From: an uncultured Candidatus Saccharibacteria bacterium
GTDB taxonomy: Bacteria; Patescibacteriota; Minisyncoccia; Phycocordibacterales; UBA9973
NCBI GenBank assembly: GCA_964500465.1
Contig: CAZCNB010000003.1
Span: 13,882 to 77,881 of the forward strand
Direction of reading: 5' to 3'
Length of the DNA stretch: 64,000 bases
The first letter of the stretch is position 1. Each line of letters starts with the position of its first letter. Below are positions 1 through 64,000 of the stretch, one piece after another. The notes under the pieces are model-generated. The model was not told the DNA's origin and searched no databases. It saw nothing but the letters and a program-made list of their open reading frames with translations. The translations under genes were made by a program, and so were the position numbers.

Positions 1-664
1 GTCTTGCATGGTTAATATCTCTTGCATCACCATTCCCTATTATTTTTGTTTTTACACCCATTTTGTTTCTAATTTCTACTACCTCCTTTACATGTTCCCA
101 TCTAGCAGGAACTAGAGACATCTCCTTTCTTGTACGTGCATGTATTGTAAGCGCTGCTATATCTTGAGAAAGTAAAAATGGAATCCATTCATCTATTTGA
201 ACTTTATTATAACCAACACGAGTTTTTACAGACACAGGAATATCACAGCCAGCGTCTTTTATCCCATCTTTAACTGCCTGTATTATGATACCTGCCATTT
301 TTGGATTTTTTATCATAGCAGCTCCTGCTCCTTGTTTTTCTATCGATCGATCTGGGCAACCCATATTTATATCTATACCATCAAAACCAAGTAAGGCTAC
401 AAATTTTGATGCCTCGCGCATTTTATCTGGATGAGAAGAAAACAATTGAGCAACTATAGGCCTTTCGCCTTCAGTAAACATGAGATCGTATTTCAATACT
501 TCACGACCTTTACTTGCAAGTCCATCTGCTGATACAAATTCAGTCCAAGTAACATCTGGTTTTCCATACTTAGAGATAATACGACGAAAAGCGGCATCAG
601 TGACATCAGCCATTGGTGCCAAAACAAAGAACGGTTTTGGTAGTTTTTCCCAGAAGTTATTCAT
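1..664 (-). CDS. tRNA-dihydrouridine synthase (Dus family), C-terminus runs off window start
   Basis: Reverse-strand translation begins MNNFWEKLPKPFFVLAPMADVTDAAFRRIISKYG..., the Dus FMN-binding N-terminus (APMAD, later GCP). No stop before position 1, so the gene is partial. Confidence 0.75.
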   Translation of the reverse strand, partial: MNNFWEKLPKPFFVLAPMADVTDAAFRRIISKYGKPDVTWTEFVSADGLASKGREVLKYDLMFTEGERPIVAQLFSSHPDKMREASKFVALLGFDGIDINMGCPDRSIEKQGAGAAMIKNPKMAGIIIQAVKDGIKDAGCDIPVSVKTRVGYNKVQIDEWIPFLLSQDIAALTIHARTRKEMSLVPARWEHVKEVVEIRNKMGVKTKIIGNGDARDINHAR

Positions 665-672
665 TTTAAATA

Positions 673-1536
673 TTATTGAAATTTATATAAAACCTTATTT
701 TTAAATCTCATATCTATATATAAAAGATTAGTATACTTAGAATTAATTTCGCTTGCAAATGATTCTTGTGACATAGCGAGTGCGAAATTTTCTGAAAGCT
801 TTTCCAAGTCATCTTCTGTCTTAAAAATTATTTTAGGGTTAGTAGAATTAATTTCGTGATCAAGATATAAAGAACTATTACCTTCTTCATCTATAATCAA
901 GTGTGTTGGCTTTAACTTAAATTTAATAACGTTATCTATTAATCTTACATAGGAGTAGAATTTTTCTGATGGTAAAAATTTCTGCCCGAGAGGATTATTT
1001 ACATCGGAAATAGGACCATAGTATTTAAAATATATATTCCCTGAAAAATATGGGGCTCTATCAAATATATATCCGTCATCATTGATAAAGTAACAATTTT
1101 CACCAATATCGTATTCAGTTTCAGGTATATTTTCCCCACAATAAAGCCCAGTACCGGAACGCTCAGATATATCTAAATTCAGTGTATTTATATTACTAAG
1201 GTAAATAGATAATTTATCTATTCTGGTAAAATTGCTGGTTAAGTGTTTATATATTCTTTCTTTTGGATATAAAAATATATTCCTCTTATCAAAGAGTTTA
1301 AAATATTTACCAGAAATATAACTATTCACATTTTCTTCAATATCAGTGGAGTTAATAATTCGTGTACCAGTAATAACTATTTTATTTATTGTAACTCTAT
1401 GATTTGAAGAAAAATAACCGAGAGCGTAAACAATTGATAAAATTAATATTATTAACAGTGCAGACAACCTAATCCTGCGCGCACGAGCTTTGCGCTTCAT
1501 ATCTTCTACGCGCGGTGATGTCAAAATATCTTTCAT
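673..1536 (-). CDS. FtsQ/DivIB-like cell-division protein (N-terminal TM anchor plus POTRA-like region)
   Basis: Basic N-terminus, then one TM helix (LSALLIILILSIVYALGYF). The extracytoplasmic part has a POTRA-like pattern (RVTINKIVITGTRIINSTDIEENV ... DKLSIYLSNINTLNLDISER). Confidence 0.55.
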   Translation of the reverse strand: MKDILTSPRVEDMKRKARARRIRLSALLIILILSIVYALGYFSSNHRVTINKIVITGTRIINSTDIEENVNSYISGKYFKLFDKRNIFLYPKERIYKHLTSNFTRIDKLSIYLSNINTLNLDISERSGTGLYCGENIPETEYDIGENCYFINDDGYIFDRAPYFSGNIYFKYYGPISDVNNPLGQKFLPSEKFYSYVRLIDNVIKFKLKPTHLIIDEEGNSSLYLDHEINSTNPKIIFKTEDDLEKLSENFALAMSQESFASEINSKYTNLLYIDMRFKNKVLYKFQ

Positions 1537-1545
1537 GGTTTGTAG

Positions 1546-2808
1546 CTAGCGAATTACCTCTTTGCCAAAATACTTTTGTAGAACTTCTGGAATTTTTATA
1601 CTACCATCTTCTTGTTGAAAGTTTTCTATCATTGAAACCAAGATACGAGGTGTAGGTATAGCGGTACAATTCAAAGAGTGAGTATATCTAACCTTACCTT
1701 CTTCATCTCTATATCTTATTCCTAGACGCCTAGTTTGAAAATCATGGAAATAAGAAGCAGACGATATTTCTCGGTATTTTTCTTCTTTAGGGATCCAAAG
1801 ATTAGTATCGTACATTCTAACTTTTGCAAAACCCATGTCTCCAGTACAAGCATCTACGACTTGATACGGGATTCCTAGTGACTGTATAAATTCTTCAGTG
1901 TTTTTCTGAATTTCTTCATGATGCTTTACTGACTCTTCATGACTACCCTCGCACAAAATAACTTGTTCAAATTTATAGAACTCATGTACGCGAATTAAAC
2001 CTTTTATATCCTTGGTATGACTTCCAGCTTCTAAACGAAAACAGGGAGAAAAACCCAACATCTTTATAGGTAATTGATTTTTATTTAGAATCTCATCCAT
2101 ATACATACCCATAAGAGGAACTTCTGAAGTTCCAACAAAATAAGTATCATCTTGTGCTTTATATATATCTGCTTCGCCTTGTGGAATAAATGCGCAACCT
2201 AGGAGTGGTTCTCGCTTTGTGTTTATTGGGGGTATTATCGGATTGAAACCTCTACCGCCCCAGAAATCTAAAGCATAATTCCATATAGCAAAACATAACC
2301 TAACACCATCTCCAGTCAAAAAATAACCACGAAAACCATGGACCTTGGTACCACGTTCAATATCTAACATTCCCAACTTTGTCATTATTTCTATATGATC
2401 TTTTGGTTCAAAAGAAAATTTAGTTTTTTCACCCCAAGTTCTTATTTCAATGTTATCATCTTCAGATTGTCCAAGTGGAGAAGTTGGTTCAGGAATATTT
2501 GGAACAAGTAGCATCATTCCTTGCCATTCTTTTATAACGTCACGAAGAAGATCTTCTTTTTCTTTGAGTTCTTCTTTAACTATTCGCATCTCCTCTATCA
2601 TCTGAGATCTAACAACTTGATCAACGTTTCCACCCATGGAGTTACTTACTTTATTTTGTTCACTACGTAAAAATTCTACTCGAGCAAGAATTTCTAATCT
2701 TTTATCATCTAAAGCAATCAACTGATCAAGGTCAATACTGAGATGCTTTTTCTCTACTGCTTCTTTGACTATATCCTTATTTTCTCGAATAAATTTGATA
2801 TCTAACAT
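1546..2808 (-). CDS. serS: seryl-tRNA synthetase
   Basis: N-terminal coiled-coil arm and a class II core (TGDGVRLCFAIWNYALDF, GTSEVPLMGMYMDEIL, RLEAGSHTKD...). Length 420 aa. Confidence 0.9.
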   Translation of the reverse strand: MLDIKFIRENKDIVKEAVEKKHLSIDLDQLIALDDKRLEILARVEFLRSEQNKVSNSMGGNVDQVVRSQMIEEMRIVKEELKEKEDLLRDVIKEWQGMMLLVPNIPEPTSPLGQSEDDNIEIRTWGEKTKFSFEPKDHIEIMTKLGMLDIERGTKVHGFRGYFLTGDGVRLCFAIWNYALDFWGGRGFNPIIPPINTKREPLLGCAFIPQGEADIYKAQDDTYFVGTSEVPLMGMYMDEILNKNQLPIKMLGFSPCFRLEAGSHTKDIKGLIRVHEFYKFEQVILCEGSHEESVKHHEEIQKNTEEFIQSLGIPYQVVDACTGDMGFAKVRMYDTNLWIPKEEKYREISSASYFHDFQTRRLGIRYRDEEGKVRYTHSLNCTAIPTPRILVSMIENFQQEDGSIKIPEVLQKYFGKEVIR

Positions 2809-2856
2809 ATGGTTCCAGTATATAAAAAAATGCTAGAATAGACAAATAGATAATTT

Positions 2857-3720
2857 ATGGATTTGATTATAAAATTAAAACCAGAAAAATTCCCTAAACC
2901 ACTGACTGAAATACCTCAACCACCCAAAGAATTGTACATACGTGGAACCTTACCTCCATCTGACTATACTTACCTTACTATTGTAGGATCTAGGAAATAC
3001 ACATCTTACGGAAAAGAAGTTTGTGAGAAACTCATAAAAGGATTAAAAGATTATCCTATAATTATAGTTTCAGGGCTCGCACTTGGAATAGATTCTATAG
3101 TCCACAGATCAGCATTGTCCAATGGACTTATAACTCTTGCTATGCCTGGATCTGGTGTAGATAACAAAGTTATTTATCCAAGAACGAATATGAATCTTGC
3201 AGAGGATATAATAAGAAACGGCGGATGTATCATGTCAGAGTTTCCACCAACAATGAAAGCAGAATTATATACATTTCCTAAAAGAAATAGGCTGATGGCA
3301 GGAATATCAAAAGCAACTCTTATAATAGAAGCGGTAGAAAAATCTGGAACTTTAATAACTGCAAGGATGGCCCTTGATTATAATCGTGATGTACTAGCAG
3401 TTCCGGGATCAATATTTTCTAATTCTTCATCGGGTACCAATAGATTGATAAGGCAAGGTGCAACACCAATAACAAATAGTAACGAATTGCTGGAAGCGTT
3501 GGGTTTTGAGGTTAATAATGAAACAAGTGAATCAGTAGATAGATATAAAGAATGTGGTAAAGATGAATTAAAAATTATTTCACTTTTAGATGAACCTATG
3601 GAAAGAAATGAATTGATAAGAGCATCTGGAATGGAAATATCTGAAGCTAGTGCGCTTCTTTCTATAATGGAAATAAAAGAACTAATTAAAGAGGAGCTTG
3701 GAGAAATAAGAAAGGTTTGA
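2857..3720 (+). CDS. dprA: DNA processing protein DprA/Smf
   Basis: IVGSRKYTSYGKEV...IIVSGLALGIDSIVHRSAL...AVPGSIF Rossmann-like DprA core. Sits immediately upstream of topA, the conserved dprA-topA pairing. Confidence 0.85.
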   Translation: MDLIIKLKPEKFPKPLTEIPQPPKELYIRGTLPPSDYTYLTIVGSRKYTSYGKEVCEKLIKGLKDYPIIIVSGLALGIDSIVHRSALSNGLITLAMPGSGVDNKVIYPRTNMNLAEDIIRNGGCIMSEFPPTMKAELYTFPKRNRLMAGISKATLIIEAVEKSGTLITARMALDYNRDVLAVPGSIFSNSSSGTNRLIRQGATPITNSNELLEALGFEVNNETSESVDRYKECGKDELKIISLLDEPMERNELIRASGMEISEASALLSIMEIKELIKEELGEIRKV

Positions 3721-3740
3721 TTTGCAAAAAAAATTAATTG

Positions 3741-5993
3741 ATGTTACTAATTAAGGCAATGACAAAATTATTGATTGTAGAATCTCCATCAAAGGCAAAA
3801 ACTATTGAGAAATATCTCGATGGAGCTTTTACTGTACGTGCTTCAGTTGGACATATAAGAGATCTTCCTAAATCAAATAAGCAAGCTATAGATATAGAAG
3901 CTGGATTTGTTCCGCATTACGAAATATCAAAAGGTAAAGAAAAAGTAGTAAGTGAATTGAAACATTTAGCAGAAAAATCTTCAGAAATTATGCTCGCTAC
4001 CGACCCAGATCGCGAAGGCGAAGCTATATCTTGGCATTTAAAAGAAATATTAAATAATGATAAAAAAATAAAAGGTAAAATAAAACGAGTTACTTTTCAT
4101 GAAATTACCAAAGAAGCTGTGGAGGAAGCTTTAAAAAGCCCTCGTAATATTGATGATAATTTGGTAAAAGCCCAAGAAGCACGTAGAGTTTTAGATAGGC
4201 TTGTAGGTTATGATTTATCTGGAATAATTTGGAAAAAAGTAAGATATGGACTATCTGCTGGAAGAGTTCAATCCCCTGCTCTTCGTATAATAATGGAGCG
4301 TGAACGTGAGATAAGAGCATTCGTTCCAGAAAAATATTTTATTCTTGAAGGATTATTTGAGACTAAAAAGAAAGAAAAAATAACACTATCTTGCACAGAA
4401 GAGCCTCGTGATGAAAAAGTTGTAAAAAAAATATTAGAACTTGGAAAGCAAGAGAAGTGGTTCGTAAAAGATTTAAAAACATCAGAACAAAAAAGAAGCC
4501 CTAGGGCTCCTTTTACAACTTCTACGTTGCAACAAACAGCAAGTACTAGACTTGGTTTTTCACCTTCTCGAACAATGCAAGTGGCACAGAAACTGTATGA
4601 ACAAGGATTTATTACTTATATGAGAACTGACAGCACAAATCTAGCAACTGTTGCACAATCACAAATAAAAAAAATCATTGAAAGTAAATATGGTAAAGAC
4701 CAAGTTGAGATAAGATCATATAAAACAAAATCAAAAAATGCTCAGGAAGCTCATGAAGCAATACGTCCAACTCACGTAGAATCAATGAACGAAGGATCCA
4801 CAGACGAACAAAAAAGATTATATAGACTTATCTGGGAACGTACAGTAGCATCACAAATGGTAGATGCTAAGTTAATGAAGACAAAAATCACAGCAAATAT
4901 AAAACAGGGAGATGTGCCTGATTTTGTCGCAAATGGTTCGCGAGTGATTTCTCTGGGATGGCTTCTGTGTGATACAGAAGCAAGAGGTGATGATGTAGAA
5001 CTTCCACTAGTTGAAATTGGTGAAGAGTTAAAACTACTTGAATTAAAAGATATAGAAAAATTTACTGAACCTCCAAATAGATATACTGAAGCAGGGTTGG
5101 TTAAAGAACTTGAAGCTCGTGGTATAGGCAGACCTAGTACTTACGCTTCAATAATGAAGACAATTGAAGAACGTGGTTACGTAAACAAAGAAGGAAGGAC
5201 TCTTTTCCCCACTGATACTGGAGATGTTGTCTCAAGTTTCTTAGAACAAAACTTTGCTGAATATATTAGTGACACATTCACAGCTGAAATGGAAGATGAA
5301 TTGGATGAAATATCTCGTGGAGAGAGAGAATATGTAAAAACTTTAAAAGATTTCTACACACCTTTCAAAAAAGAACTTAAAGAAAAAGACAAGTTGGCAA
5401 AAGCAACTAACATGGGTGAAGCTCCTCCTGATATGCTATGCCCTAAATGTAAATCGCCTATGATTATAAAACTTGCTCGTAATGGCAAATTTTATTCTTG
5501 TTCAAAATACCCTGATTGTGACGGAGCACGTACAATAGAAGGAAATGTACTCGAAGGACCAAAAGAGACCGGGGAAATGTGTCCACTTTGTGGAGATAAA
5601 AAAGGAAAATCTGGAGGAGGAAAACTAGTTATTCGCGAAAGACGTGATGGTACTGGCACATTCATATCTTGCTCAAGATATCCTAAATGTAAATTTATAA
5701 AACAAGATGAAGAAGAGTTAAAAAGAAAAATGACAGATGTAACTTGTCCTGTGTGTGGCAAAGGAAAAATGACGGAACGTCGTGGTAGATTTGGAATATT
5801 TTATTCATGTAGTAATTATCCAGATTGTAAAAATGCTATAAAAGCAAAACCAACCGGTAGAATATGTGAGCTTTGTGGATCACTTATGATGGAAGGTACG
5901 AAAACAATTCCAGAGAGATGTTCGAACAGAATGTGCAAAATGCATAATCCGCATAAACTAGGTGAAAATCTAAAGAATAATAAGAAAAAATAA
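3741..5993 (+). CDS. topA: DNA topoisomerase I with C-terminal Cys4 zinc-ribbon repeats
   Basis: Toprim start LLIVESPSKAKTIEKYL, active-site region QKLYEQGFITYMRTDST, and four CxxC...CxxC zinc ribbons at the C-terminus. The ORF track begins at TTG 3738; the first ATG is 3741 and an alternative ATG lies at 3759. Confidence 0.9.
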   Translation: MLLIKAMTKLLIVESPSKAKTIEKYLDGAFTVRASVGHIRDLPKSNKQAIDIEAGFVPHYEISKGKEKVVSELKHLAEKSSEIMLATDPDREGEAISWHLKEILNNDKKIKGKIKRVTFHEITKEAVEEALKSPRNIDDNLVKAQEARRVLDRLVGYDLSGIIWKKVRYGLSAGRVQSPALRIIMEREREIRAFVPEKYFILEGLFETKKKEKITLSCTEEPRDEKVVKKILELGKQEKWFVKDLKTSEQKRSPRAPFTTSTLQQTASTRLGFSPSRTMQVAQKLYEQGFITYMRTDSTNLATVAQSQIKKIIESKYGKDQVEIRSYKTKSKNAQEAHEAIRPTHVESMNEGSTDEQKRLYRLIWERTVASQMVDAKLMKTKITANIKQGDVPDFVANGSRVISLGWLLCDTEARGDDVELPLVEIGEELKLLELKDIEKFTEPPNRYTEAGLVKELEARGIGRPSTYASIMKTIEERGYVNKEGRTLFPTDTGDVVSSFLEQNFAEYISDTFTAEMEDELDEISRGEREYVKTLKDFYTPFKKELKEKDKLAKATNMGEAPPDMLCPKCKSPMIIKLARNGKFYSCSKYPDCDGARTIEGNVLEGPKETGEMCPLCGDKKGKSGGGKLVIRERRDGTGTFISCSRYPKCKFIKQDEEELKRKMTDVTCPVCGKGKMTERRGRFGIFYSCSNYPDCKNAIKAKPTGRICELCGSLMMEGTKTIPERCSNRMCKMHNPHKLGENLKNNKKK

Positions 5994-6034
5994 AAGAACT
6001 TTCGGAAAATTAAGCGTTAGGATATACTTAATAT

Positions 6035-7510
6035 ATGCCTAATATTAACGAAATATTTTCATCTATTCCTGATATTACAGCGAGAGGTAAAACACTTCTA
6101 GAAAAGGCTTATAAATTCGCACAAAAAGCTCATGATGGACAACTTCGTAAAAGTGGTGAACCTTATTTTATTCATGTTTTTAAAACTGCAAAGAATCTAG
6201 CTGATCTAGGAATGAGTCCAACTGTTATAACGGCAGGTTTTTTGCATGATGTCCTTGAAGACACAAAGACAACAGAAGAAGAATTAACCAAAGAATTCAA
6301 TCAAGAAATCGTTTCTCTTGTTAAAGGGGTAACAAAATTAGGTACAGTAAAATATAAAGGCATAGAAAGAAATGTGGAGAATTTAAGAAGGTTTTTTGTT
6401 TCAATGACTGAAGATCTAAGAGTACTAGTAATTAAACTTGCAGATAGATTGCATAATATAGAAACACTCGAGCATGTACGTCCTGATAAGCAAAAACGTA
6501 TCGCACTTGAAACACTAGAAGTTTATGCACCATTAGCAAATCGTTTGTCTATGGGTAAACTAAAGGGCCGTCTTGAAGATGCAGCTTTTAAATTTGCTTA
6601 CCCAAAAGAATATGAAGAAGTTAAAGCGCTTTTGATTAGCAAAAAAGAAGTAGAAGAAAAATATTTATTTGAAGTTAAAGATGCTCTGATAGAAAAACTT
6701 AAAAAAGATAGGATAAAAAATACTCACGTAGATTACAGACAGAAACATCTATACTCACTTTGGAGAAAACTAAAAAAGTACGACATGGATATAAGTAAGG
6801 TGTATGATATTTTAGCTCTACGTGTGATAGTAGAATCAGTTGCAGATTGCTATCACGTACTTGGTCTTATACATGGAGAATGGACTCCTTTACCAAATAG
6901 ATTCAAAGACTATATTGCAACTCCAAAGATTAATGGTTACAGAAGTCTTCACACTACTGTCTTCACTGGTACTGGTGGAATAGTTGAAATACAAATAAGA
7001 ACATATGATATGCATCGTGAAGCTGAATACGGAGTTGCAGCACACTTTGCATACAAAGAAAAGAAGGAAAATAAAAATATAGACCTTGAACAATTCGACT
7101 GGGTAAACCAGCTTCGTAACTTAAACCTTGAATCTGAAGATAAAAAAGAATCTCCTGAAGAATTTCTAAAAAATATTAAGATGGATTTCTTTAAAGATAG
7201 GGTTTTTGTGTTTACTCCAAAAGGAGATATTATAGACTTACCAGAGGATTCTAGTGTTATAGATTTTGCTTATGCTATACATACCGACATAGGGAATCAC
7301 GCTCAGAGTGCAAAAATAAATGGCAAGAATGTGGCACTTCATACTAAACTCCATACAAATGACATAGTTGAAATCCAAGTCAATAAAAATACGAACCCAT
7401 CTTCTAAATGGCTTGATCACGCTAAATCCGGACTTGCAAGAAAACACATAAACAACTATTTAAAATCTAATAGCTTATTATCGAAGTTTCTATCTTTTGG
7501 GAAAAACTAG
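6035..7510 (+). CDS. minimal Rel/SpoT-family (p)ppGpp synthetase/hydrolase (HD + synthetase + TGS only)
   Basis: HD motif FLHDVLEDT, synthetase motifs (YRSLHTTV, DYIATPK), and a TGS domain (VFVFTPKGDIIDLPEDSSVIDFAYAIHTDIG). Only 491 aa, so the helical/ACT C-terminal regulatory region is absent. Confidence 0.85.
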   Translation: MPNINEIFSSIPDITARGKTLLEKAYKFAQKAHDGQLRKSGEPYFIHVFKTAKNLADLGMSPTVITAGFLHDVLEDTKTTEEELTKEFNQEIVSLVKGVTKLGTVKYKGIERNVENLRRFFVSMTEDLRVLVIKLADRLHNIETLEHVRPDKQKRIALETLEVYAPLANRLSMGKLKGRLEDAAFKFAYPKEYEEVKALLISKKEVEEKYLFEVKDALIEKLKKDRIKNTHVDYRQKHLYSLWRKLKKYDMDISKVYDILALRVIVESVADCYHVLGLIHGEWTPLPNRFKDYIATPKINGYRSLHTTVFTGTGGIVEIQIRTYDMHREAEYGVAAHFAYKEKKENKNIDLEQFDWVNQLRNLNLESEDKKESPEEFLKNIKMDFFKDRVFVFTPKGDIIDLPEDSSVIDFAYAIHTDIGNHAQSAKINGKNVALHTKLHTNDIVEIQVNKNTNPSSKWLDHAKSGLARKHINNYLKSNSLLSKFLSFGKN

Positions 7511-8511
7511 ATTGAGAAGTTTTTAATACTGTACAAATCTTCTTCTGATTGAGCCTTTTCTTCAGGAGTCTGGTCATCGAGCATAGCAATCTCCTCTTTA
7601 TCTACAATAACTACATTCGTATCATTCTTTTGACTTTCTGATTTAGTAGCGATAAATCTTTCCATCATTTCATCAGGGCTTTTACCTTGGTTTGATTTAA
7701 TAAGATCAAGTATCATATGCAGATCATCGTTTGAGAAGAAATCTATTGTAATTTGACCACCATTTTCTCTACGATCAATATGAACTCTGGTCCCAAGAGT
7801 TTCTTGTAACTTATCTTCCATTTCTGCAATTTCTGGATCGGGCATGTATTCTTTCTTACGAATTCTATCAGTTGCTATTCTGCGAGCATACTTTTCTGCA
7901 TCGCGAACAGTCATCTTTTTCCATACTATTTCTTTAAACAATACCATTTGTTCTTCTGGCCTATCTGATAACATAAGTATTGGTCGTGTATGACCTTCAG
8001 TAATTTTACCTTCAGATAACGCATCTAAAATTTCCTGAGGAAGTGCAAGTAGTCTTAAAGTGTTTGAAACATGTTCTCGACTTTTACCTACTTTCTGACC
8101 AATTTGACCATGTGTAAATTTAAATTCTTCAACAAAACGGAAAAAAGCTCTCGCACGTTCAACCGGATTTAAATCTTCTCTTTGTAAATTCTCGATTATG
8201 GCAAGTTCAAGTTTTGCCATATTGTCATCTCCCACACGAATGATTACTGGAACTTGTTCAAGGTTAGCCAATTTGGATGCCCGTAGTCTTCGCTCCCCTG
8301 CTATAAGTTCATACTCTACTCCTATACCTCCATCTTCTTTTGTTACTTCTATTCTAGACACTGTTAGAGGTTGCAGAACTCCGTATTGTCGAATTGAATC
8401 AGAAAGATCCCTGAGACGAGCTTCATCGAATTCTCGACGTGGTTGAAAAGGATTTGGTTTGATTTTTTCAACATCAACCCAAAAAATTGAATTACTATAT
8501 AACTGTGACAT
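7507..8511 (-). CDS. parB: ParB/Spo0J-family partition protein with acidic C-terminal tail
   Basis: ParB box LQPLTVSRIE...YELIAGERRLRASKLANLEQVPVIIR and an HTH region. No parA is adjacent. Confidence 0.85.
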   Translation of the reverse strand: MSQLYSNSIFWVDVEKIKPNPFQPRREFDEARLRDLSDSIRQYGVLQPLTVSRIEVTKEDGGIGVEYELIAGERRLRASKLANLEQVPVIIRVGDDNMAKLELAIIENLQREDLNPVERARAFFRFVEEFKFTHGQIGQKVGKSREHVSNTLRLLALPQEILDALSEGKITEGHTRPILMLSDRPEEQMVLFKEIVWKKMTVRDAEKYARRIATDRIRKKEYMPDPEIAEMEDKLQETLGTRVHIDRRENGGQITIDFFSNDDLHMILDLIKSNQGKSPDEMMERFIATKSESQKNDTNVVIVDKEEIAMLDDQTPEEKAQSEEDLYSIKNFSI

Positions 8512-8578
8512 GAAGGTATTTTATCATATTTAGAATCTATTGAAAAATTAAAGAAAAACATGTATACTCATCTCTATC

Positions 8579-8661
8579 GCGTCGGTGGTAGAGTGGTCAA
8601 TTACAACAGACTGTAAATCTGTCGGCTTCGGCCTACGGAGGTTCGAATCCTCCCCGGCGCA
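8579..8661 (+). tRNA. tRNA-Tyr (anticodon GTA), type II with long variable arm
   Basis: Acceptor gcgtcgg/ccggcgc, anticodon loop ctGTAaa, variable arm cggcttcggcctac, T-arm ggaggttcgaatcctcc, ~83 nt. CCA is not encoded. Confidence 0.8.
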
Positions 8662-8670
8662 CAGTATAAT

Positions 8671-8697
8671 AAAAAACTCCCTTTAGGGAGTTTTTTA
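8671..8697. terminator. bidirectional rho-independent terminator between tRNA-Tyr (+) and clpB (-)
   Basis: aaaaaactccc-ttta-gggagtttttt: a GC-containing stem flanked by an A-run and a T-run. Confidence 0.8.
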
Positions 8698-11394
8698 TTA
8701 TTTGTTATAAGGGCTAGGTTTTGAAACCTTTATATTTGATTTTATCTTTTTCTTTTTCATTTCAATCGAAAGCTCACTTCCTTTCATTCCTACCTCAACA
8801 ACATCACCTTTCTTTACACCTTTACTTATTATAAAAGATGCTATTGGATTCAAAATTTTATCTTGAATTAATCTTCCAAGAGGTCTTGCTCCATAATGCG
8901 GATTATAGCCTTCCTTTGCTAGATATTCTAATGCATCACTTGATACAATAAGTTCAATATTTTTATTCATTAGTCTTTCTCTAACAACCTCTATCTTAAT
9001 ATCAACAATGCTACGTATAACATTCATAGGTAGAATATCAAAGACGATAATATCATCTAGACGATTTAAGAACTCTGGTCGGAAATGATCCTTTAAACTT
9101 GATAGAACCTTGTCTTTAGTAGCTTTATACTCTTCTTCTTTTGAGTTGTTGGTAAAACCAATTGACTCCATCTTTTCAATGTAATTCGAACCGATATTTG
9201 AAGTAAGTATTATTATCGTATTTTTGAAGTTTACAATGCGACCCTTTGAATCAGTAAGTCTTCCTTCATCAAGAACTTGGAGGAGTACGTTAAATACTTC
9301 CGGGTGTGCCTTTTCTATTTCATCGAAAAGTATCACTGAATACGGTCTGTGACGAACAGATTCTGTTAGATTACCTGATTCATCATAACCAACATAACCA
9401 GGTGGCGAACCAATAAGCTTAGATACGCTATGACGCTCCATGTATTCACTCATATCTACTCGTATAAGCGCCTTATCGTCATTAAACATAAATCCTGCGA
9501 GAGCCTTGGTTAGTTCGGTTTTACCAACTCCTGTTGGGCCTAAAAATATAAATGAACCAATTGGCTTGTTTGGATCAGATATTCCGGCACGTGATCTTCG
9601 AACAACATTAGATATTTTTTCTATTGCTTCATCTTGCCCTACAACTCTCTTCTTAAGTTCATTTTCCATATTTGCAAGTTTTTCTCTTTCTTCTTCTAGC
9701 ATTTTCACTAATGGAATACCGGTCCAGCGAGAAACAACTTCTGCAACATCTTCTGCTGTTATATCTTCTTTTAGAATTCTTCTTGATTTTTGAAGCTTCT
9801 TTAAACGAGATAACTTTGACTCTAATTTAACCTCAAGAGCAGGTATTTCTCCATAACGAATTTCCGCAGCACGAGCAAGGTCTGATCTCATTTCAGCATT
9901 CTCCCCTTCAATACGAAGAGATTCTAATTCTTTTTTAATAGAACGGATTTCAACCACTGTTTCTTTTTCATTTTTCCACTTTAGTTCTAATTCTTTGGTT
10001 TTTTCTTTTAAATTAGCAATTTCTTTATCTATATCTTTTACGCGCGTTTTAGCATCCTTATGTTCTTCAGATTTTATAGATGCACGGGCAATTTCTTTGA
10101 GCAATGCTTCTTTTTCAATTTCGAAACGCATTATCTTTCTATGTGCATCTTCAAGAACTGGAGGCTTATTTTCAAGTGAGATACGAAGAGCTGAAGCAGC
10201 TTCATCTATTAAATCTACTGCCTTGTCAGGAAGATACCTATTTGTTATGTAACGTGTTGAAAGATTTACTGCAGAAATTATTGCATCATCTGTAATTCTA
10301 ACACCGTGGAATAATTCATATTTTTCTTTTAATCCACGAAGTATTGCGATGGCATCATCGGAACTAGGTTCATCAATAAATATTGGTTGGAAACGACGAG
10401 CAAGGGCTGGGTCTTTTTCTATATGTTTTTGGTATTCCTTTAGAGTTGTAGCGCCAATTGCACGAAGCTCGCCTCGAGCAAGAGCTGGTTTTAGCATATT
10501 TGAAGCATCTAGTGAACCTTCTGCAGAACCTGCACCAACAATAGTGTGTATCTCATCTATAAATAGAATAATTTTTCCTTCTGACTTTTCAATTTCCTTC
10601 ATAATTCCACGAAGACGTTCTTCGAACTCACCTCTGTATTTTGTACCAGCCAAAAGTAGACCTAAATCAAGAGCCACTATTTCTTTTTCGCGTAAACTTT
10701 CTGGAACATCATTCTTTGCGATTCTCTGTGCGAGAGCTTCGGCTACAGCAGTTTTTCCAGTACCGGCTTCTCCGATTAATATAGGATTGTTTTTTGTACG
10801 TCTTGAAAGAATCTGCATCATGCGCATTATTTCAGTATCACGACCAATAACTGGATCGAGCTTATCAGAACGTGCAAGGTCAGTTAAATTTCGAGTAAAC
10901 TTTGTAAGTAATTTTGGTTTTTTTGCTGATGTTGATTCGTTTACATTTTCACTTCTAAATACTTCGAGGATATTTAGTACTTGTTCTTTTTCAATTTTAA
11001 ACTTACCCAAAAACTCTCTGGCTTCACCGGGTGTTTCAAGAAGTGAAACAAATAAATGCTCAGTTGAAACAAACTCATCTTTCAAGGCAGAAGCGACTTT
11101 GCTAGAATTTTCTATGGCTGACGCAAGGTCAGGAGTAAGATAAAGTTGATAAGATGGAGAAAGAGTATTTCTATTCTCAGGAGATTCAATCATCTCAACC
11201 AAGTTATCCGTCATGAGCATTGTATCTATATCCATTCGATCAAGTATAGATATAACAAGCGAATCCTCTTGAATGAGTAAGGCTGTTAGTAAATGTAGTG
11301 CATTTACATGATTCTGGCCACGCTCAATTGCAAGCTCGTGAGCCTTTCGGATCGCCTCCTTTGCTTTAGTTGTAAAGTGGTTAAATGGTGGCAT
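8698..11394 (-). CDS. clpB: ATP-dependent chaperone ClpB (two AAA+ modules with long coiled-coil M-domain)
   Basis: Clp N-domain, Walker A GEAGTGKT and GPTGVGKT, a long coiled-coil middle domain, and a C-terminal Lys-rich extension. Confidence 0.9.
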
Positions 11395-11414
11395 ATATAT
11401 TATATATAAAACGA

Positions 11415-11957
11415 TTATTGCTTATTGTCAACTTCTCCATTTTCCTTCTTGTCTGTATCATCTGTTTTCTTTTTTTGAGAAATTTTTAGGATAGCAAAAC
11501 CATTAGAGAACTTTTTAATCACTGTTGCATTGAAATCAGTTTTATTAAGAATTACTTTATAATTTTCTTTATCACTCAATACACTTGAATCAACCAATAC
11601 TAAACCGACATCAGAAATTATAACGCCTTGTCCTATTGGTTTTGGTTCCTCGATAGAAGGATTACCTGGAAGCTGTACTGCAACTGCATCCTCTTGGTAA
11701 ATAGAAACAATTGCATCTCCATCTCCAAAAGTTACAGCATTTTTTGATGAATCTTTTTCACTACTTACACTTGGTGCTGGAACAGTTGTGACTTTTTCTA
11801 TAGTGCGTTGTATGACGTTATTTATAGTCTGTGGAACAGTTTTAGGCATCTGTTGCATTATAGAAACAGTTATAATTCCAGTTGCAATAGAAACAACAAA
11901 TGTAATAAGCAGTGTAAGTAATACTAATTGTGTTTTGTTTAGCTCTTTTATATCCAT
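11415..11957 (-). CDS. hypothetical membrane-anchored protein
   Basis: N-terminal TM ([21 protein letters not shown]). The central segment [51 protein letters not shown] resembles the first beta-barrel lobe of an HtrA/trypsin fold, with VDSSV in the place that normally carries the catalytic His. Confidence 0.45.
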
Positions 11958-11984
11958 AGATCTATTATATCATAGCAGTCAAAT

Positions 11985-13199
11985 CTATTTCCACTTGGAA
12001 TATTTAGTTAAAATAAGTTTGATTGCATTAAACAAATTATCAATATCAGTTCTTTTAGTTTCTCTTCCAAGGGTTATTCTAATAGAACCTTCAACTGAGT
12101 TTTGCTTTAGACCTTTTGCATTACGAATAGCAGATATAACATAAGATTCATCTGGGTCATCACTTTTACATGCACTCTTTGATGATACCTCTATACCCCT
12201 TGCATCAAGTTCAACAACTAGAAGTTCACTAGGTATTTCTGAAATAGAAATATTTATATTGTTTGGTAGTCTTTTTTCTTTACTCCCATTCAATAAAAAT
12301 TGATATCGACCAATCTTACCAGACAAAGAAAGAAGTTTTTTTATACCATAATCACGAATACTTGTAAGTCTCTTAAATTCTTTTAATTTTACTTTCTCAG
12401 TTATCTCTAAAGCCTTGGTTAATCCAACTATTGATAAAAGATTTTCAGTTCCAGAACGTAAACAACTCTCTTGTCCACCTCCGTAATATATTGGTTCTAA
12501 GCTTATATTTCTCCTCTTATACAAAACCCCTATTCCTTTAGGGCCGTATATTTTAGAACTATTAAATGACATCAAATCTACCCCAAGTTTATCGACATTC
12601 GAAATATCTAGATAATTTATAGCCTGACAAGCATCTGTGTGAAATATTGGAAATATAGAATTATTTTTTTTTCTGACATATCTAATAGTTTTTGCTATAT
12701 CAACTATTGGTTCTATTGTTCCAATTTCATTGTTGGCATAAGAAACCGAAACAAGTATTGTATTTGACTTTAATGAATCTCTAATATTATTGGGGTTAAT
12801 TATCCCAAACTCATCGGGATTAATATATGTAACTTCGGCGTAATTATTTTTTTCAAGCATTCTACAATTCTCAAGTACAGAAGGGTGCTCTATAGAAGTT
12901 GTAATTATATGGGGTATTTTTTTACCCTTGTATTTATATATCGTACCTAAAATAGCAATAGCAACACTCTCAGTTCCTGATCCTGTAAAAATTATCTCGT
13001 CTGAGTGCGCATTAATAAATTTTGCTATTTTTTCTCTATTGCTTTCTATGACACTCCTAACTAGTACACCACTTTTGTGTATAGCACTTGGATTGGCAAA
13101 AAAACTTCGAAAAGAATCCATTGATTTTTGCACACTAACATCAACTGGAGTTGCAGAAGCATAATCAAGATATATTAATTTTTTATCATTTTTAGCCAT
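11985..13199 (-). CDS. cysteine desulfurase (class V aminotransferase, NifS/IscS-like)
   Basis: YLDYASATPVD, TSIEHPSV, HTDACQA, and a PLP-lysine region SFNSSKIYGPKGIGVLY. Confidence 0.85.
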   Translation of the reverse strand: MAKNDKKLIYLDYASATPVDVSVQKSMDSFRSFFANPSAIHKSGVLVRSVIESNREKIAKFINAHSDEIIFTGSGTESVAIAILGTIYKYKGKKIPHIITTSIEHPSVLENCRMLEKNNYAEVTYINPDEFGIINPNNIRDSLKSNTILVSVSYANNEIGTIEPIVDIAKTIRYVRKKNNSIFPIFHTDACQAINYLDISNVDKLGVDLMSFNSSKIYGPKGIGVLYKRRNISLEPIYYGGGQESCLRSGTENLLSIVGLTKALEITEKVKLKEFKRLTSIRDYGIKKLLSLSGKIGRYQFLLNGSKEKRLPNNINISISEIPSELLVVELDARGIEVSSKSACKSDDPDESYVISAIRNAKGLKQNSVEGSIRITLGRETKRTDIDNLFNAIKLILTKYSKWK

Positions 13200-13269
13200 A
13201 AAATATATACATTATCACTATATCACAGCATTGTAAAAAGACTAGAATTCATATATACTCTCGTAAGTT

Positions 13270-13713
13270 ATGAATACAATCATTCTAATTTACATATTAT
13301 CCTTTGTCGTAATATTACTCCTAGTATGGGTAATAGTAGTCGAGAGAAGGTTAAGAAGATTTTTTCTAGGCAAAAATGCAGAGAGTTTAGAAACACTAAT
13401 GGTAGACGTTTCAAAACAGGTTGAAAACTTAAAAAACACACAATTAGAAATAAATAAACATCTTGAAACAGTAGACAAAAGATTGAATAAATCGATACGC
13501 AGAATTGAAACAGTAAGATTTAATCCATTCTTAGATGCCGGAAGTAATCAAAGTTTTGCTATTTCTTTTTTGAATGATGAAGGAGATGGGGTTATTATTT
13601 CTAGCCTTTATGCAAGAGATAGGATGAGTATATTTGCAAAACCAATAACATCTGGAAAGTCAGAATTTGAATTATCAACAGAAGAAAAAGAAGTGCTTAG
13701 AAAATCTAAATAA
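13270..13713 (+). CDS. small membrane-anchored protein (tentatively DUF4446-like)
   Basis: N-terminal TM, then a coiled coil and the motif VRFNPFLDAGSNQSFAISFLNDEGDGVIISSLYARD. Family assignment is from memory only. Confidence 0.5.
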   Translation: MNTIILIYILSFVVILLLVWVIVVERRLRRFFLGKNAESLETLMVDVSKQVENLKNTQLEINKHLETVDKRLNKSIRRIETVRFNPFLDAGSNQSFAISFLNDEGDGVIISSLYARDRMSIFAKPITSGKSEFELSTEEKEVLRKSK

Positions 13714-15225
13714 ATGAATACCCAAAACCAAAAACAAAATACTGTTGAGCGTTCCCCTGTCGTTGTTGTGATGGGTCATGTTGATCACGGAAAATCGACA
13801 CTTTTAGACTATATTCGTAAATCAAATATAGTTGAAGCTGAAGCAGGAGGAATAACACAACATATAAGCGCTTACGAAGTAAGTCATAAGGATGAAAATG
13901 GCGAAAATAAAATGATAACTTTTTTGGATACACCTGGACACGAAGCATTTTCAAAAATGAGAACCCGTGGTGCAACAACTTCAGATATTGCAATTTTAGT
14001 TGTATCTGCAGAAGATAGTGTAAAAGCACAGACTCTTGAAGCTTATAACACGATAATTGAAAGCAAAATACCTTATATAGTTGCAATAAACAAAATAGAT
14101 AAACCGAATGCAAATATAGAAAAAGTAAAAATGGACTTAGTTGAAAAAGGAATATATCTTGAAGGTATGGGTGGAGATATACCATTTGTTCCTATCTCTG
14201 CTAAGAATGGTAGTGGTGTAAGTGAACTACTGGATATGATTCTATTAGTTTCTATGATGCATACTTTTGTAGGTGAAAGAGATATTCCTGCTAAGGGTAT
14301 AATAATAGAAGCTAATCGTGAACCAAAACGTGGCATATCAGCTACTGGTATTATAAAAAATGGAACGTTAAAAAATGGCATGTTCGTGGCATGTGGCAGT
14401 GCTATGGTAACTACAAGAATACTTGAGAACTTCTTAGGTAAACCTATAAAAGAGGCTTCTTTTTCATCCCCTATTAAACTTATTGGTTTTGACGCAATGC
14501 CTGAGGTTGGAAGTGAATTTGTATCTTTCAAAACCAAAAAAGAAGCTGAGGCTTATATAGAAGAATTTAAAGAAAACAAACTATCTCCTAAAAACGAAGA
14601 TTTTAAAAATAATGAAGCAGAAAAAATAATACCTATTCTTATAAAGGCAGATGTTGCTGGGACAATTGAAGCTATTGAAAAAGAAGTTAGTAAATTAAAT
14701 TGTAAAGAAATATCTTTTAAAATAATCAGCGGAGGTGTTGGTGCAATAAACGAATCGGACTTAAAGATGGCAAGTATAAATAAAGACACTTTGGTTATTG
14801 GATTTAATACAAAGATAGATAATGGGGCTCGAGATCTAAATGAGCAACTAAAAGTAAATATTGAAACGTTCGATATAATTTACAAACTAGTTGATAGATT
14901 GAAGGAAGTAATAGAAGAAAGGAAACCTCGACAAGAACAAGTCGAAGTAATAGGTGCAGTTAAGATACTAAAAACTTTTAGTGCAACAAAAGACAAACAG
15001 GTCGTAGGTGGAAAAGTCACAACTGGCAGAATTACAGACAATAGTAACGTCAGGATAATGCGAAGAGATTTCGAAATTGGTCGAGGTAAAATTGTTGGAT
15101 TACAAACCAATAAGATAAGAACGAGAGAAGTCCTAGAAGATACTGATTGTGGCATATTAGTAGAATCTAAAATAGACATAGCATCTGGAGATGTATTAGA
15201 AGCTTTTATTATGACTGTTAAATAA
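13714..15225 (+). CDS. infB: translation initiation factor IF-2 (short form, G-domain onward)
   Basis: G1 GHVDHGKSTLLD, G3 DTPGHEAF, G4 NKID, and IF-2 domains II-IV through the C-terminus. Only 503 aa, so there is no N-terminal extension. Confidence 0.9.
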   Translation: MNTQNQKQNTVERSPVVVVMGHVDHGKSTLLDYIRKSNIVEAEAGGITQHISAYEVSHKDENGENKMITFLDTPGHEAFSKMRTRGATTSDIAILVVSAEDSVKAQTLEAYNTIIESKIPYIVAINKIDKPNANIEKVKMDLVEKGIYLEGMGGDIPFVPISAKNGSGVSELLDMILLVSMMHTFVGERDIPAKGIIIEANREPKRGISATGIIKNGTLKNGMFVACGSAMVTTRILENFLGKPIKEASFSSPIKLIGFDAMPEVGSEFVSFKTKKEAEAYIEEFKENKLSPKNEDFKNNEAEKIIPILIKADVAGTIEAIEKEVSKLNCKEISFKIISGGVGAINESDLKMASINKDTLVIGFNTKIDNGARDLNEQLKVNIETFDIIYKLVDRLKEVIEERKPRQEQVEVIGAVKILKTFSATKDKQVVGGKVTTGRITDNSNVRIMRRDFEIGRGKIVGLQTNKIRTREVLEDTDCGILVESKIDIASGDVLEAFIMTVK

Positions 15226-15226
15226 A

Positions 15227-15559
15227 ATGGATAAAAAAGAATTTAGGGGTGAAAAAATTGCAGAACGTATAAAAGAATTGTCTGCATTATATATAGAAAA
15301 AGAATCTAGTAACACCTCGCTAATTACAGTAACTAGAGTATTGATATCTCCTGATAACAAAAATGCAACAATAATGATAAGTGTTTTACCTCGCGAAAAA
15401 GAAAATGCAGCTTATGGTTTTATTAAGAGGAATCTCGGAAATCTAAGAAAACATATAACTAAAAATCTTAAAATAAATCCTATTCCCTTCTTAGATGTTA
15501 AGATAGACGAGGGTGAAAAGAATAGACAAAAAATTGACGAATTGCTTCTGAAAAGTTAG
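15227..15559 (+). CDS. rbfA: ribosome-binding factor A
   Basis: 110-aa KH-like protein directly after infB in the conserved infB-rbfA order (RIKELSALYIEKE...ITVTRVLISPDNKNATI). Confidence 0.7.
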   Translation: MDKKEFRGEKIAERIKELSALYIEKESSNTSLITVTRVLISPDNKNATIMISVLPREKENAAYGFIKRNLGNLRKHITKNLKINPIPFLDVKIDEGEKNRQKIDELLLKS

Positions 15560-15571
15560 GATACGAGATAT

Positions 15572-15643
15572 GGCGTGGTGGCGAAGTGGTAACGCTGCGG
15601 TCTGCAAAACCGCCATTCGTGGGTTCGATTCCCACCCACGCCT
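15572..15643 (+). tRNA. tRNA-Cys (anticodon GCA)
   Basis: Acceptor ggcgtgg/ccacgcc with discriminator t, anticodon loop ctGCAaa, T-arm gtgggttcgattcccac. Confidence 0.8.
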
Positions 15644-15730
15644 CAAGGGCGCTGGAACATGCAAACTACTTTGCATGTGTGTGGAAATCGAAAGGTTTTT
15701 ATTTATCTAAGATATAAAAACACCCGCGGC

Positions 15731-15758
15731 GGTAGGCCGAGATTCCCACCCACGCCTC
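15731..15758 (+). repeat. duplicated 3' fragment of tRNA-Cys (18-nt exact copy gattcccacccacgcctc plus a degenerate upstream match), followed by a hairpin and T-run
   Basis: 15741-15758 is identical to 15627-15644 (T-arm 3' half, acceptor 3' strand and discriminator). It is followed by atgcgat-taa-tcgcat-ttttgtttt. Confidence 0.6.
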
Positions 15759-15795
15759 CATGCGATTAATCGCATTTTGTTTTAAAAATAGATAT

Positions 15796-15877
15796 GCCCA
15801 GGTGGCGGAATTGGTATACGCGCTAGTCTTAGGAACTAGTGGAGCAATCCTTGGAGGTTCAAGTCCTCTCCTGGGCA
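15796..15877 (+). tRNA. tRNA-Leu (anticodon TAG), type II
   Basis: Acceptor gcccagg/cctgggc with discriminator a, anticodon stem ctagt/actag around the loop ctTAGga, long variable arm, T-arm aggttcaagtcct. Confidence 0.8.
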
Positions 15878-15887
15878 CAATTAATAT

Positions 15888-15920
15888 AAAAACAGCCGTG
15901 TAACTCCGGCTGTTTTTATA
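15888..15920 (+). terminator. rho-independent terminator after the tRNA cluster
   Basis: aaaaacagccg-tgtaactc-cggctgttttt. Confidence 0.8.
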
Positions 15921-16142
15921 TTGACTGGTATTAAGTATATATGTTAGTTTAAAATAAAATAGATCTAAAAACTCAAAACCAAACTTATTATGCAAACAAG
16001 AAACACTACTTCGTTGCTTGTACTGTGGGGTAATAAAATACTCCTATTACCCTCTAAAGCCGGTAACAGTACCTCGGGTCAAGTTGACCCTCCTTCATGT
16101 TCCCTTTCGTTCAACTCTGAACAAGAAAGGATTCAACATGTA

Positions 16143-16430
16143 ATGAATAAACTGCTATCAGAAGCGGCGGCAAAAAATTTCTCAAACTTCTTTGAAAAGC
16201 TCAGGAATCCAATAAAATTCTCGCACAAAGATGAATTGGGAGAAAAGCTTTTCACAGGATACGTGGCTGTTATAAAAAAAGATTCGATACCCAATGAAAA
16301 CTTTATGGTGGATGAATCGGAAATCTGGGAAGAAATAACCGACATACATCAAGGCACAAGTACACTTATTATAACCCCTATGTTCAAGAGGGCTATATCT
16401 GAGCTCATTGGTGGCTACATAGCGGCATAA
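16143..16430 (+). CDS. hypothetical small protein (96 aa from ATG 16143; the ORF track extends it to 15990)
   Basis: ATG 16143 is preceded by aaggattcaac (SD-like). The 5' extension back to 15990 translates to low-complexity sequence and overlaps a hairpin-rich stretch, so I treat it as leader RNA. Confidence 0.4.
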   Translation: MNKLLSEAAAKNFSNFFEKLRNPIKFSHKDELGEKLFTGYVAVIKKDSIPNENFMVDESEIWEEITDIHQGTSTLIITPMFKRAISELIGGYIAA

Positions 16431-16519
16431 AAAACTGATAAGTAAGTGATATGGTTACTGGTCCGCCAGTAACCATTTTTTATTTGCAAAATTGCCTCAA
16501 ATATAGTAGTATTAACCCT

Positions 16520-16753
16520 ATGACGATTATTGCTAACGTATTACCATATATACAGATTATACTGTCTATTATTTTGGTTGTCGCAATTCTACTTCAACAA
16601 TCAAGCGCAGGACTTGGTGGCGCTCTTGGAGGTGGAGATGGTGGTGGTTTATATCACACTAGACGTGGCTTCGAAAAATTCCTATTTATTACAACTATTA
16701 TAGTTGGTATCCTATTTGCTGCTTCTGCATTTATTGCAATACTCGTTAAATAG
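16520..16753 (+). CDS. secG: preprotein translocase subunit SecG
   Basis: Two TM helices separated by a Gly-rich loop (LLQQSSAGLGGALGGGDGGG...RRGFEKFL). Internal ATG 16520 gives the usual ~77 aa; the ORF track starts at 16451. Confidence 0.7.
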   Translation: MTIIANVLPYIQIILSIILVVAILLQQSSAGLGGALGGGDGGGLYHTRRGFEKFLFITTIIVGILFAASAFIAILVK

Positions 16754-16785
16754 ATAAGTAAAAACTTGATAACAAAAGTGCAAAT

Positions 16786-18609
16786 ATGCATAATTTTCTC
16801 ACATTTATAAAAGAATTTCGCATGCCTAAAAAACAGGAGTTACTTGATGCTAGATCCTCTTTTTCTAGGAAGGAGCTTTCTACATTTATTACCTTTGTAG
16901 TTATATCTATAATAAGTATGATAATAATTGTAAGTAAAGTTAACAATTCTTTCATGGTAGAGGTACCAGCAAGTGGGGGCAAAATAACTGAAGGAATAAT
17001 TGGTATGCCAACTTTAGTTAACCCTGTACTTGCTTTAACTGATGCAGACAAAGATCTTACATCTCTAGTTTACAGTGGACTGATGAGGAAAACTCCAGGT
17101 GGAGACTTTATAAATGATATATCAGATTCATACACTGTATCTCCAGATGGAATGACTTACACATTTTCAATAAAAGATAATGCGAGATTTCAAGATGGTG
17201 TAAAAATAACAGCTGATGATGTAATATTTACAATAGAAAAAATAAAAGACCCTTTAATAAAAAGCCCAAGAAAAATAGGATGGGATGGTGTAAGTGTAAG
17301 TAAAAAAGATGATAAAACTGTAGTATTTACATTGAAACAACCATACATATCTTTTTTAGACAACACTACAATAGGAATACTACCAATGCATGTTTGGAAA
17401 AACGTGACACCTGCTGAATTCAATCTCTCAACATTAAACAATATAAGAGCTATTGGTTCTGGACCTTACAAAATTGACTCTGTATCAAAAAATAAAGATG
17501 GTGTCCCAGAAAAGTATAATCTAAAAAAATTTAAAGACTTCTTGCTTGGAGAACCTAATATAGAATATTTAAACATAGTTTCATATTCAAATGAAAAAGA
17601 ACTAATCGACGCACTTTTATCAAACACAATAAATCAAGCAAGTGGTATATCACCTGAAAATGCTCAAAAAATAGTATCTTACGGCTATAAAATAAATACC
17701 GCAAACTTACCTAGAATATTTGGATTGTTCTTTAATAGTAATCACAACAAAATCTTACAAGATAAAGACGTAGTTAAAGCGTTTGATAAAGCACTTAACA
17801 GGCAGGAAATTATAGATAAAGCTTTGAGTGGTTACGCAAGCGCAATACACGATCCTATACCTGATACAATAAAAAAAGACACTTTTGTTAAAGAATATAC
17901 AACATCAGGAATAGAAGAGGCTAGAGAAATTTTAGAAAAATCTGGTTGGAAGCAAGGAGTTGACGGCATAAGATCAAAAGGAGGTTCAACAACAGTAACA
18001 AAAACCAAAAAGGTTGGAAAGAAAACTGTTACAGAGAAAGTAACAGTAAACAATGGACCTGTGACAAGACTTGCATTTTCTATGACGACTGGAGATACAC
18101 CAGAGCTAAAAAATATAGCAAATTTGATAAAGGAACAACTTGAAAAATTAGGCGCTAGTATTGAAATAAAAATATATGAAACAGGACCATTAAATAATAT
18201 TATTAGATCACGTGAGTATGAAGCTTTATTTTTCGGACAAATTGTTAACCACGAGTCTGATTTGTTTTCATTCTGGCATTCAAGTCAAAAAAATGATCCG
18301 GGGTTAAACATAGCAATGTATAACAATAAAAACGTAGATGCTATATTAGAATCGGCTCAAAAAATACTTAAACCAGAAGATAGATTGAGTAAATACAACG
18401 ACTTTTTAAAGGAATTTGATAATGACGTACCAGCTTTACTTATATATTCACCAAAATACTTAAATGCAACATCATTAAAACTTAATAATATAAATTTAGG
18501 AACATTAACAATACCGTCGGACCGTTTCTTATCAATTTACAAATGGTATGCTGATACAGATAAAATTTGGAAAATTTTTGCAAAATCGTATACCAAAAAC
18601 ACAGAATAA
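16786..18609 (+). CDS. ABC-transporter family-5 (peptide/nickel-type) substrate-binding protein with N-terminal TM anchor; orphan
   Basis: SBP_bac_5-like region (LVYSGLMRKTPGGDFINDISDSYTVSPDGMTYTFSIKDNARFQDGVKITADDV). No permease or ATPase genes are adjacent. The true start may be Met-13 at 16822. Confidence 0.7.
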   Translation: MHNFLTFIKEFRMPKKQELLDARSSFSRKELSTFITFVVISIISMIIIVSKVNNSFMVEVPASGGKITEGIIGMPTLVNPVLALTDADKDLTSLVYSGLMRKTPGGDFINDISDSYTVSPDGMTYTFSIKDNARFQDGVKITADDVIFTIEKIKDPLIKSPRKIGWDGVSVSKKDDKTVVFTLKQPYISFLDNTTIGILPMHVWKNVTPAEFNLSTLNNIRAIGSGPYKIDSVSKNKDGVPEKYNLKKFKDFLLGEPNIEYLNIVSYSNEKELIDALLSNTINQASGISPENAQKIVSYGYKINTANLPRIFGLFFNSNHNKILQDKDVVKAFDKALNRQEIIDKALSGYASAIHDPIPDTIKKDTFVKEYTTSGIEEAREILEKSGWKQGVDGIRSKGGSTTVTKTKKVGKKTVTEKVTVNNGPVTRLAFSMTTGDTPELKNIANLIKEQLEKLGASIEIKIYETGPLNNIIRSREYEALFFGQIVNHESDLFSFWHSSQKNDPGLNIAMYNNKNVDAILESAQKILKPEDRLSKYNDFLKEFDNDVPALLIYSPKYLNATSLKLNNINLGTLTIPSDRFLSIYKWYADTDKIWKIFAKSYTKNTE

Positions 18610-18615
18610 AAATAT

Positions 18616-20586
18616 ATGAATCAAACACACTCAAGTGGAAAACCAAGGAATAACCGTTTCCACAACAAACAAAGCACTGTGCGTACAATGCACAAGCCCA
18701 ATACCGTAACACATCATACTTCTTCAAGTAATACTAAAAATCACAGTAATATTAAACCTAGAACTAATTCTACGACAAATAGAGGGAGCAGAGGTAGTTA
18801 TCAATATGGTAGTAATAAAGGTGGTAGGAGGCCAAAACCCCAAGCCCAACCAGAAGGTACATCTCAAATTGTTCAAAAGAGGAAAACTCACTTAATTCCC
18901 CCACCAGCACAAGGTGTGGTTAGAATTATTCCACTTGGAGGAGTAGAAGAAATAGGAAAAAATATGACTGCTATTGAAATTGGTAACGATATAATAGTTA
19001 TCGATGCTGGAATGCAATTTAAAACAGAAGATACTCCTGGCATAGATTATATAATTCCAAATACAACATATTTAGAAGAAAGGAAGGAAAAAATTCGAGC
19101 AATGATTGTAACTCATGGACACTTAGATCACATAGGAGGAATACCACTTGTAATGAGTAGAATTGGTAACCCACCACTATATTCTAGAAATCTATCTATA
19201 TTGTTGATGAAAAAAAGACAAGAGGAATTTCCTCACCTACCACCTTTAAATATACAGGTGGTTGAAAAAGATTCAGTAATATACGCAGGTGAAATGAGAA
19301 TCAGATTCTTTGGAGTAACGCACACAGTCCCTGACTCAATGGGAATAATTGTAGAAACTCCATATGGATCAATAGTAACCCCAGGAGATTACAAACTTGA
19401 TCAAATAGACGGAAAAGTAACAGACGAAGAAGAAAAAGAGTATGCATTTTTTGATAAAGAAAAAGTACTATGTCTTTTAACTGACTCTACAAATGTTGAA
19501 AATGAAGGTTATGCTGTGCCTGAAGTAAGAGTACATGAGGGACTAGATAAACTAATTAAACAGTGCTCTGGACGAATAATCATTGCTGCATTCGCTTCAC
19601 ACATAACAAGATTGGTTAAAATTGTTGAGATAGCAGAAGGACTAGGTAAAAAAGTAGTATTAGACGGTAGATCACTTAAAACAAATATGGAGGTTTGTGA
19701 ACAAGCTGGATTATTTAAACCAAAGAAAGGAACAATAATTCCGGTAGAAGAAGTAGATAACTATCCCCCTAATAAAGTAATAGTATTAATGACAGGTGCA
19801 CAAGGTGAAGAATTTGCATCTCTAAATCGTGCGGCAAACAAAACTCACAAAAAATTTACTATAAGAAAAGGAGATACTATTATTCTTTCCGCATCTATCG
19901 TCCCTGGAAACGAGATATCTGTCCAACATTTAAAAGACAATTTGGCTCGTCACGGAGTACGCATAATAAGTTATCGTACATCTGAAGAAACAATACACGC
20001 TACTGGTCACGGGAACCAAGAAGATATCAAATGGCTACACAAGAAAACTCACCCTAGATTCTTCATACCAATACATGGTTGGCACTCAATGCTGGTCAGA
20101 CATAAGGAACTAGCAATGTCTCTTGGAATGTCAGAAGAAAATATTGTTGTACCAGATAACGGCTCAATAATTGAAATAACTGACAATGGAGAGAAGATTA
20201 CTGTTAGAAAAGAGAAGGCACCTTCAGGACCTATGATGGTTGACGGGTTCTCTGTTGGTGATGAACAAGATGTGGTTATAAGAGATAGGCAAATGCTTGC
20301 TCAAGACGGAATGTTTGTACTTATTGCAACAATAGACTCAACTAACGGCAAACTTAGAAAATCACCGGATATAATATCACGTGGATTCATATATCTAAAA
20401 GAGAATCAAGAATTATTACACCAAGTAAGACTGATCATTAAAAAGACAATAGAAGACGGAACTCGAGGTATGAATCCTATAAACTTTGATGTTATCAAAA
20501 CTAACCTGGGTGATAATATTTCAAAATTCCTATACCAAAAAACAGCTAAGAGACCACTTGTTATACCAGTATTACTAAGTGTATAA
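18616..20586 (+). CDS. rnj: ribonuclease J (metallo-beta-lactamase/beta-CASP) with ~100-aa low-complexity basic N-terminal extension
   Basis: HxHxDH motif VTHGHLDHIGGIP, a beta-CASP region and the RNase J C-terminal domain. The N-terminus is rich in S/T/N/K/R/H. Confidence 0.85.
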   Translation: MNQTHSSGKPRNNRFHNKQSTVRTMHKPNTVTHHTSSSNTKNHSNIKPRTNSTTNRGSRGSYQYGSNKGGRRPKPQAQPEGTSQIVQKRKTHLIPPPAQGVVRIIPLGGVEEIGKNMTAIEIGNDIIVIDAGMQFKTEDTPGIDYIIPNTTYLEERKEKIRAMIVTHGHLDHIGGIPLVMSRIGNPPLYSRNLSILLMKKRQEEFPHLPPLNIQVVEKDSVIYAGEMRIRFFGVTHTVPDSMGIIVETPYGSIVTPGDYKLDQIDGKVTDEEEKEYAFFDKEKVLCLLTDSTNVENEGYAVPEVRVHEGLDKLIKQCSGRIIIAAFASHITRLVKIVEIAEGLGKKVVLDGRSLKTNMEVCEQAGLFKPKKGTIIPVEEVDNYPPNKVIVLMTGAQGEEFASLNRAANKTHKKFTIRKGDTIILSASIVPGNEISVQHLKDNLARHGVRIISYRTSEETIHATGHGNQEDIKWLHKKTHPRFFIPIHGWHSMLVRHKELAMSLGMSEENIVVPDNGSIIEITDNGEKITVRKEKAPSGPMMVDGFSVGDEQDVVIRDRQMLAQDGMFVLIATIDSTNGKLRKSPDIISRGFIYLKENQELLHQVRLIIKKTIEDGTRGMNPINFDVIKTNLGDNISKFLYQKTAKRPLVIPVLLSV

Positions 20587-20589
20587 AGT

Positions 20590-21771
20590 ATGAAATTATC
20601 CAAAATAAACAGAATGTACGTTCTATCATTCCTGTTCACACTACACATATCATTATCTGCATATGTTAATTCTACTTTTCTAATAAATTTCATAAGCGAG
20701 AAATATGTAGGTCTTCTATACACAGCTGGATCTTTAGTAACTTTAATAGTGCTTGCAAAAAGTGCTGGGATTCTGAAAAACTTAGGAAATCGTAAATTGG
20801 TAATATGGCTACTGATAGTAAACATGATCTCTTTAGTTGGTCTTATAACATCTACAAATCCGTATATTATTGGACCTTCTTTTGTAGGATTTATAACAAC
20901 AAATGTATTGGTTTTTTTCTGCATAGATATATTTATAGAACACTTTGGTGACCCAAAAACCATAGGAAAAATAAGGGGTCTTTACTTAACAATAACAAGT
21001 ATTGCTTGGATGATATCCCCTCTTATAACTGGATTTCTAGTTACAAAAGGTGGATACACACTTATATATATGGTTGCACTACTGACAACACTTCTTGCGT
21101 CATTTGTACTTATTTTATCTGTAAAAAAATTTAAGGATAGGACCTATATAAAAACACCTTTTATTCAAGCATATAAATATTTAAAAACAAATCCGCACAT
21201 GCTTGCTGTAACTTTAATAAATTTCATACTTCAGTTTTTCTTTGCATGGATGATAGTTTACACACCAATATACTTAAATAAACATATTGGCTTCGGATGG
21301 GATCAAATAGGGGTTATATTTACTTTTATGTTAGCGCCTTTTGTAATATTGGGACTACCGGTAGGATTACTTATAGATAAATATCATGTAAAAAAAAGAA
21401 ATTTATTATTCATTGGTCTTTTGATAATGTCTTTAGCCACATATTCAATAACTCAAACAACAACCCTAGATCTAAAAGTTTGGGCTTTGATACTTTTTTT
21501 CACAAGAGTAGGAGCGAGTATTGTTGAAACGACCTCTGAAATATACTTCTTCACTCATGTAAAAGAAGAAGAGGCCTATTTACTTGGAATATTTAGAGAT
21601 ATGACTCCACTTGCGTACGTAATTGCACCAATTCTTGGAAGTTTGGTATTTACATTCTTACCATTTAAATCTCTATTTATAATACTTAGTATTCTTGTTT
21701 TGTTAGGAATTTATTATGTAACAAAATTAAAACACTCCCATGGACCAACAATATCCAATGAGAATAAATAA
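20590..21771 (+). CDS. MFS-type transporter (about 12 TM helices)
   Basis: Hydropathy shows ~12 helices in a 6+6 arrangement with a central basic loop (KKFKDRTYIK). Confidence 0.6.
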   Translation: MKLSKINRMYVLSFLFTLHISLSAYVNSTFLINFISEKYVGLLYTAGSLVTLIVLAKSAGILKNLGNRKLVIWLLIVNMISLVGLITSTNPYIIGPSFVGFITTNVLVFFCIDIFIEHFGDPKTIGKIRGLYLTITSIAWMISPLITGFLVTKGGYTLIYMVALLTTLLASFVLILSVKKFKDRTYIKTPFIQAYKYLKTNPHMLAVTLINFILQFFFAWMIVYTPIYLNKHIGFGWDQIGVIFTFMLAPFVILGLPVGLLIDKYHVKKRNLLFIGLLIMSLATYSITQTTTLDLKVWALILFFTRVGASIVETTSEIYFFTHVKEEEAYLLGIFRDMTPLAYVIAPILGSLVFTFLPFKSLFIILSILVLLGIYYVTKLKHSHGPTISNENK

Positions 21772-22444
21772 ATATTTGGCTCTAAAAAATTACGCAACTC
21801 GTACAGGTGCTGATGATTTAGTAAAAAAAGGATTAGTTACAATAAATAATCGTAAGGCAATTCTAGGCGATAAAGTAAATAAAGATGATAAGGTTGTAGT
21901 AAGCACAAGTGCAAAAGAAAATAAATATGTTTACTATGCCTACAATAAAGCTATGGGTATATCTACAAATCCTGACCCGAAGAGTAAAGATATTTTAAAA
22001 GTAACTAAGTTTCCAACAAAAGTGTTCCCTATTGGGAGACTCGACAAAGATTCACATGGACTTATTATCATGACTAATGATGGTCGTGTAACAGATAGAC
22101 TTCTTTCTCCTAAATATGTCCACGAAAAAGAATATGTAGTAAAAGTAGAACCAGCTTTTTCTGATAAATTCATTGAGCTAATGGGAAATGGAGTAAAATT
22201 CGATGGATTTATAAGTAAAAAATGTAAGGTTTGGAGAAAAAATAAAGACACATTTCATATAATTTTAACTGAGGGTAAAAAGCGTCAAATTCGTCGCATG
22301 TGTGAAGCACTTCATCATAAAGTTATCGACTTGCGCAGAATACGTATTATGAATATAGAAATAGGTAAAATACCTTTTGGAGGATACGAAGAAATAAAAG
22401 GAAAAGAATTAGAAACATTATTAAAATCTCTGGGTCTAAGATAA
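21740..22444 (+). CDS. pseudouridine synthase, RsuA/RluB family (S4 domain + catalytic domain)
   Basis: S4 RINKYLALKNYATRTGADDLVKKGLVTING, then the catalytic-Asp motif GRLDKDSHGLIIMTNDG. The likely true start is ATG 21758 (MRINKYL). Confidence 0.85.
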   Translation: MDQQYPMRINKYLALKNYATRTGADDLVKKGLVTINNRKAILGDKVNKDDKVVVSTSAKENKYVYYAYNKAMGISTNPDPKSKDILKVTKFPTKVFPIGRLDKDSHGLIIMTNDGRVTDRLLSPKYVHEKEYVVKVEPAFSDKFIELMGNGVKFDGFISKKCKVWRKNKDTFHIILTEGKKRQIRRMCEALHHKVIDLRRIRIMNIEIGKIPFGGYEEIKGKELETLLKSLGLR

Positions 22445-22472
22445 AACCCCCTTACTTTAAGGGGGTTTTATC
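22443..22472. terminator. bidirectional rho-independent terminator
   Basis: aaaaccccctta-ctt-taagggggtttt between convergent genes. Confidence 0.85.
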
Positions 22473-24431
22473 TTAATTACCTGAATTAATTTTTTCTTGA
22501 CTTGTAGCGCTAAACACTCCATCAGGTGTAATACCTTTTGATTTTTGCCAAGCTTTAACTTTTAAAGCAGTACCTTTACCATAAATACCATCAGCTTTTA
22601 TTCCTAGTTTTTTCTGGAGGGATTTAACATCATCACCTTTGGAGCCTATCTTGAGAGTTCTTTTTGGAGTAAATGGAGTTTCCATTATTTCATCATCTTT
22701 TTGTCCAGCTGTTAGTATTTTGAAATAGGAATCAGACATATCATTTTCTCCAGTTGTAGTATTAGTATTCCACCAATATACAACTACTCTATAGTAGTTA
22801 CTACCTATGGTTTTAGTAAAGTTAGGGAGAGTAAAATCTGCACTTCCTGAACTTGCTAACACACTTCCTCCAACATCATTTACTAAAATAGTAACTGGAC
22901 TACCATTCTCATCAGCAGGTGCCTGTGTTTGTCCATCTTTTTGGAGATGCTCAAGAGTTACCCCTACATGTTGACCCATTGGAGCATTTGGACAACTCCA
23001 TTTAACAGTGATTTTCTGTCCAGCTTTATAAATTTCACCACCATTAGGTGATAGCAGCTTGAATTTAGAACTATTAGGGTTTTTGGTACAAACCGTTGGA
23101 ATTATTCCAGTATCATTTATACTAAAGTTATTATCACTATAATCTTCAACTATTTGCTGAGTAGATGTGCCAGCTTGACCTCCAATTAGTACATTTACAA
23201 GAATTTTATAGTGGTTACCTCCATATATATTTTGATAATGTTTTGGCAATGTACTATTAAATGTAGGTGGTGCAATAAAACTATATTCATAAACATTTTC
23301 ACTTCCGTTTGAAGATATAAGTTTTGCATAATTAAGTGCTGGAGAACTTCCAAAGAGTGATAGTGTCTGCCAATCGGCGATACGGTCATCCATGACTGCT
23401 ACGAGGGTATCCGGATTTTGTTTTATGTTATTAGTTTTCCATTTTATAGTTATTTTATCGCCAGAAGCATAAGACTCTCCCCCATTTGGAGAAATCACAA
23501 CTATTGAAGGAATATTATTATCAATAACTCCTTGTACACACTTTGTTGTCACTACTGCTAGTGTATGTGGTCCACCGGTGTTATATTTTTCACGCCAAGT
23601 GGTAATTGTTTCGTTCTTATAATCTTCTACTGAAGTTGTTTTAGGATAAAACTTCTGGCAGTATTCAAGTTTCCTATCTCCATATCCTTCGCTTCCCCAT
23701 TGTTGATACGTACCTGCACCAGATACTCCATCAGGATCTGTAAGCCACTCACCATTTGATCCAATATGTTGATTTACCTTTCCATACCACATAGCTATGC
23801 GGGGAGTAAAATCGTTAGTAGGAGGGTAAATTATAGTATCAACAACACATTTTATAGTCATTACAGACAGAGGGTAAGGTCCACCAGTATTACCTGCTTC
23901 ACGCCAACCGTTTATCATTTCATTTGTATAATCTGAAACTGATGTAGTATTTGGATACCATTTTTTACAATATGTAAGTTTATCTAGATTAGCTCCTGAA
24001 GTTCCATCGGGGTCAGTTAGCCAATTTCCAGTAGAATCAACATGTTGATTCACCTTACCCCACCAATAAGCAATGCGTGGTGTTTTGTCCAGAGAAATCT
24101 TATCTTGTACACACTTGTCTGAGACAACAGTATTTGTATATCCACTTTGTTCATAGGATATGGCTCTACGCCAAGTATCTATAGTTTCTGACTGATAAGG
24201 AACAACTGAAATAGTATTGGGGTACCATTTTCTACAATATGCTAATTTGTCTAAATTAGCTCCAGATGTTCCATCTGGATCAGATTGCCATGCCCCATAC
24301 GCATCTATATGCTGATTTACCTTTCCATACCAATACATTATGCGAGAAGTAGTATCTGGTATATTAGCTTGCGCATGACCAGCCATTAGAAGAGATCCTA
24401 GAAAAACAAAACCTAAAAGTACTTTTTTCAT
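22473..24431 (-). CDS. secreted cell-wall-binding protein: signal peptide, 3 tandem ~95-aa repeats, two Ig-like SPNGGE domains, C-terminal peptidoglycan-binding domain
   Basis: Signal peptide MKKVLLGFVFLGSLLMAGHAQA. Three repeats follow, each beginning RI(M/A)YW(Y/W)GKVNQH...W(Q/L)(S/T)DPDG(T/V)SGA...(Y/E)YC(R/K/Q)K(W/F)YP(N/K)T(I/T)SV...W(R)(R/E)...KC(V). Two Ig-like modules are present (ISPNGGESYASGDKITIKWKT and LSPNGGEIYKAGQKITVKWSCPN). The C-terminus reads LKIGSKGDDVKSLQKKLGIKADGIYGKGTALKVKAWQKSKGITPDG, as in PG_binding_1. Confidence 0.7.
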   Translation of the reverse strand: MKKVLLGFVFLGSLLMAGHAQANIPDTTSRIMYWYGKVNQHIDAYGAWQSDPDGTSGANLDKLAYCRKWYPNTISVVPYQSETIDTWRRAISYEQSGYTNTVVSDKCVQDKISLDKTPRIAYWWGKVNQHVDSTGNWLTDPDGTSGANLDKLTYCKKWYPNTTSVSDYTNEMINGWREAGNTGGPYPLSVMTIKCVVDTIIYPPTNDFTPRIAMWYGKVNQHIGSNGEWLTDPDGVSGAGTYQQWGSEGYGDRKLEYCQKFYPKTTSVEDYKNETITTWREKYNTGGPHTLAVVTTKCVQGVIDNNIPSIVVISPNGGESYASGDKITIKWKTNNIKQNPDTLVAVMDDRIADWQTLSLFGSSPALNYAKLISSNGSENVYEYSFIAPPTFNSTLPKHYQNIYGGNHYKILVNVLIGGQAGTSTQQIVEDYSDNNFSINDTGIIPTVCTKNPNSSKFKLLSPNGGEIYKAGQKITVKWSCPNAPMGQHVGVTLEHLQKDGQTQAPADENGSPVTILVNDVGGSVLASSGSADFTLPNFTKTIGSNYYRVVVYWWNTNTTTGENDMSDSYFKILTAGQKDDEIMETPFTPKRTLKIGSKGDDVKSLQKKLGIKADGIYGKGTALKVKAWQKSKGITPDGVFSATSQEKINSGN

Positions 24432-24503
24432 AATAAAATGATAGATTTATTCCTTTAAATTGATACATGTTAATGTTAGCATCTACAATGTTTTCGTCAA
24501 TAA

Positions 24504-24531
24504 AAAATGCCCTTTTATAGGGCGTTTTTTA
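24504..24531 (-). terminator. rho-independent terminator downstream of rpsR
   Basis: aaaaaatgccc-ttttata-gggcgtttttt. Confidence 0.75.
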
Positions 24532-24732
24532 TTATTTTGCTATGTAAGGCAGAAGTCCCATAAAGCGGGCACGTTTGATAGCTAGAGATAGCTTTCTTTG
24601 ATTCTTAGCTGTAACGTCAGTACGATTGCGAGACATCATGCGAGCAGATGGTGCAAGGAATTTTCTTAATAGATCAACATCTTTATAATCTATATGTTTT
24701 ATATTGTTTGATGAAAAATAATCTTGTTTCAT
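24532..24732 (-). CDS. rpsR: 30S ribosomal protein S18
   Basis: 66 aa, IDYKDVDLLRKFL...RMMSRNRT...QRKLSLAIKRARFMGLLPY. Last gene of the rpsF-ssb-rpsR operon. Confidence 0.9.
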   Translation of the reverse strand: MKQDYFSSNNIKHIDYKDVDLLRKFLAPSARMMSRNRTDVTAKNQRKLSLAIKRARFMGLLPYIAK

Positions 24733-24764
24733 AATTTATTTTATTCTTTAATTCTTATTAATTT

Positions 24765-25217
24765 CTAAAAAGGGATATCTTCGGCGTTGATTTGCTCTTC
24801 TGGATATTCAATTGTATCTAGTTCATCTTCTTCGGGAGTACCTGCTTGGGATGAATTATCTTTTTTAGGAGATGATGAACTTCCACCATTACCAGATCCA
24901 AATTGTACTCTATCTGCTATGACTTCGGTGCGGTATTTCTTTGTACCAGTAGCAGCATCATCCCAACTTCGAGTCTGCATGCGACCTTCAATCATTACCT
25001 GTGAGCCTTTCTTCATATATTGGGCAACAGTCTCTGCTTGGCGACCAAATACTACTATGTTGTGATAGTCAGCAGCTTCCTGACGAGCACCATTTTTGTC
25101 TTTCCAAACACGGTTTGTTGCTACAGAAAAGCTACAAACTTTAATTCCAGAAGGAATAGCTTTAAGCTCTGGATCGCGGGTTAGATTCCCTATTATTAAT
25201 GCTTTATTTAGATACAT
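24765..25217 (-). CDS. ssb: single-stranded DNA-binding protein
   Basis: OB fold (LNKALIIGNLTRDPEL...), a Gly/Ser-rich linker and an acidic tail ending DIPF. Confidence 0.9.
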   Translation of the reverse strand: MYLNKALIIGNLTRDPELKAIPSGIKVCSFSVATNRVWKDKNGARQEAADYHNIVVFGRQAETVAQYMKKGSQVMIEGRMQTRSWDDAATGTKKYRTEVIADRVQFGSGNGGSSSSPKKDNSSQAGTPEEDELDTIEYPEEQINAEDIPF

Positions 25218-25250
25218 ATGTTTAAAATAGTTAGACTATTAATATACCTA

Positions 25251-25763
25251 TTATACTACAAGAGCATCAATTTCCTGATCAATTGTTTCTTCGTTTATTG
25301 GAGCAACTTCTTCTTTTGGAGTAAACTTTTTCTTTGATCCTTCTGTCTTACTAAATGTACGCTTAGGAGACATAGTATTTTCGCGAACAGTTTTTATCAA
25401 AAGATATCTAACAAGTTTTTCATTCCTATCTAACATGTCTTTTATAACCTTCGCTTCAGTTGGTGTACATTCAAATTTTACCCAACCAAAGTATCCATAA
25501 GAAAACTTCTGTTTCTTATTAGCAATAGATCGAGACATTTCATAAGCAAGCTCAATCATTTTAGGATATTCATCTGAGATAAATGTCACCCCATTTTCAA
25601 GAAGTGTATCTTTAAATGCTGTAACTTCTGCTCCTAATCCTTCCTCTGCTATGGTAGGTACCATTATGTAACCTACCTCGTAAATACCTGTTTTTACTTC
25701 TTCTTTATTTTCGACTTCTGCACTCTTACTTAGTTTTGTTTTTGCCATTGATAAAGTGCGCAA
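25251..25763 (-). CDS. rpsF: 30S ribosomal protein S6 with N- and C-terminal extensions
   Basis: S6 core (IYEVGYIMVP...LAYEM...VRYLL) in the conserved position upstream of ssb and rpsR. Confidence 0.75.
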   Translation of the reverse strand: MRTLSMAKTKLSKSAEVENKEEVKTGIYEVGYIMVPTIAEEGLGAEVTAFKDTLLENGVTFISDEYPKMIELAYEMSRSIANKKQKFSYGYFGWVKFECTPTEAKVIKDMLDRNEKLVRYLLIKTVRENTMSPKRTFSKTEGSKKKFTPKEEVAPINEETIDQEIDALVV

Positions 25764-25901
25764 ATGCGCAATAATTCTAATTTATAATAATGTTCCATTA
25801 TGGACCTATGTGTACCGACTTCAGGGTCGGGACAAATGAAACGTTCAAATATACTAACAAATATAAGGCTTTTTGTCAAAAAATGAAATTTCCAATATAA
25901 G

Positions 25902-26762
25902 TTATATTTTCCAGACTCTTTTTGCATTGGAAATAAGAGTTTCAGAAACTTTCTCTAAGGGCAACTCTTTGATTTCTGAAATACGTTTTACTACTTCTGA
26001 CACGTAAATAGGTTCGTTGCGCTTTCCTCTGTGTGGAGTTGGGGTTACATATGGAGAATCAGTTTCCGACATTATCATTTCAATTGGAGTATTTTTTATT
26101 ATTTCATCATAATTTTTAGTAAACGTTATAACTCCAGTAAAAGATAGAGTAAAACCAAAATCAACAAAGTTTTTGGCATCTTCTACATTTCCTGCAAAAA
26201 AATGTACGTCTCCTTTTACTTTTGAATATTTCTTCAGAATATCTAGTGCATCAGAATATGCATTCAACTCTTTATTCTCTGGATTATTACGAATATGTAG
26301 CATTAAAGGTTTACCTACTTCATTTGCTATCTCAATCTGACCAATAAAAGCTTGTTTTTGTTTCTCTATAGACTCAGTATCACATCTGTAATAATCGAGT
26401 CCGCATTCACCTACTCCAACTACTTTTGGCTCACGGAGAAGCTCTAAATATTTTTCTTTATCGAAAAATTCACCCCGTGATGTGAATTCTGCTCCACCCT
26501 CGCCAAGCTCCTTCTCATCATGGAATGACGCACCTGTATGAATAGGATGTAACCCTATAATTGCATATACCCCTTCTTCATATTGATTAGCAAGTTCAAC
26601 TGCTTTCTTTGATGTATCTATCTGAGTACCTACATTTATAATCCAAGTATTATTTCCCAAAGCACGCTTAATAACACTATCTCGATCTTCATCAAATGCC
26701 TTAAAATTTACATGTGAATGTATATCTATATATTTTGGATTCATGCTAATCTTTTCTTGCAA
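25902..26762 (-). CDS. TatD-family metal-dependent hydrolase/DNase
   Basis: IDIHSHVNF, GLHPIH, GECGLDYY, HIR, and a DxH region. Adjacent to metG as in many bacteria. Confidence 0.8.
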   Translation of the reverse strand: MQEKISMNPKYIDIHSHVNFKAFDEDRDSVIKRALGNNTWIINVGTQIDTSKKAVELANQYEEGVYAIIGLHPIHTGASFHDEKELGEGGAEFTSRGEFFDKEKYLELLREPKVVGVGECGLDYYRCDTESIEKQKQAFIGQIEIANEVGKPLMLHIRNNPENKELNAYSDALDILKKYSKVKGDVHFFAGNVEDAKNFVDFGFTLSFTGVITFTKNYDEIIKNTPIEMIMSETDSPYVTPTPHRGKRNEPIYVSEVVKRISEIKELPLEKVSETLISNAKRVWKI

Positions 26763-28188
26763 ATAAAGGTTGGTCTGGTTTTTTGTTTTCTTTAATTAGG
26801 TTTTTTAATTTTATATTTGTCTCTGGCATTATGGGATTAAGCATTCTAGCAATTGTGTATAATCTGATAACCATTTCTGAAATTAATTCTTTTCCCTTTG
26901 ATTCATTAATTTTTATAACCTTAAACGGTTCTGTTTCTTGAATATACTTATCTAGTTTTTCGATTTCTATCCAAATATAATCGGTAGCTTTTTTAATATC
27001 AAATGTATCTAAAATCTCAAAAAATTCTTTCGGTATGGACATGTCTGGTATTTCTGGACAGTTTTCTAGATATTTTTCCGACAATGTAAGTATCCTACTT
27101 GATAGATTACCAATACCGTTTGCAAGTCCAGAGTTGTATGAATCTTTGAATCTTTCGATTGTAAATGGGCTATCTTCAAAAGAAGATACTTCACGAAGCA
27201 GAAAGTACCGGAGAGCGTCAGTTCCATACTCATTTACAATATCTCTAGGATCAACTACATTGCCAAGTGTTTTTGACATTTTAATACCACCTTCTCCTGT
27301 AATAAAACCATTCACAACTATCTGATTTGAATTAGGCACACCTGCAGCCATGAGCATCGCTTGCCACATTGCAGATTGAAAACGAGTGTTATCTTTACCG
27401 CAGTATTGTGTAGGTGTACCTTCTACCCAATATTTTTTGAAGTCACCATTTTCGTCTGGCCAACCTAGGGTATTTATATAATTCGTAAGTGCATCAAACC
27501 ATACATACATTACATGCATAGGATCGCCTGGTACTTCTATACCCCATGGCATTTTACTTTTTAGACGAGATATAGAGAAATCTTGTAAACCTCTCTCAAC
27601 AAATGCTTTTATTTCATTAAACCTAAATTCAGGTATAACAAAATTCGGATTCTTTTTATAAAAATCTAATAATTTATCTCCAAATTCGCTATACTTGAAA
27701 AAATAATTTTCTTCCTCGATTATCTCAAGTGGTCTTCCTGGATGGTCCGGACACTCACCTTTTTCATTAAGATCAGAATCAGTTTTTTCGCTTTCGCATC
27801 CAACACAATACTTTGCTTGATATATTTTTTTATAAATATAACCATTATTGTAAACTTTCTGCCAAAACTCTTGAGCTCCCTTTACGTGATTCTCATCAGT
27901 TGTACGAATAAAATGGACGTCTTCACTTATACCAAACATTTTTAATTGCTCTTTAAATGTAGTGAATCCTTGGTCTACAAAATCTTGTGGGGCTAAATTG
28001 TTTTCTTTGGCTTTTTCAAAAATCTTTACTCCATGCTCGTCAGTACCCGTATTGAAAAATACATCGTATCCTACAAGTTTTTTATATCTTGCAATCGCGT
28101 CAGCTCGAACGAACTCAAGCGCATGCCCCATATGAAGCGGTGCATTAACATATGGAAGTGTAGTGGTTAAATAGAAATTTTTACTCAT
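26746..28188 (-). CDS. metG: methionyl-tRNA synthetase (short form, no C-terminal tRNA-binding domain)
   Basis: HMGH (PYVNAPLHMGHALE), zinc knuckle CxxC...C in CP, KMSKS (KMSKTLGN). Length 480 aa. Confidence 0.9.
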   Translation of the reverse strand: MSKNFYLTTTLPYVNAPLHMGHALEFVRADAIARYKKLVGYDVFFNTGTDEHGVKIFEKAKENNLAPQDFVDQGFTTFKEQLKMFGISEDVHFIRTTDENHVKGAQEFWQKVYNNGYIYKKIYQAKYCVGCESEKTDSDLNEKGECPDHPGRPLEIIEEENYFFKYSEFGDKLLDFYKKNPNFVIPEFRFNEIKAFVERGLQDFSISRLKSKMPWGIEVPGDPMHVMYVWFDALTNYINTLGWPDENGDFKKYWVEGTPTQYCGKDNTRFQSAMWQAMLMAAGVPNSNQIVVNGFITGEGGIKMSKTLGNVVDPRDIVNEYGTDALRYFLLREVSSFEDSPFTIERFKDSYNSGLANGIGNLSSRILTLSEKYLENCPEIPDMSIPKEFFEILDTFDIKKATDYIWIEIEKLDKYIQETEPFKVIKINESKGKELISEMVIRLYTIARMLNPIMPETNIKLKNLIKENKKPDQPLFARKD

Positions 28189-28190
28189 AG

Positions 28191-29255
28191 TTAAAGATTG
28201 CGAGCGATTTTTTTCTTCTCTACATCATTTATAAACTCAAGTAAACATACAGCACAAGGTATAGCAAGCACTACACCCCAGAATCCAGCAAGTGTACCAC
28301 CAATAAGTATTGCAAGAATAACAACAAGTGGTGAAATTCCTATAACTTTCTTAACTATCAAAGGATATATTAAGTAATTTTCAAATTGGTGAAGTATAAA
28401 ATACAAAAATAAAGTTAGGAAAGCAACAGTTATACTTCCATTTAAGTATGCAAACACCATAGCTGGTATAACTACCAAAAATAGACCGAATGGTATTAGT
28501 TCGGAAAATGCTGTAGCAATTGCAAGTATAAATGAATATTTGACTCCTAAAATGGTAAGGCCTAGATAAGCAAGGACTCCTATTATTAATCCTAGTAGCA
28601 TTTGGCCCTGGATCCATAGACCAATCTTTCTTTCAGTACGCCTCCACAGATCAATAACATATTCTTCACTACTATCAGGTGTTACGATTCTAAGAAAACC
28701 TTCAATTCCCTTTTCTTGTATAGAAAAGTAAAAAGATATTATCAAAATTAGACCTAAGTTTAACATTCCACCGAAAGCCTGACCAAAAATATCAAAGAAT
28801 CCACCAGATAAACTAGAAACTAAATTTTGGGTATTTTTTATTATTTCAGCGAGAGATCCATTATGAGAAATTGTACTAACAACACTTTTAGCACCAGTTA
28901 TAGTATCTGTTTGGAAAGTATTTAATATACTGTTATTTGGTACATAGTGACCTAATGAGTTAACCAATAAAGACATTTCCTGGATGAAAACTGGAACAAA
29001 TACGTAAGCAAGGCCAACAAAAACACCTATTGTCAGTATATAAATAATAAAAACAGCAAAAGTTCTATTTTTTACGTATTTTTTAAGCTTATATGAAGCG
29101 CCTCCAATAAAAGACGCAATAACTATAGAAGTAAGTATTATAAGTACAACGTCTATAAGTTTAACCAATGCAAAAACTAGAACACCCAAAAGGGCGACTC
29201 TAACTAAAGTACTGGTTGAAATATTAATGGTTGTTTTTTGAGGAATTTCTGACAT
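28191..29255 (-). CDS. AI-2E/PerM-family membrane transport protein
   Basis: ~8 TM helices with an AI-2E-like topology and a conserved central segment. Confidence 0.65.
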   Translation of the reverse strand: MSEIPQKTTINISTSTLVRVALLGVLVFALVKLIDVVLIILTSIVIASFIGGASYKLKKYVKNRTFAVFIIYILTIGVFVGLAYVFVPVFIQEMSLLVNSLGHYVPNNSILNTFQTDTITGAKSVVSTISHNGSLAEIIKNTQNLVSSLSGGFFDIFGQAFGGMLNLGLILIISFYFSIQEKGIEGFLRIVTPDSSEEYVIDLWRRTERKIGLWIQGQMLLGLIIGVLAYLGLTILGVKYSFILAIATAFSELIPFGLFLVVIPAMVFAYLNGSITVAFLTLFLYFILHQFENYLIYPLIVKKVIGISPLVVILAILIGGTLAGFWGVVLAIPCAVCLLEFINDVEKKKIARNL

Positions 29256-29287
29256 ATCCCTATAATAACATAGGAGGCTTACTCTTA

Positions 29288-30559
29288 CTAGAATTTCAAA
29301 ATGTCTATAAAATCAGATTTTTGTTTAAACGGACCAATTATAGATAAATTGAGTTTGGAAGTCACAAATATACTTTTTGCTATTTTCATAATATCTTTAG
29401 ATGTAACTTTGTTGATCGATTTAATTTTTTCATCTAAAGTTTTGAGTTCCCTTTTCATAAGTTCTTGAGAACCATAGAAACTAGCTATATCATCGGTTGC
29501 TTCAAGTGAGAGCTTCATATTACCTATGAGCATTGACTTAACTTTCGATAATTCTTTCGGAGAAACCTCTTCTTTTGTTAATCTTAGGCACTCTTTAAGA
29601 ATTGCACTGAGTACTTCCTTGGTCCGAGAATTATTTACTCCTGCGGATATCTGAAAACTACCATGATCAAGTGATGGATCATTAAAAGATCTTACATAAT
29701 AAGCTACTCCCATTTCTTCTCTAAGCTTTATAAAAAGTCGTGAACTCATTCCAGCTCCTAGTACACCAGAGAGAACTGAAAGCACAGGATTTCTTTTATC
29801 AAACATAGAAAATGACCTGACTCCCAAAACAAAATGTGTTTGGTCTGTATCTTTGTATTTCACAACCACACTTGGTTTTGTTTGTTTATCAATTGTCTTT
29901 TTTTTACCAACTTTTTTGCCTGTGTGAATATTGCCAAAATGTTTGCTAACTTCTTTATAAACTTCACCATTACTTACACTGCCAGCAACTACAATCACAG
30001 TACTACTTGATACATAATGTGATTTCTTGTACTTAACAAAGTCATCTCGTGTCATATTATTTACATTTTCTTTTGTGCCTGCAATATTTCTTCCAGCCGG
30101 CTGGTCACCATATAAAACTTCTCCAAATAAATCTTGGACATGGCGATTAGGCATATCTTCGTACATATTTATCTCCTCTATTATTACACCTTTTTCTTTC
30201 TCAATTTCGGCCTCGGGAAAAGTTGAATTTAGATATATATCAGAAATTATTTCAAAAATTTTCTTGAAATTCTTGGAATCACTTTTTGCATAATACCCTG
30301 TCATCTCGTGATCCGTAAAAGCATTGTATTGGGCTCCAAGAGAATCTAGTTCATGAGATATTGATTGAGCAGTAGGCCGTTTTATGGTCCCTTTAAAACA
30401 CATATGTTCTAGAAAATGAGAAATTCCGTTGATACTTTTTTCTTCGTAATCACTACCAGTTCCAACTAATACTAAAACAGTTACTGTTGGATTGTCTTTC
30501 ATCGGAATAGTAACAACACGTAGGCCGTTTTTTAATGTTTTCTTATTTGGTTTTTGCAT
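29288..30559 (-). CDS. M16-family (pitrilysin-like) zinc peptidase
   Basis: Inverted zinc motif HFLEHMCFKGT near the N-terminus, and a downstream Glu. Length 423 aa. Confidence 0.8.
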   Translation of the reverse strand: MQKPNKKTLKNGLRVVTIPMKDNPTVTVLVLVGTGSDYEEKSINGISHFLEHMCFKGTIKRPTAQSISHELDSLGAQYNAFTDHEMTGYYAKSDSKNFKKIFEIISDIYLNSTFPEAEIEKEKGVIIEEINMYEDMPNRHVQDLFGEVLYGDQPAGRNIAGTKENVNNMTRDDFVKYKKSHYVSSSTVIVVAGSVSNGEVYKEVSKHFGNIHTGKKVGKKKTIDKQTKPSVVVKYKDTDQTHFVLGVRSFSMFDKRNPVLSVLSGVLGAGMSSRLFIKLREEMGVAYYVRSFNDPSLDHGSFQISAGVNNSRTKEVLSAILKECLRLTKEEVSPKELSKVKSMLIGNMKLSLEATDDIASFYGSQELMKRELKTLDEKIKSINKVTSKDIMKIAKSIFVTSKLNLSIIGPFKQKSDFIDILKF

Positions 30560-30560
30560 A

Positions 30561-31859
30561 CTAAGCTAACTTTTCTTTAATATAATCAATAATTTCAGTC
30601 TTTTTTATTCTATCTTGTGATCCGGTATCTCTATCGCGTATAGTTACTGAATCATCATTTAAGGTATCATAATCGATAACCACACACCACGGTGTACCTA
30701 TCTCGTCTTGTCTCCTGTAACGTTTACCAATATTTCCATTATCATCCCACATAACTCTTCCAAACTCTCCTTTTAGCATTCCATAAACTATTCGAGCTTG
30801 ATCTACTAATTCTGGTTTGTTTTTTACAAGAGGAGAAACTGCACATATAATAGGAGCGACATTAGGTTTGAAGGCAAGATAGCTTCTAGTTTCATTGTTT
30901 TGTTCATCTTCTTTGTACGCTGAAAGAAGAAGTGCAAGTAGCATACGATCTACTCCCATTGATGGCTCAATTACATGTGGAACTATCTTTTCTTTCATTT
31001 CTTCGTCAATATATTCAAGTTTATGATTTTCTAAATCGAAACTTCCTCTGTAAGCAAGACCAAATAATTCTTTTTGACCAAAAGGATATTCGAATTCAAA
31101 ATCAATTGTGCGCTTAGAATAATGGGCTCTATCTCCATCACCTATTTCGATTTCATGGACTAGATTCATATCAAGACCAAGCTCTTCAACAAATTCTGTA
31201 ACCACATCTTTCCAGTATGTAAAATATTTATCCCAATCTTCTGACCTTATAAAATATTCTATTTCCATTTGTTCGAACTCACGGACACGAAAGATAAAAT
31301 CTCTAGGTGTAATCTCGTTTCTAAATGCTTTACCTATCTGAGCAATACCGAACGGTAACTTTGGATGGAAAGAATCAACAACATTTTTAAAATTTACAAA
31401 TACTCCTTGAGCAGTTTCAGGGCGAAGATATACCGTAGCAGACGAATCTTCCATAGCTCCGATTTGAGTTTTAAACATCATATTGAATTGGCGAGATTCA
31501 CCAAGATTACCATCGCAGTCAGGACATTTTTTGGGATCTTCTAGTTGATCAGCTCTAAATCTGTGGTGGCATTTACTACATTCAACAAGTGGATCTGAAA
31601 ACCCAGCAACATGCCCAGATGCTTCCCATACTTTTGAATTCATCAAAATAGCGGCATCAACTTCATACATATCTGCACGTGAAGATACAAACTTTTTTCT
31701 CCATAAATCTTTTATATTGTTCTTTAAAGCTACTCCGAGAGGTCCGTAGTCCCAAGTTCCTCCAAGGCCTCCATATATCTCAGAACCTTGGTATATAAAA
31801 CCTCTCCTCTTCGCAAGAGAAGCAATCTTATCCATTAAGTTTTCTTGTGATTTATCCAT
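30561..31859 (-). CDS. glyS: glycyl-tRNA synthetase, dimeric class II (archaeal/eukaryote-like) type
   Basis: RRGFIYQGSEIYGGLGGTWDYGPLG, class II motifs, C-terminal anticodon-binding domain. Confidence 0.9.
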   Translation of the reverse strand: MDKSQENLMDKIASLAKRRGFIYQGSEIYGGLGGTWDYGPLGVALKNNIKDLWRKKFVSSRADMYEVDAAILMNSKVWEASGHVAGFSDPLVECSKCHHRFRADQLEDPKKCPDCDGNLGESRQFNMMFKTQIGAMEDSSATVYLRPETAQGVFVNFKNVVDSFHPKLPFGIAQIGKAFRNEITPRDFIFRVREFEQMEIEYFIRSEDWDKYFTYWKDVVTEFVEELGLDMNLVHEIEIGDGDRAHYSKRTIDFEFEYPFGQKELFGLAYRGSFDLENHKLEYIDEEMKEKIVPHVIEPSMGVDRMLLALLLSAYKEDEQNNETRSYLAFKPNVAPIICAVSPLVKNKPELVDQARIVYGMLKGEFGRVMWDDNGNIGKRYRRQDEIGTPWCVVIDYDTLNDDSVTIRDRDTGSQDRIKKTEIIDYIKEKLA

Positions 31860-31862
31860 ATA

Positions 31863-33767
31863 CTATTGTATAACACGTTCTTGCCCAGGTTTAAAGTATG
31901 GGTCATCTCGTAATAATGTTGTAATAGGACCACGCTTACTTTTTACTGTTGTATTTGTAAACATGTCTGTACCAGAAAGATACACATCTTTCATAAGCTG
32001 TGGAACACTTCCGATTTGAGAACTTGAAGGAGAAAGTGATAGAGTAAACGTAACTTCACGATTTCCATCTATTCCAGTATTAGGTCTAACAGTTCCTATA
32101 TCCCATAGAACTTCGTGTGTGACATCATTGTAAGACACTTTTTCTTTACCATCTCCAACAGCTCCTACCCATCTAATATATATAGGTAGAGAAGATCTAG
32201 CTTGAGCTTGATTTATGGTATTAGCTGAATTTGAAAGTGTCCAGGTTACATTATATCTTGTTTCATTTTCAGCTTTTGGTGGAATAGGACCTGACAGAGC
32301 CGATGCAGATGATGCAATCTGGAAATCCGAAGTTAACTTAACAATCTTTTTTGTAAAATCATCTACACTACTTGAAGAACCTTCAGAAGGTTGTTTACCT
32401 CTAATACTTACTTGTAATACCACTTGCGGTTCTTTAATAGAATTACGAGAACCGACAAGAGAGACCGGTTTAAAATTAAATCCAACAACACCACTTGCTC
32501 CTGGCTCTATAGAAGCAAGTTCTGGAATAGTATTTTTATCCCAAACAATCTGATTATTTGCAGAGTCATAGAACCCTTCAAGTGGATTTACTTCACTTTT
32601 ATCAAAAACATTCCCAGAAAATCCTAAGATGATTTGAGCATCAGTTATTCGAGTTTGTAAGTTATTTGACCAAGCAATTTCTCCATCAACTTGTTCACCT
32701 CCTGAAGCTGTATATGTAGGCAGATCTTGGCCACCAACCAAAATACGAGCTTCTAAGAATGGCTTAGTAAGTGATATTGTTTTCAAGAGTGAGTTATAAA
32801 CAACATTTACTACAGATTGATCACTAGGGCTTGTAGTACCAGCATAAACATGGAAAACTTGTTCATCACCATCTTGACCTATCAAACGCCCTTTTATATC
32901 TATAGAAATAGGATTAGTTTGAGTTAACCCATCAAGGTTCCATATAGTATTACCAAAAGAAGGAGCTGGGGTTGCACTTTCAAAGGCAAAGTTATTTGGA
33001 TATGTTACCTGAAGCATAGTTGCACCTTCTGGAAGAGTAGTATTTAACGTTACTTTTACCTTAAAAGAAATAACCTGATCCGAAGTAGCTGTATCTGGAG
33101 CTTCTACGATTAGTGAAAGTGGGGCGGAGCTTATTGATACAGGGTAATCTTTTTCTTTTGCAAATATTGCATTTGATCCCTCTGGATGATATTCGAGTGT
33201 AACCTTAATGTTTCTAATCGATTTTTCTTCTCCAAAAAGTGTAACTTTCTTACTAAGCGTTACACTTGAACCCTTTTTAATTAAACCAATATTTTCACGA
33301 GGAAGGCGGACCATATCGTTCGGATTATCACTTGCGCCACGTGGATATTCTACAACTAAGTTAGCAAGTTCCAAATTTGCATTGTTGCGATTTGTTATCT
33401 CTATCTGTAACGGTAATTCATCTCCCCCTTTTGTAAATGCATTACCTAAAACTTTTATATCGATATTTTCATTTGAAACAGACACTCCACCATTTAGAAA
33501 CATGTATGTAGAAAAAAGTATCGCTCCAATAAAGAATATTAGTGCAACAAAAAAGAATTTCTTAAACACAGAGGTATGAGGTTTTTTAGTAGAAGTATTT
33601 GGTAATGTATTATCAGAACTTTCAGATTCACCATGCCAACTAGTTGGTACTGGATGAGCAACAGGATGGAGAGTTCCTGCATGAGGACGATTAGTGACTT
33701 TATCTTCACGATCATAAAGTCTTCGCTTAATATCTTCTATTCGACTCCTATATTCATTTTCTGCCAT
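31863..33767 (-). CDS. hypothetical type-II membrane protein with large extracytoplasmic beta-rich domain
   Basis: A ~70-aa cytoplasmic N-terminus (charged, His/Pro-rich), one TM (FFFVALIFFIGAILFSTYMF), then ~540 aa rich in T/S/N/V with no motifs I recognise. Confidence 0.5.
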   Translation of the reverse strand: MAENEYRSRIEDIKRRLYDREDKVTNRPHAGTLHPVAHPVPTSWHGESESSDNTLPNTSTKKPHTSVFKKFFFVALIFFIGAILFSTYMFLNGGVSVSNENIDIKVLGNAFTKGGDELPLQIEITNRNNANLELANLVVEYPRGASDNPNDMVRLPRENIGLIKKGSSVTLSKKVTLFGEEKSIRNIKVTLEYHPEGSNAIFAKEKDYPVSISSAPLSLIVEAPDTATSDQVISFKVKVTLNTTLPEGATMLQVTYPNNFAFESATPAPSFGNTIWNLDGLTQTNPISIDIKGRLIGQDGDEQVFHVYAGTTSPSDQSVVNVVYNSLLKTISLTKPFLEARILVGGQDLPTYTASGGEQVDGEIAWSNNLQTRITDAQIILGFSGNVFDKSEVNPLEGFYDSANNQIVWDKNTIPELASIEPGASGVVGFNFKPVSLVGSRNSIKEPQVVLQVSIRGKQPSEGSSSSVDDFTKKIVKLTSDFQIASSASALSGPIPPKAENETRYNVTWTLSNSANTINQAQARSSLPIYIRWVGAVGDGKEKVSYNDVTHEVLWDIGTVRPNTGIDGNREVTFTLSLSPSSSQIGSVPQLMKDVYLSGTDMFTNTTVKSKRGPITTLLRDDPYFKPGQERVIQ

Positions 33768-33798
33768 ATGTTATAAGAACTATTATACCACAAGAGTT

Positions 33799-34383
33799 TT
33801 AAAGACCGCTCTCACTCATAGCCTTGTTTATATAGGCTATTATAGATTTACGCTCCCTTAGAAGGCTTTCGACTTTGATTTTCTCGAAAGGAAGCGATAA
33901 GTACTCGCCTAATATATCAGATTCGCCCACATACCCAAGTGTGTTCATAATTCGCAAAACTAAATGTAGTTCTAGTGCTTCCCTTTTTTCAATAGAAATT
34001 TGCTCATCATCCATCAGATATAGAGATTGAATGAAGTCATCAAAAATTTTCTCATTTGATTCTTCTCCATCACAAAGTCTTTCTATAAGTTTACTAATCC
34101 GAGCAATAAGAAGAATTGATTGCTTATCTCTACGAGCGTAGGAAAATGAATTAATATTACTTGCAGAAGTAACTCTCCAAAGATCCCTACCCCGTACAAG
34201 ATCTACTTTTACATATGAAAAATCTTGCAAAGCAAAGCGGAGTTTTGACTTGTTGAGTCTTACACCTTGTGCGGCGCACCTGATCAACCCCATCTCACGA
34301 GTATAAATTGATAGCATCTTATTAGCCTCACCCATATTGCGAGAACCTAATATAAAACCATGAGTGTGATAAATATGGTGCAT
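33799..34383 (-). CDS. recO: DNA repair protein RecO (short form)
   Basis: N-terminal OB-fold pattern (THGFILGSRNMGEANKMLSIYTREMGLIRCAAQGVR...LQDFSYVKVDL). Confidence 0.6.
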   Translation of the reverse strand: MHHIYHTHGFILGSRNMGEANKMLSIYTREMGLIRCAAQGVRLNKSKLRFALQDFSYVKVDLVRGRDLWRVTSASNINSFSYARRDKQSILLIARISKLIERLCDGEESNEKIFDDFIQSLYLMDDEQISIEKREALELHLVLRIMNTLGYVGESDILGEYLSLPFEKIKVESLLRERKSIIAYINKAMSESGL

Positions 34384-34955
34384 TATTCTTTTATCATTTT
34401 TAATAAAGCTTCTAATGCTTCTGGAAGTTCATACCAACCAGAAGAACCGTTTAGATGTCCACCATTTTTTATTGGTATAAGTTGACAAGATAAATTTCTT
34501 GAAAGTTCTTGTGCTTGTTCGAAAGGTACGGCTGTATCATTATCGCCATGAATCACAAAAAAATTATTGCATATTTTTTTTATATGTTCATAATTAAACT
34601 CTTTTTCATAGAAGTGATTTATTGGGATATATCTATCTTTGCCTGGAATTGGATGTATTATCCCTGAAACCAAAACAGCACCACCAATTTTTAATTCAGG
34701 ATATAATGTCTCTAAATAATTTAAAACAGCAGGAACTCCAAGAGAATGCCCAACCAAATATACATCTTCACTCGGAATTCCAATACTATTTTTTATTGTT
34801 TCAACCCATTCATCTTTGATTGGTTTTTCATCTATCATTGGCATAGCAAGAGCGCATGCCCATATTTCTTCACGCGCAAGCTTCCCCATCAACCAAGGTC
34901 TCCAACCTCCATTTGGTTCTCCTCCATAACCATGTATCAAAAATACCTTTTTCAT
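34383..34955 (-). CDS. alpha/beta-hydrolase, YdeN/RBBP9-like serine hydrolase
   Basis: VFLIHGYGGEPNGGWRPWL, nucleophile elbow VGHSLG, C-terminal D...H. Confidence 0.7.
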   Translation of the reverse strand: MKKVFLIHGYGGEPNGGWRPWLMGKLAREEIWACALAMPMIDEKPIKDEWVETIKNSIGIPSEDVYLVGHSLGVPAVLNYLETLYPELKIGGAVLVSGIIHPIPGKDRYIPINHFYEKEFNYEHIKKICNNFFVIHGDNDTAVPFEQAQELSRNLSCQLIPIKNGGHLNGSSGWYELPEALEALLKMIKE

Positions 34956-35344
34956 AAACTTGTTTTAAGAAAATTATCTAATTCTTCTAGATCTTTTTTA
35001 TTTTCATCATATAAGTAACTATTAATACCGGCTAATTGAGCACTTTTTACTGCTTCTATGTCATGCTCAAAATAGATTACATCTTCTGGTTTCAAGTTGT
35101 ATTCTGCAAGAAAAATTTCAAAATATTTTGGGTCAATTTTATCTGGATTATGCTTAAGTGTAAAAAACTCGTATGGCAGATTATTTAAACCATATAACTC
35201 AAATTTATCATCACTTGCATTAGTAAGAACTATCTTTTTATTTGGATACTTTTCTAATAATTCATACATGTTATTATTAAGCTCAAATTTATCTCCAACT
35301 TTTAAAATAAAAGTATATACTGCATCTACTAATATTATCTTCAT
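34952..35344 (-). CDS. HAD-superfamily-like small protein with degenerate motif I
   Basis: MKIILVDAVYT (DxV instead of DxD), KIVLTNAS, K, EHDIEAVKSAQLAG. Probably an inactive or divergent paralog of the neighbouring HAD gene. Confidence 0.4.
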   Translation of the reverse strand: MKIILVDAVYTFILKVGDKFELNNNMYELLEKYPNKKIVLTNASDDKFELYGLNNLPYEFFTLKHNPDKIDPKYFEIFLAEYNLKPEDVIYFEHDIEAVKSAQLAGINSYLYDENKKDLEELDNFLKTSL

Positions 35345-35345
35345 T

Positions 35346-35969
35346 CTATGATTTTAACACATTTTCTATAGCTTGAACCAACTCTCCTGGATTATCGATA
35401 ATAGCCATTGGTCTCCCTTTTTCCATATGTTTACTACTATGTAATCCCCAAGTTACACCTATTGAAGATATATTACATTCATTGGCTTCTTTTATGTCTC
35501 CCAAGGTATCAGTAATAAAAATACAATCTTGTGGTAATGCTTTATATTGATCTAAAATCATACCAATTTTAATTACCTTACTTTTATGTATATCCGCACC
35601 ATATATATCCGAGAAAAAATCAAGAGTTTTCTCTCTTTCTAAAAAACTTTTTATAAAATCACTCCTAGTAGAAGAAACAATAACTAGGGTGTAATTTTCT
35701 GATAGGGTTTTTATAGAATTAAAAAGTGATTCATGTATATTGGTTTTTTCTAGATTATTCTGGTACTGTTCATAAAAATCTTTTGGGTGAATATGCTCAC
35801 CTTTTGTAACTGCATTATTGTATCCATCATGAAAATTTCCATTAGATAATGCTTGAAAAGATTCCCAAGAAAAATCTGGATTTACATCCTTGTGGATTTT
35901 ATATGAGTACTCAATAGTATTTGCAAGTACCCCATCAAAATCAAACATCACTATTTTTTTATTTTTCAT
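35346..35969 (-). CDS. HAD-superfamily phosphatase
   Basis: Motif I FDFDGVL, motif II VIVSST, and the motif III/IV region FITDTLGDIKEA. Confidence 0.8.
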   Translation of the reverse strand: MKNKKIVMFDFDGVLANTIEYSYKIHKDVNPDFSWESFQALSNGNFHDGYNNAVTKGEHIHPKDFYEQYQNNLEKTNIHESLFNSIKTLSENYTLVIVSSTRSDFIKSFLEREKTLDFFSDIYGADIHKSKVIKIGMILDQYKALPQDCIFITDTLGDIKEANECNISSIGVTWGLHSSKHMEKGRPMAIIDNPGELVQAIENVLKS

Positions 35970-35970
35970 C

Positions 35971-38900
35971 TTAAGATATTGTTATAGTAAAGATCAGTTC
36001 ATCGATCTTTACTTCTACCCCACTATTTTCAGCTATATCAATCCGCTCTGCGCCTACAATTTTCAAAAGTTCGTCTTTCCAAGTATTGATCAAATCCTGT
36101 CCATCTACACTTGTTGCAATTTTTAGAGTTACTACATCGCTTGGATTTAACCCTTTTTCTTTTCGCATATCTTGAATAGCTCTTATGAGTTCACGATATT
36201 GTCCCTCTTTTTTCAAATCAAGAGTTATATGAGCATCCAACACAACAGGACCATCTATAGATTCATTATAAATAACTTCTTTTATATTTAACTCATCTTT
36301 AACAATCTCTACAAAAGGGTCATTCAAAACATAGCTCTTTACGCTTAGAGACTTTAAGGGTTGGCGAACTTTGATACCTGCTTTCTGACGAGCTTCAAGC
36401 CCTAGGGTTACCACATGACGAACGATACTCATTTCTGAAATTATATTTTCATCAATCTGCTCTACCTTAGGCCAATCTGAAAGGTGCACACTTTCAACAT
36501 CTTTACTATTTTTTAACTTTTGCCAAATACTCTCTGCTATAAAAGGAGTAAACGGAGCCATAAGTTTAACTGTTGTTTTTATAACTTTATATAAAGTTTC
36601 TTTTGCATCCTTATCTCCATCTTTTAATCTTTCTCTTGAGCGACGAAGATACCATGTAGAAAGATCTTCTATAAATAGATCAAACGGTCTTGTGGAAAGT
36701 GACATGTCATACATTTCCATATTTTTTGTAACTTCGTCTATAAGTTGTCCTAATCGAGCATTTATCCATCTGTCCAAAACATTTTCACTTTTACTTTCTC
36801 CACTATTCTCAAAATTAGTATCTCGATACAATTCGTAGAATGTTACTACGTTTTCAAAGCGAGAAATTATTTTACTTGCAATATCTTGGACTGATTTTTC
36901 AGAGAAATTTACATCTTCCCCTTTCATTACAGGACAAGACATTAAGTAGAAACGTAGTGCGTCTACCCCATATTTATCGAAAAGTATCCATGGATCAGGA
37001 AAATTGTTTTTAGATTTAGACATTTTCTGACCATCTTCAGCCAAAATTGTTCCAGTTGTAACAATATTTTCAAATGGTGCTTTTCCAAACAAAATAGTTG
37101 AAATTGTGTGAGTATAGTAAAACCATGTCCTCGTCTGAGCTATATATTCTGCCACAAATCCTGCTGGGAAATTGGTTTTTTGCCAATCTTCCCTTTCGAA
37201 TGGGAAATGATCTTGAGCGAAAGGCATTGAACCAGATTCAAACCAACAGTCTATAACCTCAGGAATACGGTAATATTCTTCTCCATCTTTTTCAATAGGG
37301 ACAAAATCAATATACGGCCTATGAAAATCTAGATCGTAGTCTTTGTTATGAGGAAAATACGTAAAAGGCAATTCTTGTACTTGCGCATTATTAAGATAGT
37401 TGTAATTCTCTTTATTTCTGATTAGTTCAAGCGTCTCTTCTATGCTAAATAAAGATGCGCCAGCTATCATAAGCCATGCGGGGCCTCCATGGGTAACTAT
37501 TAGAATTTTTTTATTTTTATATTGTTCTTCAAGTTGGAATAAAAAACTCATCGCTCGGCGCTTAACATCTAGATAAGACTCGTTCCCCTCTGGAGCATTT
37601 GCAAAATTTTCAACTGTTTTTGGATAAAGAGTATGATACTCTGCCCATGTACGACCTTCATACATAGGTAGAGATATCTCATGAAGTCGATCATCGAGAA
37701 TTATTTGCTCATCAGATAGACCTAAAATATCTTGAACTATTTTTGTTGTTTCCCTTGTACGATTAAACGGAGAAGTAATTATAAGATCTATGCCTTTATC
37801 TTTCATATCAAGAGCACTGGCGCGCACTTGTTCTTGTCCTTTTTCTGTAAGGTGACTACCGCTGTTTGTAACAGTATTTACAACATTTTTTACATTATGA
37901 TTTGTCTCACCATGGCGCATCACAAAATAAGTATTGCCAGATTTTTTGGTATGAGCTTTTAATTCTTCATTAGATTTTATAAACAAAATTTCACCAGCCT
38001 TATTTTTCCAAATAGGAAGTGGGCTTGCCCAATAACGATTACGGGATATAGTCCAATCTGGAGCACTTTCCATGGTATTTTTGAATCTGCCTTCTTTTAA
38101 GTGAGATGGTATCCAATTCATGGATTTGGCACTTGAAAGCATTTCATCTTTTGATTTTTGAATATTCACAAACCACGAAGGAAGTGCGTAGTACAAAAGT
38201 GGCGTATCGCATCTATAACAATGAGGATATGAGTGTATTATTTTTTCTTTTGCAAAAAGAGCACCTGCGTGAGCAAGGTATTTGATAATGGCTATATCAG
38301 TAGATTGATGATCTTCTTTTGGCTTTGCTTTCATTCCTATAAAATCTGTGACAATATTTGAAAACACTCCATTGTGTTCAACATGGCGTATAAAAGATAT
38401 ATGATTCTCTTCCGCGAGTTTCATGTCTTCTTCTCCGAATGCTGGAGCTTCATGAGCAATACCTGTTCCTTTATCTATAGTTACAAAATCGGCATGCCAA
38501 ACTCTCCATATATTATTTTTACCCGGAATATCAATATCTTTGTAATAAGTAAACACTGGCTCATATGTAAGACCTGTAAGCTCATGCCCTTCAACTTTTT
38601 TTACAAATTCTGGATTTACAAACTTATCTTTTAACTTTTCATATGATTCAGGAGTTAAAATCAATATTTCTTTTCCAGTTTCAGGGGTATGAGATATAAA
38701 TACGTAAGAAAGATTATTGTTTACTGCGATTGCGGTATTGCCTGGTAGTGTCCATGGAGTCGTGGTCCAAGCCAAAAGATATGTTGGAATTTCAGAATCT
38801 ATATTTAATTTAAATTTTACATAAACAGATATATCTGTTATATCTTTATAGCTGTTATCCATAGCAATTTCAGAATTTGCTATTGGTGTCTCACAACGTG

Positions 38901-39483
38901 GACAATATGCGAGAACCCTAACACCTTCATATAGAAGACCTTTTTTATTCATTTCACCAAGCGCCCACCATACACTCTCTATAAAAGAGTTATCCATTGT
39001 TTTGTAAGAATTTTCAAAATCAACCCAGCGACCGATTCGATCTACTGTTTTTTTCCATTCAGAAACATATGTTAAAACTTTACTACGAGCATGCTCAGTG
39101 AATTTTTCAACACCAAACTTTTCTATTTCCTTTTTACCAGAAATACCTAGATCTTTTTCCACTATATTCTCAATAGGTAATCCATGACAATCCCAACCCC
39201 AACGACGTGGTACTCTGAAACCTCTCATAGTCTGATAGCGACCAATAACATCTTTGGCAGTGGAACCAAGTATGTGACCATAGTGAGGAAGTCCAGTTGC
39301 AAATGGTGGTCCATCGTAGAAAACGTAATTTCCTTTTGGAGCATCTTTATCTAAACTTTTTTTGAAAGTATCATTCTCCTTCCAGAAATTTAAAATTTCT
39401 TCTTCGCGAATTGCAATGGAAGATTTTTTATTATCTATTTCTTTTGAATATCCTTTTGTTGGTTTTTCTTCGTTTCCTTGCAT
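35971..39483 (-). CDS. ileS: isoleucyl-tRNA synthetase, type 2 (eukaryote/archaeal-like), carrying an inserted histidine-phosphatase (PGAM-like) domain
   Basis: YDGPPFATGLPHYGHIL (HIGH region), a CP1 editing domain, WTISRNRYWASPLPIW, IDCWFESGSMPFAQ, and KMSKSKNN. Between the ISRNRYW segment and CWFESG lies ~170 aa with RHGET...SPFNRTRETT...VTHGG. The ORF-track start 39558 overlaps the leader terminator; ATG 39483 is the likely start. Confidence 0.85.
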   Translation of the reverse strand: MQGNEEKPTKGYSKEIDNKKSSIAIREEEILNFWKENDTFKKSLDKDAPKGNYVFYDGPPFATGLPHYGHILGSTAKDVIGRYQTMRGFRVPRRWGWDCHGLPIENIVEKDLGISGKKEIEKFGVEKFTEHARSKVLTYVSEWKKTVDRIGRWVDFENSYKTMDNSFIESVWWALGEMNKKGLLYEGVRVLAYCPRCETPIANSEIAMDNSYKDITDISVYVKFKLNIDSEIPTYLLAWTTTPWTLPGNTAIAVNNNLSYVFISHTPETGKEILILTPESYEKLKDKFVNPEFVKKVEGHELTGLTYEPVFTYYKDIDIPGKNNIWRVWHADFVTIDKGTGIAHEAPAFGEEDMKLAEENHISFIRHVEHNGVFSNIVTDFIGMKAKPKEDHQSTDIAIIKYLAHAGALFAKEKIIHSYPHCYRCDTPLLYYALPSWFVNIQKSKDEMLSSAKSMNWIPSHLKEGRFKNTMESAPDWTISRNRYWASPLPIWKNKAGEILFIKSNEELKAHTKKSGNTYFVMRHGETNHNVKNVVNTVTNSGSHLTEKGQEQVRASALDMKDKGIDLIITSPFNRTRETTKIVQDILGLSDEQIILDDRLHEISLPMYEGRTWAEYHTLYPKTVENFANAPEGNESYLDVKRRAMSFLFQLEEQYKNKKILIVTHGGPAWLMIAGASLFSIEETLELIRNKENYNYLNNAQVQELPFTYFPHNKDYDLDFHRPYIDFVPIEKDGEEYYRIPEVIDCWFESGSMPFAQDHFPFEREDWQKTNFPAGFVAEYIAQTRTWFYYTHTISTILFGKAPFENIVTTGTILAEDGQKMSKSKNNFPDPWILFDKYGVDALRFYLMSCPVMKGEDVNFSEKSVQDIASKIISRFENVVTFYELYRDTNFENSGESKSENVLDRWINARLGQLIDEVTKNMEMYDMSLSTRPFDLFIEDLSTWYLRRSRERLKDGDKDAKETLYKVIKTTVKLMAPFTPFIAESIWQKLKNSKDVESVHLSDWPKVEQIDENIISEMSIVRHVVTLGLEARQKAGIKVRQPLKSLSVKSYVLNDPFVEIVKDELNIKEVIYNESIDGPVVLDAHITLDLKKEGQYRELIRAIQDMRKEKGLNPSDVVTLKIATSVDGQDLINTWKDELLKIVGAERIDIAENSGVEVKIDELIFTITIS

Positions 39484-39700
39484 ATATAAAATAAAAACTC
39501 GTCCGCGTACAACAATTATAATAATTGCTATACAAGGACGAGTTTCTCGTGGTACCACCTTGCTTACTTCTCATTTTGTAGGGCTCTACTTCCAAAAAGG
39601 TTTCTTCCCCAAGCTCCAGAGTGATATCTCTTTCATCGCTTATATTTAAAGATTACTATATAAAACACATTTTTGCAAAGCTTGCATTTTATTTATCAAA
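39484..39700 (-). promoter_or_regulatory. T-box riboswitch leader of ileS (antiterminator, terminator, upstream stem region)
   Basis: On the mRNA strand the antiterminator reads CAAGG-UGGUACC-ACGAG-AAA-CUCGU-CCUUG, with the 7-nt bulge UGGUACC inside the T-box sequence AAGCAAGGUGGUACCACGAG. An overlapping terminator AAACUCGUCC...GGACGAGUUUUUAUUUU ends ~8 nt before the ATG. The upstream leader contains GAUAUCA, a candidate AUC specifier. Confidence 0.75.
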
Positions 39701-40123
39701 TATATAATATGAATTTGACATTGTAACTTACCTGAGGGGCTAACTAATATTTACAGTTTCCACTGTTTTGTGAAGTCGGTGAAAACGGAACGTGCTCACA
39801 CCGAAACTACATAAAAATTAATTTAGTACACCTCTAGGGAGACAATGGGCCAATGACCTGAGGAAGGTTATTGGCTCTATTTTTTTACTTGCATTATTTC
39901 TAAAAAGAAGTAGTATACAAACCAAGCTGAACCTTCTCCTGTTTTTAGGTGAATATGAAGGGTTATCCTAATGCAGTCTATGATCTCGGAAAAGTCCTTC
40001 GCAATGAAAAACCGAGGTATCTACTTGCATAGATTGTCTCCTAAAGACAATGTGCTCAGCCAGATGCTACATTGGCCCGGTGATGCGTACCCAAAAAGTA
40101 CGTTGACCCGGGCATTTTTTATT

Positions 40124-41848
40124 TTACATTTTCTCTGGAGTTTTTACTCCTAGGAGGTAGAGACCATTTTTCATAGTTTGGTAAAATGCTTCAACTATAG
40201 ATATACGATATGGAGCAAAAGGATCATTTTTATTTACTATAATAGTGTTACCATAGAAAGTATTAAACGCGCTTGCAAGCTCAGTTAGATATGTAGATAT
40301 GTGATGAGGTTCAAGAGTAAGATAAGATCTTTCTACGATTTCAGGGAATTGGTAAATCATTTTCTCAAGATTTGTAATTTCTATTGGTACATCTTTGTAT
40401 GATACACAAATACCTTCTAATTCCCCTTTTTTGATAATAGAATTTGCTCGGACTGCTGTGTATTGAAGATATGGACCAGAATCTCCTTCAAAAGATATAG
40501 ACTTTTCAAAATCATAAATAATATCCGAACCAAGTGAAGATTTAAGAATTGAATATTTTAGAGCTGATACTCCTACAATTTCAGATATTTCTTTTTTCTC
40601 TTCATCATTTAGTTCACGATCTTTTACTTTTTCATAAACTACTTCCATAGAATCATTTAATAGGGATTCACCTGTAACAACATTACCCTTTCTTGAAGAC
40701 ATCTTGCCCGAAGCAAGGCGCATCATCCCGTGAGTAATATGCTTCATGCGAGATTCATAATCAGGGTGAATAAGTGATACTGCTTTTTGAACAACTTTCA
40801 TATACTCACCTTGCTCTATTGCCGTCGTGATGATAGAAATATCTGGATTTTCTTTTTCAAATTTAGTAACAGTCAATCCAACTTCTTTTGTTTCATAGAG
40901 TGGTATCCCAAGTGAAGTGATAAATACACGGGTATGTAACTTGGGGTCATAGTTCTCTGCGTGAAATACAATAGCACCATCACTCTCTGTAAATACATTG
41001 CCAATATTTTCTCGGACAATTTTTTCTCCTATTGGAGCCATTTCACTTTCGAAGAAATAGTAGTTAAACTTTGTACCTAATTTCTTGTATATTTCTTCAA
41101 ATGCACGGAGTGTAATATCTCGACCCCAATCATATATTTTATTTATCTCATTATCAGATCTACTGTAGACTTTTTTGTTTATTTCATCGATTTGTATTTT
41201 AATAGCTTCACTATCTTCATATGCAGTTGCACCTTTTGAATAACATTCCCCTATCCAAAGAGCAAGTTCACTTGCAGGATCTGTTTTTAAAATATTTTCA
41301 TTATATGCTCCATCAGAAAGCCAAAGAATCCCATAAATAGCTTTTGCAACATGTAGGCCTACATCCCCTTGGTAATTTGCACGCACAGTATTTGCACCAG
41401 AGTATTCGACAATTCTAGAAATAGACTCGCCAATTGCGTTACTCATGAGGTGGCCAATATGAAAAGGTTTGAAAGGATTTGGCTGAGTATATTCAACCAT
41501 TACTTTTTTGCCAGATAAAAGATTATTATTTCCCCAGTTTTCTTTTTGTTTAAGAACTTCTTTTATACTATCTACAAAAAACTCATGTGATAAATAGAAA
41601 TTTATAAAACCAGCACCAGCAACTTCTATCTTTGATATTTCTTTTAGATTCTCTTTTTCAATTTCAGTTTTAATCTTTTCAGCAAGTTCTCTTGGACTTG
41701 TTCCTAGTTTTTTGGCATGTGCCATAGCAACATTGGTCGAATAATCACCATTATTTAAATCAGCTGGATGTTCAAGCGAAACATTCTGGGCTTCTATCCC
41801 AAGATTGCTTAAAGCATTTTTTATTAAAATTTCTATCTTTCTTTTCAT
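40124..41848 (-). CDS. argS: arginyl-tRNA synthetase
   Basis: HIGH region (PFHIGHLMSNAIG), catalytic core, C-terminal DALR anticodon-binding domain. The ORF track starts at 41890, overlapping dut; ATG 41848 abuts the dut stop. Confidence 0.9.
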   Translation of the reverse strand: MKRKIEILIKNALSNLGIEAQNVSLEHPADLNNGDYSTNVAMAHAKKLGTSPRELAEKIKTEIEKENLKEISKIEVAGAGFINFYLSHEFFVDSIKEVLKQKENWGNNNLLSGKKVMVEYTQPNPFKPFHIGHLMSNAIGESISRIVEYSGANTVRANYQGDVGLHVAKAIYGILWLSDGAYNENILKTDPASELALWIGECYSKGATAYEDSEAIKIQIDEINKKVYSRSDNEINKIYDWGRDITLRAFEEIYKKLGTKFNYYFFESEMAPIGEKIVRENIGNVFTESDGAIVFHAENYDPKLHTRVFITSLGIPLYETKEVGLTVTKFEKENPDISIITTAIEQGEYMKVVQKAVSLIHPDYESRMKHITHGMMRLASGKMSSRKGNVVTGESLLNDSMEVVYEKVKDRELNDEEKKEISEIVGVSALKYSILKSSLGSDIIYDFEKSISFEGDSGPYLQYTAVRANSIIKKGELEGICVSYKDVPIEITNLEKMIYQFPEIVERSYLTLEPHHISTYLTELASAFNTFYGNTIIVNKNDPFAPYRISIVEAFYQTMKNGLYLLGVKTPEKM

Positions 41849-41849
41849 A

Positions 41850-42278
41850 TTATTTATGACCAGTTGAACCAAAGCCTCCTCTGCTCTCATCTTTCATTTT
41901 ATCAACTTCTTCCCACTCTCCTATATCTACTCTTACAAAAGCGCCTTGGCCGATTCGTTCACCTTTTTCTATCTTAACATCATTGTCAGTCAAATTATAA
42001 ACCTGTAACAAAATCTCATCTTGCTCACCATGGTAATCGTTGTCTATATATCCAGTAGTCACAAGTAAACCCTTTTTCTTTAGAGTACTAGAGCGATCTT
42101 TTATCTCAAGCATATAACCTTTTGGAATTTCAATTATTACATTAGTAGGCAATCTCTCTAATCCTCTTGGCTTGATTACAGCATCAACACGTGAGTATAA
42201 ATCAAAAGCAACAGCACCAGATGTCTGATATTCAGGTAGTGGTAATGTATTATCGATTCTTTTAATATTTACTTTCAT
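41850..42278 (-). CDS. dut: dUTP pyrophosphatase
   Basis: Five dUTPase motifs, including the C-terminal RGGFGSTG. Confidence 0.9.
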   Translation of the reverse strand: MKVNIKRIDNTLPLPEYQTSGAVAFDLYSRVDAVIKPRGLERLPTNVIIEIPKGYMLEIKDRSSTLKKKGLLVTTGYIDNDYHGEQDEILLQVYNLTDNDVKIEKGERIGQGAFVRVDIGEWEEVDKMKDESRGGFGSTGHK

Positions 42279-42769
42279 TTTATTTCTAAAAAGAATTCTT
42301 TTAATAATTCTAGCGCATGAACGAAATCCTCTGGTTTTGTGTTAAGTAAGTTTTTTAATTCTTCTTTTGAAAACCACTTTACTTGCTCGAGTTCATTTTC
42401 TTGAATCTTAAATTTTGTATCCTTGGATATTTGCAGATTGTAAAAATAACAAAATTTGCTACCAGTTCGTGAGGTGTATAAAATTTTTTTAATTGGTTTG
42501 AGCGTAACACCTGTAATACCTAATTCTTCTTCTAATTCTTTATATGCATTGCTTTCATAAGTTTCCCCTTCTTCTACAGTACCTGCAACCCCAGGGCCCC
42601 ACAAACCAGGACTATGTTTCTTCTTAAATGATCTTTGAGCCATCAATATATTGTCGTTTCCATCTGTAATCCAAATAGCAGTAATGCGAACAATTTCGCC
42701 AGCTATTACATCATTTCTATCTTTATATTCTATTACTTCATCTTGATCATTTACTATCGGAATCTTCAT
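42275..42769 (-). CDS. NUDIX hydrolase
   Basis: Nudix box GTVEEGETYESNAYKELEEELGI. Confidence 0.8.
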   Translation of the reverse strand: MKIPIVNDQDEVIEYKDRNDVIAGEIVRITAIWITDGNDNILMAQRSFKKKHSPGLWGPGVAGTVEEGETYESNAYKELEEELGITGVTLKPIKKILYTSRTGSKFCYFYNLQISKDTKFKIQENELEQVKWFSKEELKNLLNTKPEDFVHALELLKEFFLEIK

Positions 42770-42805
42770 TAAATAAATATATCATGAATAGAGCTGTGAG
42801 TTTAT

Positions 42806-42834
42806 TTGACACAGTAGGTTTTAAATGATATAAT
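42806..42834 (+). promoter_or_regulatory. consensus sigma70-type promoter (TTGACA-17-TGnTATAAT) on the plus strand
   Basis: TTGACA 42806-42811, a 17-nt spacer, TG at 42826-42827, TATAAT 42829-42834. Confidence 0.6.
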
Positions 42835-42907
42835 GTAAAGAAATTTTTTATTGTTTTCCAAAGAAGATAGAAATCTGTCTTTTTCGGTAAAAAATAAAGA
42901 ATCTGTT

Positions 42908-43021
42908 ATGGGAAGAGTAAAAACAAAAGCCCGTTTAGATGCCGACCAAGATGGCTCTCGCCGTCGTAATGGATACACTCCGTATCCAAAAAAAATAAGG
43001 CACAGAAAGGGCAAGAGATGA
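42908..43021 (+). CDS. 37-aa highly basic peptide ORF (MGRVKTKARLDADQDGSRRRNGYTPYPKKIRHRKGKR), antisense context
   Basis: ATG 65 nt downstream of the consensus promoter, TGA stop, then a weak hairpin and a T-run (ggctagccgtaaggtaatgcctttt atttttt). Sits between convergently transcribed minus-strand tmk and NUDIX genes. No recognisable family. Confidence 0.35.
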   Translation: MGRVKTKARLDADQDGSRRRNGYTPYPKKIRHRKGKR

Positions 43022-43054
43022 CAACAATAGAGGCTAGCCGTAAGGTAATGCCTT

Positions 43055-43750
43055 TTATTTTTTAAGTAATATTTTCACTTTTTTATAAATTTCTTCGTGT
43101 ATATCTTCCCTAGTACGAACATTTTTACCGTCCGCACAATCTATTTTTTTAAAATATTTTAAAGTTTTTGAAAGCCATAGGGCGCTTTCACGAGAATTCT
43201 TTTGAAATTCTTTGTCAACTTCATGCACATCACTTCTACCCCCAGTATAGTTTCTCTTAGAGGTTGCATTTCTTTCCTTCATCATTTTAATAGAGACTTC
43301 AAGTGGGACGGATAAATATAAAACTACATCTGGTCTAGGGATTTTAAAAACTTTATGCTCCATAATATCGAGCCACTTTATAAATTCAGCTCTCTTTTTT
43401 GCATTTTTTATTTTTCCTCCTTGGTGAATTTGATTTGCAGAAACATATCTATTTGCAATTACCAGATACCCTTTCGCAAGCCAACCTTCGATCTCTTTTG
43501 ATGATTCCCATCTGTCAGCGGCGTAGAGTACCGATGCAATCTTTGGATGAACTTTTACAAAATTATAATATTGCTCAGAAAGGCAGTGGCCAATAAACTT
43601 ACCGAAAAAGTTTTTATAATATTCTGGAAAATCTACATTCTTTATTTTATATCCTTCCTTCTTTAGTCTTTCAGAAAGTAGAGCAACCTGTGTAGCTTTA
43701 CCACTTCCATCTGTACCATCTATAACTATAAATTTCCCCTTTTTTACCAT
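43055..43750 (-). CDS. tmk: thymidylate (dTMP) kinase
   Basis: P-loop FIVIDGTDGSGKATQ, DRW motif region (AADRWESS), LID. Confidence 0.85.
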   Translation of the reverse strand: MVKKGKFIVIDGTDGSGKATQVALLSERLKKEGYKIKNVDFPEYYKNFFGKFIGHCLSEQYYNFVKVHPKIASVLYAADRWESSKEIEGWLAKGYLVIANRYVSANQIHQGGKIKNAKKRAEFIKWLDIMEHKVFKIPRPDVVLYLSVPLEVSIKMMKERNATSKRNYTGGRSDVHEVDKEFQKNSRESALWLSKTLKYFKKIDCADGKNVRTREDIHEEIYKKVKILLKK

Positions 43751-43847
43751 AAAGCCATTATATAGGAGTAGTTTAAATAAGCCAAAATATCTTTATTTAC
43801 TTTATTTGAAATAGTGGTAATATGTCGATAAATCAAAACTAAAGTAT

Positions 43848-44411
43848 ATGATAGACAAACAACTAGAGTTGGGTGTCTGTCTGATACTCAACCAAGCACA
43901 AAGCCTTTTTCAAAAAAAGACTCAGGACTATGGAACTATATCTTGGCGAATTCTCAGAATGATATCATTGGCTGATCAGCTTTTCATAAAAGCTAAACGT
44001 ATTGGCGAAATATCAACTGGTATACAAAAAGTTACTGGTCCTGGTAATGACATAGAAAGTGAGTTCATAGGACTTATAAACTATGCTGTAATTGGAATGA
44101 TACAAAATAGGTTTGAAGAGTTACAGCCAGGGGAAAAACCTATGCCTGCAGAAGAAGCAATAAGTAACTACTCAGATATAGCTGACAAATTCTATAGTTA
44201 TTTCAAAAACCAACACGCTTACCTTGCAGATAAAATCCAAGGATATAGCACAAAAAAGTTCTCTGAAAAACTACAGATAAAATGCCAGAGGATTAAATAC
44301 ATATCCAAAATAAAAAATGAAGGTGCGCGCAAGATTGTTTTATTCGGTGCCTTTATGGAAATATTATTTTGGTCAACAGTTGGCCACGTAGCCTACAAAT
44401 CCACGCAATGA
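43848..44411 (+). CDS. hypothetical protein in the nucleotide-metabolism cluster
   Basis: 187 aa, soluble, with no catalytic motif I can name. The DYGTISWRILRMISLADQLFIKAKRI segment resembles a family I recall flanking thymidylate-metabolism genes (DUF1599-like; uncertain). Confidence 0.4.
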   Translation: MIDKQLELGVCLILNQAQSLFQKKTQDYGTISWRILRMISLADQLFIKAKRIGEISTGIQKVTGPGNDIESEFIGLINYAVIGMIQNRFEELQPGEKPMPAEEAISNYSDIADKFYSYFKNQHAYLADKIQGYSTKKFSEKLQIKCQRIKYISKIKNEGARKIVLFGAFMEILFWSTVGHVAYKSTQ

Positions 44412-44438
44412 TTCTAAATAAATCAACGCGTGGTATTT

Positions 44439-44871
44439 TTATTTCTTATCGTAGTAATTTTTACCTGTTTTATATGCATCTATCGCATGAGTACAGAAAC
44501 TAAATACCGGTGGAGGAATATTATCTATATCGCACCATTCCCAATTCTCACGTTTTTCTGGTTCCATAACTTTTGGTTCACCACTCTCCCAATCTGCAGT
44601 AAGTTCTATATTAACATAATGATGTGGTTCATAGGCAGTTACATTTTCAACTGCTAAAAATCTAACATTTTTAATAGTTACCCCCGGCTTCTTCTAAAGT
44701 CTCACGCTTTGCACAATCTTCAAATGATTCTCCGAAATCTAGATGCCCTCCTGGGAATGCATATTCACCCGCCCCATGTGAACCCTTACGTCTTCCCATA
44801 AGAACTTTTCCATCTTTGAAGATCATTATCCCAACACCTACTCTAATTTTTCCAAGATCGTTATTACTCAT
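44439..44871 (-). pseudogene. NUDIX hydrolase interrupted by a -1/+1 frameshift at a C5 run
   Basis: Frame A gives [66 protein letters not shown]. The adjacent frame continues the fold from 44680 ([60 protein letters not shown]...DKK*). The junction is at tacccccggc around 44670-44680, inside the Nudix box. Confidence 0.65.
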
Positions 44872-44872
44872 T

Positions 44873-45286
44873 TTACTCTTTAAAAATACTTTCTAAAATT
44901 TTTTTTATATCTTCTCTAGTTTCATAAGGAAATATTTCGCAGTGTGGACTGCCAACTATCATAGATGATACCCTTTTGCCCGGAGTATTATGATATAAAC
45001 AACAAATCCTTTTATTTAAATTCTCAGCATATGATATCTCATACCCAACACCAAGCGAAGGTGTAGTAATATCGGCTATTATTATTTCTGAATCTTTTAT
45101 TAGTGCAACATCTCGATCATATATCTCTTTATCTGTCATACCAACAGTCCCATAGCTTGTCAGATTTTTATCTGAAACAAACTCTGTGAGAACTTCACCG
45201 TATCCTTGCAAAAGTCCTACGATATATTCATACCATTCTTGATGTTCTCTACCTCCTTTGATTGACCCTGAAAAATATATTTTCAT
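44873..45286 (-). CDS. 2'-deoxynucleoside 5'-phosphate N-hydrolase (DNPH1/Rcl-like; nucleoside 2-deoxyribosyltransferase superfamily)
   Basis: [23 protein letters not shown]...[28 protein letters not shown] aligns with DNPH1 (YFCGSIRGGR...[10 protein letters not shown]...NKRILCLF). Confidence 0.75.
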
Positions 45287-45289
45287 AAA

Positions 45290-45757
45290 TTATTTATCAC
45301 TTAGTTCTTTTAAGGCTTCTTCTGCGTAAAATTTAATATTTGGAACCAAATCCATAATTTGTAAATCTTCCATTGTTGCCCATTTTATTTCTGATCCTTT
45401 TTCGTGTTCAAGAATAGAATCTGATATAACATCGGTATTTGATTTAGCAAAATACACATGCACCAGGTGCTCATGAGTATCATTCACTCTATGGCGACCT
45501 AGATATTGCGGGGGCATGATTATCTTGAAATCTTTCTCTCCTAAATCAGGAACAGGTTTACCTATAAGCTCTATATCAAGCCCAACTTCTTCTTTAACTT
45601 CACGAATTGCTGCTTCTATCGGATCTTCATCAAGTTCAATATGACCACCTACTGAACACCAGACATTGTATTTGTCATGCATACGAAGAAGGACTTTGTC
45701 TTTGTAGACGATAAATACTTCTACTGTAAAATCTATTTTTTCGTGAATGTGGGGCAT
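45290..45757 (-). CDS. NUDIX hydrolase
   Basis: GGHIELDEDPIEAAIREVKEEVGL. Confidence 0.8.
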   Translation of the reverse strand: MPHIHEKIDFTVEVFIVYKDKVLLRMHDKYNVWCSVGGHIELDEDPIEAAIREVKEEVGLDIELIGKPVPDLGEKDFKIIMPPQYLGRHRVNDTHEHLVHVYFAKSNTDVISDSILEHEKGSEIKWATMEDLQIMDLVPNIKFYAEEALKELSDK

Positions 45758-45758
45758 G

Positions 45759-46157
45759 TTATTTAATTAGCTTAATAACTTCTTTAAAATATATATCCAT
45801 CGGTTCTAATTTTTCGATTTCTTCTATTGAAAACCATCCATATTGATCGTGTTCATCGCTGATAACTACTTCTCCATCTGCTTCACCTATATAAGTAAGT
45901 CTTAAAACATGTCTACCTTCTACACGTAGTATATCTTGAGCTTCGATCAATTTTGGTTTTCCATTTATTTCAAGACCAGTTTCTTCCATTACCTCCCTTT
46001 TTAGATTGTCTACCAGAGTGCTTCCCGGATCAATCCGTCCGCCGACTATATCCCATTTTGCTCCAACCTCTGGATACTTTTCTGCCGAACGTCTAACAAG
46101 GAGATATTTTCCTTCTTTATTCTTCAGCAAAATTTTTACACCAACTTGGAGATCCAT
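45759..46157 (-). CDS. NUDIX hydrolase
   Basis: GGRIDPGSTLVDNLKREVMEETGL. Confidence 0.8.
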   Translation of the reverse strand: MDLQVGVKILLKNKEGKYLLVRRSAEKYPEVGAKWDIVGGRIDPGSTLVDNLKREVMEETGLEINGKPKLIEAQDILRVEGRHVLRLTYIGEADGEVVISDEHDQYGWFSIEEIEKLEPMDIYFKEVIKLIK

Positions 46158-46158
46158 G

Positions 46159-47337
46159 CTATTTCTTTCCTTTTAAAATTTTATCGATCTTGTGAGCGAT
46201 CTTTTTCATATCCTTTTCTTTCTTGCCAATTGTGGTTTCTGCACAAGTACCAAGACGAATTCCCGATGGATCCATTACAGAACGAGGGTCTCCTGGAATT
46301 GTATTCATATTTACTATAATCCCAGCTTTCTCTAGTCTTTTACTTGCTTCACTACCAGAAACACCTTTGCCGTTCATCCATGTATCCATAAGGATTAGAT
46401 GGGAATCTGTACCTCCAGAGATAATATGCCATCCAAGTTTTTGAAGTTCGTTTGCAAGAGTTTGAGCATTTTTAACAACTTGTTTTGCATACTTTTTGAA
46501 AGCCGGAGTATCTGCTTCCTTCAGTGCAATTGCAACAGCTGCGATATTGTTCTCATGCGGACCACCAAATAGCCCTGGTATTACCATCTTATCTAACTTT
46601 TTATCAAATTCTCGAGAATCTTTTTTTACAAATAGAAGTGCTTGCCTCGGACCACGAAGAGATTTGTGAGTTGTTGTCATTACAGAATCTGCATATGGAA
46701 ATGGTGATGGATATACTCCTCCCGCAACCAAACCTGCGAAGTGTGACATATCTACGTGAAGAAGTGCACCACATTTATCTGCAATCGCACGAAACTTTTT
46801 AAAATCTACAGTTCTTGGATATGCAGTAAATCCTGCAACAATAATATCTGGACGTTCAACTTGAGCAAGTGACTCGAGTGCTTTGTAATCAATAATTTCT
46901 GATTTAGGATCAAGTTCAAATTGAAGTGGTTTCCAAAGTTTACCTGTCATAGAAAGAGGGTGGCCGTGAGTAAGGTGCCCGCCAGAAGTTAACTTCATGC
47001 CCATTATTTTTCCACCTAGTGGAACTAGTGCTGAGTAAAGTGCAAAGTTTGCAGGACTACCCGAAAGAAGTTGCGCATTTACATGCCAATTTTCTTTTTT
47101 AAGTTTGAAAAGTTTTAGTGCACGATCAATACAAAGTTGTTCAACTTTATCGATAACTTCATTCCCGCCATAGTATCTACGACCCGGGTAACCTTCTGCG
47201 TATTTGTTTGTAAGTTTGGAGCCGAGAGCTTTTAATACATCATCGGAAACATAGTTTTCAGAGGCAATAAGATTGATAACACTTTTCTGTCTTTTTTCTT
47301 CTGCTTTTATTAATTTTTCTACTTGTTTGTCTTTCAT
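46159..47337 (-). CDS. glyA: serine hydroxymethyltransferase
   Basis: LIASENYVS, YAEGYPGRRYYGG, and the PLP-lysine region TTTHKSLRGPR. Confidence 0.9.
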   Translation of the reverse strand: MKDKQVEKLIKAEEKRQKSVINLIASENYVSDDVLKALGSKLTNKYAEGYPGRRYYGGNEVIDKVEQLCIDRALKLFKLKKENWHVNAQLLSGSPANFALYSALVPLGGKIMGMKLTSGGHLTHGHPLSMTGKLWKPLQFELDPKSEIIDYKALESLAQVERPDIIVAGFTAYPRTVDFKKFRAIADKCGALLHVDMSHFAGLVAGGVYPSPFPYADSVMTTTHKSLRGPRQALLFVKKDSREFDKKLDKMVIPGLFGGPHENNIAAVAIALKEADTPAFKKYAKQVVKNAQTLANELQKLGWHIISGGTDSHLILMDTWMNGKGVSGSEASKRLEKAGIIVNMNTIPGDPRSVMDPSGIRLGTCAETTIGKKEKDMKKIAHKIDKILKGKK

Positions 47338-47441
47338 AGTTTAAATAGCGCGTTGCGCATTAGTTTGGTAAATTTAGGATTTTGGAGTTAGATCATATAT
47401 TTTAAAGCTTTTTAATGAACTTATTTTAGCACGTTTGAATT

Positions 47442-48188
47442 TTATAAGAAAATTAGCTTAAAAGCTGTTCCAAGTATAAGAATTCCTATGATTGGCTTCA
47501 ACCAAGCGTTTCCTTTTTTGATAGAAAAAGCAGTTCCAAGATAGCCTCCTACCATCATTCCAAAAAACATTATAATTGCATACTTATAATTAATTAATCC
47601 AGAGATTGCAAATACAACAACTGAACTTATTATGCTTAATAAAAGAGGAATACGAGTAACTGCCTTACCTTGAAGAAGAGTAAATCCATAACCTCGGGTA
47701 CGTACGTAGATATCAATAAAACCTGATCCAGGACTAAAGAAGCCAGACCAAGCTTGAGAAATAAAGTATGCAACATGAGAAAGTATTCTACGTTTACCTG
47801 TAGCCCTATTAGCTTTTAAACCTAAATCCTTTTGAATAAAAAACAATGGAAGTATAATTAACAAAATAAATCCAATTAATTTTTCAAGGACATCAGGTTT
47901 AATTGACACAACAATACGACTTCCTATTACTGATGCTGGTACACTTATAAGTGTAAGAATAATTACATCTCTTTTTAAAACACCCATATTGTTACTTTTT
48001 GCGAAACGTATAATATTACCAATCTTAGCCCCAACATCTCCAAAATTTAATGTACCTAGAGCAATGTGTGGGGGTATACCTATAAATAGAAGCGCAGAAA
48101 CCCCTACTAATCCTGACCCAGCAGCAACACTGCCAATAAAGGAAGCAACAAGACCTGAGATAAAAATAAATATTTCTGTATAAAACAT
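47442..48188 (-). CDS. TauE/SafE-family (DUF81) membrane exporter
   Basis: ~8 TM helices with Gly-rich repeats (AAGSGLVGVSALLFIG). Confidence 0.65.
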   Translation of the reverse strand: MFYTEIFIFISGLVASFIGSVAAGSGLVGVSALLFIGIPPHIALGTLNFGDVGAKIGNIIRFAKSNNMGVLKRDVIILTLISVPASVIGSRIVVSIKPDVLEKLIGFILLIILPLFFIQKDLGLKANRATGKRRILSHVAYFISQAWSGFFSPGSGFIDIYVRTRGYGFTLLQGKAVTRIPLLLSIISSVVVFAISGLINYKYAIIMFFGMMVGGYLGTAFSIKKGNAWLKPIIGILILGTAFKLIFL

Positions 48189-48282
48189 TTCTAGTTTTCA
48201 AGAAATCAAATAATAGAGCAGACTCCTTAATTCATTGATTTTAGCATGTTGAACAAGAAAGCAAAAACTGTATAATGGGGTT

Positions 48283-49248
48283 ATGAAAACCTACGAATAT
48301 GATAAAAATCCAGACAAAGAATACCTATCTTTAATGAAGCATATATTAGAGAATGGTGTAGATCGTGAAGAACGTACTGGTGTAGGAACTCGTAGTGTGT
48401 TTGGACACCAAGTAAGATTTGATTTATCTAAAGGATTCCCTCTTTTAACAACTAAAAAAGTTTTTATGCGTGGAATAATTCATGAGCTTCTTTGGTTCTT
48501 AACTGGAGATACAAATATAAAATACCTTGTACGTAACGATGTAAAAATTTGGAACGAGTGGGCCTTTCAAGTTTACTTAGAAAAAAATGACCTTACTAAA
48601 ACATTACCACGCTATTCACCAGAGTGGACAGAAAAACTAGAATGGTTTGTACAACAAATAAAAGAGAGTGATGAGTTCGCAAGTGCTTGGGGCGAACTCG
48701 GTCCGATATATGGTAAACAGTGGAGGGATTGGGAAACCCCAAAAGGAGGGCACATCGATCAGATCCAGAATATTATTGATATGTTAAAAAATGATCCTTC
48801 ATCTCGTAGGATAATTGTAAGTGGTTGGAATGTTGGAGAAATATATGACTTAATACACGATCATAATCATGCTCCACCTCCATGCCACTCTCTATTTCAA
48901 TTCCATGTATTAAATGGCAAATTATCACTTCAACTTTACCAAAGAAGTGCTGACTACTTTTTAGGAGTACCGTTTAATATTGCTTCTTACTCTCTTCTAC
49001 TTATGATGGTAGCGCAAGTTACTGGATATGAAGTTGGTGAATTTGTATGGACTGGAGCAGATGTACACTTATATCTAAATCATCTTGATCAAGCTAAATT
49101 ACAGATTTCTAGAGAAAATGATATTCGCCCTTCCCCAACTATGAAAATAAATCCTAATGTTAAAAATATATTTGATTTCAAGTTCGAAGATTTTGAACTA
49201 GTGGATTATAACCCTCATGATGCTATCAAAGCACCTATTGCTGTATAA
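48283..49248 (+). CDS. thyA: thymidylate synthase (ThyA, long Lactobacillus-type with insert)
   Basis: [21 protein letters not shown], the catalytic Cys in [11 protein letters not shown], and dUMP-specific [12 protein letters not shown]. Near-collinear with L. casei TS, including its ~50-aa insert. Confidence 0.9.
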
Positions 49249-49251
49249 AAT

Positions 49252-49764
49252 ATGATTCTTTCTTTAATTGCTGCAGTTGCAAAAAATGGTGTAATCGGAG
49301 GTAGTAATACCCTTCTTTGGAATATAACTGAAGATCTAAAACACTTCAAAGAAAAAACTTCAGGTCACACAGTTATAATGGGAAGAAAAACATTTGAAAG
49401 TATTGGTCGCCCACTTCCAAACAGAAAAAATATAGTTATTACGCGAGATTTAAATTATTTTCAACCAGGAATAGACATTGTTAGCTCACTCGATGAAGCT
49501 TTAAGGATAGCATCACTTGAACAAGGGCGTGGGTTTGAAGAAAACCAAGATGAAGTTGAAGTATTTATCATTGGCGGAGGAGAAATATATAGGCAAGGAA
49601 TAGACAGAGCCAATAAATTATATATTACAGAAGTTCATCAAGATTTTGAAGGTGACACAAGATTTCCCAATATAGATAAAAGCAAATGGAGAGAAACATT
49701 TCGAAAAGATTATCTAGATGCACCAATTCCCTATTCGTTCGTAGAATATAAAAAATCCGCTTAG
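49252..49764 (+). CDS. folA: dihydrofolate reductase
   Basis: ILSLIAAVAKNGVIGGSNTLLW, GRKTFESIGRPLPNR. Confidence 0.85.
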   Translation: MILSLIAAVAKNGVIGGSNTLLWNITEDLKHFKEKTSGHTVIMGRKTFESIGRPLPNRKNIVITRDLNYFQPGIDIVSSLDEALRIASLEQGRGFEENQDEVEVFIIGGGEIYRQGIDRANKLYITEVHQDFEGDTRFPNIDKSKWRETFRKDYLDAPIPYSFVEYKKSA

Positions 49765-49782
49765 CACTAAGCGGATTTTTTA
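49752..49782. terminator. bidirectional rho-independent terminator overlapping the folA stop
   Basis: aaaaatccgctta-gcac-taagcggattttt. Confidence 0.8.
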
Positions 49783-50109
49783 TGGATCAATATCAGTTTT
49801 TTCTCTTATAAATATATCTTTTCCATCTGGAGATTTAATCTTTTTATATCTACGATTTTTATTTACTTCTATTTTGCGGACAAGTTCTTTTTCAAGATCA
49901 TATCCAAGTATTTCGCACATACCAAGTAAAAAAACTGCTACATCTGCAAACTCTTCAGCAACACCATCTTGATTTTTATTGAATTTTGAAAATGCTTCAG
50001 AAAGCTCTTCATGAGCACGGCAAAATTCAAGGGCAACGTCAGTAGTATTGAACCCTTTTTCAAGTTTATTACGCATCACTTCTTTTTGTAATTCTTTTAG
50101 GTCAACCAT
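49780..50109 (-). CDS. MazG-like nucleotide pyrophosphohydrolase (small all-alpha NTP-PPase)
   Basis: 109 aa with EExxE/D motifs (RAHEELSEAFSKF...AEEFADVAVFLLGM). Confidence 0.7.
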   Translation of the reverse strand: MVDLKELQKEVMRNKLEKGFNTTDVALEFCRAHEELSEAFSKFNKNQDGVAEEFADVAVFLLGMCEILGYDLEKELVRKIEVNKNRRYKKIKSPDGKDIFIREKTDIDP

Positions 50110-50113
50110 ATAT

Positions 50114-50593
50114 TTATTTCATATTACTCTTATATTTTCGTAAATTTACTTTTGCTAATTTGAACATCCTGACAGAAGCTTTGTCAGATGGTGTATTTGC
50201 GTATTTATTGTCTTCATATATAACTTCTTTAATACCATTTTGAATTATTGTTTTAGCACACTCATTGCAAGGAAATAAAGTAGAGTATAATTTACAGTTT
50301 TTAGTAGAGTTGTTTGCATTATATATTGCATTTTCTTCGGCATGACAAATATAAGCGTATTTTGTATCTTCTAGGCTTCCTTCTTTTCCCCAGGGTAAAT
50401 CTGTATTTTTTATTCCTCTAGGAAAGCCATTATATCCTAAACCAACAACAATATTATTTTGATCCACAATTACAGAACCTACTTGAGTAGAAGGATCTTT
50501 AGATCTGCCTGATATGACATGAGCCATGCGCATAAATGTCTCATCCCAAGATGTTGCTTTTCTAGGAGTAACCTTTTTGACTGATTTCTTCAT
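50114..50593 (-). CDS. dCMP deaminase (cytidine/deoxycytidylate deaminase zinc-binding family)
   Basis: HAEENAI ... PCNECAKTI zinc ligands. Size and context fit dCMP deaminase feeding ThyA. Confidence 0.85.
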   Translation of the reverse strand: MKKSVKKVTPRKATSWDETFMRMAHVISGRSKDPSTQVGSVIVDQNNIVVGLGYNGFPRGIKNTDLPWGKEGSLEDTKYAYICHAEENAIYNANNSTKNCKLYSTLFPCNECAKTIIQNGIKEVIYEDNKYANTPSDKASVRMFKLAKVNLRKYKSNMK

Positions 50594-50631
50594 AGGCTAA
50601 ATATACTCCCAATAAATACTAAATACAACTA

Positions 50632-51939
50632 TTATAGATTATCAGGTGCAGCTTCCAGTCTTAGAGTTACATTTTTCTCTATCCCTTTTGAAAGGACTCT
50701 AAATGTTACATAATCTCCAACCTTCTTATCTCTAATCAAATTGGCGAAACTTTGATCTTGGTCAATTTTTGTTCCATCTATCTCGAGGATTATGTCATTC
50801 TCAACTATACCTGCTTTATCAGCTGGAGAACCAGGTACTACAGCCAAATCTGCTTGATTCGTTCCTCGTTGAACCAAAACTCCATAATCTACGCTAAGAT
50901 TATTTTTTGCTTTAATATCAGCATTAACAGGTATATATCGAACACCCACATATGGTCTTACAATTTTACCGGTACTTTTAACTGAGTTTATTGCACTTTT
51001 TACACTATTTATCGGCAAAGCAAATCCAACATTAGACGAACCTTGAACCACTGCAACATTTATGCCAATAACATCTCCATGAATATTGAGTAATGGTCCT
51101 CCAGAATTACCTGGATTAATAGCAGCATCGGTCTGTATAACTTTATCAAGCCTCTCAGATTGACCCATGCCATTACCAGCTACCACTGAACGAGAAAGCC
51201 CTGAGACAACACCAACAGAAACAGTGTTTTTAAATTCTCCAAGTGCATTACCAATAGCAATTACCGTCTCACCAACATCTAAAGTATCAGAATCTGCTAG
51301 GTTTAAATATGGTAAGTCGCTAGCGTTAATTTTTACTAATGCTACATCAAGTACTCCGTCACGAGCTAGAACTTTTGCAGTGTATTTTTTACCATTGTTA
51401 AGTTGTACTTCATATATAGCATTAGTATCAGCTACAACGTGTTTATTTGTAACAATCATTCCGTCTGGTGAAATCAAAAATCCAGAACCACTTCCTATTT
51501 GTTTCCTTTCAGTACCATTTTGCTTATATATTGGTGTTTGGAAAAATCCTGGGAATAGTCCGCCGAATGGATCGCTACTTTGATCGTATGTAACATCATA
51601 TTTAGGAACATCTTTGCTTACAATAATAGACACGACTGCTGGTTTTGCCTTTTTTACTGAGCTAACAACTGTATCCTCAGTGTGAACCACTACTTCTTCT
51701 CTTGTAGGGCTTGCGGTTTCATTTGGCTTTGGATCAAATACTAAATTGTTAGTAGGAGAAAATTGGGCCGAATAATTTTTTGCTAAAACTTTAAAAATCT
51801 GATCTCGATAATGCCAAGCAATTAAGGCTATTAATGCTAAGGTTATTATTATAGTTATAAAACTTACAACAACTGCTCTAACAACAGGATCTTTAAACAT
51901 TTTATTAATCTTTTCTTTGTTTAGATTTGAGTTTTGCAT
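50632..51939 (-). CDS. HtrA/DegP-family serine protease with N-terminal TM anchor and C-terminal PDZ domain
   Basis: Catalytic His (VTNKHVV) and Asp, GNSGGPLLN around the catalytic Ser, and a PDZ domain. Confidence 0.85.
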   Translation of the reverse strand: MQNSNLNKEKINKMFKDPVVRAVVVSFITIIITLALIALIAWHYRDQIFKVLAKNYSAQFSPTNNLVFDPKPNETASPTREEVVVHTEDTVVSSVKKAKPAVVSIIVSKDVPKYDVTYDQSSDPFGGLFPGFFQTPIYKQNGTERKQIGSGSGFLISPDGMIVTNKHVVADTNAIYEVQLNNGKKYTAKVLARDGVLDVALVKINASDLPYLNLADSDTLDVGETVIAIGNALGEFKNTVSVGVVSGLSRSVVAGNGMGQSERLDKVIQTDAAINPGNSGGPLLNIHGDVIGINVAVVQGSSNVGFALPINSVKSAINSVKSTGKIVRPYVGVRYIPVNADIKAKNNLSVDYGVLVQRGTNQADLAVVPGSPADKAGIVENDIILEIDGTKIDQDQSFANLIRDKKVGDYVTFRVLSKGIEKNVTLRLEAAPDNL

Positions 51940-51997
51940 ATGTTTTTATAATTACCTATATAATAAATATTAAAAAAACCACATTAATTGTCAATAT

Positions 51998-52627
51998 TTA
52001 TCTAACTACGAAAAAACCAAGTATCATAGCAGTAAAATTCATAATTGTATGTGATATAGAAATCATAATTAGATTTGGATACTTATAATACATGAGCGCA
52101 AATCCTAATCCCCCAATAAATGTAAGTGGTAAAATAATGTCGGTATTTATATATATAATGTGTATCAGAGCAAAAAGTGAAGCATTTAATAAAATAATAA
52201 AAGGTACATTATTAAAGGCTTTTATTAACATACGCATTAGTATTCCCCTAAACACTATTTCTTGTAAAACACTTATTGGGATGAACAAAAGCAAGAATCT
52301 TACATCTTCCCACCATTCGTAAACTTGCCGAGTTTCTATCTGGGGAAACGCTTCAGATAACAAGAAAAGACTTATAACACCAACAACAGTAAATATAAAA
52401 TATGGGAAGAAATCTTTTAGAAATTTTTTTTGTAATCCCATATCGGCATAAGTCCATCCAGATCTCTTTATGATTCCATAAAGAAGTAACGAAACAAAAA
52501 AAAGCATTGTGACTCTAAACTCTCCGGGTACAACACCATAAAAAAGAAGCAGAATAGGGACTATATATAGATATAGTATTTGCACTATTACTAACTCTTT
52601 TTCTCGAATCCTTGGAGTATCCATCAC
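51998..52627 (-). CDS. CPBP-family (CAAX/Abi) intramembrane metalloprotease
   Basis: EEIVFRG motif, FALIHIIY, and a downstream H on TM helices. Confidence 0.7.
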   Translation of the reverse strand: MMDTPRIREKELVIVQILYLYIVPILLLFYGVVPGEFRVTMLFFVSLLLYGIIKRSGWTYADMGLQKKFLKDFFPYFIFTVVGVISLFLLSEAFPQIETRQVYEWWEDVRFLLLFIPISVLQEIVFRGILMRMLIKAFNNVPFIILLNASLFALIHIIYINTDIILPLTFIGGLGFALMYYKYPNLIMISISHTIMNFTAMILGFFVVR

Positions 52628-52646
52628 TCTACTATACTATATAGAT

Positions 52647-54293
52647 ATGTTGAGGCCAAAATATATACTAATTTTACTTATATATCTTTCTTTATTTTAT
52701 AGCGCTTATGGATTTAACGTAGAATACGGTACAGTTATATCCACGAATAAAAACAGTGTTATGGTACAGCAATCGAGTATAGGAAAGAAAACAAATTATA
52801 TATGTAATATAGTTAAGCTAAGTTGTGAAAAAACTAATAAATTTGTCTTAGATGGTGAAAAAACATCTATTATAAATAGTGACTTAAAAAAAGAGCTAAG
52901 TAATAAGAAAGCTCATCACGTTACTATATCTCCTTCTAGAAATTTTCTATCATACTATTTACCTTCTACTAATGAAAGAAATATTAGCGCTTTTATTATT
53001 AAGGATATAAATCTAAATCAAGATTATGAATTAAGTGAATCAAGAACTTATTGGGATTTGGTGGTTGATTTAAATAAAATATTTGAATTTTCACCAGATA
53101 GTAGTTCTCTAATATATTTGGATGATATAGATGGATATATGTCACTATACAAAGTGGATATAAAAGGTCTAAGGGACTCTAAGATAACCAGCACAAAAAT
53201 ACAAACAAGCGCTTACACTATAAATGATTTTGTTTTCTACAACGAAGATACAATATATTATGTTGGGAATGATAAGCATAATCCATATCAATGGTCTTTA
53301 TATGAGCTTGATTTAAAAACTGGGAAAGACAAGATTGTCGAAAAAGATGTATCTTATGTAGATAGGTTAAGAAAAGTGGGATCTGTAATTGTATTTAACG
53401 GTCTACAAAGTATTGGTTATGGTCCAAAAGTTTACAACCCTAAAAGTAAAAAAGTTTATTCTTTTAGAATTCCAAGTGTAAATCCAAAAAAATCTCTAAA
53501 TAATGAAGAGGTTGTAAAAATTGGCGATATGACAGGTATTCTTATGCCGCCAAAACAAGTAAAAAAAGACAGAGCATATCCACTTATTGTCTGGCTTCAT
53601 GGTGGACCAGTTAGACAAGCAAGCCTTGGGTATCATCCATATAATAGTTACGGAGTTTATGATTCAATACTAAAATTATTACAAAAAAATAATTTTATAA
53701 TATTAAAACTAGATTATAGAGGTAGCATTGGTTTTGGTAGAAAATATTCTGAAGCAATAAAAGGTTCTGTTGGTAAAGGAGACGTTTTAGATGTGTTAAA
53801 TGGAGTAGACTATATAAAAAGTAAGTTTAAAACAAATGAAGTATATCTTATGGGCAATAGCTATGGTGGGTATTTATCTCTAAAATCTCTAGTTGAACGT
53901 CCTGATGTATTTAATGGTGTAGTGTCCATAAACGGAGTTACAGATTGGGAAAGTTTGATAGTCAAAATGCAAAATTCAATATTTAATGCTGAATTTGACG
54001 GACTTCCCGACTTCAATAATCGTATATTGTATGATCAAGCTTCTATATTTAATAACTTAGATAAGATTGGTAACCAAAAAATTTATATAATTGCTGGAGT
54101 AGCAGATCGTACTGTTCCCTATTGGCAAGCAACTGACTTATACGAAAAGTTAAAAACTGCTAATAAAAACGTAAAGCTCATTTCATACAAAGGAGAAGGC
54201 CATGTATATAAACAAAAGAAAACTATAAAAAATCTCTGCGCTGAATTGTTTAATTTCGTAGGGATGAAAGTTGATTCTGAATGTAATAAGTAG
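52647..54293 (+). CDS. S9-family serine peptidase (prolyl oligopeptidase/dipeptidyl-peptidase-like) with N-terminal signal/anchor and beta-propeller
   Basis: C-terminal alpha/beta-hydrolase region WLHGGP, LDYRGSIGFG, nucleophile GNSYGG, and a later D/H. Confidence 0.75.
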   Translation: MLRPKYILILLIYLSLFYSAYGFNVEYGTVISTNKNSVMVQQSSIGKKTNYICNIVKLSCEKTNKFVLDGEKTSIINSDLKKELSNKKAHHVTISPSRNFLSYYLPSTNERNISAFIIKDINLNQDYELSESRTYWDLVVDLNKIFEFSPDSSSLIYLDDIDGYMSLYKVDIKGLRDSKITSTKIQTSAYTINDFVFYNEDTIYYVGNDKHNPYQWSLYELDLKTGKDKIVEKDVSYVDRLRKVGSVIVFNGLQSIGYGPKVYNPKSKKVYSFRIPSVNPKKSLNNEEVVKIGDMTGILMPPKQVKKDRAYPLIVWLHGGPVRQASLGYHPYNSYGVYDSILKLLQKNNFIILKLDYRGSIGFGRKYSEAIKGSVGKGDVLDVLNGVDYIKSKFKTNEVYLMGNSYGGYLSLKSLVERPDVFNGVVSINGVTDWESLIVKMQNSIFNAEFDGLPDFNNRILYDQASIFNNLDKIGNQKIYIIAGVADRTVPYWQATDLYEKLKTANKNVKLISYKGEGHVYKQKKTIKNLCAELFNFVGMKVDSECNK

Positions 54294-54328
54294 ATTTATT
54301 ATATATAGTGAGTTAAAATATATTTGTA

Positions 54329-54877
54329 ATGTTAAAAGCTAAAAATAGTGGTTTTACAGTTTTAGAACTCCTAGTTGTTATTGCAATAATAGGCATACTT
54401 ACTAGTGTTATCATGGTCTCACTCAATAATGCAAAAGTAAAAGCTGAAAATGTAAAAGCTGTCCTTGAAATAAAAGGATTGCGAAACGCTATGACAATGC
54501 TAGAAAATGACACTGGCAAATGGCCAAATGGTTGCCCAATTGATCAAGTGTCAAACCCTGAAGTTGATCTTACAAACGCAAATGCTGGATTGTTGTCTGT
54601 TCCAAGTGTATTTTCATCAGGATCTTGCAGTTGGAATGCAGGAGACATAGCAAAATGGAAAGGTCCATATACACAATCCGCAACTGACCAATGGAATAAT
54701 GCTTACGTGTTTGATCCTGACTACCATATATGTGAAAATTCAATCGATACTAGCTATCCTGTTGTTGTAACTTACGGAAGAAACGGTACTCAAGATTATC
54801 CTACAGATAACGCAAGCTCTGGTGGAGCATGCAATCTAGTAGATACTGATGATATATATGTAAAACTAATTAATTAG
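54329..54877 (+). CDS. type IV pilin/pseudopilin-like protein (prepilin N-terminal cleavage/methylation domain)
   Basis: KNSG|FTVLELLVVIAIIGILTSV class III signal, then a globular domain with paired Cys. Confidence 0.8.
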   Translation: MLKAKNSGFTVLELLVVIAIIGILTSVIMVSLNNAKVKAENVKAVLEIKGLRNAMTMLENDTGKWPNGCPIDQVSNPEVDLTNANAGLLSVPSVFSSGSCSWNAGDIAKWKGPYTQSATDQWNNAYVFDPDYHICENSIDTSYPVVVTYGRNGTQDYPTDNASSGGACNLVDTDDIYVKLIN

Positions 54878-54880
54878 TAA

Positions 54881-56353
54881 TTACTTCTCTAAATCTAAAA
54901 TATCATCTATGCGAATTTGTTCTACAAATTCAGGTACATGAGAAACTAATATCATAGCTCCCTCATACTCATCTAATGCTTTGGCTATTACAGGTAGGTG
55001 TCTGAAATTTATATGATTAGTTGGTTCGTCTAGAATGAGTAGTCCTGGCTTAAGTAAAACTAAACTAGCAAAAGCAACTAAACCTTTCTGCCCTTCTGAT
55101 AGACTACCGATGCGAGTTTTTATAACATCGCTTGTTATTAAAAATGAAGAAGCGATAGAACGAATTTTTTCTTCATCGACTCTTCCTGTAACTTGCCTAC
55201 TTATATCTGATAATGACTCTAAAACGGTCTGTTCAAAATCAAGCGTAGAAAAATCCTGTCTGTAGTAGCCAACTCTTACCCCTTTAGTAACTAATGCACC
55301 CTCTGCTGTACCTTTCGCTATTGACTCAAGTAACGTACTTTTTCCTATGCCATTCGGTCCAGAGAGCAGTAAGTGCTTATTTTTACGAAGCGATAAATTT
55401 ATTTTTCTTTTTACGGGTTTACCCTTTTTTAGCACAGAAATAGATGAGAATGAAAGTATGTCTCCTATTAAATCTCCTTGGAACGGAATTGTGAAATTTT
55501 TGATTGTTTTATCTTCTTTTCGAACATCTACTTTTTCTTCTTCTAACTCCTCTGCTAAGTCACGCATTCTTTTTGCAACTGCACGAAGATTTCCTCCTTT
55601 CATAGCAAAAGCATTTGCTTGATCTTTTTTTGCTTGAATTTCTTTTGACAAAAGTGCATTTTTTCTATTCTCCTTCTCCATGCGAACCTCTATTTGATTC
55701 CTAACATCTGTATAATTACCCACATATTGTTCAATTTTTTTAGTATAAACATCTAAATATAGAACAGCATCAGTAAAAGCATTTAGAAACGTAGCATCAT
55801 GCGAGATGACAATAACAGTCTTTTTATAATTTACTAGAAATTCAGTTAAGTGCGCTATTCCACTCTTATCAAGATTATTTGTAGGCTCATCAAGCAATAG
55901 GACATCTGGCTCTTGAATAAGAGCAGATGCTAAAAGAAGCCTTGCCTGTTGTCCTCCTGAAAAAGATCTAATAATCCTATCGTGAACATGTGTATGGCCT
56001 TTTAAATTTACGACTTCAAGAACATCATCTATGCGAGGATCAATATCATAAACTTTATTTTTGAAACATTTCTGGAAAAATTCACGAACCGTCAGATCCA
56101 GTTCATCTCTAGGTATTACCTGGCGAGATAATGCAATGGTTGTTCTTTGTGCAATATGTATCTGGCCATTTTCTGGATGATGTATTCCAGTGATTAACCC
56201 AAACAAAGTACTCTTACCCGCCCCGTTTTGGCCCATTATAGTCACCTTCATTCCTTTTCTAATAGAAAAATCAACCGTATCTAGTATCGGTTTGTTGTGG
56301 CCATATTCAAATGAAACTTTTTCGAATCTTATTACTACCTCTCCGTGAGCCAT
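54881..56353 (-). CDS. ABC-F family ATPase (two tandem ABC domains, no TMD)
   Basis: Two Walker A motifs (GQNGAGKST, GPNGIGKST), two signature motifs (FSGGQQ, LSEGQKG), and an inter-domain linker. Confidence 0.8.
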   Translation of the reverse strand: MAHGEVVIRFEKVSFEYGHNKPILDTVDFSIRKGMKVTIMGQNGAGKSTLFGLITGIHHPENGQIHIAQRTTIALSRQVIPRDELDLTVREFFQKCFKNKVYDIDPRIDDVLEVVNLKGHTHVHDRIIRSFSGGQQARLLLASALIQEPDVLLLDEPTNNLDKSGIAHLTEFLVNYKKTVIVISHDATFLNAFTDAVLYLDVYTKKIEQYVGNYTDVRNQIEVRMEKENRKNALLSKEIQAKKDQANAFAMKGGNLRAVAKRMRDLAEELEEEKVDVRKEDKTIKNFTIPFQGDLIGDILSFSSISVLKKGKPVKRKINLSLRKNKHLLLSGPNGIGKSTLLESIAKGTAEGALVTKGVRVGYYRQDFSTLDFEQTVLESLSDISRQVTGRVDEEKIRSIASSFLITSDVIKTRIGSLSEGQKGLVAFASLVLLKPGLLILDEPTNHINFRHLPVIAKALDEYEGAMILVSHVPEFVEQIRIDDILDLEK

Positions 56354-56391
56354 AGTTTTCTATATTAACTTATCATTAAGAAATATGCTAA

Positions 56392-56763
56392 TTATTTCAA
56401 TAGTAATTTAACTTTTTGAACATCGTCACTTATCTGTGTAGCGAGTTCAAGTGCATTATCAAACATCTTAACGTCTCTAATTTTCTCTACAATATCTATT
56501 TCTATATCTTTACCATATGTAACAGGAACATTTCCATCTGTAACATCTATTAGGTGAACTTCTAGAGATTTTTCGCTCAAATCAAAGGTTGGTATAGGAC
56601 CATAATGTAATGCACCTTTGAAAGTTTGGTCATCTACTACTACCCATGTAGCGTAAACTCCATTATCAAAATGGAAATCTCCTGGAATTATAAGGTTCAC
56701 AGTAGGAAAACCTATTTTTCTTCCCCTTCCAACTCCTTTAATTTGTTTTGTTCGATAAATCAT
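56392..56763 (-). CDS. monofunctional riboflavin kinase
   Basis: GRGRKIGFPTVNL, EVHLID, with no FMN-adenylyltransferase domain. Confidence 0.75.
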   Translation of the reverse strand: MIYRTKQIKGVGRGRKIGFPTVNLIIPGDFHFDNGVYATWVVVDDQTFKGALHYGPIPTFDLSEKSLEVHLIDVTDGNVPVTYGKDIEIDIVEKIRDVKMFDNALELATQISDDVQKVKLLLK

Positions 56764-57652
56764 AAGACTGTAAGCGACCTATTCTATAAATTGAAAATAC
56801 TAATAATATAACAGCTATCCATTGAGAAAACGATAAAGTGGTCTTGTAAAGAATTGCGTCTATCAATATAGCTATAAATGGAAAAGTTAATTCAAGAATT
56901 GTAGATATGTGCACTGGTGTCTTTGATAGACCTTTATAATATATCAGAAGCGCAACCATTCCGGTAGACACTGCAATTAAAGCAAACAAACCAAACTGCA
57001 CTCCAGTTGGTGTTGAGAGAGATTCACTGTAACCCATAAATAAAATAACAATAAGAGCTAAAAAACTAGTAAATAAAAATCTATAAAAAGTACTAACCTT
57101 AAAAGATATTTTATTTAAAATCAATTTTGAAAATGTAGTTGAACTTCCCCAGGCCAGAGCTGCGCCAAGCGCGTATAGAGCAGCTATAATTGTACCTTCT
57201 CCAGTAGAAAAACTTACGTGGCCGTTTGGAAAGGTAACAAAATATGCAGAAATGAGAGCAATAATGGCCCATTTTATATATTTTTGATTGAATTTTTCTT
57301 TCAAAAAAATAGAAGCAGTAGTTATGGCAAATATAGGTTGAAGTTTCTGAATGAGGAACACAACAGAAAAAGATATGAAATGTACTTTGAGTAATGCAGT
57401 TGTAAACCAGAGTGTTCCAAGAAGACCACTCAAAAAAGCTACGAGCAATAATAATAAAATTTCTCTTTTAGTTATTTTTTCTTTTTTTAGACTTTTTAGA
57501 ACGAAAGGTATTAATATGACTAAACCTATTAAATGTTCGAAGAATATTATTGTTATCGGTGGTAAACTATATAAATTTCTGCGAATAACTCCATCGAGAG
57601 CCCATAGTACCGCTGCAACTATTATAAGTATAGGTCCATTTATATTTTTCAT
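56738..57652 (-). CDS. EamA/DMT-superfamily transporter (10 TM)
   Basis: Two EamA-like 5-TM repeats. Confidence 0.65.
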   Translation of the reverse strand: MKNINGPILIIVAAVLWALDGVIRRNLYSLPPITIIFFEHLIGLVILIPFVLKSLKKEKITKREILLLLLVAFLSGLLGTLWFTTALLKVHFISFSVVFLIQKLQPIFAITTASIFLKEKFNQKYIKWAIIALISAYFVTFPNGHVSFSTGEGTIIAALYALGAALAWGSSTTFSKLILNKISFKVSTFYRFLFTSFLALIVILFMGYSESLSTPTGVQFGLFALIAVSTGMVALLIYYKGLSKTPVHISTILELTFPFIAILIDAILYKTTLSFSQWIAVILLVFSIYRIGRLQSYDLSNKTN

Positions 57653-58273
57653 TTACTTTTTTCGATTTAGGTAAGTTGGGTGTTCTTCTGCAACTTGTGC
57701 AATATGATTGGCGTATCTTGAAAGAGCAAATAATACACTAGATAATCTATTCATATAAGAGATTGTATTTGGTCCAATTTTTCTAATACCTTCATCAAGC
57801 ACAGATACTATACTTCTCTCAGATCGACGAGCTAGAGTTCTTGATACATCAAGACTTGCACTTGCAACTGTGCCACCAGAAATAGTAAACGATGTAATCG
57901 GTGGGAGAATATCTCCAATGCTGTTTATTAAATTCTCAATTTTGGTAACTTCATTTTTGGGAACTGTCATATCAGACCCTGCGAGTTCCGCCTGAATAAT
58001 AAAAAGTACTTGCTGAATATGGTCTATAGTTTCACTATAAGTTATCGATTTTGATTTTATTTTTATCTTAAATTCTTCTTTGCTTGTATAAACCTTAACT
58101 AATCCTAGATAAGCGTTAAGTTCATCTACTGATCCAAGCGCTTCAATAACGTTAGCGCTTTTAGATACACGATGTTGTTTACAGTTAAAGAGTGTAGTTG
58201 TACCCTTATCTCCAAAACCAGTATAGAGTATATTTTTCTCTCTTTTCAAATGTTTTTTTGGGCCTTTTTTCAT
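57653..58273 (-). CDS. PduO-type ATP:cob(I)alamin adenosyltransferase (MMAB-like)
   Basis: LYTGFGDKGTTTLFNCKQHRVSKSANVIEALGSVDELNAYLGLV, a helical bundle. Confidence 0.75.
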   Translation of the reverse strand: MKKGPKKHLKREKNILYTGFGDKGTTTLFNCKQHRVSKSANVIEALGSVDELNAYLGLVKVYTSKEEFKIKIKSKSITYSETIDHIQQVLFIIQAELAGSDMTVPKNEVTKIENLINSIGDILPPITSFTISGGTVASASLDVSRTLARRSERSIVSVLDEGIRKIGPNTISYMNRLSSVLFALSRYANHIAQVAEEHPTYLNRKK

Positions 58274-58371
58274 ATTTTGAGTATATCATATAAATAACTC
58301 GCGATAATGTCTTAATATTGTTATACTATAAGTAGTGAGTAAAATTATAAGACTTAATCGAATAAAATATT

Positions 58372-59241
58372 ATGAAATTTAGTTTTGAAGGAGGAAGAAA
58401 AAAAATACTAACTACCATTGGACTATTAACTGCTGCTGCGCCAGCAATAGGTCAAGGACCGAACGTTGAGAAGAGTGCGGAAAGGGAATTCGCTAATAAT
58501 AAAAATACTGTTGTATACAAGATAGGTGGTGTTAATAATGGTGGCGAGAGAAAAGTAAAAGAAGTACCCCAAGGATACGTTAAGGATCGTGTTGAAGGAA
58601 ATAAAACATTCTATAAAAAAACTATCGATGGTGGTAAATTAAAACTCGCTAAACCTGGTGATGGAAAAGAAAGTCCCGCGTATAAAAAATGGTTGATAGA
58701 TATGCTACAAAGTGGTACTTCCCCTCAGGAATTAGCAAATATGAAATATATATCCCCAGAAGCAATTCCTGAGTATCAACAATATTATAAGGAACCTGAA
58801 GTGGATGTAGTTTACACAGAAAAAGATGAATCAAAAGAAGTAGATCCTTTTGCTGCTTTCTCTAAAATGGGTGAAAGATTATTTGGACCTGATCGACATG
58901 CAATTGCTGATATGTACACTGCAACAAGAGATAGTAAGGACATTAAAGATGCTGGATTACTAAACACTGGTAACCCAGATCAATACGTTTTACTCAGGTT
59001 CATTGATGGTAATACCGGAAAAGCTACTGGTAAATTGCTAATGTTAGAAGCTTCTAGAGTTCAAGAATTTTTTGGTACTACTACTACTGCCAAATCAACT
59101 GAAGCGTTTAACAAGTTGATGAATGAAGCTGAAGAATTTACAAAATCTTATAAAAAAGGTAATACAACGTATCAGTATTCTCCAGAAGAATTAGTGAAAG
59201 GAGAGAATTTGGGTTCTAATGATGTAGCTGTTAAAAAATAA
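58372..59241 (+). CDS. hypothetical secreted protein
   Basis: Hydrophobic N-terminal segment (ILTTIGLLTAAAPAIG), then a Lys/Glu-rich soluble domain with no known motifs. Followed by a strong terminator. Confidence 0.5.
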   Translation: MKFSFEGGRKKILTTIGLLTAAAPAIGQGPNVEKSAEREFANNKNTVVYKIGGVNNGGERKVKEVPQGYVKDRVEGNKTFYKKTIDGGKLKLAKPGDGKESPAYKKWLIDMLQSGTSPQELANMKYISPEAIPEYQQYYKEPEVDVVYTEKDESKEVDPFAAFSKMGERLFGPDRHAIADMYTATRDSKDIKDAGLLNTGNPDQYVLLRFIDGNTGKATGKLLMLEASRVQEFFGTTTTAKSTEAFNKLMNEAEEFTKSYKKGNTTYQYSPEELVKGENLGSNDVAVKK

Positions 59242-59250
59242 AGATTCTTA

Positions 59251-59278
59251 AAAAATCCCCTAGTAAGGGGATTTTTTA
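59251..59278 (+). terminator. rho-independent terminator
   Basis: aaaaatcccct-agta-aggggatttttt. Confidence 0.85.
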
Positions 59279-59451
59279 AGAATTGATACTTATATTGACT
59301 TTTAGTGCTAAATATGTTAATAAGAGGTCAATTAAAGTACCTTACAAACATTGATTTGTAGAGTGTCTTTCGTCTTCCCTGCGATAATTCGTTGGAAAAA
59401 CGAAAGATATTCAATTATTTTAACCAATAAAACAAATCAATTACACAGTTT

Positions 59452-60318
59452 ATGAAAAAAATGATGATTTTAGCGACATTGGTTCTGGTATATGCCACTA
59501 CCTTCGCACAGAAAAAAGAAAAGGTGGAAAAAGATATTCCCACCTATTACGGTAAAATCCGCCTTATGACCAACTGGGAGAAGAAAGACAGCCTCAATCC
59601 CGGAAAAAACGCTGAACTCTCTGCAAACGGTGTTTACGGCGGATTCGCCTACGACCTTACTATTACCCAACCTTTTGATAACAAAAGGAACTGGGGCCTG
59701 CGCCAAATGAAAACCGTAACTCTGGGTTACGGGATAAACAAAAAAATTTCCTACGGTCAAAGAGTTCTGGACGACAAATCCTACCACCTGGCTGCCGGCA
59801 TTGGACCTACCCTTATGCTTACCCCGAAACCTGACAGTGTGAAGAAAAAAAACAATAATGACATGTTCCTGGGAGCCACAATATTCGCCGATATTATAGG
59901 TGAACAATCCGGAGTGGAAGCAGATGCCAAGCTAATGTATGTTTTTCTCCCCGCTAACAACGACACAGTATGGAGTGAAAATGTATTCTCGCCTGAAATA
60001 CAGGTAAAAAAATTTTTCGGTGGAATATTCGGCATATCCGCCGGATGGAGAATGCTTTTCTACTCTACAAGTGAACGCCAGGTACAAGGCAGGCCTTATC
60101 ACGGCACAGCTATAACTCAAACAAGGTCAGAAATTAGTCTCGGCCTTTGCGCAAAGTTCCGGTCAATTACTTTCATGAGCGGAGTGATAATTCCCCGGGA
60201 AAGATACAAAATTGCAGACAACAGTGGAGCAAGGGCCACAAATTTCTTTGAGGCCAAAACCGGTAAGACTGTTTTGAGTATTGGTTTGCAGATTGATTTC
60301 GCAAACCCTCCGAAATAA
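59452..60318 (+). CDS. outer-membrane beta-barrel-like protein with Bacteroidetes-style signal peptide; GC-rich, probably horizontally acquired
   Basis: Signal MKKMMILATLVLVYATTFAQ. The mature protein has alternating hydrophobic/polar amphipathic beta-strand periodicity. Gene GC is ~47% against a ~32% backbone. Confidence 0.6.
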   Translation: MKKMMILATLVLVYATTFAQKKEKVEKDIPTYYGKIRLMTNWEKKDSLNPGKNAELSANGVYGGFAYDLTITQPFDNKRNWGLRQMKTVTLGYGINKKISYGQRVLDDKSYHLAAGIGPTLMLTPKPDSVKKKNNNDMFLGATIFADIIGEQSGVEADAKLMYVFLPANNDTVWSENVFSPEIQVKKFFGGIFGISAGWRMLFYSTSERQVQGRPYHGTAITQTRSEISLGLCAKFRSITFMSGVIIPRERYKIADNSGARATNFFEAKTGKTVLSIGLQIDFANPPK

Positions 60319-60344
60319 GTTTCATAAACTGTGCCACAAGAACG

Positions 60345-60380
60345 GGCGTACTTCTGAAGAGAAGTGCGCCTATTTTTATT
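60345..60380. terminator. rho-independent terminator between convergent genes
   Basis: ggcgtacttc-tgaaga-gaagtgcgcc-tatttttatt. Confidence 0.7.
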
Positions 60381-60708
60381 GCATTTTATTACTAACGTTT
60401 TCTATTGTCTTTGAAACAACTCTTTTTGTATTATTCCCTATCTTACTTATTAGTTTATAAACAATAAAGAAAAATATTGACGAGAAGAATAAACCTATAA
60501 AGAAAATAATTTTAAAGAAAAGATACGGGCCTCCAAGCAAATTTGTAAAAGAAAGTACAAACAAAAATACAAGCCCTAATAAAAGAATGATAATGGGCAA
60601 TATAAAAATACCCCATATTGCTTCTTTTGTTTGAGAAGACGCAAACCCTGACGGGTTTTCTTTGGCCTCTTTTATTGCCTTACCTATGAAGAAGATTTTC
60701 ATTAACAT
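60376..60708 (-). CDS. small hypothetical membrane protein (2 TM)
   Basis: Two strongly hydrophobic helices. No homology recognised. Confidence 0.4.
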   Translation of the reverse strand: MLMKIFFIGKAIKEAKENPSGFASSQTKEAIWGIFILPIIILLLGLVFLFVLSFTNLLGGPYLFFKIIFFIGLFFSSIFFFIVYKLISKIGNNTKRVVSKTIENVSNKMQ

Positions 60709-60761
60709 GTATTTATATTAACAGATTGGAAACATAAACCATAGCTGATATAATTATCTAT

Positions 60762-61331
60762 ATGAAGAAATTATCCAAAAAGAAAAGTTTTCTAGGCGGA
60801 TTTACACTTATTGAACTAACAATATCAATTGCAATAATAGGTATACTATCTACAATAATTATAGTTTCTCTTAATTCAGCAAGACAGAAAAGTAGAGATG
60901 CAAAGAGGGTAAGAAATATAGAAGAAATCAGAACTGCTATAGAATTATACATAGCAGGGCATGGTAATGCTCCAGATTTGGGAGACTCAAATTGTTCTGT
61001 TGTCGACAATAATGATCCATATATTTACTACTCGTCATGTCATACAAATGATTTCAATGGAACATCACACCCATGGAGTGACTTTGAATCTCAAATTCAA
61101 CCATATATGAAAACAGTTCCAAAAGATCCTTGTGGTCTTGCTTGTTATGACCCATCTGGAAACTATAAATACAGAGGATACTTCACATACACATACCAAG
61201 CACCTGGGACTCTTGCTCCGATAAATAATCCTCCGACGACTACAATAACATCTTCATCTTATAGGATTTATGCTCAAAATCTAGAAAAAGGTAATCCTAA
61301 ATCTTTCGGGTTTGGTCCGGGGTCATTCTAA
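60762..61331 (+). CDS. type IV pilin-like protein (paralog A)
   Basis: KKSFLGG|FTLIELTISIAIIGILSTIIIVSL prepilin signal. Conserved C-terminal module PKDPCGLACYDPSGNY...NLEKGNPKSFGFGPGSF. Confidence 0.8.
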   Translation: MKKLSKKKSFLGGFTLIELTISIAIIGILSTIIIVSLNSARQKSRDAKRVRNIEEIRTAIELYIAGHGNAPDLGDSNCSVVDNNDPYIYYSSCHTNDFNGTSHPWSDFESQIQPYMKTVPKDPCGLACYDPSGNYKYRGYFTYTYQAPGTLAPINNPPTTTITSSSYRIYAQNLEKGNPKSFGFGPGSF

Positions 61332-61395
61332 AACAAAGCAATCAAATGAATATTTTATAATTTGAAATAAGAACTTTAGTTGTTATAATTAGCAT

Positions 61396-61956
61396 ATGAA
61401 AAAGACACTGGGTAAGAGAAATCTAATAGGCGGATTTACACTTATTGAACTAACAATAGCTATAGCAATAATAGGGATACTTTCTACGATAATTATAGTT
61501 TCTCTTAATTCAGCACGACAGAAAGGTAGAGATGCAAAGAGAGTAAGAAATGTACAAGAAATTCAAAAAGCAATTGAGTTATACATAGCAACCAACAACG
61601 CTGCACCAGATTTAGGAGACCCGAATTGTGGCAACCCTGATGCTTATGATAATACATGTTATGCAAATGATTGGGATGGTGGTTCAGGTAAACCCTGGTC
61701 CACTTTAACCACAGCAATTAATCCTTATATGAAGAACGTTCCAAAAGATCCTTGTGGAATTGCCTGCTATGATCCGTCCGGTAATTATAACGAGAGGGGT
61801 TATTTTGAGTATGTATATCAAGCACCAGGGACTTTGTCTTATCTGAATGAATCATTGGCGCCAGGAACAACGACAGTTAATACATATAGAATATTCGCTA
61901 GTAACCTTGAAAAAGGTAATCCTAAATATTTTGGTTATGGTCCTGGATCATTCTAA
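61396..61956 (+). CDS. type IV pilin-like protein (paralog B)
   Basis: KRNLIGG|FTLIELTIAIAIIGILSTIIIVSL prepilin signal. C-terminal PKDPCGIACYDPSGNY...NLEKGNPKYFGYGPGSF. ~60% identical to paralog A. Confidence 0.8.
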   Translation: MKKTLGKRNLIGGFTLIELTIAIAIIGILSTIIIVSLNSARQKGRDAKRVRNVQEIQKAIELYIATNNAAPDLGDPNCGNPDAYDNTCYANDWDGGSGKPWSTLTTAINPYMKNVPKDPCGIACYDPSGNYNERGYFEYVYQAPGTLSYLNESLAPGTTTVNTYRIFASNLEKGNPKYFGYGPGSF

Positions 61957-61959
61957 TAC

Positions 61960-63285
61960 ATGCCTTTAATACATTCTTTTGTTAATATTTTCGCTGGTGG
62001 AAGAAGTGAGGCTAAGGTTTTTTTATTCTTAATTTACCTAGTGACACTTTTTGTAATTTATAAAATTATTACAAATAAAAAACCTTTAAAGAATCTGGAT
62101 TGGAAATGGTTTGGTTTTGGCTTGCTTAGTTTATACTTATATGGATTATTTTTACAAATAGCGTATACAAAAATACTTGGGGTAAAAGTTACAGATTTTA
62201 TAATAACTGGTAATAATGGTGAATTATCTAGTTCTACATTATCGCACACCCATGTAGCCAAAGGATTTATAGGGGTCATACTTTCAAAATTGGGCTACGC
62301 TGACCTTTCAAAAGTTGATGCTGGTGGTGCCTATATAGGACTTATCCCAAATATTCTATTTTATATAGGATCTGTATTACTTATTTTGGTTCTTGTACAA
62401 GCTTTATACTATTTTGCATCATCATACTATTCAAAAATTAATTATCTAAATATCAGGCAAAAATTGTTCTTAATAATAGGATACGGAATATTATCTTTTT
62501 CAATAATAAAAACTGCAATAGACGGGGGTCTATTTAATTATGGATTTTATGTAAGTATTATATTTATATGGGCATTTTACAAACAACAAAAAAACGAATT
62601 GATTAATAAATATTATTACTTATTTACATTTTTTGCTTTATTACTATTAATTATAAACTTATTTCTAATAGACATAGATCCTAGTTTGTCTCTTCTTCTA
62701 GGCGGTATATCAGCGATGATATTGCTTTATGAAATATTACTTTATTTGGGTAAGGAAAAGATCCGACTTCAATTTTTAGTTCCAATAGTATTAATATTTT
62801 TTGGGTCATGGTGGCAAGCAGGAGCACGTGATCTAGATATATATAATTATGGAGAAAATATGATAGAAACTGGACAGAATTTTTATACTTATAATAAAAG
62901 TATTAAAGAAGTAGTAAAAAATAAAGCACAAGGAAATATTAAGATTCACAAAATAGCAACAGATATGGATAAGAATGAAAGTTATTTGCCAATAACAGTT
63001 GCTGGTATAACTTGTATGGAAAAAAGCTATCCACAAGAAGTATCTATGGAGCTACTTACAGATAAACCTATAAATAGAGAAATTGATACTCAAAAAAACT
63101 TTATTTCAATTAAAAATGAAAAATCTGTAGAGCTTGGTGGGTATTGGAAAACCAATTTACATATTTATATGAATCCGTGTTTACCAGAACCCCTCTCTGT
63201 AATAGATGGTATGATTAGAAAATCAGATATAAATAAATACTTTATAATAAATCCAACTTTTTATGATCAAACTAACGTTCTATAA
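61960..63285 (+). CDS. polytopic membrane protein immediately downstream of the pilin pair; function unknown
   Basis: About 9-10 TM helices, then a ~140-aa C-terminal soluble domain. No motif recognised. Confidence 0.45.
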   Translation: MPLIHSFVNIFAGGRSEAKVFLFLIYLVTLFVIYKIITNKKPLKNLDWKWFGFGLLSLYLYGLFLQIAYTKILGVKVTDFIITGNNGELSSSTLSHTHVAKGFIGVILSKLGYADLSKVDAGGAYIGLIPNILFYIGSVLLILVLVQALYYFASSYYSKINYLNIRQKLFLIIGYGILSFSIIKTAIDGGLFNYGFYVSIIFIWAFYKQQKNELINKYYYLFTFFALLLLIINLFLIDIDPSLSLLLGGISAMILLYEILLYLGKEKIRLQFLVPIVLIFFGSWWQAGARDLDIYNYGENMIETGQNFYTYNKSIKEVVKNKAQGNIKIHKIATDMDKNESYLPITVAGITCMEKSYPQEVSMELLTDKPINREIDTQKNFISIKNEKSVELGGYWKTNLHIYMNPCLPEPLSVIDGMIRKSDINKYFIINPTFYDQTNVL

Positions 63286-63766
63286 TTTCATTGTATATAT
63301 TGGAATAACTTGGGGAACCAATATACTTTTTAATTTACTTTACGTAATCAAAAAATATAAACCTGCATATGTGGCAAAAGACAAAGCTATAGATGGTAAT
63401 ATAATGTTCTATGGAAACAGACTAATAGGTGAATCTACTACCCTATTTGGATTTATAATAGCAATACTTGCTTCACTACTTGTATACACAATATTCACCT
63501 CTATATCACTTACAATAATTCCTTTGCTTGTTTACTTAGGACACACTCTTGGTAGTTTTATAAAACGAAGATTTGGATTAGAGGATGGAAAATTTATGCC
63601 ATTCATAGACCATGGAGACTACATGATAACTACTGGTATTATACTTACTTCTTTAGGGTACATATCATTTAAACTTGCTTTAGCAGGTCTAGCTTTTACT
63701 TATGTATTTCATCCAGTTGCATGCTTTATTGCTTTCAAATTAAAATTAAGGCAATACCCTTACTAA
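63263..63766 (+). CDS. CarS/DUF46-like CDP-alcohol cytidylyltransferase-family membrane protein (tentative)
   Basis: 167 aa with ~4-5 TM helices. GSFIKRRFGLEDGKFMPFIDHGDY resembles the CDP-archaeol synthase / CTP-transferase signature (G.F.KRR.G...G...P..DQ.D). Confidence 0.45.
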   Translation: MIKLTFYNFIVYIGITWGTNILFNLLYVIKKYKPAYVAKDKAIDGNIMFYGNRLIGESTTLFGFIIAILASLLVYTIFTSISLTIIPLLVYLGHTLGSFIKRRFGLEDGKFMPFIDHGDYMITTGIILTSLGYISFKLALAGLAFTYVFHPVACFIAFKLKLRQYPY

Positions 63767-63767
63767 A

Positions 63768-64000
63768 ATGTTAGAAGATATAAACAACATTATATTGGTT
63801 TTTGGAGCGCTAGGGGTATTCCTTGCTTTTATAATTGAAGAGGTTTTTGTTTTTATACCATCTGTATTAGTACACATTGGTGCAGGCGCAATTATATTAG
63901 GAGGACATGCTTTAAATCTGGAAGGGGTTGTAAAGTTACTGCTAGTAGTAGCACTTCCTTCTGCACTTGGTGTAACAATAGGTTCCCTCTGGATTTACTT
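63768..64000 (+). CDS. membrane protein, N-terminal part (DedA/YqaA-like?), runs off window end
   Basis: ATG at 63768. At least two TM helices (ILVFGALGVFLAFIIEEVFVFIPS...). No stop before 64000. Confidence 0.4.
   Translation, partial: MLEDINNIILVFGALGVFLAFIIEEVFVFIPSVLVHIGAGAIILGGHALNLEGVVKLLLVVALPSALGVTIGSLWIY

What the first reader, a model, noticed from the sequence alone, without database searches (positions are those of the whole stretch)
22473..24431. Secreted peptidoglycan-anchored protein with a triplicated ~95-aa repeat I do not recognise
After a clear Sec signal peptide, three tandem repeats share the skeleton RI.YW.GKVNQH....G.W..DPDG.SGA.......YC.K.YP.T.SV..Y..E.I..WR..(NTGGP).......KCV. 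Each has two invariant Cys (one in YC.K.YP near the repeat start and one near its end, suggesting a disulfide) and an aromatic-rich core. They are followed by two Ig-like SPNGGE.Y..G.KIT.KW modules and a C-terminal PG_binding_1-like domain. I cannot match the repeat to any domain I know. For an episymbiotic or reduced-genome cell, a wall-anchored multivalent binding protein is a candidate host-attachment or glycan-binding factor.
Basis: seen in the sequence. Interest (0 to 1): 0.55.

Follow-up and report, generated by a model that had tools for sequence, protein, structure and literature searches.

The report
Bacterial wall protein with amyloid-precursor domains
The "unrecognised" triple repeat is three copies of the N-terminal growth-factor-like domain of the animal amyloid precursor protein (APP), carried on a secreted protein with a cell-wall anchor in an ultra-small (Patescibacteria) bacterium, and it belongs to a large prokaryotic family of a domain that the one evolutionary study I read reported as absent from single-celled organisms.

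Summary
ORF 22473-24431 (-) encodes a 652-aa protein with a Sec-type signal peptide, three ~92-100-aa repeats, two Ig-like beta-sandwich modules and a C-terminal PG_binding_1 domain.

The repeat is not an unknown domain. Each copy passes Pfam's threshold for PF02177 APP_N, the heparin-binding, growth-factor-like domain (GFLD) of amyloid precursor protein. Scores are 29-35 bits against a cutoff of 22.1, and 77.5 bits (E 1e-21) for the whole protein. A template-free AlphaFold model (pLDDT 92) matches only APP/APLP2 GFLD structures in the PDB (TM 0.78, 1.7 A, 30% identity). The two conserved Cys correspond to APP's C73-C117 disulfide. APP's other two disulfides and its basic heparin-binding loop are absent.

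The repeats are old and diverged (58-59% protein identity, 68-75% DNA identity). The identical protein occurs on 8 independently assembled contigs, so it is not an assembly artefact.

The domain forms a sizeable family: 662 clusters at 50% identity. Among genomes with taxon labels it occurs in Patescibacteria, DPANN and Poseidoniales archaea, and Myxococcota. It is often combined with PG_binding_1 and Ig-like modules.

In ten related genomes the same chromosomal slot (downstream of rpsF-ssb-rpsR) holds a protein with 1-3 copies of the domain in varied arrangements.

The most likely role is a wall-anchored, multivalent surface binding protein. The ligand is unknown.

The parts
24473..24500 (-). 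Promoter-like site (TTGACG, 16 nt, TG-TAACAT) in the 100-nt gap between rpsR and the gene
   Evidence: Consensus scan; sequence read. This is a consensus match only: the number of promoter-like hits in the region equals the shuffle expectation.
24366..24431 (-). Start codon and Sec-type signal peptide (MKKVLLGFVFLGSLLMAGHAQA, residues 1-22). There is no lipobox Cys.
   Evidence: Read from the translation. The first ATG lies 5 codons after the upstream stop. No signal-peptide predictor was available.
24084..24365 (-). Repeat 1: APP_N / GFLD-like domain (residues 23-116)
   Evidence: Pfam PF02177, 29.2 bits against a cutoff of 22.1. Closest counterpart elsewhere is 84% identical (P0018).
23808..24083 (-). 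Repeat 2: APP_N / GFLD-like domain (residues 117-208)
   Evidence: Pfam 31.4 bits. AlphaFold pLDDT 91.9. The 17 significant Foldseek PDB hits are all APP/APLP2 GFLD: TM 0.78, rmsd 1.7 A, 30% identity.
23508..23807 (-). Repeat 3: APP_N / GFLD-like domain with an 11-residue insertion (GTYQQWGSEGY) before the helix (residues 209-308)
   Evidence: Pfam 34.5 bits. Direct phmmer match to PDB APP chains 7mrn, 1mwp, 3ktm and 4pqd, E 1e-5 to 4e-4. The same insertion subtype occurs in other genomes.
23112..23507 (-). Ig-like beta-sandwich module 1 (SPNGGE...KITIKW type; residues 309-440)
   Evidence: AlphaFold model. Foldseek hits to tandem FN3/Ig pairs. Pfam Kre9_KNH is below threshold (15.4 against 24.6 bits). 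The module recurs in 71 of 154 related proteins.
22707..23069 (-). Ig-like beta-sandwich module 2 (residues 455-575)
22485..22667 (-). PG_binding_1 three-helix bundle, basic (pI 10.1): the non-covalent peptidoglycan anchor (residues 589-649)
   Evidence: Pfam PF01471, 36.2 bits against a cutoff of 23. Three helices in the model. PDB sequence hits to the PG-binding domains of an endolysin and an amidase. pI.
22447..22465 (.). Bidirectional terminator-like hairpin (CCCCTTAAAGTAAGGGGG plus a T-run) between this gene and the convergent pseudouridine synthase gene

Best explanation
The gene encodes a secreted protein with a peptidoglycan-binding anchor. The proposed mechanism has four steps.

1. 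Export (inferred from sequence). After Sec export and signal-peptide cleavage, the mature protein is outside the membrane.
2. Anchoring (domain identity shown, binding inferred). The basic C-terminal PG_binding_1 bundle attaches it non-covalently to the cell's own peptidoglycan.
3. Display (fold shown by model, stalk role inferred). Two Ig-like beta-sandwich modules act as a stalk.
4. Binding (domain identity shown, function inferred). Three N-terminal modules are presented outward. Each is a homologue of the growth-factor-like domain (GFLD, Pfam APP_N) of animal amyloid precursor protein. It keeps that domain's core fold and its central disulfide (the equivalent of APP C73-C117). It lacks APP's other two disulfides and its basic heparin-binding hairpin.

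In APP the GFLD is an extracellular ligand-binding and adhesion module. The most likely role here is the same in kind: a multivalent surface binding module that contacts a glycan or protein on another cell or surface. Given the neutral-to-acidic, aromatic-rich surface, the ligand is probably not a polyanion such as heparin.

The gene occupies a conserved chromosomal slot, but its module content varies between related genomes. That is the behaviour of a fast-evolving interaction protein.
For: Domain identity:
- Pfam APP_N gives E 1.1e-21 with three stretches, and each repeat passes the threshold alone.
- phmmer finds PDB APP chains at E 1e-5.
- hhalign of the 63-sequence prokaryotic profile against human APP GFLD gives probability 98%, E 2e-13, 33% identity.
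- The AlphaFold model (pLDDT 91.9) matches only APP/APLP2 GFLD structures in the PDB. The next hit has E 0.87.

Anchor and stalk.

The architecture recurs. Of the 154 best family representatives, 62 carry PG_binding_1 and 71 carry the Ig-like module, usually as A..i..P or the mirror image P..i..A, with the anchor at one end and APP_N towards the other. In 55 genome-derived proteins PG_binding_1 occurs in 18, and the other partners are extracellular modules (CARDB, PKD, PPC, Big, TSP, Kazal).

Native, conserved locus with a variable protein. TatD-S6-SSB-S18-[this gene]-RluA-MFS-RNase J is syntenic in 10 species-level genomes, with flanking proteins 71-93% identical. The protein in the slot has 1-3 APP_N copies in different arrangements and only 29-50% identity to the window protein.

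Each repeat has a closer counterpart in other genomes (84-94%) than in its own protein (58-59%), which indicates module shuffling.
Against: - No ligand is known, and nothing here tests binding.
- The heparin-binding loop that names the Pfam family is not conserved, and the repeats have pI 5.0-6.0. APP's best-known biochemical activity therefore cannot simply be transferred.
- Whether this organism is an episymbiont, and whether it makes peptidoglycan, is not shown by the window. No mur genes appeared among the ORFs scanned.
- Some family members have PG_binding_1 at both ends, or APP_N adjacent to the anchor (PAP, PAAPi). That fits distal display less well.
- The signal peptide was judged by eye only.
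Confidence: 0.6

Rival explanations
1. It is an envelope-organising or structural protein. The APP_N-like modules would bind the producer's own wall glycopolymers or surface layer, cross-linking or spacing the envelope, rather than contacting another cell.
For: - The gene sits among core housekeeping genes, immediately after rpsF-ssb-rpsR, at a conserved position.
- Some relatives carry PG_binding_1 at both ends or next to the APP_N module.
- The aromatic-rich, neutral domain surface would suit glycan binding of any origin.
Against: A purely structural envelope component would be expected to keep a stable architecture. Here copy number and module order change between close relatives while the neighbouring genes stay 71-93% identical. 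The domain also occurs in archaea that lack peptidoglycan and in proteins without any wall anchor.
Confidence: 0.2
2. It works like the animal domain in the narrow sense. Each repeat would bind sulfated or other polyanionic glycans (heparin-like), or copper, as reported for the APP GFLD.
For: Family membership and fold identity with the heparin-binding GFLD. PDB entries show the APP GFLD with heparin-induced dimers (3ktm) and with copper (4jfn) among the structural matches.
Against: APP's basic hairpin between C98 and C105 (KRGRKQCKTHPH) is replaced by neutral loops (REAGNTGGPYPLS and similar), and both loop cysteines are absent. The repeats are slightly acidic, pI 5.0-6.0, against 7.85 for human GFLD. 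Across the family the median domain pI is 6.9.
Confidence: 0.07
3. It is a decoy, inhibitor or defence-related surface protein. The domain would bind and neutralise secreted enzymes or toxins from competitors.
For: In archaeal members the domain is fused to protease-inhibitor modules: Kazal in L039 and Pacifastin in L052.
Against: No inhibitor module is present in this protein or in the 10 proteins at the same chromosomal slot in related genomes. The inhibitor fusions are few.
Confidence: 0.05
4. It is an artefact: contamination by animal DNA, a very recent transfer from an animal, or an assembly-generated triplication.
For: The best-characterised relatives are animal proteins.
Against: - GC content equals that of the surrounding bacterial genes.
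- The locus is syntenic in 10 related genomes.
- Eight independent contigs encode the identical protein.
- The repeats are diverged at DNA level.
- Identity to APP is only about 30%.
Confidence: 0.01

Closest known systems
Growth-factor-like domain (GFLD, heparin-binding domain; Pfam PF02177 APP_N) of animal APP, APLP1 and APLP2; structures 1MWP, 4PQD, 3KTM, 4PWQ
   Same: The sequence motifs match along the whole domain (I-x-x-x-G-[KR]-[VL]-N-x-H, G-x-W-x-[ST]-D-P-x-G, L-x-Y-C-x-x-x-Y-P, C-[VL] at the end). The predicted fold is the same (TM 0.78, 1.7 A over 88 columns). The central disulfide (C73-C117) is kept. Both are extracellular and sit at the N-terminal, distal end of a surface-attached protein.
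   Different: - About 30% identity.
- It lacks the C38-C62 and C98-C105 disulfides and the basic heparin-binding hairpin.
- It is present in three tandem copies rather than one.
- It is not followed by the copper-binding domain, E2, the transmembrane helix or the YENPTY tail.
- The protein carries a peptidoglycan-binding anchor rather than a membrane anchor.
- The host is a bacterium.
Bacterial wall-associated proteins anchored by PG_binding_1 (PF01471), for example SleB-type cortex-lytic enzymes, endolysins and amidases
   Same: A basic three-helix PG_binding_1 module at one terminus of a secreted protein. Sequence hits to the PG-binding parts of an endolysin (7rum) and an amidase (4xxt) appear.
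   Different: No catalytic domain is detectable. The cargo is a set of binding and stalk modules rather than a hydrolase.
Modular Gram-positive surface adhesins built from Ig-like stalk domains with distal binding domains
   Same: The same design logic: wall anchor, Ig-like spacers, and tip modules that vary between strains.
   Different: The anchor is non-covalent (no LPXTG sorting signal), and the tip domain is the APP_N fold, which is not a known adhesin tip domain.
Kre9/KNH-like N-terminal Ig-like domain (PF10342)
   Same: The SPNGGE...W motif at the start of both stalk modules gives a weak match. Five of 55 relatives pass the family threshold.
   Different: In this protein the match is below threshold (15.4 against 24.6 bits). 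Only the generic Ig-like fold is supported.

Membership tests
Pfam PF02177 APP_N (APP growth-factor-like / heparin-binding domain) | Score above the family's curated gathering threshold for each copy | tested here: met
   29.2, 31.4 and 34.5 bits for repeats 1-3 scanned alone, against a cutoff of 22.1. Whole protein 77.5 bits, E 1.1e-21.
Pfam PF02177 APP_N | GFLD fold (beta-sheets packed against one alpha-helix) as in 1MWP | tested here: met
   Template-free AlphaFold model, pLDDT 91.9. The 17 Foldseek hits at E <= 0.001 are all APP/APLP2 GFLD, with TM 0.71-0.79 and rmsd 1.5-2.4 A for most (6.8 A for two chains). The next hit has E 0.87. This is a prediction, not an experimental structure.
Pfam PF02177 APP_N | Three conserved disulfides of the animal domain (C38-C62, C73-C117, C98-C105) | tested here: not met
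   Only the C73 and C117 equivalents are present in all three repeats. Among 228 related domains, 213 have this two-Cys pattern. Rare members add the C38-C62-like pair (P0044, P0052) or the C98-C105-like pair (P0051, P0090).
Pfam PF02177 APP_N | Basic surface loop responsible for heparin binding (APP residues ~96-110) | tested here: not met
   The loop is neutral (REAGNTGGPYPLS, RRAISYEQSGYTNT, REKYNTGGPHTLA). Domain pI is 5.0-6.0, against 7.85 for human GFLD.
Pfam PF02177 APP_N | Actual binding of heparin or heparan sulfate | not testable with these tools
   Needs recombinant protein and heparin chromatography or SPR.
APP/APLP protein family (orthologues of amyloid precursor protein) | E1 (GFLD plus copper-binding domain), E2, single transmembrane helix and a cytoplasmic YENPTY motif | tested here: not met
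   Pfam finds no APP_Cu_bd, APP_E2 or APP_amyloid in the protein. The C-terminus is a PG_binding_1 domain. This is homology at the domain level only.
Pfam PF01471 PG_binding_1 | Score above the gathering threshold, and a three-helix bundle | tested here: met
   36.2 bits against 23. Helices at model residues 295-303, 314-326 and 337-345.
Pfam PF01471 PG_binding_1 | Binding to peptidoglycan of the producer | not testable with these tools
   No mur genes were seen among the ORFs scanned in the window. That Patescibacteria have a wall is taken from general knowledge, not tested here.
Pfam PF10342 Kre9_KNH Ig-like domain | Score above the gathering threshold | tested here: not met
   15.4 bits against 24.6, and no hit when the modules are scanned alone. 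Only a generic Ig/FN3-like fold is supported.
Sec-exported protein (signal peptidase I substrate) | N-terminal n-h-c signal peptide with an AXA cleavage motif and no lipobox | tested here: inconclusive
   MKK / VLLGFVFLGSLLMAG / HAQA-N, read from the sequence. No predictor was available. Proteins at the same chromosomal slot in related genomes start with similar peptides.

The most novel reading that the evidence does not exclude
The growth-factor-like domain of amyloid precursor protein may not be an animal invention. It may belong to an old and diverse family of prokaryotic surface domains, with the animal version acquired from, or sharing ancestry with, these microbial forms.

What supports this reading:
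- The family is concentrated in ultra-small lineages: Patescibacteria and DPANN archaea. These are reported to be largely episymbiotic (abstracts listed), so the domain may serve there as a cell-to-cell attachment module.
- The family is much more diverse outside animals: 662 clusters at 50% identity, spanning two domains of life and many architectures.
- Each of APP's three disulfides is found in some non-animal member.
- At least one metagenomic member looks like a single-pass membrane protein of a unicellular eukaryote (P0051, next to a TCTP gene).

The direction of transfer was not tested.
Probability: 0.35. Interest if true: 0.8.

Novelty: new variant of a known kind. Interest (0 to 1): 0.6.

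Why it matters
APP is among the most studied human proteins, yet the physiological role and the origin of its N-terminal domain remain unclear. The evolutionary analysis I read states that no related sequences exist in single-celled organisms (PMC3660159).

A large microbial family with the same fold gives three things:
- An outgroup for reconstructing which surfaces of the GFLD are ancestral. The core and the central disulfide are shared, while the heparin loop appears to be an addition.
- Simple proteins, apparently needing a single disulfide per domain, for studying what the fold binds.
- A candidate surface-interaction module in Patescibacteria and DPANN archaea, where the molecular basis of cell-cell attachment is largely unknown.

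Databases already tag some of these proteins with PF02177 automatically. Seven full-text searches found no paper that discusses prokaryotic members.

Tried and rejected
- Tandem Repeats Finder on the DNA found no array. The repeats are too diverged, which itself argues against an artefact.
- The word-indexed protein search with one repeat returned only 4 hits. With a mixed profile it returned only short proteins. The exhaustive profile search and the genome scan were needed to see the family.
- Literature searches found nothing on prokaryotic APP_N. One search was wasted, because "APP_N" collides with the AppNL mouse-line names.
- NCBIfam gave only a sub-threshold SleB hit through the PG-binding domain.
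- IMG/VR viral contigs hold no relatives, so there is no evidence for a viral vector.
The C-terminal 347 residues were modelled separately instead.
- I tried to place the eukaryote-like contig L059 by its TCTP gene, but no named close relatives turned up.
- The Myxococcus and Corallococcus proteins picked up by the pattern scan match only the first half of the domain and fail Pfam APP_N. They are not counted as secure members.
- Rejected: a heparin-binding function transferred from the family name (the loop is not conserved), and contamination or an assembly artefact.
Full report

Yes. The ORF at 22473-24431 on the minus strand encodes 652 residues. It begins MKKVLLGFVFLGSLLMAGHAQA, which has a basic n-region, a hydrophobic core and an AQA end. 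There is no lipobox cysteine. This was read from the sequence; no predictor was run.

Three tandem units follow: residues 23-116, 117-208 and 209-308. They are 58-59% identical pairwise, with BLASTP E-values of 3e-35 and 3e-37.

At DNA level the copies are only 68-75% identical, and Tandem Repeats Finder sees no array. The identical 652-aa protein is encoded on eight contigs assembled independently from at least four samples. The triplication is therefore real and old, not an assembly collapse or expansion.

No other ORF in the 64-kb window carries the domain.

**2. What is the repeat?**

It is not an unknown domain.

- Pfam assigns all three units to PF02177 APP_N, "Amyloid A4 N-terminal heparin-binding". 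The whole protein scores E 1.1e-21 and 77.5 bits against a cutoff of 22.1.
- Each unit passes the threshold when scanned alone: 29.2, 31.4 and 34.5 bits.
- A plain phmmer search of the PDB finds the APP E1/GFLD chains 7mrn, 7mrk, 4pqd, 1mwp, 4jfn and 3ktm at E 1e-5 to 4e-4. This is independent of Pfam's model.
- A 63-sequence profile built only from microbial sequences aligns to human APP residues ~28-120 with hhalign probability 98%, E 2e-13 and 33% identity.
- A template-free AlphaFold model of repeat 2, built with that microbial alignment, has pLDDT 91.9. In a Foldseek search of the PDB the 17 significant hits are all APP or APLP2 growth-factor-like domains. The top hits have TM 0.78-0.79 and rmsd 1.5-1.8 A over 87-89 columns at ~30% identity. 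The next hit has E 0.87.

The two conserved cysteines align with APP C73 and C117, which form the central disulfide of the GFLD.

APP's other two disulfides (C38-C62 and C98-C105) are absent. So is the basic hairpin (KRGRKQCKTHPH) that carries heparin binding in APP. The equivalent loops here are neutral, and the repeats have pI 5.0-6.0 with about 13% aromatic residues.

**3. The rest of the protein**

An AlphaFold model of residues 306-652 (pLDDT 79.7) shows two beta-sandwich modules and a terminal three-helix bundle.

- The sandwiches match tandem Ig/FN3 pairs in the PDB. The Pfam Kre9_KNH match is below threshold, so only "Ig-like" is justified.
- The bundle is PG_binding_1 (36.2 bits against 23). 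It is strongly basic, with pI 10.1.
- No catalytic domain is detectable.

**4. Surroundings**

The gene lies among core genes. On one side are an SBP_bac_5 solute-binding protein, RNase J, an MFS transporter and a convergent pseudouridine synthase. On the other are S18, SSB, S6, TatD, MetRS, an AI-2E family transporter and an M16 peptidase.

- A hairpin with a T-run follows rpsR.
- A promoter-like TTGACG/TG-TAACAT pair lies in the 100-nt gap before the gene.
- A bidirectional hairpin terminator follows the stop codon.

The gene therefore looks like a transcription unit of its own, though these are consensus matches only. GC content is the same as in the flanks. Nothing suggests a mobile element.

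**5. Relatives**

An exhaustive profile search of 1.84 billion cluster representatives finds 662 proteins at E <= 1e-3 and 221 at E <= 1e-30. They have one to four copies of the domain and lengths of about 100 to 1,666 residues among the 150 listed.

A scan of one genome per prokaryotic species, using two narrow peptide patterns, finds 54 loci.

- Most are in Patescibacteria (Paceibacterota/Parcubacteria, Nomura-, Komeili-, Kuenen-, Peri- and Gracilibacteria). Several are in MAGs labelled Saccharibacteria whose neighbouring genes are close to those of the Paceibacteria loci.
- Others are in DPANN archaea (Micrarchaeota, Woesearchaeota, Nanoarchaeia), Poseidoniales archaea, Myxococcota MAGs (Sandaracinaceae, Haliangiales) and a gammaproteobacterial MAG.

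Of 55 proteins scanned, 35 pass E <= 1e-3 for APP_N (best 3e-34) and 18 also carry PG_binding_1. Other partners are CARDB, PKD, PPC, Big, TSP, Kazal and Pacifastin, which are all extracellular modules.

Among the 154 best representatives, 62 carry PG_binding_1 and 71 carry the same Ig-like module. The usual arrangement is APP_N ... Ig ... PG or its mirror image.

**6. Variation at the orthologous locus**

In ten species-level genomes the block TatD-S6-SSB-S18-[X]-RluA-MFS-RNase J is conserved. Flanking proteins are 71-93% identical to those in the window.

The protein X always contains the APP_N-like domain, but in different numbers and orders: AAAiiP in the window, and AiP, Aiiii, Ai, AP, AAP, AiAiP, iAP and Aii elsewhere. 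Identity to the window protein is only 29-50%.

Each of the three repeats has a closer counterpart in another genome than in its own protein. Repeat 1 is 84% identical to a repeat in P0018. Repeats 2 and 3 are 92% and 94% identical to the two repeats of P0010. The repeats are therefore distinct, old subtypes that are reshuffled.

It is also the pattern expected of a surface protein under pressure to change.

**7. How it most likely works**

Shown:
- domain identities,
- predicted folds,
- recurrence of the architecture,
- the conserved locus with variable content.

Inferred:
- Sec export,
- non-covalent attachment of the basic PG_binding_1 bundle to the cell's own wall,
- the Ig-like modules acting as a stalk,
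- the three GFLD-type modules acting as a multivalent binding tip for a glycan or protein on another cell or surface.

The analogy with APP supports "extracellular ligand-binding module" but does not support heparin as the ligand. I give this model 0.6.

The main rival (0.2) is an envelope-organising role in which the modules bind the producer's own polymers. Narrow APP-like polyanion or copper binding (0.07), an inhibitor or decoy role (0.05) and an artefact (0.01) are less likely, for the reasons given under each rival.

**8. Comparison with what is known**

At the domain level this is a member of Pfam APP_N by score and by fold. It fails two features of the animal domain, the three-disulfide pattern and the basic heparin loop. 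It is not an APP orthologue, because the copper-binding domain, E2, the transmembrane helix and the YENPTY tail are all missing.

Some metagenomic members carry the missing cysteine pairs at the positions used in APP:
- P0044 and P0052 (the latter from a Nanoarchaeia MAG) have the FWCGKVNQH...SGC pair, which aligns with C38-C62.
- P0051 and P0090 have a TFCxxxxxxC loop pair, which aligns with C98-C105.

**9. Novelty**

Databases already tag some of these proteins with PF02177 automatically, so the family assignment itself is not new.

Seven full-text searches found no paper that discusses prokaryotic members. [quoted passage not shown]

I rate the finding a new variant of a known kind: a known fold in a new architectural, taxonomic and probably functional setting.

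The most novel reading not excluded is that the APP GFLD derives from, or shares ancestry with, this microbial surface-domain family. The direction of transfer was not tested here.

**10. Verdict**

The architecture and the idea of a wall-anchored binding protein stand, and the "unrecognised domain" is resolved as APP_N. Interest is 0.6.

Noticed in passing
L059 (ENA ERZ27287267, contig k119_1585146), gene 1102-2553; protein P0051: A 483-aa protein with a signal peptide, three APP_N-like domains that carry the APP-type loop cysteine pair, Ser-rich linkers, a C-terminal transmembrane helix and a poly-Arg tail. It lies next to a TCTP gene (PF00838, a eukaryotic family). It looks like a single-pass membrane protein of an unidentified unicellular eukaryote.
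   Followed up: partly
L060 (ENA ERZ23491246, scaffold_9381), gene 4170-4952; proteins P0090 and P0161: A 260-aa Cys-rich secreted protein with two APP_N-like domains. The densely packed contig also carries DHFR, glutaredoxin and many ORFs without Pfam hits. The origin is unclear; a large virus or a compact eukaryote are possibilities.
   Followed up: no
L037 (Woesearchaeota MAG CAYVFP010000063), ORF 99-3344: Five nearly identical tandem copies of the APP_N-like domain in one archaeal protein. This is a recent amplification, in contrast to the old, diverged copies in the window.
   Followed up: no
L046-L049 (Myxococcus qinghaiensis, 'Comamonas sp. KCTC 72670', Corallococcus terminator, Myxococcus eversor): Proteins of about 860 aa match only the N-terminal half of the domain (GRIAYWWGKVNLH...HDTDCTSGANLD...YCRKFWP) and fail Pfam APP_N. 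The record labelled Comamonas has 68% GC and a protein that aligns closely with the Myxococcus ones, so the organism name may be wrong.
   Followed up: partly
window 24532-24732 (-): A 66-aa ribosomal protein S18 gene lies between ssb and the APP_N gene. It is too short for the ORF list used first. With it, the gene sits directly downstream of an rpsF-ssb-rpsR cluster.
   Followed up: yes
window 35971-39558 (-): A class I tRNA synthetase of 1195 aa carries a histidine-phosphatase (His_Phos_1) domain at residues 545-708, between the class I catalytic-domain match (55-541) and the C-terminal synthetase and anticodon-binding matches (831 onward).
   Followed up: no
window 31863-33767 (-) and 61960-63285 (+): Two long ORFs (634 and 441 aa) have no Pfam match at E <= 1e-5.
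   Followed up: no
P0172 (ENA, 169 aa): An APP_N-like domain combined with a dockerin (PF00404). This suggests recruitment of the domain into cellulosome-like assemblies in some organisms.
   Followed up: no
window residues ~449 and ~483 of the protein (about 22983-23087): A cysteine in the linker before Ig-like module 2 and one in the module's KW-S-C-N strand recur together in many homologues (C...PSITVLSPNGGE...VKWKSCN). This suggests a conserved disulfide that pins the linker to the module.
   Followed up: no

Follow-up and report, generated by a model that had tools for sequence, protein, structure and literature searches.

Aminoacyl-tRNA synthetases (aaRSs) belong to the most thoroughly studied enzymes. 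They can accommodate autonomous domains in the connective-peptide loops of their Rossmann fold, as is the case for the CP1 editing domain and for the leucine-specific domain of LeuRS. To our knowledge, the catalytic domains that are nested in aaRSs are editing deacylases, which act on aminoacyl-tRNA. A curator-recognized precedent for an isoleucyl-tRNA synthetase (IleRS) with an extra enzymatic domain is the family NF040702 (ileS_w_GNAT). Branch-1 histidine phosphatases, for their part, are found fused to another catalytic domain in the RNase H/acid phosphatases (NF005567, Rv2228c-type) and in PFK-2/FBPase-2, both of which are end-to-end fusions with a partner that is not an aaRS. Small branch-1 members of broad specificity, PhoE/YhfR of G. 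stearothermophilus (1ebb, 1h2e), PspA of H. thermophilus (4ij5), GpgP (Rv2419c) of M. tuberculosis (4qih) and HFP of the riboflavin pathway (9mmh), are free-standing soluble proteins.

The ileS gene described here, contained in a window of 64,000 nucleotides (the whole stretch of DNA that was analyzed), follows the same principle as the CP1 and leucine-specific domains, but the domain nested in its loop is a phosphoryl-transfer enzyme of an unrelated superfamily. In contrast to NF040702 proteins, it does not contain a GNAT domain (no Pfam match) and, with a score of 315.7, stays below the cut-off of 1999. In a search of the full-text literature that covered few subscription papers, no description of a phosphatase-containing aaRS was found, a 2026 survey of 96,219 IleRS sequences included. 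The sequence-only reading, which knew of no aaRS that harbors a PGAM-like module, agrees with this literature. In public sequence databases, however, such proteins are abundant; automatic names at JGI already read 'isoleucyl-tRNA synthetase/phosphohistidine phosphatase SixA...'.

A phosphatase nested at the tip of the CP2 zinc knuckle

The ileS gene lies at 35971..39483 on the reverse strand, as do all features mentioned below, and encodes 1170 amino acids plus stop of a type-2 (eukaryote-like) IleRS with the phosphatase inside. The longest reading of this uninterrupted frame starts with GTG and spans 35971..39558. Since homologues begin with MQGxEEKP and since a candidate T-box leader with its terminator overlaps the GTG extension, the true start is ATG 39483, which upholds the original reading of an unbroken, in-frame ORF from this codon. 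The candidate leader (39487..39645) contains a very short stem I, the loop of which, AUAUCA, includes the isoleucine codon AUC as specifier candidate, the T-box sequence AAGGUGGUACCACGAG and a terminator hairpin with U-run that is visible in the fold and ends just before ATG 39483. The Rfam model RF00230 gives 46 bits (E=7e-9) and does not reach its gathering score of 93; 45 of 91 loci contain the T-box core motif GGTGGYACCRCG once, some 30-190 nt ahead of ileS.

The synthetase itself matches TIGR00392 (ileS equivalog) with 833.8 bits at a cut-off of 621.4, the match being split into two stretches, and contains the Pfam domains tRNA-synt_1, Anticodon_1 and DUF5915. Its closest relatives in the PDB are IleRS2 of P. 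megaterium (8c8u, E=3.9e-213), yeast and human cytoplasmic IleRS and T. thermophilus IleRS (1ile), and it has the same domain order as 8c8u and 1ile (HUP, CP1 editing, CP2, anticodon-binding helical domain, DUF5915). According to published domain definitions of IleRS2 (PMC10485003; bioRxiv 10.64898/2026.02.03.703510) it is of type 2, as the match to IleRS1 (1ffy) is much weaker (E=1.3e-86) and as its C-terminus has the type-2 organization (ARD2/ARD3, corresponding to DUF5915) and no zinc-binding domain. Residues 1-511 (37951..39483), with a mean identity of 76% to 118 homologues, comprise the first HUP/Rossmann half with the class I HIGH motif in the form HYGH (aa 67-70, 39274-39285), CP1 with the editing domain and its Thr-rich peptide WTTTPWT (aa 239-245, 38749-38769), and the first half of the CP2 knuckle (aa ~490-511, 37951-38016). 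Residues 709-1170 (35974..37359) comprise the second knuckle half (aa 709-741, 37261-37359; containing HRPYID), the second HUP half with EVIDCWFESG (aa 742-751) and KMSKS (aa 820-824, 37012-37026), and the anticodon-recognition domains. HYGH, KMSKS and WTTTPWT all fall in invariant or near-invariant alignment columns. The flanking synthetase motifs are indeed intact, as had been noticed from the sequence. The gene encodes the housekeeping IleRS, of type 2, of an ultra-small CPR (Patescibacteria) bacterium from the class Paceibacteria.

Between these two parts lies the phosphatase module (aa 512-708, 37360..37950), consisting of the linker KKSGN, a His_Phos_1 fold and a return linker to FxPxPHN, with the junctions ...KKSGN|TYF... 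and ...PHN|KDY.... In the alignment with 8c8u, residues 14-511 correspond to P. megaterium residues 2-477 and residues 709-1153 to 477-932. Both flanks thus meet at residue 477, indicating a clean, single-point insertion of about 197 residues that form an unrelated enzyme domain. The span 37414-37929 given for the insert from the sequence alone does contain the phosphatase but is slightly too short. Likewise, the position of the insertion had been recognized, but the supposedly normal linker of ~70 aa at this position corresponds to the CP2 zinc knuckle, which in 8c8u has the pattern CxxC...CxxC. The phosphatase is nested at the tip of this knuckle, shortly ahead of where the second half of the catalytic fold begins.

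All four cysteines of the knuckle are missing in the window protein, their places being taken by K/N/A and E/K/D, and they are also missing in most relatives. This loss, together with the high conservation of the linker residues KKSGN and PHN, could be explained if the module were catalytically silent and served as a folding scaffold in place of the lost knuckle or as sensor of a phospho-ligand. Such a role is very improbable, since cysteines at the knuckle position are kept alongside the insert in 6-7 of 74 relatives, since in other lineages the domain occupies sites unrelated to the knuckle, which is intact there, and since all five catalytic residues of the module stay invariant or almost invariant across deeply diverged sequences, a constancy for which a scaffold would have no use.

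Identity and conservation of the inserted domain

The Pfam model His_Phos_1 (PF00300) matches aa 520-683 (37435..37926) with E=1.1e-34 for the whole protein, covering profile positions 2-165 of 194, and the segment 37414-37929 alone with E=3e-36 and 125.4 bits at a gathering cut-off of 21.7, as expected if the insert belongs to the histidine phosphatases. The three superfamily motifs that had drawn attention to the insert were located as RHGET (aa 523-527), SPFNRTRET (aa 571-579) and VTHGG (aa 663-667). R523, the nucleophile H524 and G525 of the RHG motif (37909..37917), the second phosphate-binding arginine R575 within SPFNRTRET (37759..37761) and the second active-site histidine H665 within VTHGG (37489..37491) are invariant in 74 of 74 species-level sequences. 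The presumed general acid/base E602 in LHEISLPMYEG (37678..37680), which aligns with the Glu of PhoE 'lrEi' (1ebb), is Glu in 73 of them and Asp in one. This constancy is found although the identity of the phosphatase domain averages only ~47%, arguing against a catalytically dead extension of the synthetase. Moreover, of 407 related domains essentially all have RH[GA], the exceptions being N-terminally truncated fragments and one KHG.

Structure prediction indicates that the insert folds independently and with confidence, with a pLDDT of 91.5 and a pTM of 0.90 when modeled alone and a pLDDT of 86-95 within the full-length protein, for which the model as a whole is moderate (pLDDT 76.9, pTM 0.62). 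The model places a strand at aa 518-523 and the nucleophilic histidine at the end of this strand 1. The best Foldseek matches are PhoE (1h2e), PspA (4ij6), GpgP Rv2419c (4qih) and HFP (9mmh), with TM ~0.75 and probability 1.0; the insert resembles these enzymes in fold, in size (~190-200 aa) and in the RHG/Arg/Glu/His set, at 21-27% identity (phmmer E=4e-13 to PhoE). The Pfam score, the RHG motif, the Arg/Glu/His pocket and the dPGM/PhoE-type fold all assign it to the branch-1 histidine phosphatases. Unlike the free-standing enzymes, it has a subfamily signature of its own (HG.P.W and N.YF.[LM]RHG) and reaches none of the curated NCBIfam thresholds that define a named function. 'PGAM-like' is thus appropriate at the level of the superfamily but not as an assignment, as the curated thresholds of dPGM, CobC, SixA and PspA are all missed: dPGM_arch gives 75 (cut-off 225) and pgm_1 26.2 (81.7), CobC, the alpha-ribazole phosphatase (TIGR03162), 83.6 (162.9), and PspA/phosphoserine phosphatase 1 53.4 (NF045917, 350) and 72.5 (NF009994, 277). 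GpmB is rejected in the same way with 54.7 against 261. The best NCBIfam match, NF005567 (RNase H/acid phosphatase), has E=9e-24 and a score of 84 at a cut-off of 326.

The superfamily also includes the protein phosphatases SixA, PGAM5 and Sts-1, the JGI naming calls some of these proteins phosphohistidine phosphatase SixA, and kinase domains co-occur in some related IleRSs. It could therefore be imagined that the module reverses an inhibitory phosphorylation of the synthetase, as introduced by aaRS-targeting kinase toxins of the HipA type, or dephosphorylates phospho-His proteins like SixA. We consider this quite unlikely, as the SixA model TIGR00249 gives only 34.4 bits (cut-off 74.5) with a match confined to residues 2-72, as fold and cap resemble those of metabolite phosphatases, and as phosphorylation of IleRS is without support in these organisms.

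Is the insertion real? PF00300 is present in each of the 120 closest homologues. Sequences that cover both junctions as well as the insert, with 40-91% identity, were found in 80 species-level genomes (Paceibacteria, Nomurabacteria, Taylorbacteria, RAAC4_OD1_1), with an insert length of 189-204 aa across 74 species-level relatives. An assembly chimera is excluded by this sharing of the insertion among related genomes. The dN/dS ratio is 0.045 for the insert and 0.049 and 0.069 for the flanks, values that are approximate since dS is ~1.5 and thus near saturation even with the closest relative, and from which an apparently misaligned comparison (L010) was left out. That the insert might nevertheless be a chimera, a pseudogene or an intein-like selfish element could be suspected from the metagenome-type origin of the window sequence and from in-frame IS200-type transposase and Vsr-like endonuclease domains in some related IleRSs. 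The chance of this is negligible, considering that the same architecture is found in hundreds of independent assemblies (NCBI, JGI, ENA, Logan), that frame and selection are intact, and that the profile of GC content and skew from 33 to 42 kb of the window is without anomaly across the insert. An intein was rejected on separate grounds: there is no Hint/intein Pfam match, Cys/Ser/Thr splice residues are missing, and the window protein contains no endonuclease domain. The phosphatase nested in an IleRS, as first noticed in the sequence, is thereby confirmed. Judged from its sequence, the insert is a complete, apparently active PhoE/PspA/GpgP-like histidine phosphatase, and the full catalytic set and purifying selection equal to that on the synthetase indicate that the protein carries two independent predicted active sites.

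Related phosphatases in CPR synthetases and their gene neighborhoods

The window protein is one case of a wider pattern of several insertion sites, several copies, a ValRS host and adjacent stand-alone genes. In IleRSs of Gracilibacteria and Peregrinibacteria related His_Phos domains are found in at least four loops (A, A', B and C) and in one to three copies, and, numbered on the window protein, every phosphatase site falls into the stretch from residue ~495 to ~898, around the second catalytic-fold half. Related domains are also located inside bona fide ValRS, where the insert is patchy among close relatives and hence dispensable. In a neighbor-joining tree the phosphatase domains group by insertion site, suggesting a few separate capture events; this tree is crude (BLOSUM distances, 183 columns, without support values) and was used for coarse site clustering only. 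N-terminal fusions of phosphatase and IleRS were not seen, though with the phosphatase gene preceding ileS such a fusion would be trivial to form. In lineages without the insert the closest stand-alone relatives of the phosphatase are encoded by separate genes between argS and ileS, and such close relatives (34-41% identity) abut ileS in five of eight informative look-ups and probably in a sixth. Two more distant stand-alone relatives are found away from ileS, one near DsbD and EF-G (P0249), the other adjoining a ROK sugar kinase gene to which it is translationally coupled (P0256). In the set of the 150 best representatives, TsaC, with the same SGNxYF linker, and ATP sulfurylase are the only further fusion partners.

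IleRSs of CPR bacteria have acquired other domains as well. GNAT domains are found at site B in Gracilibacteria and Peregrinibacteria, often alongside His_Phos, and further additions are P-loop kinase (AAA_33, Zeta_toxin-like), Vsr-like endonuclease and IS200-type transposase domains. In one protein (P0339) site B is occupied by two HAD phosphatase domains, which suggests that phosphatase activity rather than one particular fold is retained, and in another (P0329) a domain of the Ser_hydrolase family (PF06821) is fused into site B.

In the window, argS (40124..41890; tRNA-synt_1d, DALR_1, Arg_tRNA_synt_N) lies upstream of ileS, a neighborhood conserved in 60 of 80 related loci. One spacer base after the ileS stop a tightly packed string of genes follows: a HAD-family phosphatase (35346..35969; PF13419 E=3e-19) with weak likeness, under the cut-offs, to phosphoglycolate phosphatase and PpaX, a short HAD-IA-like ORF of 130 aa (34952..35344; TIGR01509 31.1 bits at a cut-off of 29.4) and a Ser_hydrolase gene (34383..34955; PF06821 E=1.8e-23). 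These are found in 17, 3 and 25 of the 80 loci, respectively, and the HAD gene is thus a recurrent but not an obligatory partner. A second IleRS, a second His_Phos domain or a family-I pyrophosphatase motif was not detected in the 64-kb window, which is a small part of the genome.

How much function can be read from this pattern? Phosphatase, synthetase and their fusion might reflect co-expression only, in that a housekeeping or metabolite-repair phosphatase sharing the operon was neutrally fused into tolerant surface loops of streamlined CPR genomes and acts on an unrelated sugar phosphate, phosphoserine or phosphoglycolate without mechanistic link to aminoacylation. The nearest solved relatives are metabolite phosphatases, a distant stand-alone relative is coupled to a sugar kinase, the HAD and Ser-hydrolase neighbors are variable and so is the insert in ValRS, and the accretion of unrelated GNAT, kinase, endonuclease and transposase domains suggests that the pattern may in part reflect a permissive, insertion-prone gene. 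We regard co-expression alone as possible but doubtful, as it does not readily account for recurrent capture at so many internal sites, in up to three copies and in a second class Ia synthetase, for the lack of the simple N-terminal fusion despite favorable gene order, for the mostly ileS-adjacent position of the closest stand-alone relatives, and for the retention of the insert through a whole class-level clade with a dN/dS of ~0.05. The recurrence of the phosphatase beside or within IleRS and ValRS in many lineages of the CPR points to a functional link, so far undescribed, between tRNA charging and a phosphatase.

Possible roles in tRNA charging

On balance we lean, with little more than even confidence, to the view that the module is an active phosphomonoesterase that is functionally coupled to class Ia synthetases and may hydrolyze pyrophosphate (PPi) or a nucleotide phosphate, or a phosphate at the tRNA end. 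The ancestor of the module would be a phosphatase gene situated immediately upstream of ileS, as in today's insert-free relatives, that was probably captured into loops of IleRS several times. By analogy to the superfamily, R523 and R575 would bind the phosphate, H524 would form a phospho-histidine intermediate in the hydrolysis of a terminal phosphate, E602 would act as general acid/base and H665 would assist. A partnership with the synthetase beyond mere co-expression is suggested by the ileS-abutting stand-alone relatives, the multiple IleRS sites and copies, the ValRS host, the lack of N-terminal fusions and the confinement of the sites around the second catalytic-fold half; the distant relatives away from ileS and the dispensable insert of ValRS argue against it.

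Which substrate could such a phosphatase have? As a guess we favor a small phosphorylated compound, PPi or a nucleotide phosphate, that arises at the synthetic site as product or by-product, given that the closest structures belong to small-metabolite phosphatases whose cap is similar in size, and that TsaC and ATP sulfurylase, albeit two cases only, are both adenylate-forming, PPi-releasing enzymes like the aaRSs. Against PPi, we know of no established hydrolysis of PPi by a branch-1 histidine phosphatase, and every aaRS and polymerase makes PPi, so that its removal poorly explains an association specific for IleRS and ValRS.

The main alternative is a phosphorylated tRNA acceptor end. In this case the synthetase would be a tRNA-binding platform on which a 3'-phosphate, a 2',3'-cyclic-derived phosphate or a 3'-pyrophosphate, left by ribotoxins or attached by toxic RelA/SpoT-type enzymes, is removed from the CCA end before charging. 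Kinase and phosphatase are the classic end-healing pair, as in T4 Pnkp and other RNA-repair enzymes, and some related IleRSs carry P-loop kinase domains and HAD phosphatases. In addition, the hosts bind tRNA, with the phosphatase sites clustered around the catalytic half, the best, sub-cut-off NCBIfam match is an RNase H/acid phosphatase fusion, and TsaC, whose fusion shares the linker, belongs to the tRNA t6A pathway. Albeit, it should be noted that the fold bears a PhoE-like cap, which would be typical of small-molecule enzymes, whereas the macromolecule-acting SixA and Sts have an open site, that ATP sulfurylase has no link to tRNA, and that a need restricted to the isoleucine and valine systems is hard to explain. 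We also know of no established nucleic-acid substrate of branch-1 histidine phosphatases, and overall this end-healing function appears unlikely.

Going one step further than functional coupling, the nested phosphatase may be mechanistically part of the class Ia charging cycle in CPR bacteria, for product removal or acceptor-end repair, a proposal that we put forward tentatively and with less confidence than the coupling as such. In one version, a pyrophosphatase or nucleotidase of the histidine phosphatase type would pull adenylate formation in cells with minimal metabolism. In the other, 3'-phosphate or pyrophosphate blocks would be removed from tRNA before aminoacylation, providing an intrinsic counter to tRNA-targeting toxins.

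A conserved, apparently active phosphoryl-transfer enzyme within IleRS would extend the aaRS repertoire by a new accessory chemistry. If product removal or end repair were true, this would be a new catalytic function of aaRSs and a new substrate class of branch-1 histidine phosphatases. With PPi or a damaged tRNA end as substrate, translation would be coupled to metabolism or defense in a new way. The recurrent capture also constitutes a natural experiment in domain insertion, in which four loops surrounding a Rossmann-fold active site proved permissive and a whole domain took the place of a zinc knuckle. Moreover, it makes the physiology of Patescibacteria, a largely uncultured group with minimal genomes, accessible to concrete tests.

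A histidine phosphatase nested in the CP2 of a type-2 isoleucyl-tRNA synthetase

The minus strand carries an open reading frame that runs from 35971 to 39558 without interruption. The start of ileS is placed at ATG 39483, yielding a protein of 1170 residues with a predicted mass of 134 kDa (35971-39483, minus strand), since MQGxEEKP is where homologues begin and the 5' part added by a GTG start would overlap with a T-box/terminator element. The sequence-only reading had proposed a continuous IleRS frame from this ATG with a PGAM-like domain at 37414-37929, and both proposals hold: the frame is intact, a His_Phos_1 search of that segment scores 125 bits (E=3e-36; cut-off 21.7), and its phosphatase motifs lie where it had placed them. 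HYGH, KMSKS and the WTTTPWT peptide of the editing domain are likewise in place. Over the whole protein Pfam detects Anticodon_1, DUF5915 and tRNA-synt_1 (E=2.8e-125), the latter split into two stretches with His_Phos_1 (aa 520-683, E=1.1e-34) between them, and NCBIfam assigns the protein to ileS (833.8 bits vs a cut-off of 621.4). Every defining feature of a type-2 IleRS that was tested is present in the host. In an alignment with the solved IleRS2 of Priestia megaterium (8c8u, Pm numbering) residues 14-511 correspond to Pm 2-477 and residues 709-1153 to Pm 477-932; as the two flanks meet at Pm 477, the additional segment is inserted cleanly at a single point and comprises about 197 residues (aa 512-708; 37360-37950). 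Neither a compositional anomaly at the insert nor an intein signature in the protein was detected.

In 8c8u the insertion point falls between 'vweCegCq' and 'ltCpvCsge', that is into the loop of a CxxC...CxxC zinc knuckle. This knuckle belongs to the connective peptide CP2, as the HUP core occupies Pm 40-168 and 513-632 according to published domain borders (PMC10485003). All four knuckle cysteines are gone in the protein of the window, which reads WKNKAGE and IEKDGEE instead (aa 492-497 and 729-735; ~37993-38010 and 37279-37299). Cysteines at positions 494 and 731 are retained by only 6-7 of 74 relatives, and their persistence there suggests that zinc binding was lost after the insertion and was not a prerequisite for it.

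Does the insert fold on its own? Modelled alone it reaches a pLDDT of 91.5 and a pTM of 0.90, in line with an independently folding domain. In a whole-protein AlphaFold model built from 50 sequences, which is itself of moderate quality (pLDDT 76.9, pTM 0.62), the insert has a pLDDT of 86-95 and the expected pattern of strands and helices. The closest structures are metabolite phosphatases of about 200 residues, namely PhoE (1h2e), PspA (4ij6), GpgP Rv2419c (4qih) and the riboflavin-pathway HFP (9mmh), with TM scores of ~0.75, and sequence matches agree with the fold (PhoE, E=4e-13). Among 74 full sequences, in which the insert measures 189-204 residues, R523, H524, G525, S571, R575, R643 and H665 are invariant and position 602 is Glu in 73 and Asp in one. 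Family score, motifs and fold all place the insert in branch 1 of the histidine phosphatases, and by sequence and model it constitutes an independently folding member of this branch with a complete, conserved predicted active site. As dPGM, CobC, SixA, PspA or GpmB it scores below each curated threshold. Judged by sequence and fold, it would act like the PhoE-type broad-specificity phosphatases.

The architecture is conserved. PF00300 occurs in every one of the 120 nearest homologues (61-100% identity, 1145-1232 aa), which are recorded in NCBI, JGI, ENA and Logan under the names Paceibacterota, Parcubacteria, Nomurabacteria or Patescibacteria. Its recurrence in these independent sources excludes an assembly artefact and answers the question, raised by the sequence-only reading, whether related genomes share the insertion. 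Scanning a single genome per species turned up 143 relatives; in the top 80 the insert and its two junctions are covered throughout, at 40-91% identity, and among them are Taylorbacteria, Zambryskiibacteriota and Parcubacteria RAAC4_OD1_1, whose orthologue is on AWSN01000001. The insert evolves faster than the synthetase (mean identity 47% vs 76% and 67%). Relative to the closest relative its dN/dS is 0.045 (flanks 0.049 and 0.069), approximate values with dS near saturation, which place the insert under purifying selection like that on the synthetase.

Gene neighbourhood and stand-alone relatives

The synthetase gene is part of a single-strand string of argS, ileS with its phosphatase, a HAD gene, a short HAD-like ORF, a Ser_hydrolase gene, recO and a conserved 634-aa ORF, in which stops and starts abut or overlap. 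The HAD phosphatase, the short HAD-like ORF and the PF06821 serine hydrolase occupy 34383-35969 on the minus strand directly downstream of ileS. The 634-aa ORF (31863-33767, minus strand) matches nothing in Pfam or NCBIfam and follows recO in 62 of 80 related loci; the corresponding gene in other loci shows a faint DUF7619 match. In most of the 80 loci the order argS-ileS-recO-634-aa ORF is kept. The HAD gene is found in 17 of the 80 and the Ser-hydrolase gene in 25, both being variable neighbours. Upstream of argS lies a minus-strand nucleotide-housekeeping cluster of dUTPase, NUDIX and thymidylate kinase genes (41850-43750), the start of the dUTPase gene overlapping the end of argS.

The 640-bp spacer between argS and ileS (39484-40123) contains a T-box-like leader at 39487-39645 on the minus strand. 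Its Rfam match at 39531-39645 scores 46 bits (E=7e-9) and does not reach the gathering score of 93. Its stem I is extremely short, the loop AUAUCA holds the Ile codon AUC, the T-box sequence reads AAGGUGGUACCACGAG, and a strong terminator hairpin with a U-run finishes at the ileS ATG. At the matching upstream position, 45 of the 91 fetched loci have a single copy of the T-box core motif. The other ~480 nt of the spacer show strong structure as well (z=-4.6 for the whole spacer). Such a leader fits a housekeeping IleRS that responds to the charging of tRNAIle. The host is a functional-looking, probably regulated IleRS with a phosphatase nested in its CP2.

Nine stand-alone phosphatases that align with the insert over their full length (~190-205 aa each) were looked up, one of them on a contig too short to judge. 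Five of the nine directly adjoin an insert-free ileS (P0159, P0187, P0163, P0205 and P0173), usually between argS and ileS (L085-L087, 5001-5582; L089, 4001-4573; L082, 477-1091; L088, 2107-2679; L091, 671-1258). The P0159 locus reads argS, phosphatase, ileS (938 aa), an unassigned gene and recO, with a 10-nt overlap of phosphatase and ileS; P0173 follows argS and is convergent with ileS. P0266 lies after argS and before a truncated gene, and two more distant relatives are located elsewhere, P0249 near DsbD and EF-G and P0256 overlapping a ROK kinase gene. As the closest stand-alone relatives are mostly adjacent to ileS, the subfamily nearest to the insert is an IleRS-linked phosphatase, encoded as a neighbouring gene or nested.

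Insertion sites, copies and hosts

The breadth of the association between phosphatase and synthetase is the main new result. Searching 1.84 billion representative proteins with the insert only returned 10,510 matches at E<=1e-3, of which 974 reach E<=1e-10. Among the best 150, 99 have flanks like those of the IleRS in the window (many being gene fragments and a few ValRS) and 51 do not. Two long IleRS, P0170 (1419 aa) and P0210 (1379 aa), have an intact zinc knuckle with nothing inserted there and carry two His_Phos domains each, one after ...CWFESGSMPYAS... (site B) and one at the start of the anticodon-binding domain, past the stem-contact fold and KMSKS (site C); three copies are present in P0221. 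Mapping about 120 homologues of P0170, by name Gracilibacteria, Peregrinibacteria or Peribacteria, onto the numbering of the window protein revealed four recurrent sites: A (~495-511|709-716, the site in the window), A' (~726|737), B (~764|770) and C (~888|898); a single IleRS carries one, two or three copies. In the Gracilibacteria/Peregrinibacteria proteins P0170, P0210, P0221 and P0279-P0389 the domains sit at A', B and C, often together with GNAT and in some cases with Ser_hydrolase or two HAD domains at site B; the locus of a further IleRS, P0274, spans L081 10001-14260. All captures in these homologues and in the window protein are internal and surround the catalytic fold's second half. 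No N-terminal fusion of phosphatase and IleRS was seen, although the gene order phosphatase-ileS would make it trivial.

Site B is alternatively occupied by GNAT (P0319), Ser_hydrolase (P0329) or two HAD domains (P0339). Two of these families, HAD and Ser_hydrolase, have genes of their own directly behind ileS in the window. Some related IleRS add P-loop kinase/Zeta-toxin-like, Vsr-like endonuclease (PF04480) or IS200-type transposase domains, which are either parts of real chimeric proteins or the result of gene calling across insertions. An IS200/REP-type Y1 tyrosine transposase lies in frame in the CP1/editing region of P0247 (aa 326-475) and P0361 (aa 336-482).

The host range includes ValRS. 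P0278 is a genuine ValRS (948 bits vs 704) with one His_Phos domain, and P0127, a fragment of a ValRS, has four. The domain is present in about 35 of the 120 nearest ValRS relatives; these 35 bear the names Magasanikbacteria or Patescibacteria and are interleaved with insert-free ones. Among the ValRS of Magasanikbacteria-like CPR bacteria (P0278, P0127, P0395-P0513) the copy number ranges from one to at least four, and the distribution is patchy, with ~80-88% core identity between proteins that have the insert and proteins that lack it. RH[GA] is kept in virtually all full-length copies at every site. In a crude neighbour-joining tree the domains group by site, with stand-alone proteins scattered among those of site A, and the clustering by site implies that the domain was captured a few times and then inherited vertically.

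Among the best 150 matches just two further fusion partners occur, both joined to closely related His_Phos domains: TsaC/Sua5 (P0189, 387 aa), which shares the SGNxYF linker with the IleRS insert, and ATP sulfurylase (P0248, 568 aa). TsaC/Sua5 is a threonylcarbamoyl-AMP synthase, and like ATP sulfurylase and the aminoacyl-tRNA synthetases it forms an adenylate and releases PPi.

Domain-bearing IleRS had already been noticed by curators, as the NCBIfam model ileS_w_GNAT attests, and the JGI pipeline automatically names some of these proteins IleRS/SixA/GNAT or ValRS/PhoE fusions. No published description of a phosphatase-bearing IleRS or ValRS was found in full-text literature searches, and a 2026 survey covering 96,219 IleRS sequences makes no mention of phosphatase, GNAT or Patescibacteria (bioRxiv 10.64898/2026.02.03.703510). 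Phosphatase-bearing IleRS are real, conserved and wider spread than could be seen from the single sequence.

Candidate functions of the nested phosphatase

What could a phosphatase do within a synthetase? Histidine phosphatases form a phospho-enzyme on His that is then hydrolysed. By analogy with this superfamily mechanism, R523 and R575 would hold the terminal phosphoryl group for attack by H524, E602 would protonate the leaving group, and H665 would assist, with hydrolysis of the phospho-enzyme to follow. The fusion might be operon-derived and reflect co-expression only, an unrelated housekeeping phosphatase having entered an insertion-prone gene, which we consider rather unlikely. Several observations suggest that phosphatase activity is functionally tied to class Ia synthetases: its gene neighbourhood is conserved, internal fusion has recurred, copies are multiple, ValRS serves as a second host, and HAD phosphatases can take its place at site B. 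We lean, with some reserve, towards a genuine functional coupling of the phosphatase with their catalysis. If coupled, the module might remove a 3'-phosphate or pyrophosphate from the CCA end of the tRNA; the host enzymes bind tRNA, and the co-occurring kinase and HAD domains resemble RNA end-healing enzymes. We favour a small molecule over the tRNA end: the nearest structures are capped metabolite phosphatases, and the pyrophosphate-releasing, adenylate-forming chemistry shared by TsaC, ATP sulfurylase and the synthetases suggests PPi or a nucleotide phosphate as substrate. The IleRS of these bacteria contains, as an accessory domain nested in an aminoacyl-tRNA synthetase, a conserved and apparently active phosphatase of an unrelated superfamily.

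Follow-up and report, generated by a model that had tools for sequence, protein, structure and literature searches.

A thymidylate gene cluster with a recurring pathway backbone and variable, putative house-cleaning slots in a Nomurabacteria-like CPR bacterium

The window, i.e., the whole stretch of 64,000 nt analysed here, carries between positions 41850 and 50593 a gene cluster with six core genes: dCMP deaminase (Dcd), dUTPase, serine hydroxymethyltransferase (SHMT), thymidylate synthase (ThyA), dihydrofolate reductase (DHFR) and thymidylate kinase (Tmk). All 14 gene calls made for this region in an earlier note hold with their coordinates. The trimeric dUTPase (41850..42278, minus strand; PF00692, E 1.1e-21), predicted to convert dUTP to dUMP and PPi, shows the motif GYIDNDYHGE at residue 76 and RGGFGSTG at the C-terminus and is 91% identical in the relative locus L087. 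Tmk (43055..43750, minus strand; PF02223, E 5.8e-21; predicted dTMP to dTDP) just exceeds the NCBIfam TIGR00041 cut-off (84.0 vs. 83.25 bits) and carries the P-loop GTDGSGKAT and a DRW motif. SHMT (46159..47337, minus strand; PF00464, E 2e-150) has its PLP-lysine motif TTTHKSL at residue 221. ThyA (48283..49248, plus strand; PF00303, E 1e-112) has an L. casei-type insertion, aligns over its full length to enzymes of 315-321 aa and matches PDB thymidylate synthases with E 4e-106. Given its motifs PPCH199, YQRSAD219 and PFNI230, ThyA is predicted to be a canonical thymidylate synthase with Cys nucleophile and dUMP-specifying Asn in place. DHFR (49252..49764, plus strand; PF00186, E 1.1e-56) follows 3 nt 3' of ThyA; an adjoining DHFR is expected only where ThyA oxidises folate to DHF, as is established for the thymidylate cycle.

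The sixth core gene encodes Dcd (50114..50593, minus strand; 159 aa; PF00383, dCMP_cyt_deam_1, E 1.5e-24), predicted to convert dCMP to dUMP. It matches the PHROG dCMP deaminase family with E 5.7e-43 and shows the motifs GYNG53, HAEEN84 and PCNEC108. A gene for a MazG-like all-alpha NTP pyrophosphohydrolase of 109 aa (49780..50109, minus strand) lies 4 nt 3' of it. Although its Pfam score of 25.1 bits is below the cut-off of 27, the MazG-like call of the earlier note is upheld, because the EExxE/EExxD motifs (EELSE34, EEFAD52) are invariant and the best Foldseek matches are all MazG enzymes (7ody, 1vmg, 5ie9, 2gta, 2oig/DCTPP1). The protein also matches a PHROG pyrophosphatase family (E 8e-13) and is a minimal form that additionally bears a beta-hairpin at the C-terminus. 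Judged by sequence identity, it is the most conserved gene product of the cluster: identity is 81-93% in relatives in which ArgRS reaches 42-87%, and none of its best 120 homologue clusters falls below 85%.

Between the core genes lie several NUDIX genes, and the four reported before, including a frameshifted one, are borne out by PF00293 matches for three and by a G5 run that breaks the fourth. NudA (42275..42769, minus strand; PF00293, E 5e-20) is YfcD/DR0079-like, with the Nudix box GTVEEGETYESNAYKELEEELGI, in which K replaces R, and the best PDB match 2fkb (YfcD, E 5e-11). NudC (45290..45757, minus strand; PF00293, E 2e-15) has an intact Nudix box, matches PDB 3f6a with E 4.5e-19 and weakly resembles dihydroneopterin-triphosphatase. 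NudD (45759..46157, minus strand; PF00293, E 1.3e-19) is MutT/NudI/NudG-like, i.e., it matches PDB 3grn with E 7e-17 and, more weakly, NudI and CTP pyrophosphohydrolase. None of the NUDIX paralogues reached an NCBIfam equivalog cut-off in the profile search. Some of them may be unrelated to dNTPs, with NudA closest to the YfcD/IPP-isomerase type and NudC weakly of pterin type.

NudB (44439..44871, minus strand) is a NUDT15/AtNUDX1-like pseudogene inactivated by a frameshift in this strain. Owing to one additional G in a minus-strand G5 run (window positions 44681-44685), only the first 66 codons (44671-44871) stay in frame; removal of one G restores a 143-aa protein that matches NUDX1 and NUDT15 with E 2e-30 and 5e-29, respectively. 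The G5 allele is found in five independent assemblies (the window and four others), whereas a sixth assembly (L006) carries the intact G4 allele in DNA that is otherwise 100% identical; an intact orthologue is also present in L087. Decay of single NUDIX genes is further seen for NudD, which has a deletion of about 175 nt in the sister strain L088.

Two further accessory genes complete the set. The DNPH1/Rcl-like homologue of 2'-deoxynucleoside 5'-phosphate N-hydrolases (44873..45286, minus strand; Nuc_deoxyrib_tr, E 2e-11) matches human and rat DNPH1 over the full length (E about 2e-24). It keeps Y4, D59, E83, S77, S107 and E35, but has F36 in place of human H56, which contacts uracil O2. DNPH1 is a nucleotide-pool sanitiser with the substrate hmdUMP (PMC10603095); given the replaced histidine, hmdUMP need not be the substrate here. 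The gene at 43848..44411 (plus strand), previously called hypothetical, is indeed present and can now be placed in PF07659 (DUF1599, 'nucleotide modification associated domain 1', E 1.6e-21). Its product is all-alpha with a canonical repeat 1 and a degenerate repeat 2. The AF2 model (pLDDT 92, eight helices) has no fold match in the PDB, and its structural matches are phage NMAD1 proteins only. The gene is found at the same position in L087-L090, and DUF1599 genes divergently adjoin chromosomal folP across many Bacteroidota.

The genes are tightly packed. SHMT heads the run SHMT-NudD-NudC-DNPH1-NudB with gaps of 1-3 nt, ThyA-DHFR and Dcd-MazG are separated by 3 and 4 nt, respectively, and the dUTPase gene shares a 4-nt overlap with NudA and also runs into the ArgRS start. 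GC content is even across the region. Two pieces are specific to this species and lie outside the conserved cluster. The TauE/SafE-family membrane protein gene (47442..48188, minus strand; PF01925, E 1e-28), formerly counted as a member, is a species-specific insertion, i.e., it is absent between SHMT and ThyA in all relatives examined (L007, L008, L087, L089, L093, L186). The other is a 285-nt spacer (42770..43054, plus strand), which is absent from relatives and has no match in Rfam. It contains a predicted sigma-70 promoter with perfect consensus (42806-42834, plus strand, antisense to the neighbouring genes; TTGACA-17-TATAAT with TG extension, 12/12 as a sequence match) and a possible basic ORF of 37 codons (42908-43021).

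We also compared the locus with related genomes. In L007, L008, L087-L090, L093 and L186, the backbone is again found between ArgRS and HtrA/CAAX/S9; two more loci carry it, one with the ArgRS flank and the other without such a flank inside the locus. That is, gene order recurs in relatives, as the earlier note had proposed to check. At least three of the six core families (three to six) are found within ±10 kb of ThyA in 10/17 CPR/DPANN loci, and such clusters include other CPR classes. Saccharibacteria, Magasanik-, Kerfeld-, Komeili- and Gracilibacteria also have clusters of Dcd, dUTPase, Tmk, ThyA and DHFR, with the genes arranged differently. In contrast, none of the 63 non-CPR ThyA loci exceeds ThyA+DHFR within ±10 kb, with the pair itself present in 41; here, core families were sought by tblastn with the window proteins, such that very divergent homologues could be missed. 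The clustering is thus unusual compared to other bacteria, as had been supposed, and is not due to chance, given the recurring gene order and the contrast of CPR with non-CPR loci. Simple inheritance could nevertheless account for a large part of the synteny with close relatives, as gene order is also shared among the flanking housekeeping genes.

The accessory genes fill two variable slots, i.e., SHMT-to-Tmk and Tmk-to-dUTPase, which here hold three NUDIX genes, one NUDIX pseudogene, the DNPH1-like gene and DUF1599. In relatives, the slots contain zero to four NUDIX genes, DNPH1-like, DUF1599, CYTH, Ppx/GppA, adh_short, Peptidase_S51 and Rhodanese genes. NudA, for example, sits in the Tmk-to-dUTPase slot, where L087 and L088 have Peptidase_S51 and L089 a 189-aa gene without assignment. 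Turnover takes the form of genes gained or lost, frameshifts, deletions and swaps for distant homologues. This is also reflected in mosaic identities, which for L087 are 98% for SHMT and ThyA, 93% for MazG, 87% for ArgRS, 53% for DUF1599 and just 32% for the Dcd at the same position; for L093, ThyA is 29% identical but MazG 81%. The Dcd of the window is 60-65% identical to those of Saccharibacteria, Kerfeldbacteria and Komeilibacteria. With flanking housekeeping genes about 87% identical in L087 and Dcd only 32%, some core genes have been swapped for distant versions. The five house-cleaning hydrolases are no fixed module, in contrast to the earlier proposal: NUDIX number varies among relatives, one gene is frameshifted and one carries a deletion in L088. 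DNPH1 homologues, called uncommon in bacteria in the earlier note, are not so in CPR, with more than 2,300 clusters at 90% identity, whose named members are Paceibacterota, Parcubacteria or Patescibacteria. Thymidylate genes are absent in 3/7 DNPH1-like contexts sampled outside this species.

The arrangement is real and common to relatives, while its parts nearly all come from well-known enzyme families. We consider it quite probable that the region represents a thymidylate super-cluster conserved in the lineage of this Nomurabacteria-like CPR/Patescibacteria bacterium. Because the slots turn over fast, it is best read as a thymidylate-cycle super-operon with a flexible house-cleaning slot, i.e., as a fixed pathway backbone and an exchangeable house-cleaning set rather than a single co-adapted 14-gene machine. 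All enzymes of the previously proposed dCMP-dUMP-dTMP-dTDP route and of the SHMT/ThyA/DHFR folate cycle are present. In this route, dUMP would be supplied from dCMP via Dcd and from dUTP via dUTPase, ThyA would methylate it to dTMP with 5,10-methylene-THF, which DHFR and SHMT would renew, and Tmk would yield dTDP. Human DCTPP1 provides dCMP for thymidylate synthesis (PMC7162842), and by analogy the MazG-like protein most likely supplies dCMP to Dcd, i.e., it would turn dCTP or modified dCTP into dCMP. Judged by family and context, the most likely role of the slot hydrolases is to keep the deoxynucleotide pool clean. In this view, NUDIX and MazG proteins would act on aberrant (d)NTPs and the DNPH1-like protein on aberrant dNMPs, e.g., 5-substituted dUMP. 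Relatives fill the slots with different small nucleotide (pyro)phosphate hydrolases. Of the scavenging and detoxifying module suggested before, clustering and pathway stand, while scavenging does not, since the cluster contains no nucleoside kinase, phosphorylase, nucleotidase or recognisable nucleoside/nucleotide transporter. That is, the cluster converts and polices nucleotides and does not acquire them. As a rule, de novo nucleotide synthesis is missing in CPR bacteria (PMC4742961, PMC12455944), and the notion of an otherwise minimal genome without it rests on this literature; one relative carries a DHO_dh-family gene 9 kb away.

It is also conceivable, if rather unlikely, that only the backbone is functionally coupled and that the NUDIX, DNPH1-like, DUF1599 and TauE genes are unrelated passengers that collect where a highly expressed locus tolerates insertions between its genes, acting on isoprenoid diphosphates, NAD(H), ADP-ribose, pterin triphosphate or RNA caps instead of deoxynucleotides. 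Almost every relative has a different accessory set, with clearly unrelated Peptidase_S51, adh_short, Rhodanese, PaaX_M and TauE genes among them, and natural strains carry inactivated forms of two NUDIX genes. Equivalog-level assignments are missing, NudA resembles YfcD/Idi, and PDB names indicate hydrolysis of geranyl diphosphate as well for the NudB family (AtNUDX1). However, the slots are strongly enriched for families of nucleotide phosphohydrolases (NUDIX, CYTH, Ppx/GppA, DNPH1 and MazG) across independent relatives, a DNPH1-like gene also adjoins ThyA in the unrelated CPR context L094, and the short gaps 3' of SHMT suggest co-transcription.

Two other explanations are much less likely. 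Phage hypermodification modules join dCMP deaminase and dUTPase/MazG to a ThyA-like hydroxymethylase and to 'nucleotide modification associated' domains, and we regard it as very improbable that the island likewise makes or handles a modified base such as 5-hydroxymethyl-uracil. The Pfam name of DUF1599 and its phage NMAD1 relatives, the known cellular DNPH1 substrate and the PHROG matches of Dcd and the MazG-like protein would fit, while the canonical ThyA and its adjacent DHFR, needed only with folate oxidation, point to true methylation. Furthermore, the cluster contains no glycosyl-, amino-acyl- or kinase-type base-modifying enzyme, chromosomal DUF1599 beside folP misfits a phage-style role, and the even GC content speaks against it as well. 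Least credible of all is an anti-phage nucleotide-depletion locus with dCTP deaminase, dNTPase or NUDIX-type effectors. Dcd does partly match the NCBIfam 'anti-phage dCTP deaminase' and a PADLOC dCTPase model, NUDIX proteins match the PADLOC candidate PDC-S07, and MazG, dUTPase and NMAD domains are among predicted, non-validated defence parts (PMC13092281). The matches, however, span generic catalytic domains only (86 bits vs. a cut-off of 400); of the 630-position PADLOC profile, the best-scoring stretch covers roughly 50 residues (positions 434-485), and Dcd is a stand-alone dCMP deaminase with GYNG motif and PHROG E 6e-43. DUF1599, DNPH1-like and MazG-like proteins have no PADLOC match, and the locus is embedded in housekeeping genes at a conserved position.

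Finally, we relate the super-cluster to known systems. As in the thyA-folA (thyA-dfrA) operons of Firmicutes, Bacteroidota and many other bacteria, DHFR lies directly 3' of ThyA on the same strand; here, SHMT, dCMP deaminase, dUTPase, Tmk, the MazG-like protein and house-cleaning hydrolases are added, while 0/63 non-CPR loci have a third core gene within 10 kb. Compared to DUF1599/NMAD1 proteins of Bacteroidota and phages, ours shares Pfam family, two-repeat all-alpha architecture and a length of about 180 aa, but repeat 2 is degenerate in the CPR clade and the partners are Tmk/NUDIX/SHMT instead of the folP of Bacteroidota. The phage T4-type set comprises td, frd, cd, the dCTPase/dUTPase gp56, the dNMP kinase gp1 and NudE. 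Both sets have the same functional inventory, i.e., a thymidylate synthase with DHFR, a dCMP deaminase, a dNMP kinase, a NUDIX enzyme and a pyrophosphatase for dUTP/dCTP; phage families are among the matches of Dcd and of the MazG-like protein. Unlike the phage set, the locus is chromosomal, cellular and conserved in position, with even GC content; it includes SHMT and the DNPH1-like gene and lacks hydroxymethylase, ribonucleotide reductase and thymidine kinase. The eukaryotic thymidylate cycle (SHMT-TYMS-DHFR) with human DUT, DCTPP1, NUDT15 and DNPH1 is dispersed, whereas the bacterial genes are clustered. The NUDT15-like gene is a pseudogene here, the DNPH1-like protein has Phe at the uracil-contacting His56, and the MazG-like protein is the 109-aa minimal form with extra hairpin. 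Still, each human component has a homologue in the cluster, i.e., dUTPase, a MazG-fold enzyme with DCTPP1 (2oig) among its fold matches, a NUDT15/NUDX1-like NUDIX (E 5e-29) and a DNPH1 homologue (E 2e-24), and the human route from DCTPP1 via dCMP and DCTD to TYMS (PMC7162842) is mirrored by the adjacency of MazG and Dcd.

All gene boundaries that the earlier note had given for the cluster (41850-50593) are reproduced by an ORF list of 39-53 kb, and its family calls for dUTPase, thymidylate kinase (Tmk), SHMT, TauE, ThyA, DHFR and cytidine/dCMP deaminase (Dcd) are borne out by Pfam. With regard to the NUDIX calls, Pfam finds three intact genes, i.e., NudA (42275-42769), NudC (45290-45757) and NudD (45759-46157), as well as the N-terminal 66 codons of the fourth, NudB (44439-44871), all on the minus strand. 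The claimed dCMP->dUMP->dTMP->dTDP route is complete by sequence, i.e., the enzymes for dCMP/dUTP -> dUMP -> dTMP -> dTDP and for methylene-THF regeneration form a full set. ThyA (EC 2.1.1.45) is indeed canonical: it matches PDB thymidylate synthases, including those of E. coli and L. casei, with E 4e-106, and both the catalytic Cys (PPCH199) and the dUMP-specifying Asn (PFNI230) are in place. DHFR lies directly downstream and is coupled to it. Dcd carries the zinc motifs HAEEN84 and PCNEC108 plus GYNG53 and matches the dCMP deaminases of the ComEB/DCTD type, i.e., stand-alone proteins of ~160 aa with HAExN, PCxxC and GYNG (PF00383 E 1.5e-24; PHROG dCMP deaminase E 5.7e-43).

Judged by spacing, the genes would be transcribed as (possibly HtrA)-Dcd-MazG, ThyA-DHFR, (possibly TauE)-SHMT-NudD-NudC-DNPH1-NudB, DUF1599 alone, Tmk alone, and NudA-dUTPase-ArgRS. 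The best promoter-like sites, at 48249-48276 (plus strand) for ThyA and 43785-43757 (minus strand) for Tmk, end ~7 nt ahead of the start codons, and both mRNAs would be leaderless if these consensus matches are real promoters. Control by riboswitches or other ncRNAs, such as the ZTP and THF riboswitches upstream of glyA/folate genes, found no Rfam support: at gathering thresholds the whole window holds three tRNAs and nothing else, and at E<=1 the range 41500-51000 gives one spurious 28-bit sRNA match only. The 285-nt spacer between NudA and Tmk (42770-43054) is specific to this species. Within it, a perfect extended sigma-70 consensus (42806-42834, plus strand; TTGACA-17-TG-n-TATAAT, 12/12) runs antisense to the flanking genes, with a possible 37-codon, very basic ORF (42908-43021, plus strand; MGRVKTKARLDADQDGSRRRNGYTPYPKKIRHRKGKR) 3' of it. 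No Rfam family matches the spacer.

We also compared the gene order with the loci of relatives, i.e., L007, L008, L087-L090 (with L087 and L088 from a sister species), L093, L186 and two further loci named here by their slot content (adh_short + DNPH1; CYTH + 2 NUDIX). The order recurs, since the backbone is present in every relative examined. For Nomurabacteria/Paceibacteria it reads MazG - DHFR/ThyA - Dcd - SHMT - slot - Tmk - slot - dUTPase, with slight variation in order and with Dcd, MazG or ThyA/DHFR missing from individual relatives (e.g., L007, L008 and the adh_short + DNPH1 locus). In most relatives it is flanked by ArgRS on one side and HtrA, a CAAX protease or an S9 peptidase on the other, and IleRS follows beyond ArgRS where the locus extends far enough. 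The order DUF1599 - NudB - DNPH1 - NudC - NudD is common to the window and L087/L088.

Dcd, dUTPase, Tmk, ThyA and DHFR are also grouped in Saccharibacteria, Magasanikbacteria, Kerfeldbacteria, Komeilibacteria and Gracilibacteria, with differing orders and flanks. Counting the core families (Dcd, dUTPase, SHMT, ThyA, DHFR, Tmk) within +-10 kb of ThyA, with the window's proteins as tblastn queries such that very divergent homologues elsewhere could be missed, gives three to six families for 10/17 CPR/DPANN-labelled loci. All 63 of the 63 loci from other phyla hold one or two, i.e., ThyA with or without DHFR, in agreement with the claim that these genes are scattered in most bacteria. ThyA-DHFR pairs 60-67% identical to the window's ThyA were also seen in L011 and L022 (and L012), whose contigs are labelled as DPANN archaea (Nanoarchaeia, Micrarchaeota) and, in one case, Methanosarcinales, which suggests CPR-DPANN exchange or mis-binning.

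The accessory genes occupy two slots. Between SHMT and Tmk, the window and L087 hold DUF1599, three NUDIX genes and DNPH1; the slot contains DUF1599, adh_short and two NUDIX genes in L089, DNPH1 and Ppx/GppA in L093, two NUDIX genes and PaaX_M in L186, one NUDIX gene in L007, and adh_short with DNPH1 or CYTH with two NUDIX genes in the two relatives named accordingly. Between Tmk and dUTPase, NudA is found in the window, L007 and L008, Peptidase_S51 in L087, an unknown gene in L089, a NUDIX gene in the adh_short + DNPH1 locus and Rhodanese in L186; in L093 this slot is empty. TauE between SHMT and ThyA is restricted to this species among the relatives compared.

Per-gene identities are mosaic, i.e., positions are kept while their occupants are sometimes swapped for distant homologues. 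Identity to L087 is 98% for SHMT and ThyA, 93% for DNPH1 and MazG, 91% for dUTPase, 87% for ArgRS and 86% for IleRS, and drops to 76% for DHFR, 53% for DUF1599 and 32% for Dcd. With Dcd of Saccharibacteria, Kerfeldbacteria and Komeilibacteria, the window's copy shares 60-65% identity. For L093, MazG (81%) and SHMT (82%) are similar but ThyA (29%) and ArgRS (42%) are not. Such in-place replacement by distant homologues fits the horizontal acquisition of thyA by Patescibacteria that has been reported (PMC12455944).

By ThyA identity, a Candidatus Nomurabacteria MAG (86%) comes nearest, followed by an unclassified MAG (83%) and then by other CPR classes at 60-69%. GC is flat across the cluster (0.33-0.36), and a foreign or mobile island is rejected on this composition. 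Elsewhere the window encodes typical housekeeping functions (aminoacyl-tRNA synthetases, TopA, DprA, RelA/SpoT, ParB, ClpB, IF-2, RNase J, SSB, RecO). No de novo nucleotide-synthesis gene was found among the ~54 window ORFs scanned with Pfam, a set that leaves out four ORFs between 60376 and 63766. The Nomurabacteria relative L186 shares the cluster and carries, ~9 kb from it (L186 1-911), a DHO_dh-family gene of the dihydroorotate or dihydropyrimidine dehydrogenase type, so pyrimidine-ring metabolism should not be assumed to be wholly absent from the lineage.

The 1195-aa IleRS (35971-39558, minus strand) carries a complete histidine-phosphatase domain between the halves of its catalytic domain (PF00300 His_Phos_1, E 1.1e-34, residues 545-708, RHG motif present), as do those of L087, L089, L093 and the adh_short + DNPH1 locus. 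A 652-aa protein (22473-24431, minus strand) with a C-terminal peptidoglycan-binding domain has two stretches matching PF02177 APP_N (E 1.1e-21), the eukaryotic amyloid-precursor-protein N-terminal growth-factor-like domain, which is unexpected in a CPR bacterium; against human APP structures E is 1e-5 (e.g., PRIAMWYGKVNQH vs. PQIAMFCGKLNMH).

The NUDIX genes match Pfam with E 5e-20 to 2e-15. The Nudix box (GX5EX7REUXEEXGU) is complete in NudB and NudC, whilst NudA has K for R and NudD has S for the first E. Given mutual identities of at most 36% in partial alignments, the proteins represent distinct subfamilies and are rejected as recent tandem duplicates. No paralogue reaches any NCBIfam cut-off, and an equivalog-level match to a specific dNTP-sanitising subfamily (MutT, NudG, NudI, NUDT15) was thus not obtained. 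The repaired pseudogene NudB alone strongly matches a characterised group, namely NUDX1/NUDT15 (Arabidopsis NUDX1 E 2e-30, human NUDT15 E 5e-29).

The frameshift noted in NudB lies in a minus-strand tract of five G (44681-44685), which gives ...EEAGGNY-stop; removal of one G yields a 143-aa protein. The G5 allele is present in five independent assemblies and G4 in one (SRR29870297), with 100% identical surrounding DNA, i.e., the inactive allele is the commoner (the window and L001-L004 vs. the intact L006). An identical DUF1599 protein is encoded on the contigs of these assemblies, and samples with the strain include SRR6837549 and ERZ17987696. A sequencing or assembly error is ruled out by this recurrence of G5. 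Because both alleles occur across assemblies within the same flanking DNA, we consider the frameshift a real, recent and polymorphic inactivation. A programmed or phase-variable frameshift is unlikely with a tract of only 4-5 bases. A second, independent NUDIX inactivation is found in the sister-species strain L088, where the NudD orthologue has lost its C-terminal half to an internal deletion of ~175 nt (L088 8763-8990 vs. L087 9901-10296).

The call of the 109-aa protein as MazG-like is upheld by acidic motifs and fold despite a score below the PF12643 gathering threshold (25.1 vs. 27 bits). The metal-binding motifs EELSE (34-38) and EEFAD (52-56), i.e., the EExxE ... E(E)xxD pattern of adjacent helices, are invariant in 26 sequences. 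Of 1,418 homologue clusters, the best 120 all show identities of 85-96%, and many homologues in that range are precomputed as PF12643. An AF2 model (pLDDT 84) predicts four helices. Its best 12 Foldseek matches are all of the MazG family, as are nearly all lower ones at probability >0.5; the best eleven reach probabilities of 0.9-1.0, although with E-values of only 0.03-0.5. The matches comprise 7ody, 1vmg (TM 0.73), 5ie9, 2gta, 2oig and DR2231, and those in the PDB include S-2L MazZ, Sulfolobus MazG (1vmg), Bacillus MazG and YpjD, and mouse DCTPP1. In the identity comparison with relatives, no other gene of the locus is as conserved as this one, which lies 4 nt downstream of Dcd in the window and, where relatives possess it, adjoins Dcd or DHFR. 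By family and context, the enzyme would supply the pathway with dCMP or dUMP.

The DNPH1/Rcl-like assignment stands at the level of sequence. Pfam places the protein in the nucleoside 2-deoxyribosyltransferase fold (PF05014 E 2e-11), and homology to human DNPH1 (9da1, 8os9) and rat Rcl is full-length (phmmer E 1.7e-24, residues 3-134 of 137). Human DNPH1 uses catalytic Tyr24/Asp80/Glu104, water-activating Glu55 and phosphate-binding Ser98/Ser128' (PMC10603095), to which Y4, D59, E83, E35, S77 and S107 align; these are invariant in 23 sequences, E83 nearly so. The counterpart of human His56, which contacts uracil O2 and stabilises the hmU leaving group, is F36 (TEF) in the window's protein and its close clade, with TEH kept in more distant CPR homologues. 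That DNPH1 homologues are uncommon in bacteria does not hold for CPR, given >2,300 homologue clusters, the named ones from Paceibacterota, Parcubacteria and Patescibacteria. Outside this species, the gene lies beside SHMT, Tmk or ThyA in 4/7 contexts sampled, among them the otherwise unrelated neighbourhood L094; thymidylate genes are absent from 3/7.

For the 'hypothetical' protein (43848-44411), the gene was retained and the label replaced: it belongs to the DUF1599 family (PF07659, 76.9 bits vs. a cut-off of 25, E 1.6e-21), which Pfam names 'Nucleotide modification associated domain 1' (NMAD1). A confident model (pLDDT 92) predicts an all-alpha protein of two repeats. It has no relative among solved structures, and its predicted-structure relatives are phage NMAD1 proteins only. 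Outside CPR, DUF1599 occurs mostly in Bacteroidota. It is a divergent neighbour of folP in Flavobacterium. Among 80 metagenome loci, 57 reach far enough upstream, and folP directly precedes the gene in 26 of these; it is present in 39/80 overall. Folate-related neighbours in two distant phyla are a lead, not proof. A link to thymidylate genes in phages was dismissed, as seven viral loci and two jumbo phages of Chryseobacterium have none of the cluster's families nearby, and a general link to TauE, hinted at by the Flavobacterium loci L091/L092, recurs in 0/38 metagenome loci. A literature search returned no functional study of DUF1599 and no paper describing the present CPR cluster.

It is conceivable, if doubtful, that the MazG-like protein and DUF1599 have been selected as partners, as yet uncharacterised, of the thymidylate/folate cycle and that the DNPH1-like protein serves 5-substituted-dUMP repair. 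The MazG-like enzyme would then be a dedicated dCTP (or dUTP) -> dNMP feeder, i.e., a bacterial DCTPP1 counterpart; it stays beside Dcd or DHFR even where Dcd is exchanged for the 32%-identical version. DUF1599 would not be a 'nucleotide modification' protein but a factor tied to folate or thymidylate; its neighbours are Tmk/SHMT/ThyA in CPR and, divergently, folP across Bacteroidota. The DNPH1-like enzyme would act on aberrant 5-substituted dUMP arising around ThyA. An involvement in base hypermodification is unlikely with a ThyA that is canonical and DHFR-coupled. A defence locus is unsupported, since PADLOC and NCBIfam matches span generic domains only: the anti-phage dCTP deaminase model reaches 86 bits vs. 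a cut-off of 400 with the deaminase core alone aligned, and the best-scoring stretch for PADLOC's dCTPase model aligns just positions 434-485 of 630.

On the other hand, the accessory genes could be passengers. Their turnover and the lack of NUDIX subfamily assignments both favour this, and because of these two points we still give it some weight, though we think it improbable. By family and context, the NUDIX and DNPH1-like enzymes would clear aberrant (d)NTPs and dNMPs. CPR bacteria are generally thought to import nucleotides and not to make them (PMC4742961), and salvage is known to put the dNTP pool at risk from damaged precursors (PMC12887539); pool cleaning would be valuable to such an organism.

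With this presumed dependence of CPR/Patescibacteria on imported nucleotides, thymidine-nucleotide supply and pool cleaning are key questions of their biology. Here, all of the dT branch forms one conserved neighbourhood, the parts of which are readily exchanged between lineages. The locus yields genomic-context hypotheses for three proteins that are poorly understood, namely bacterial DNPH1 homologues, a minimal MazG-like enzyme and DUF1599, and its notable parts are the extreme conservation of the second, the His->Phe clade of the first and the tie of the third to folate/thymidylate genes. Current understanding is not overturned, as the pathway and enzyme families are textbook. The human all-alpha dCTP pyrophosphatase DCTPP1 furnishes cells with dCMP for thymidylate synthesis (PMC7162842), and the MazG-Dcd pair may act like this route. 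Compared to thyA-folA neighbourhoods, the cluster is an expanded version typical of a CPR lineage, not a new system.
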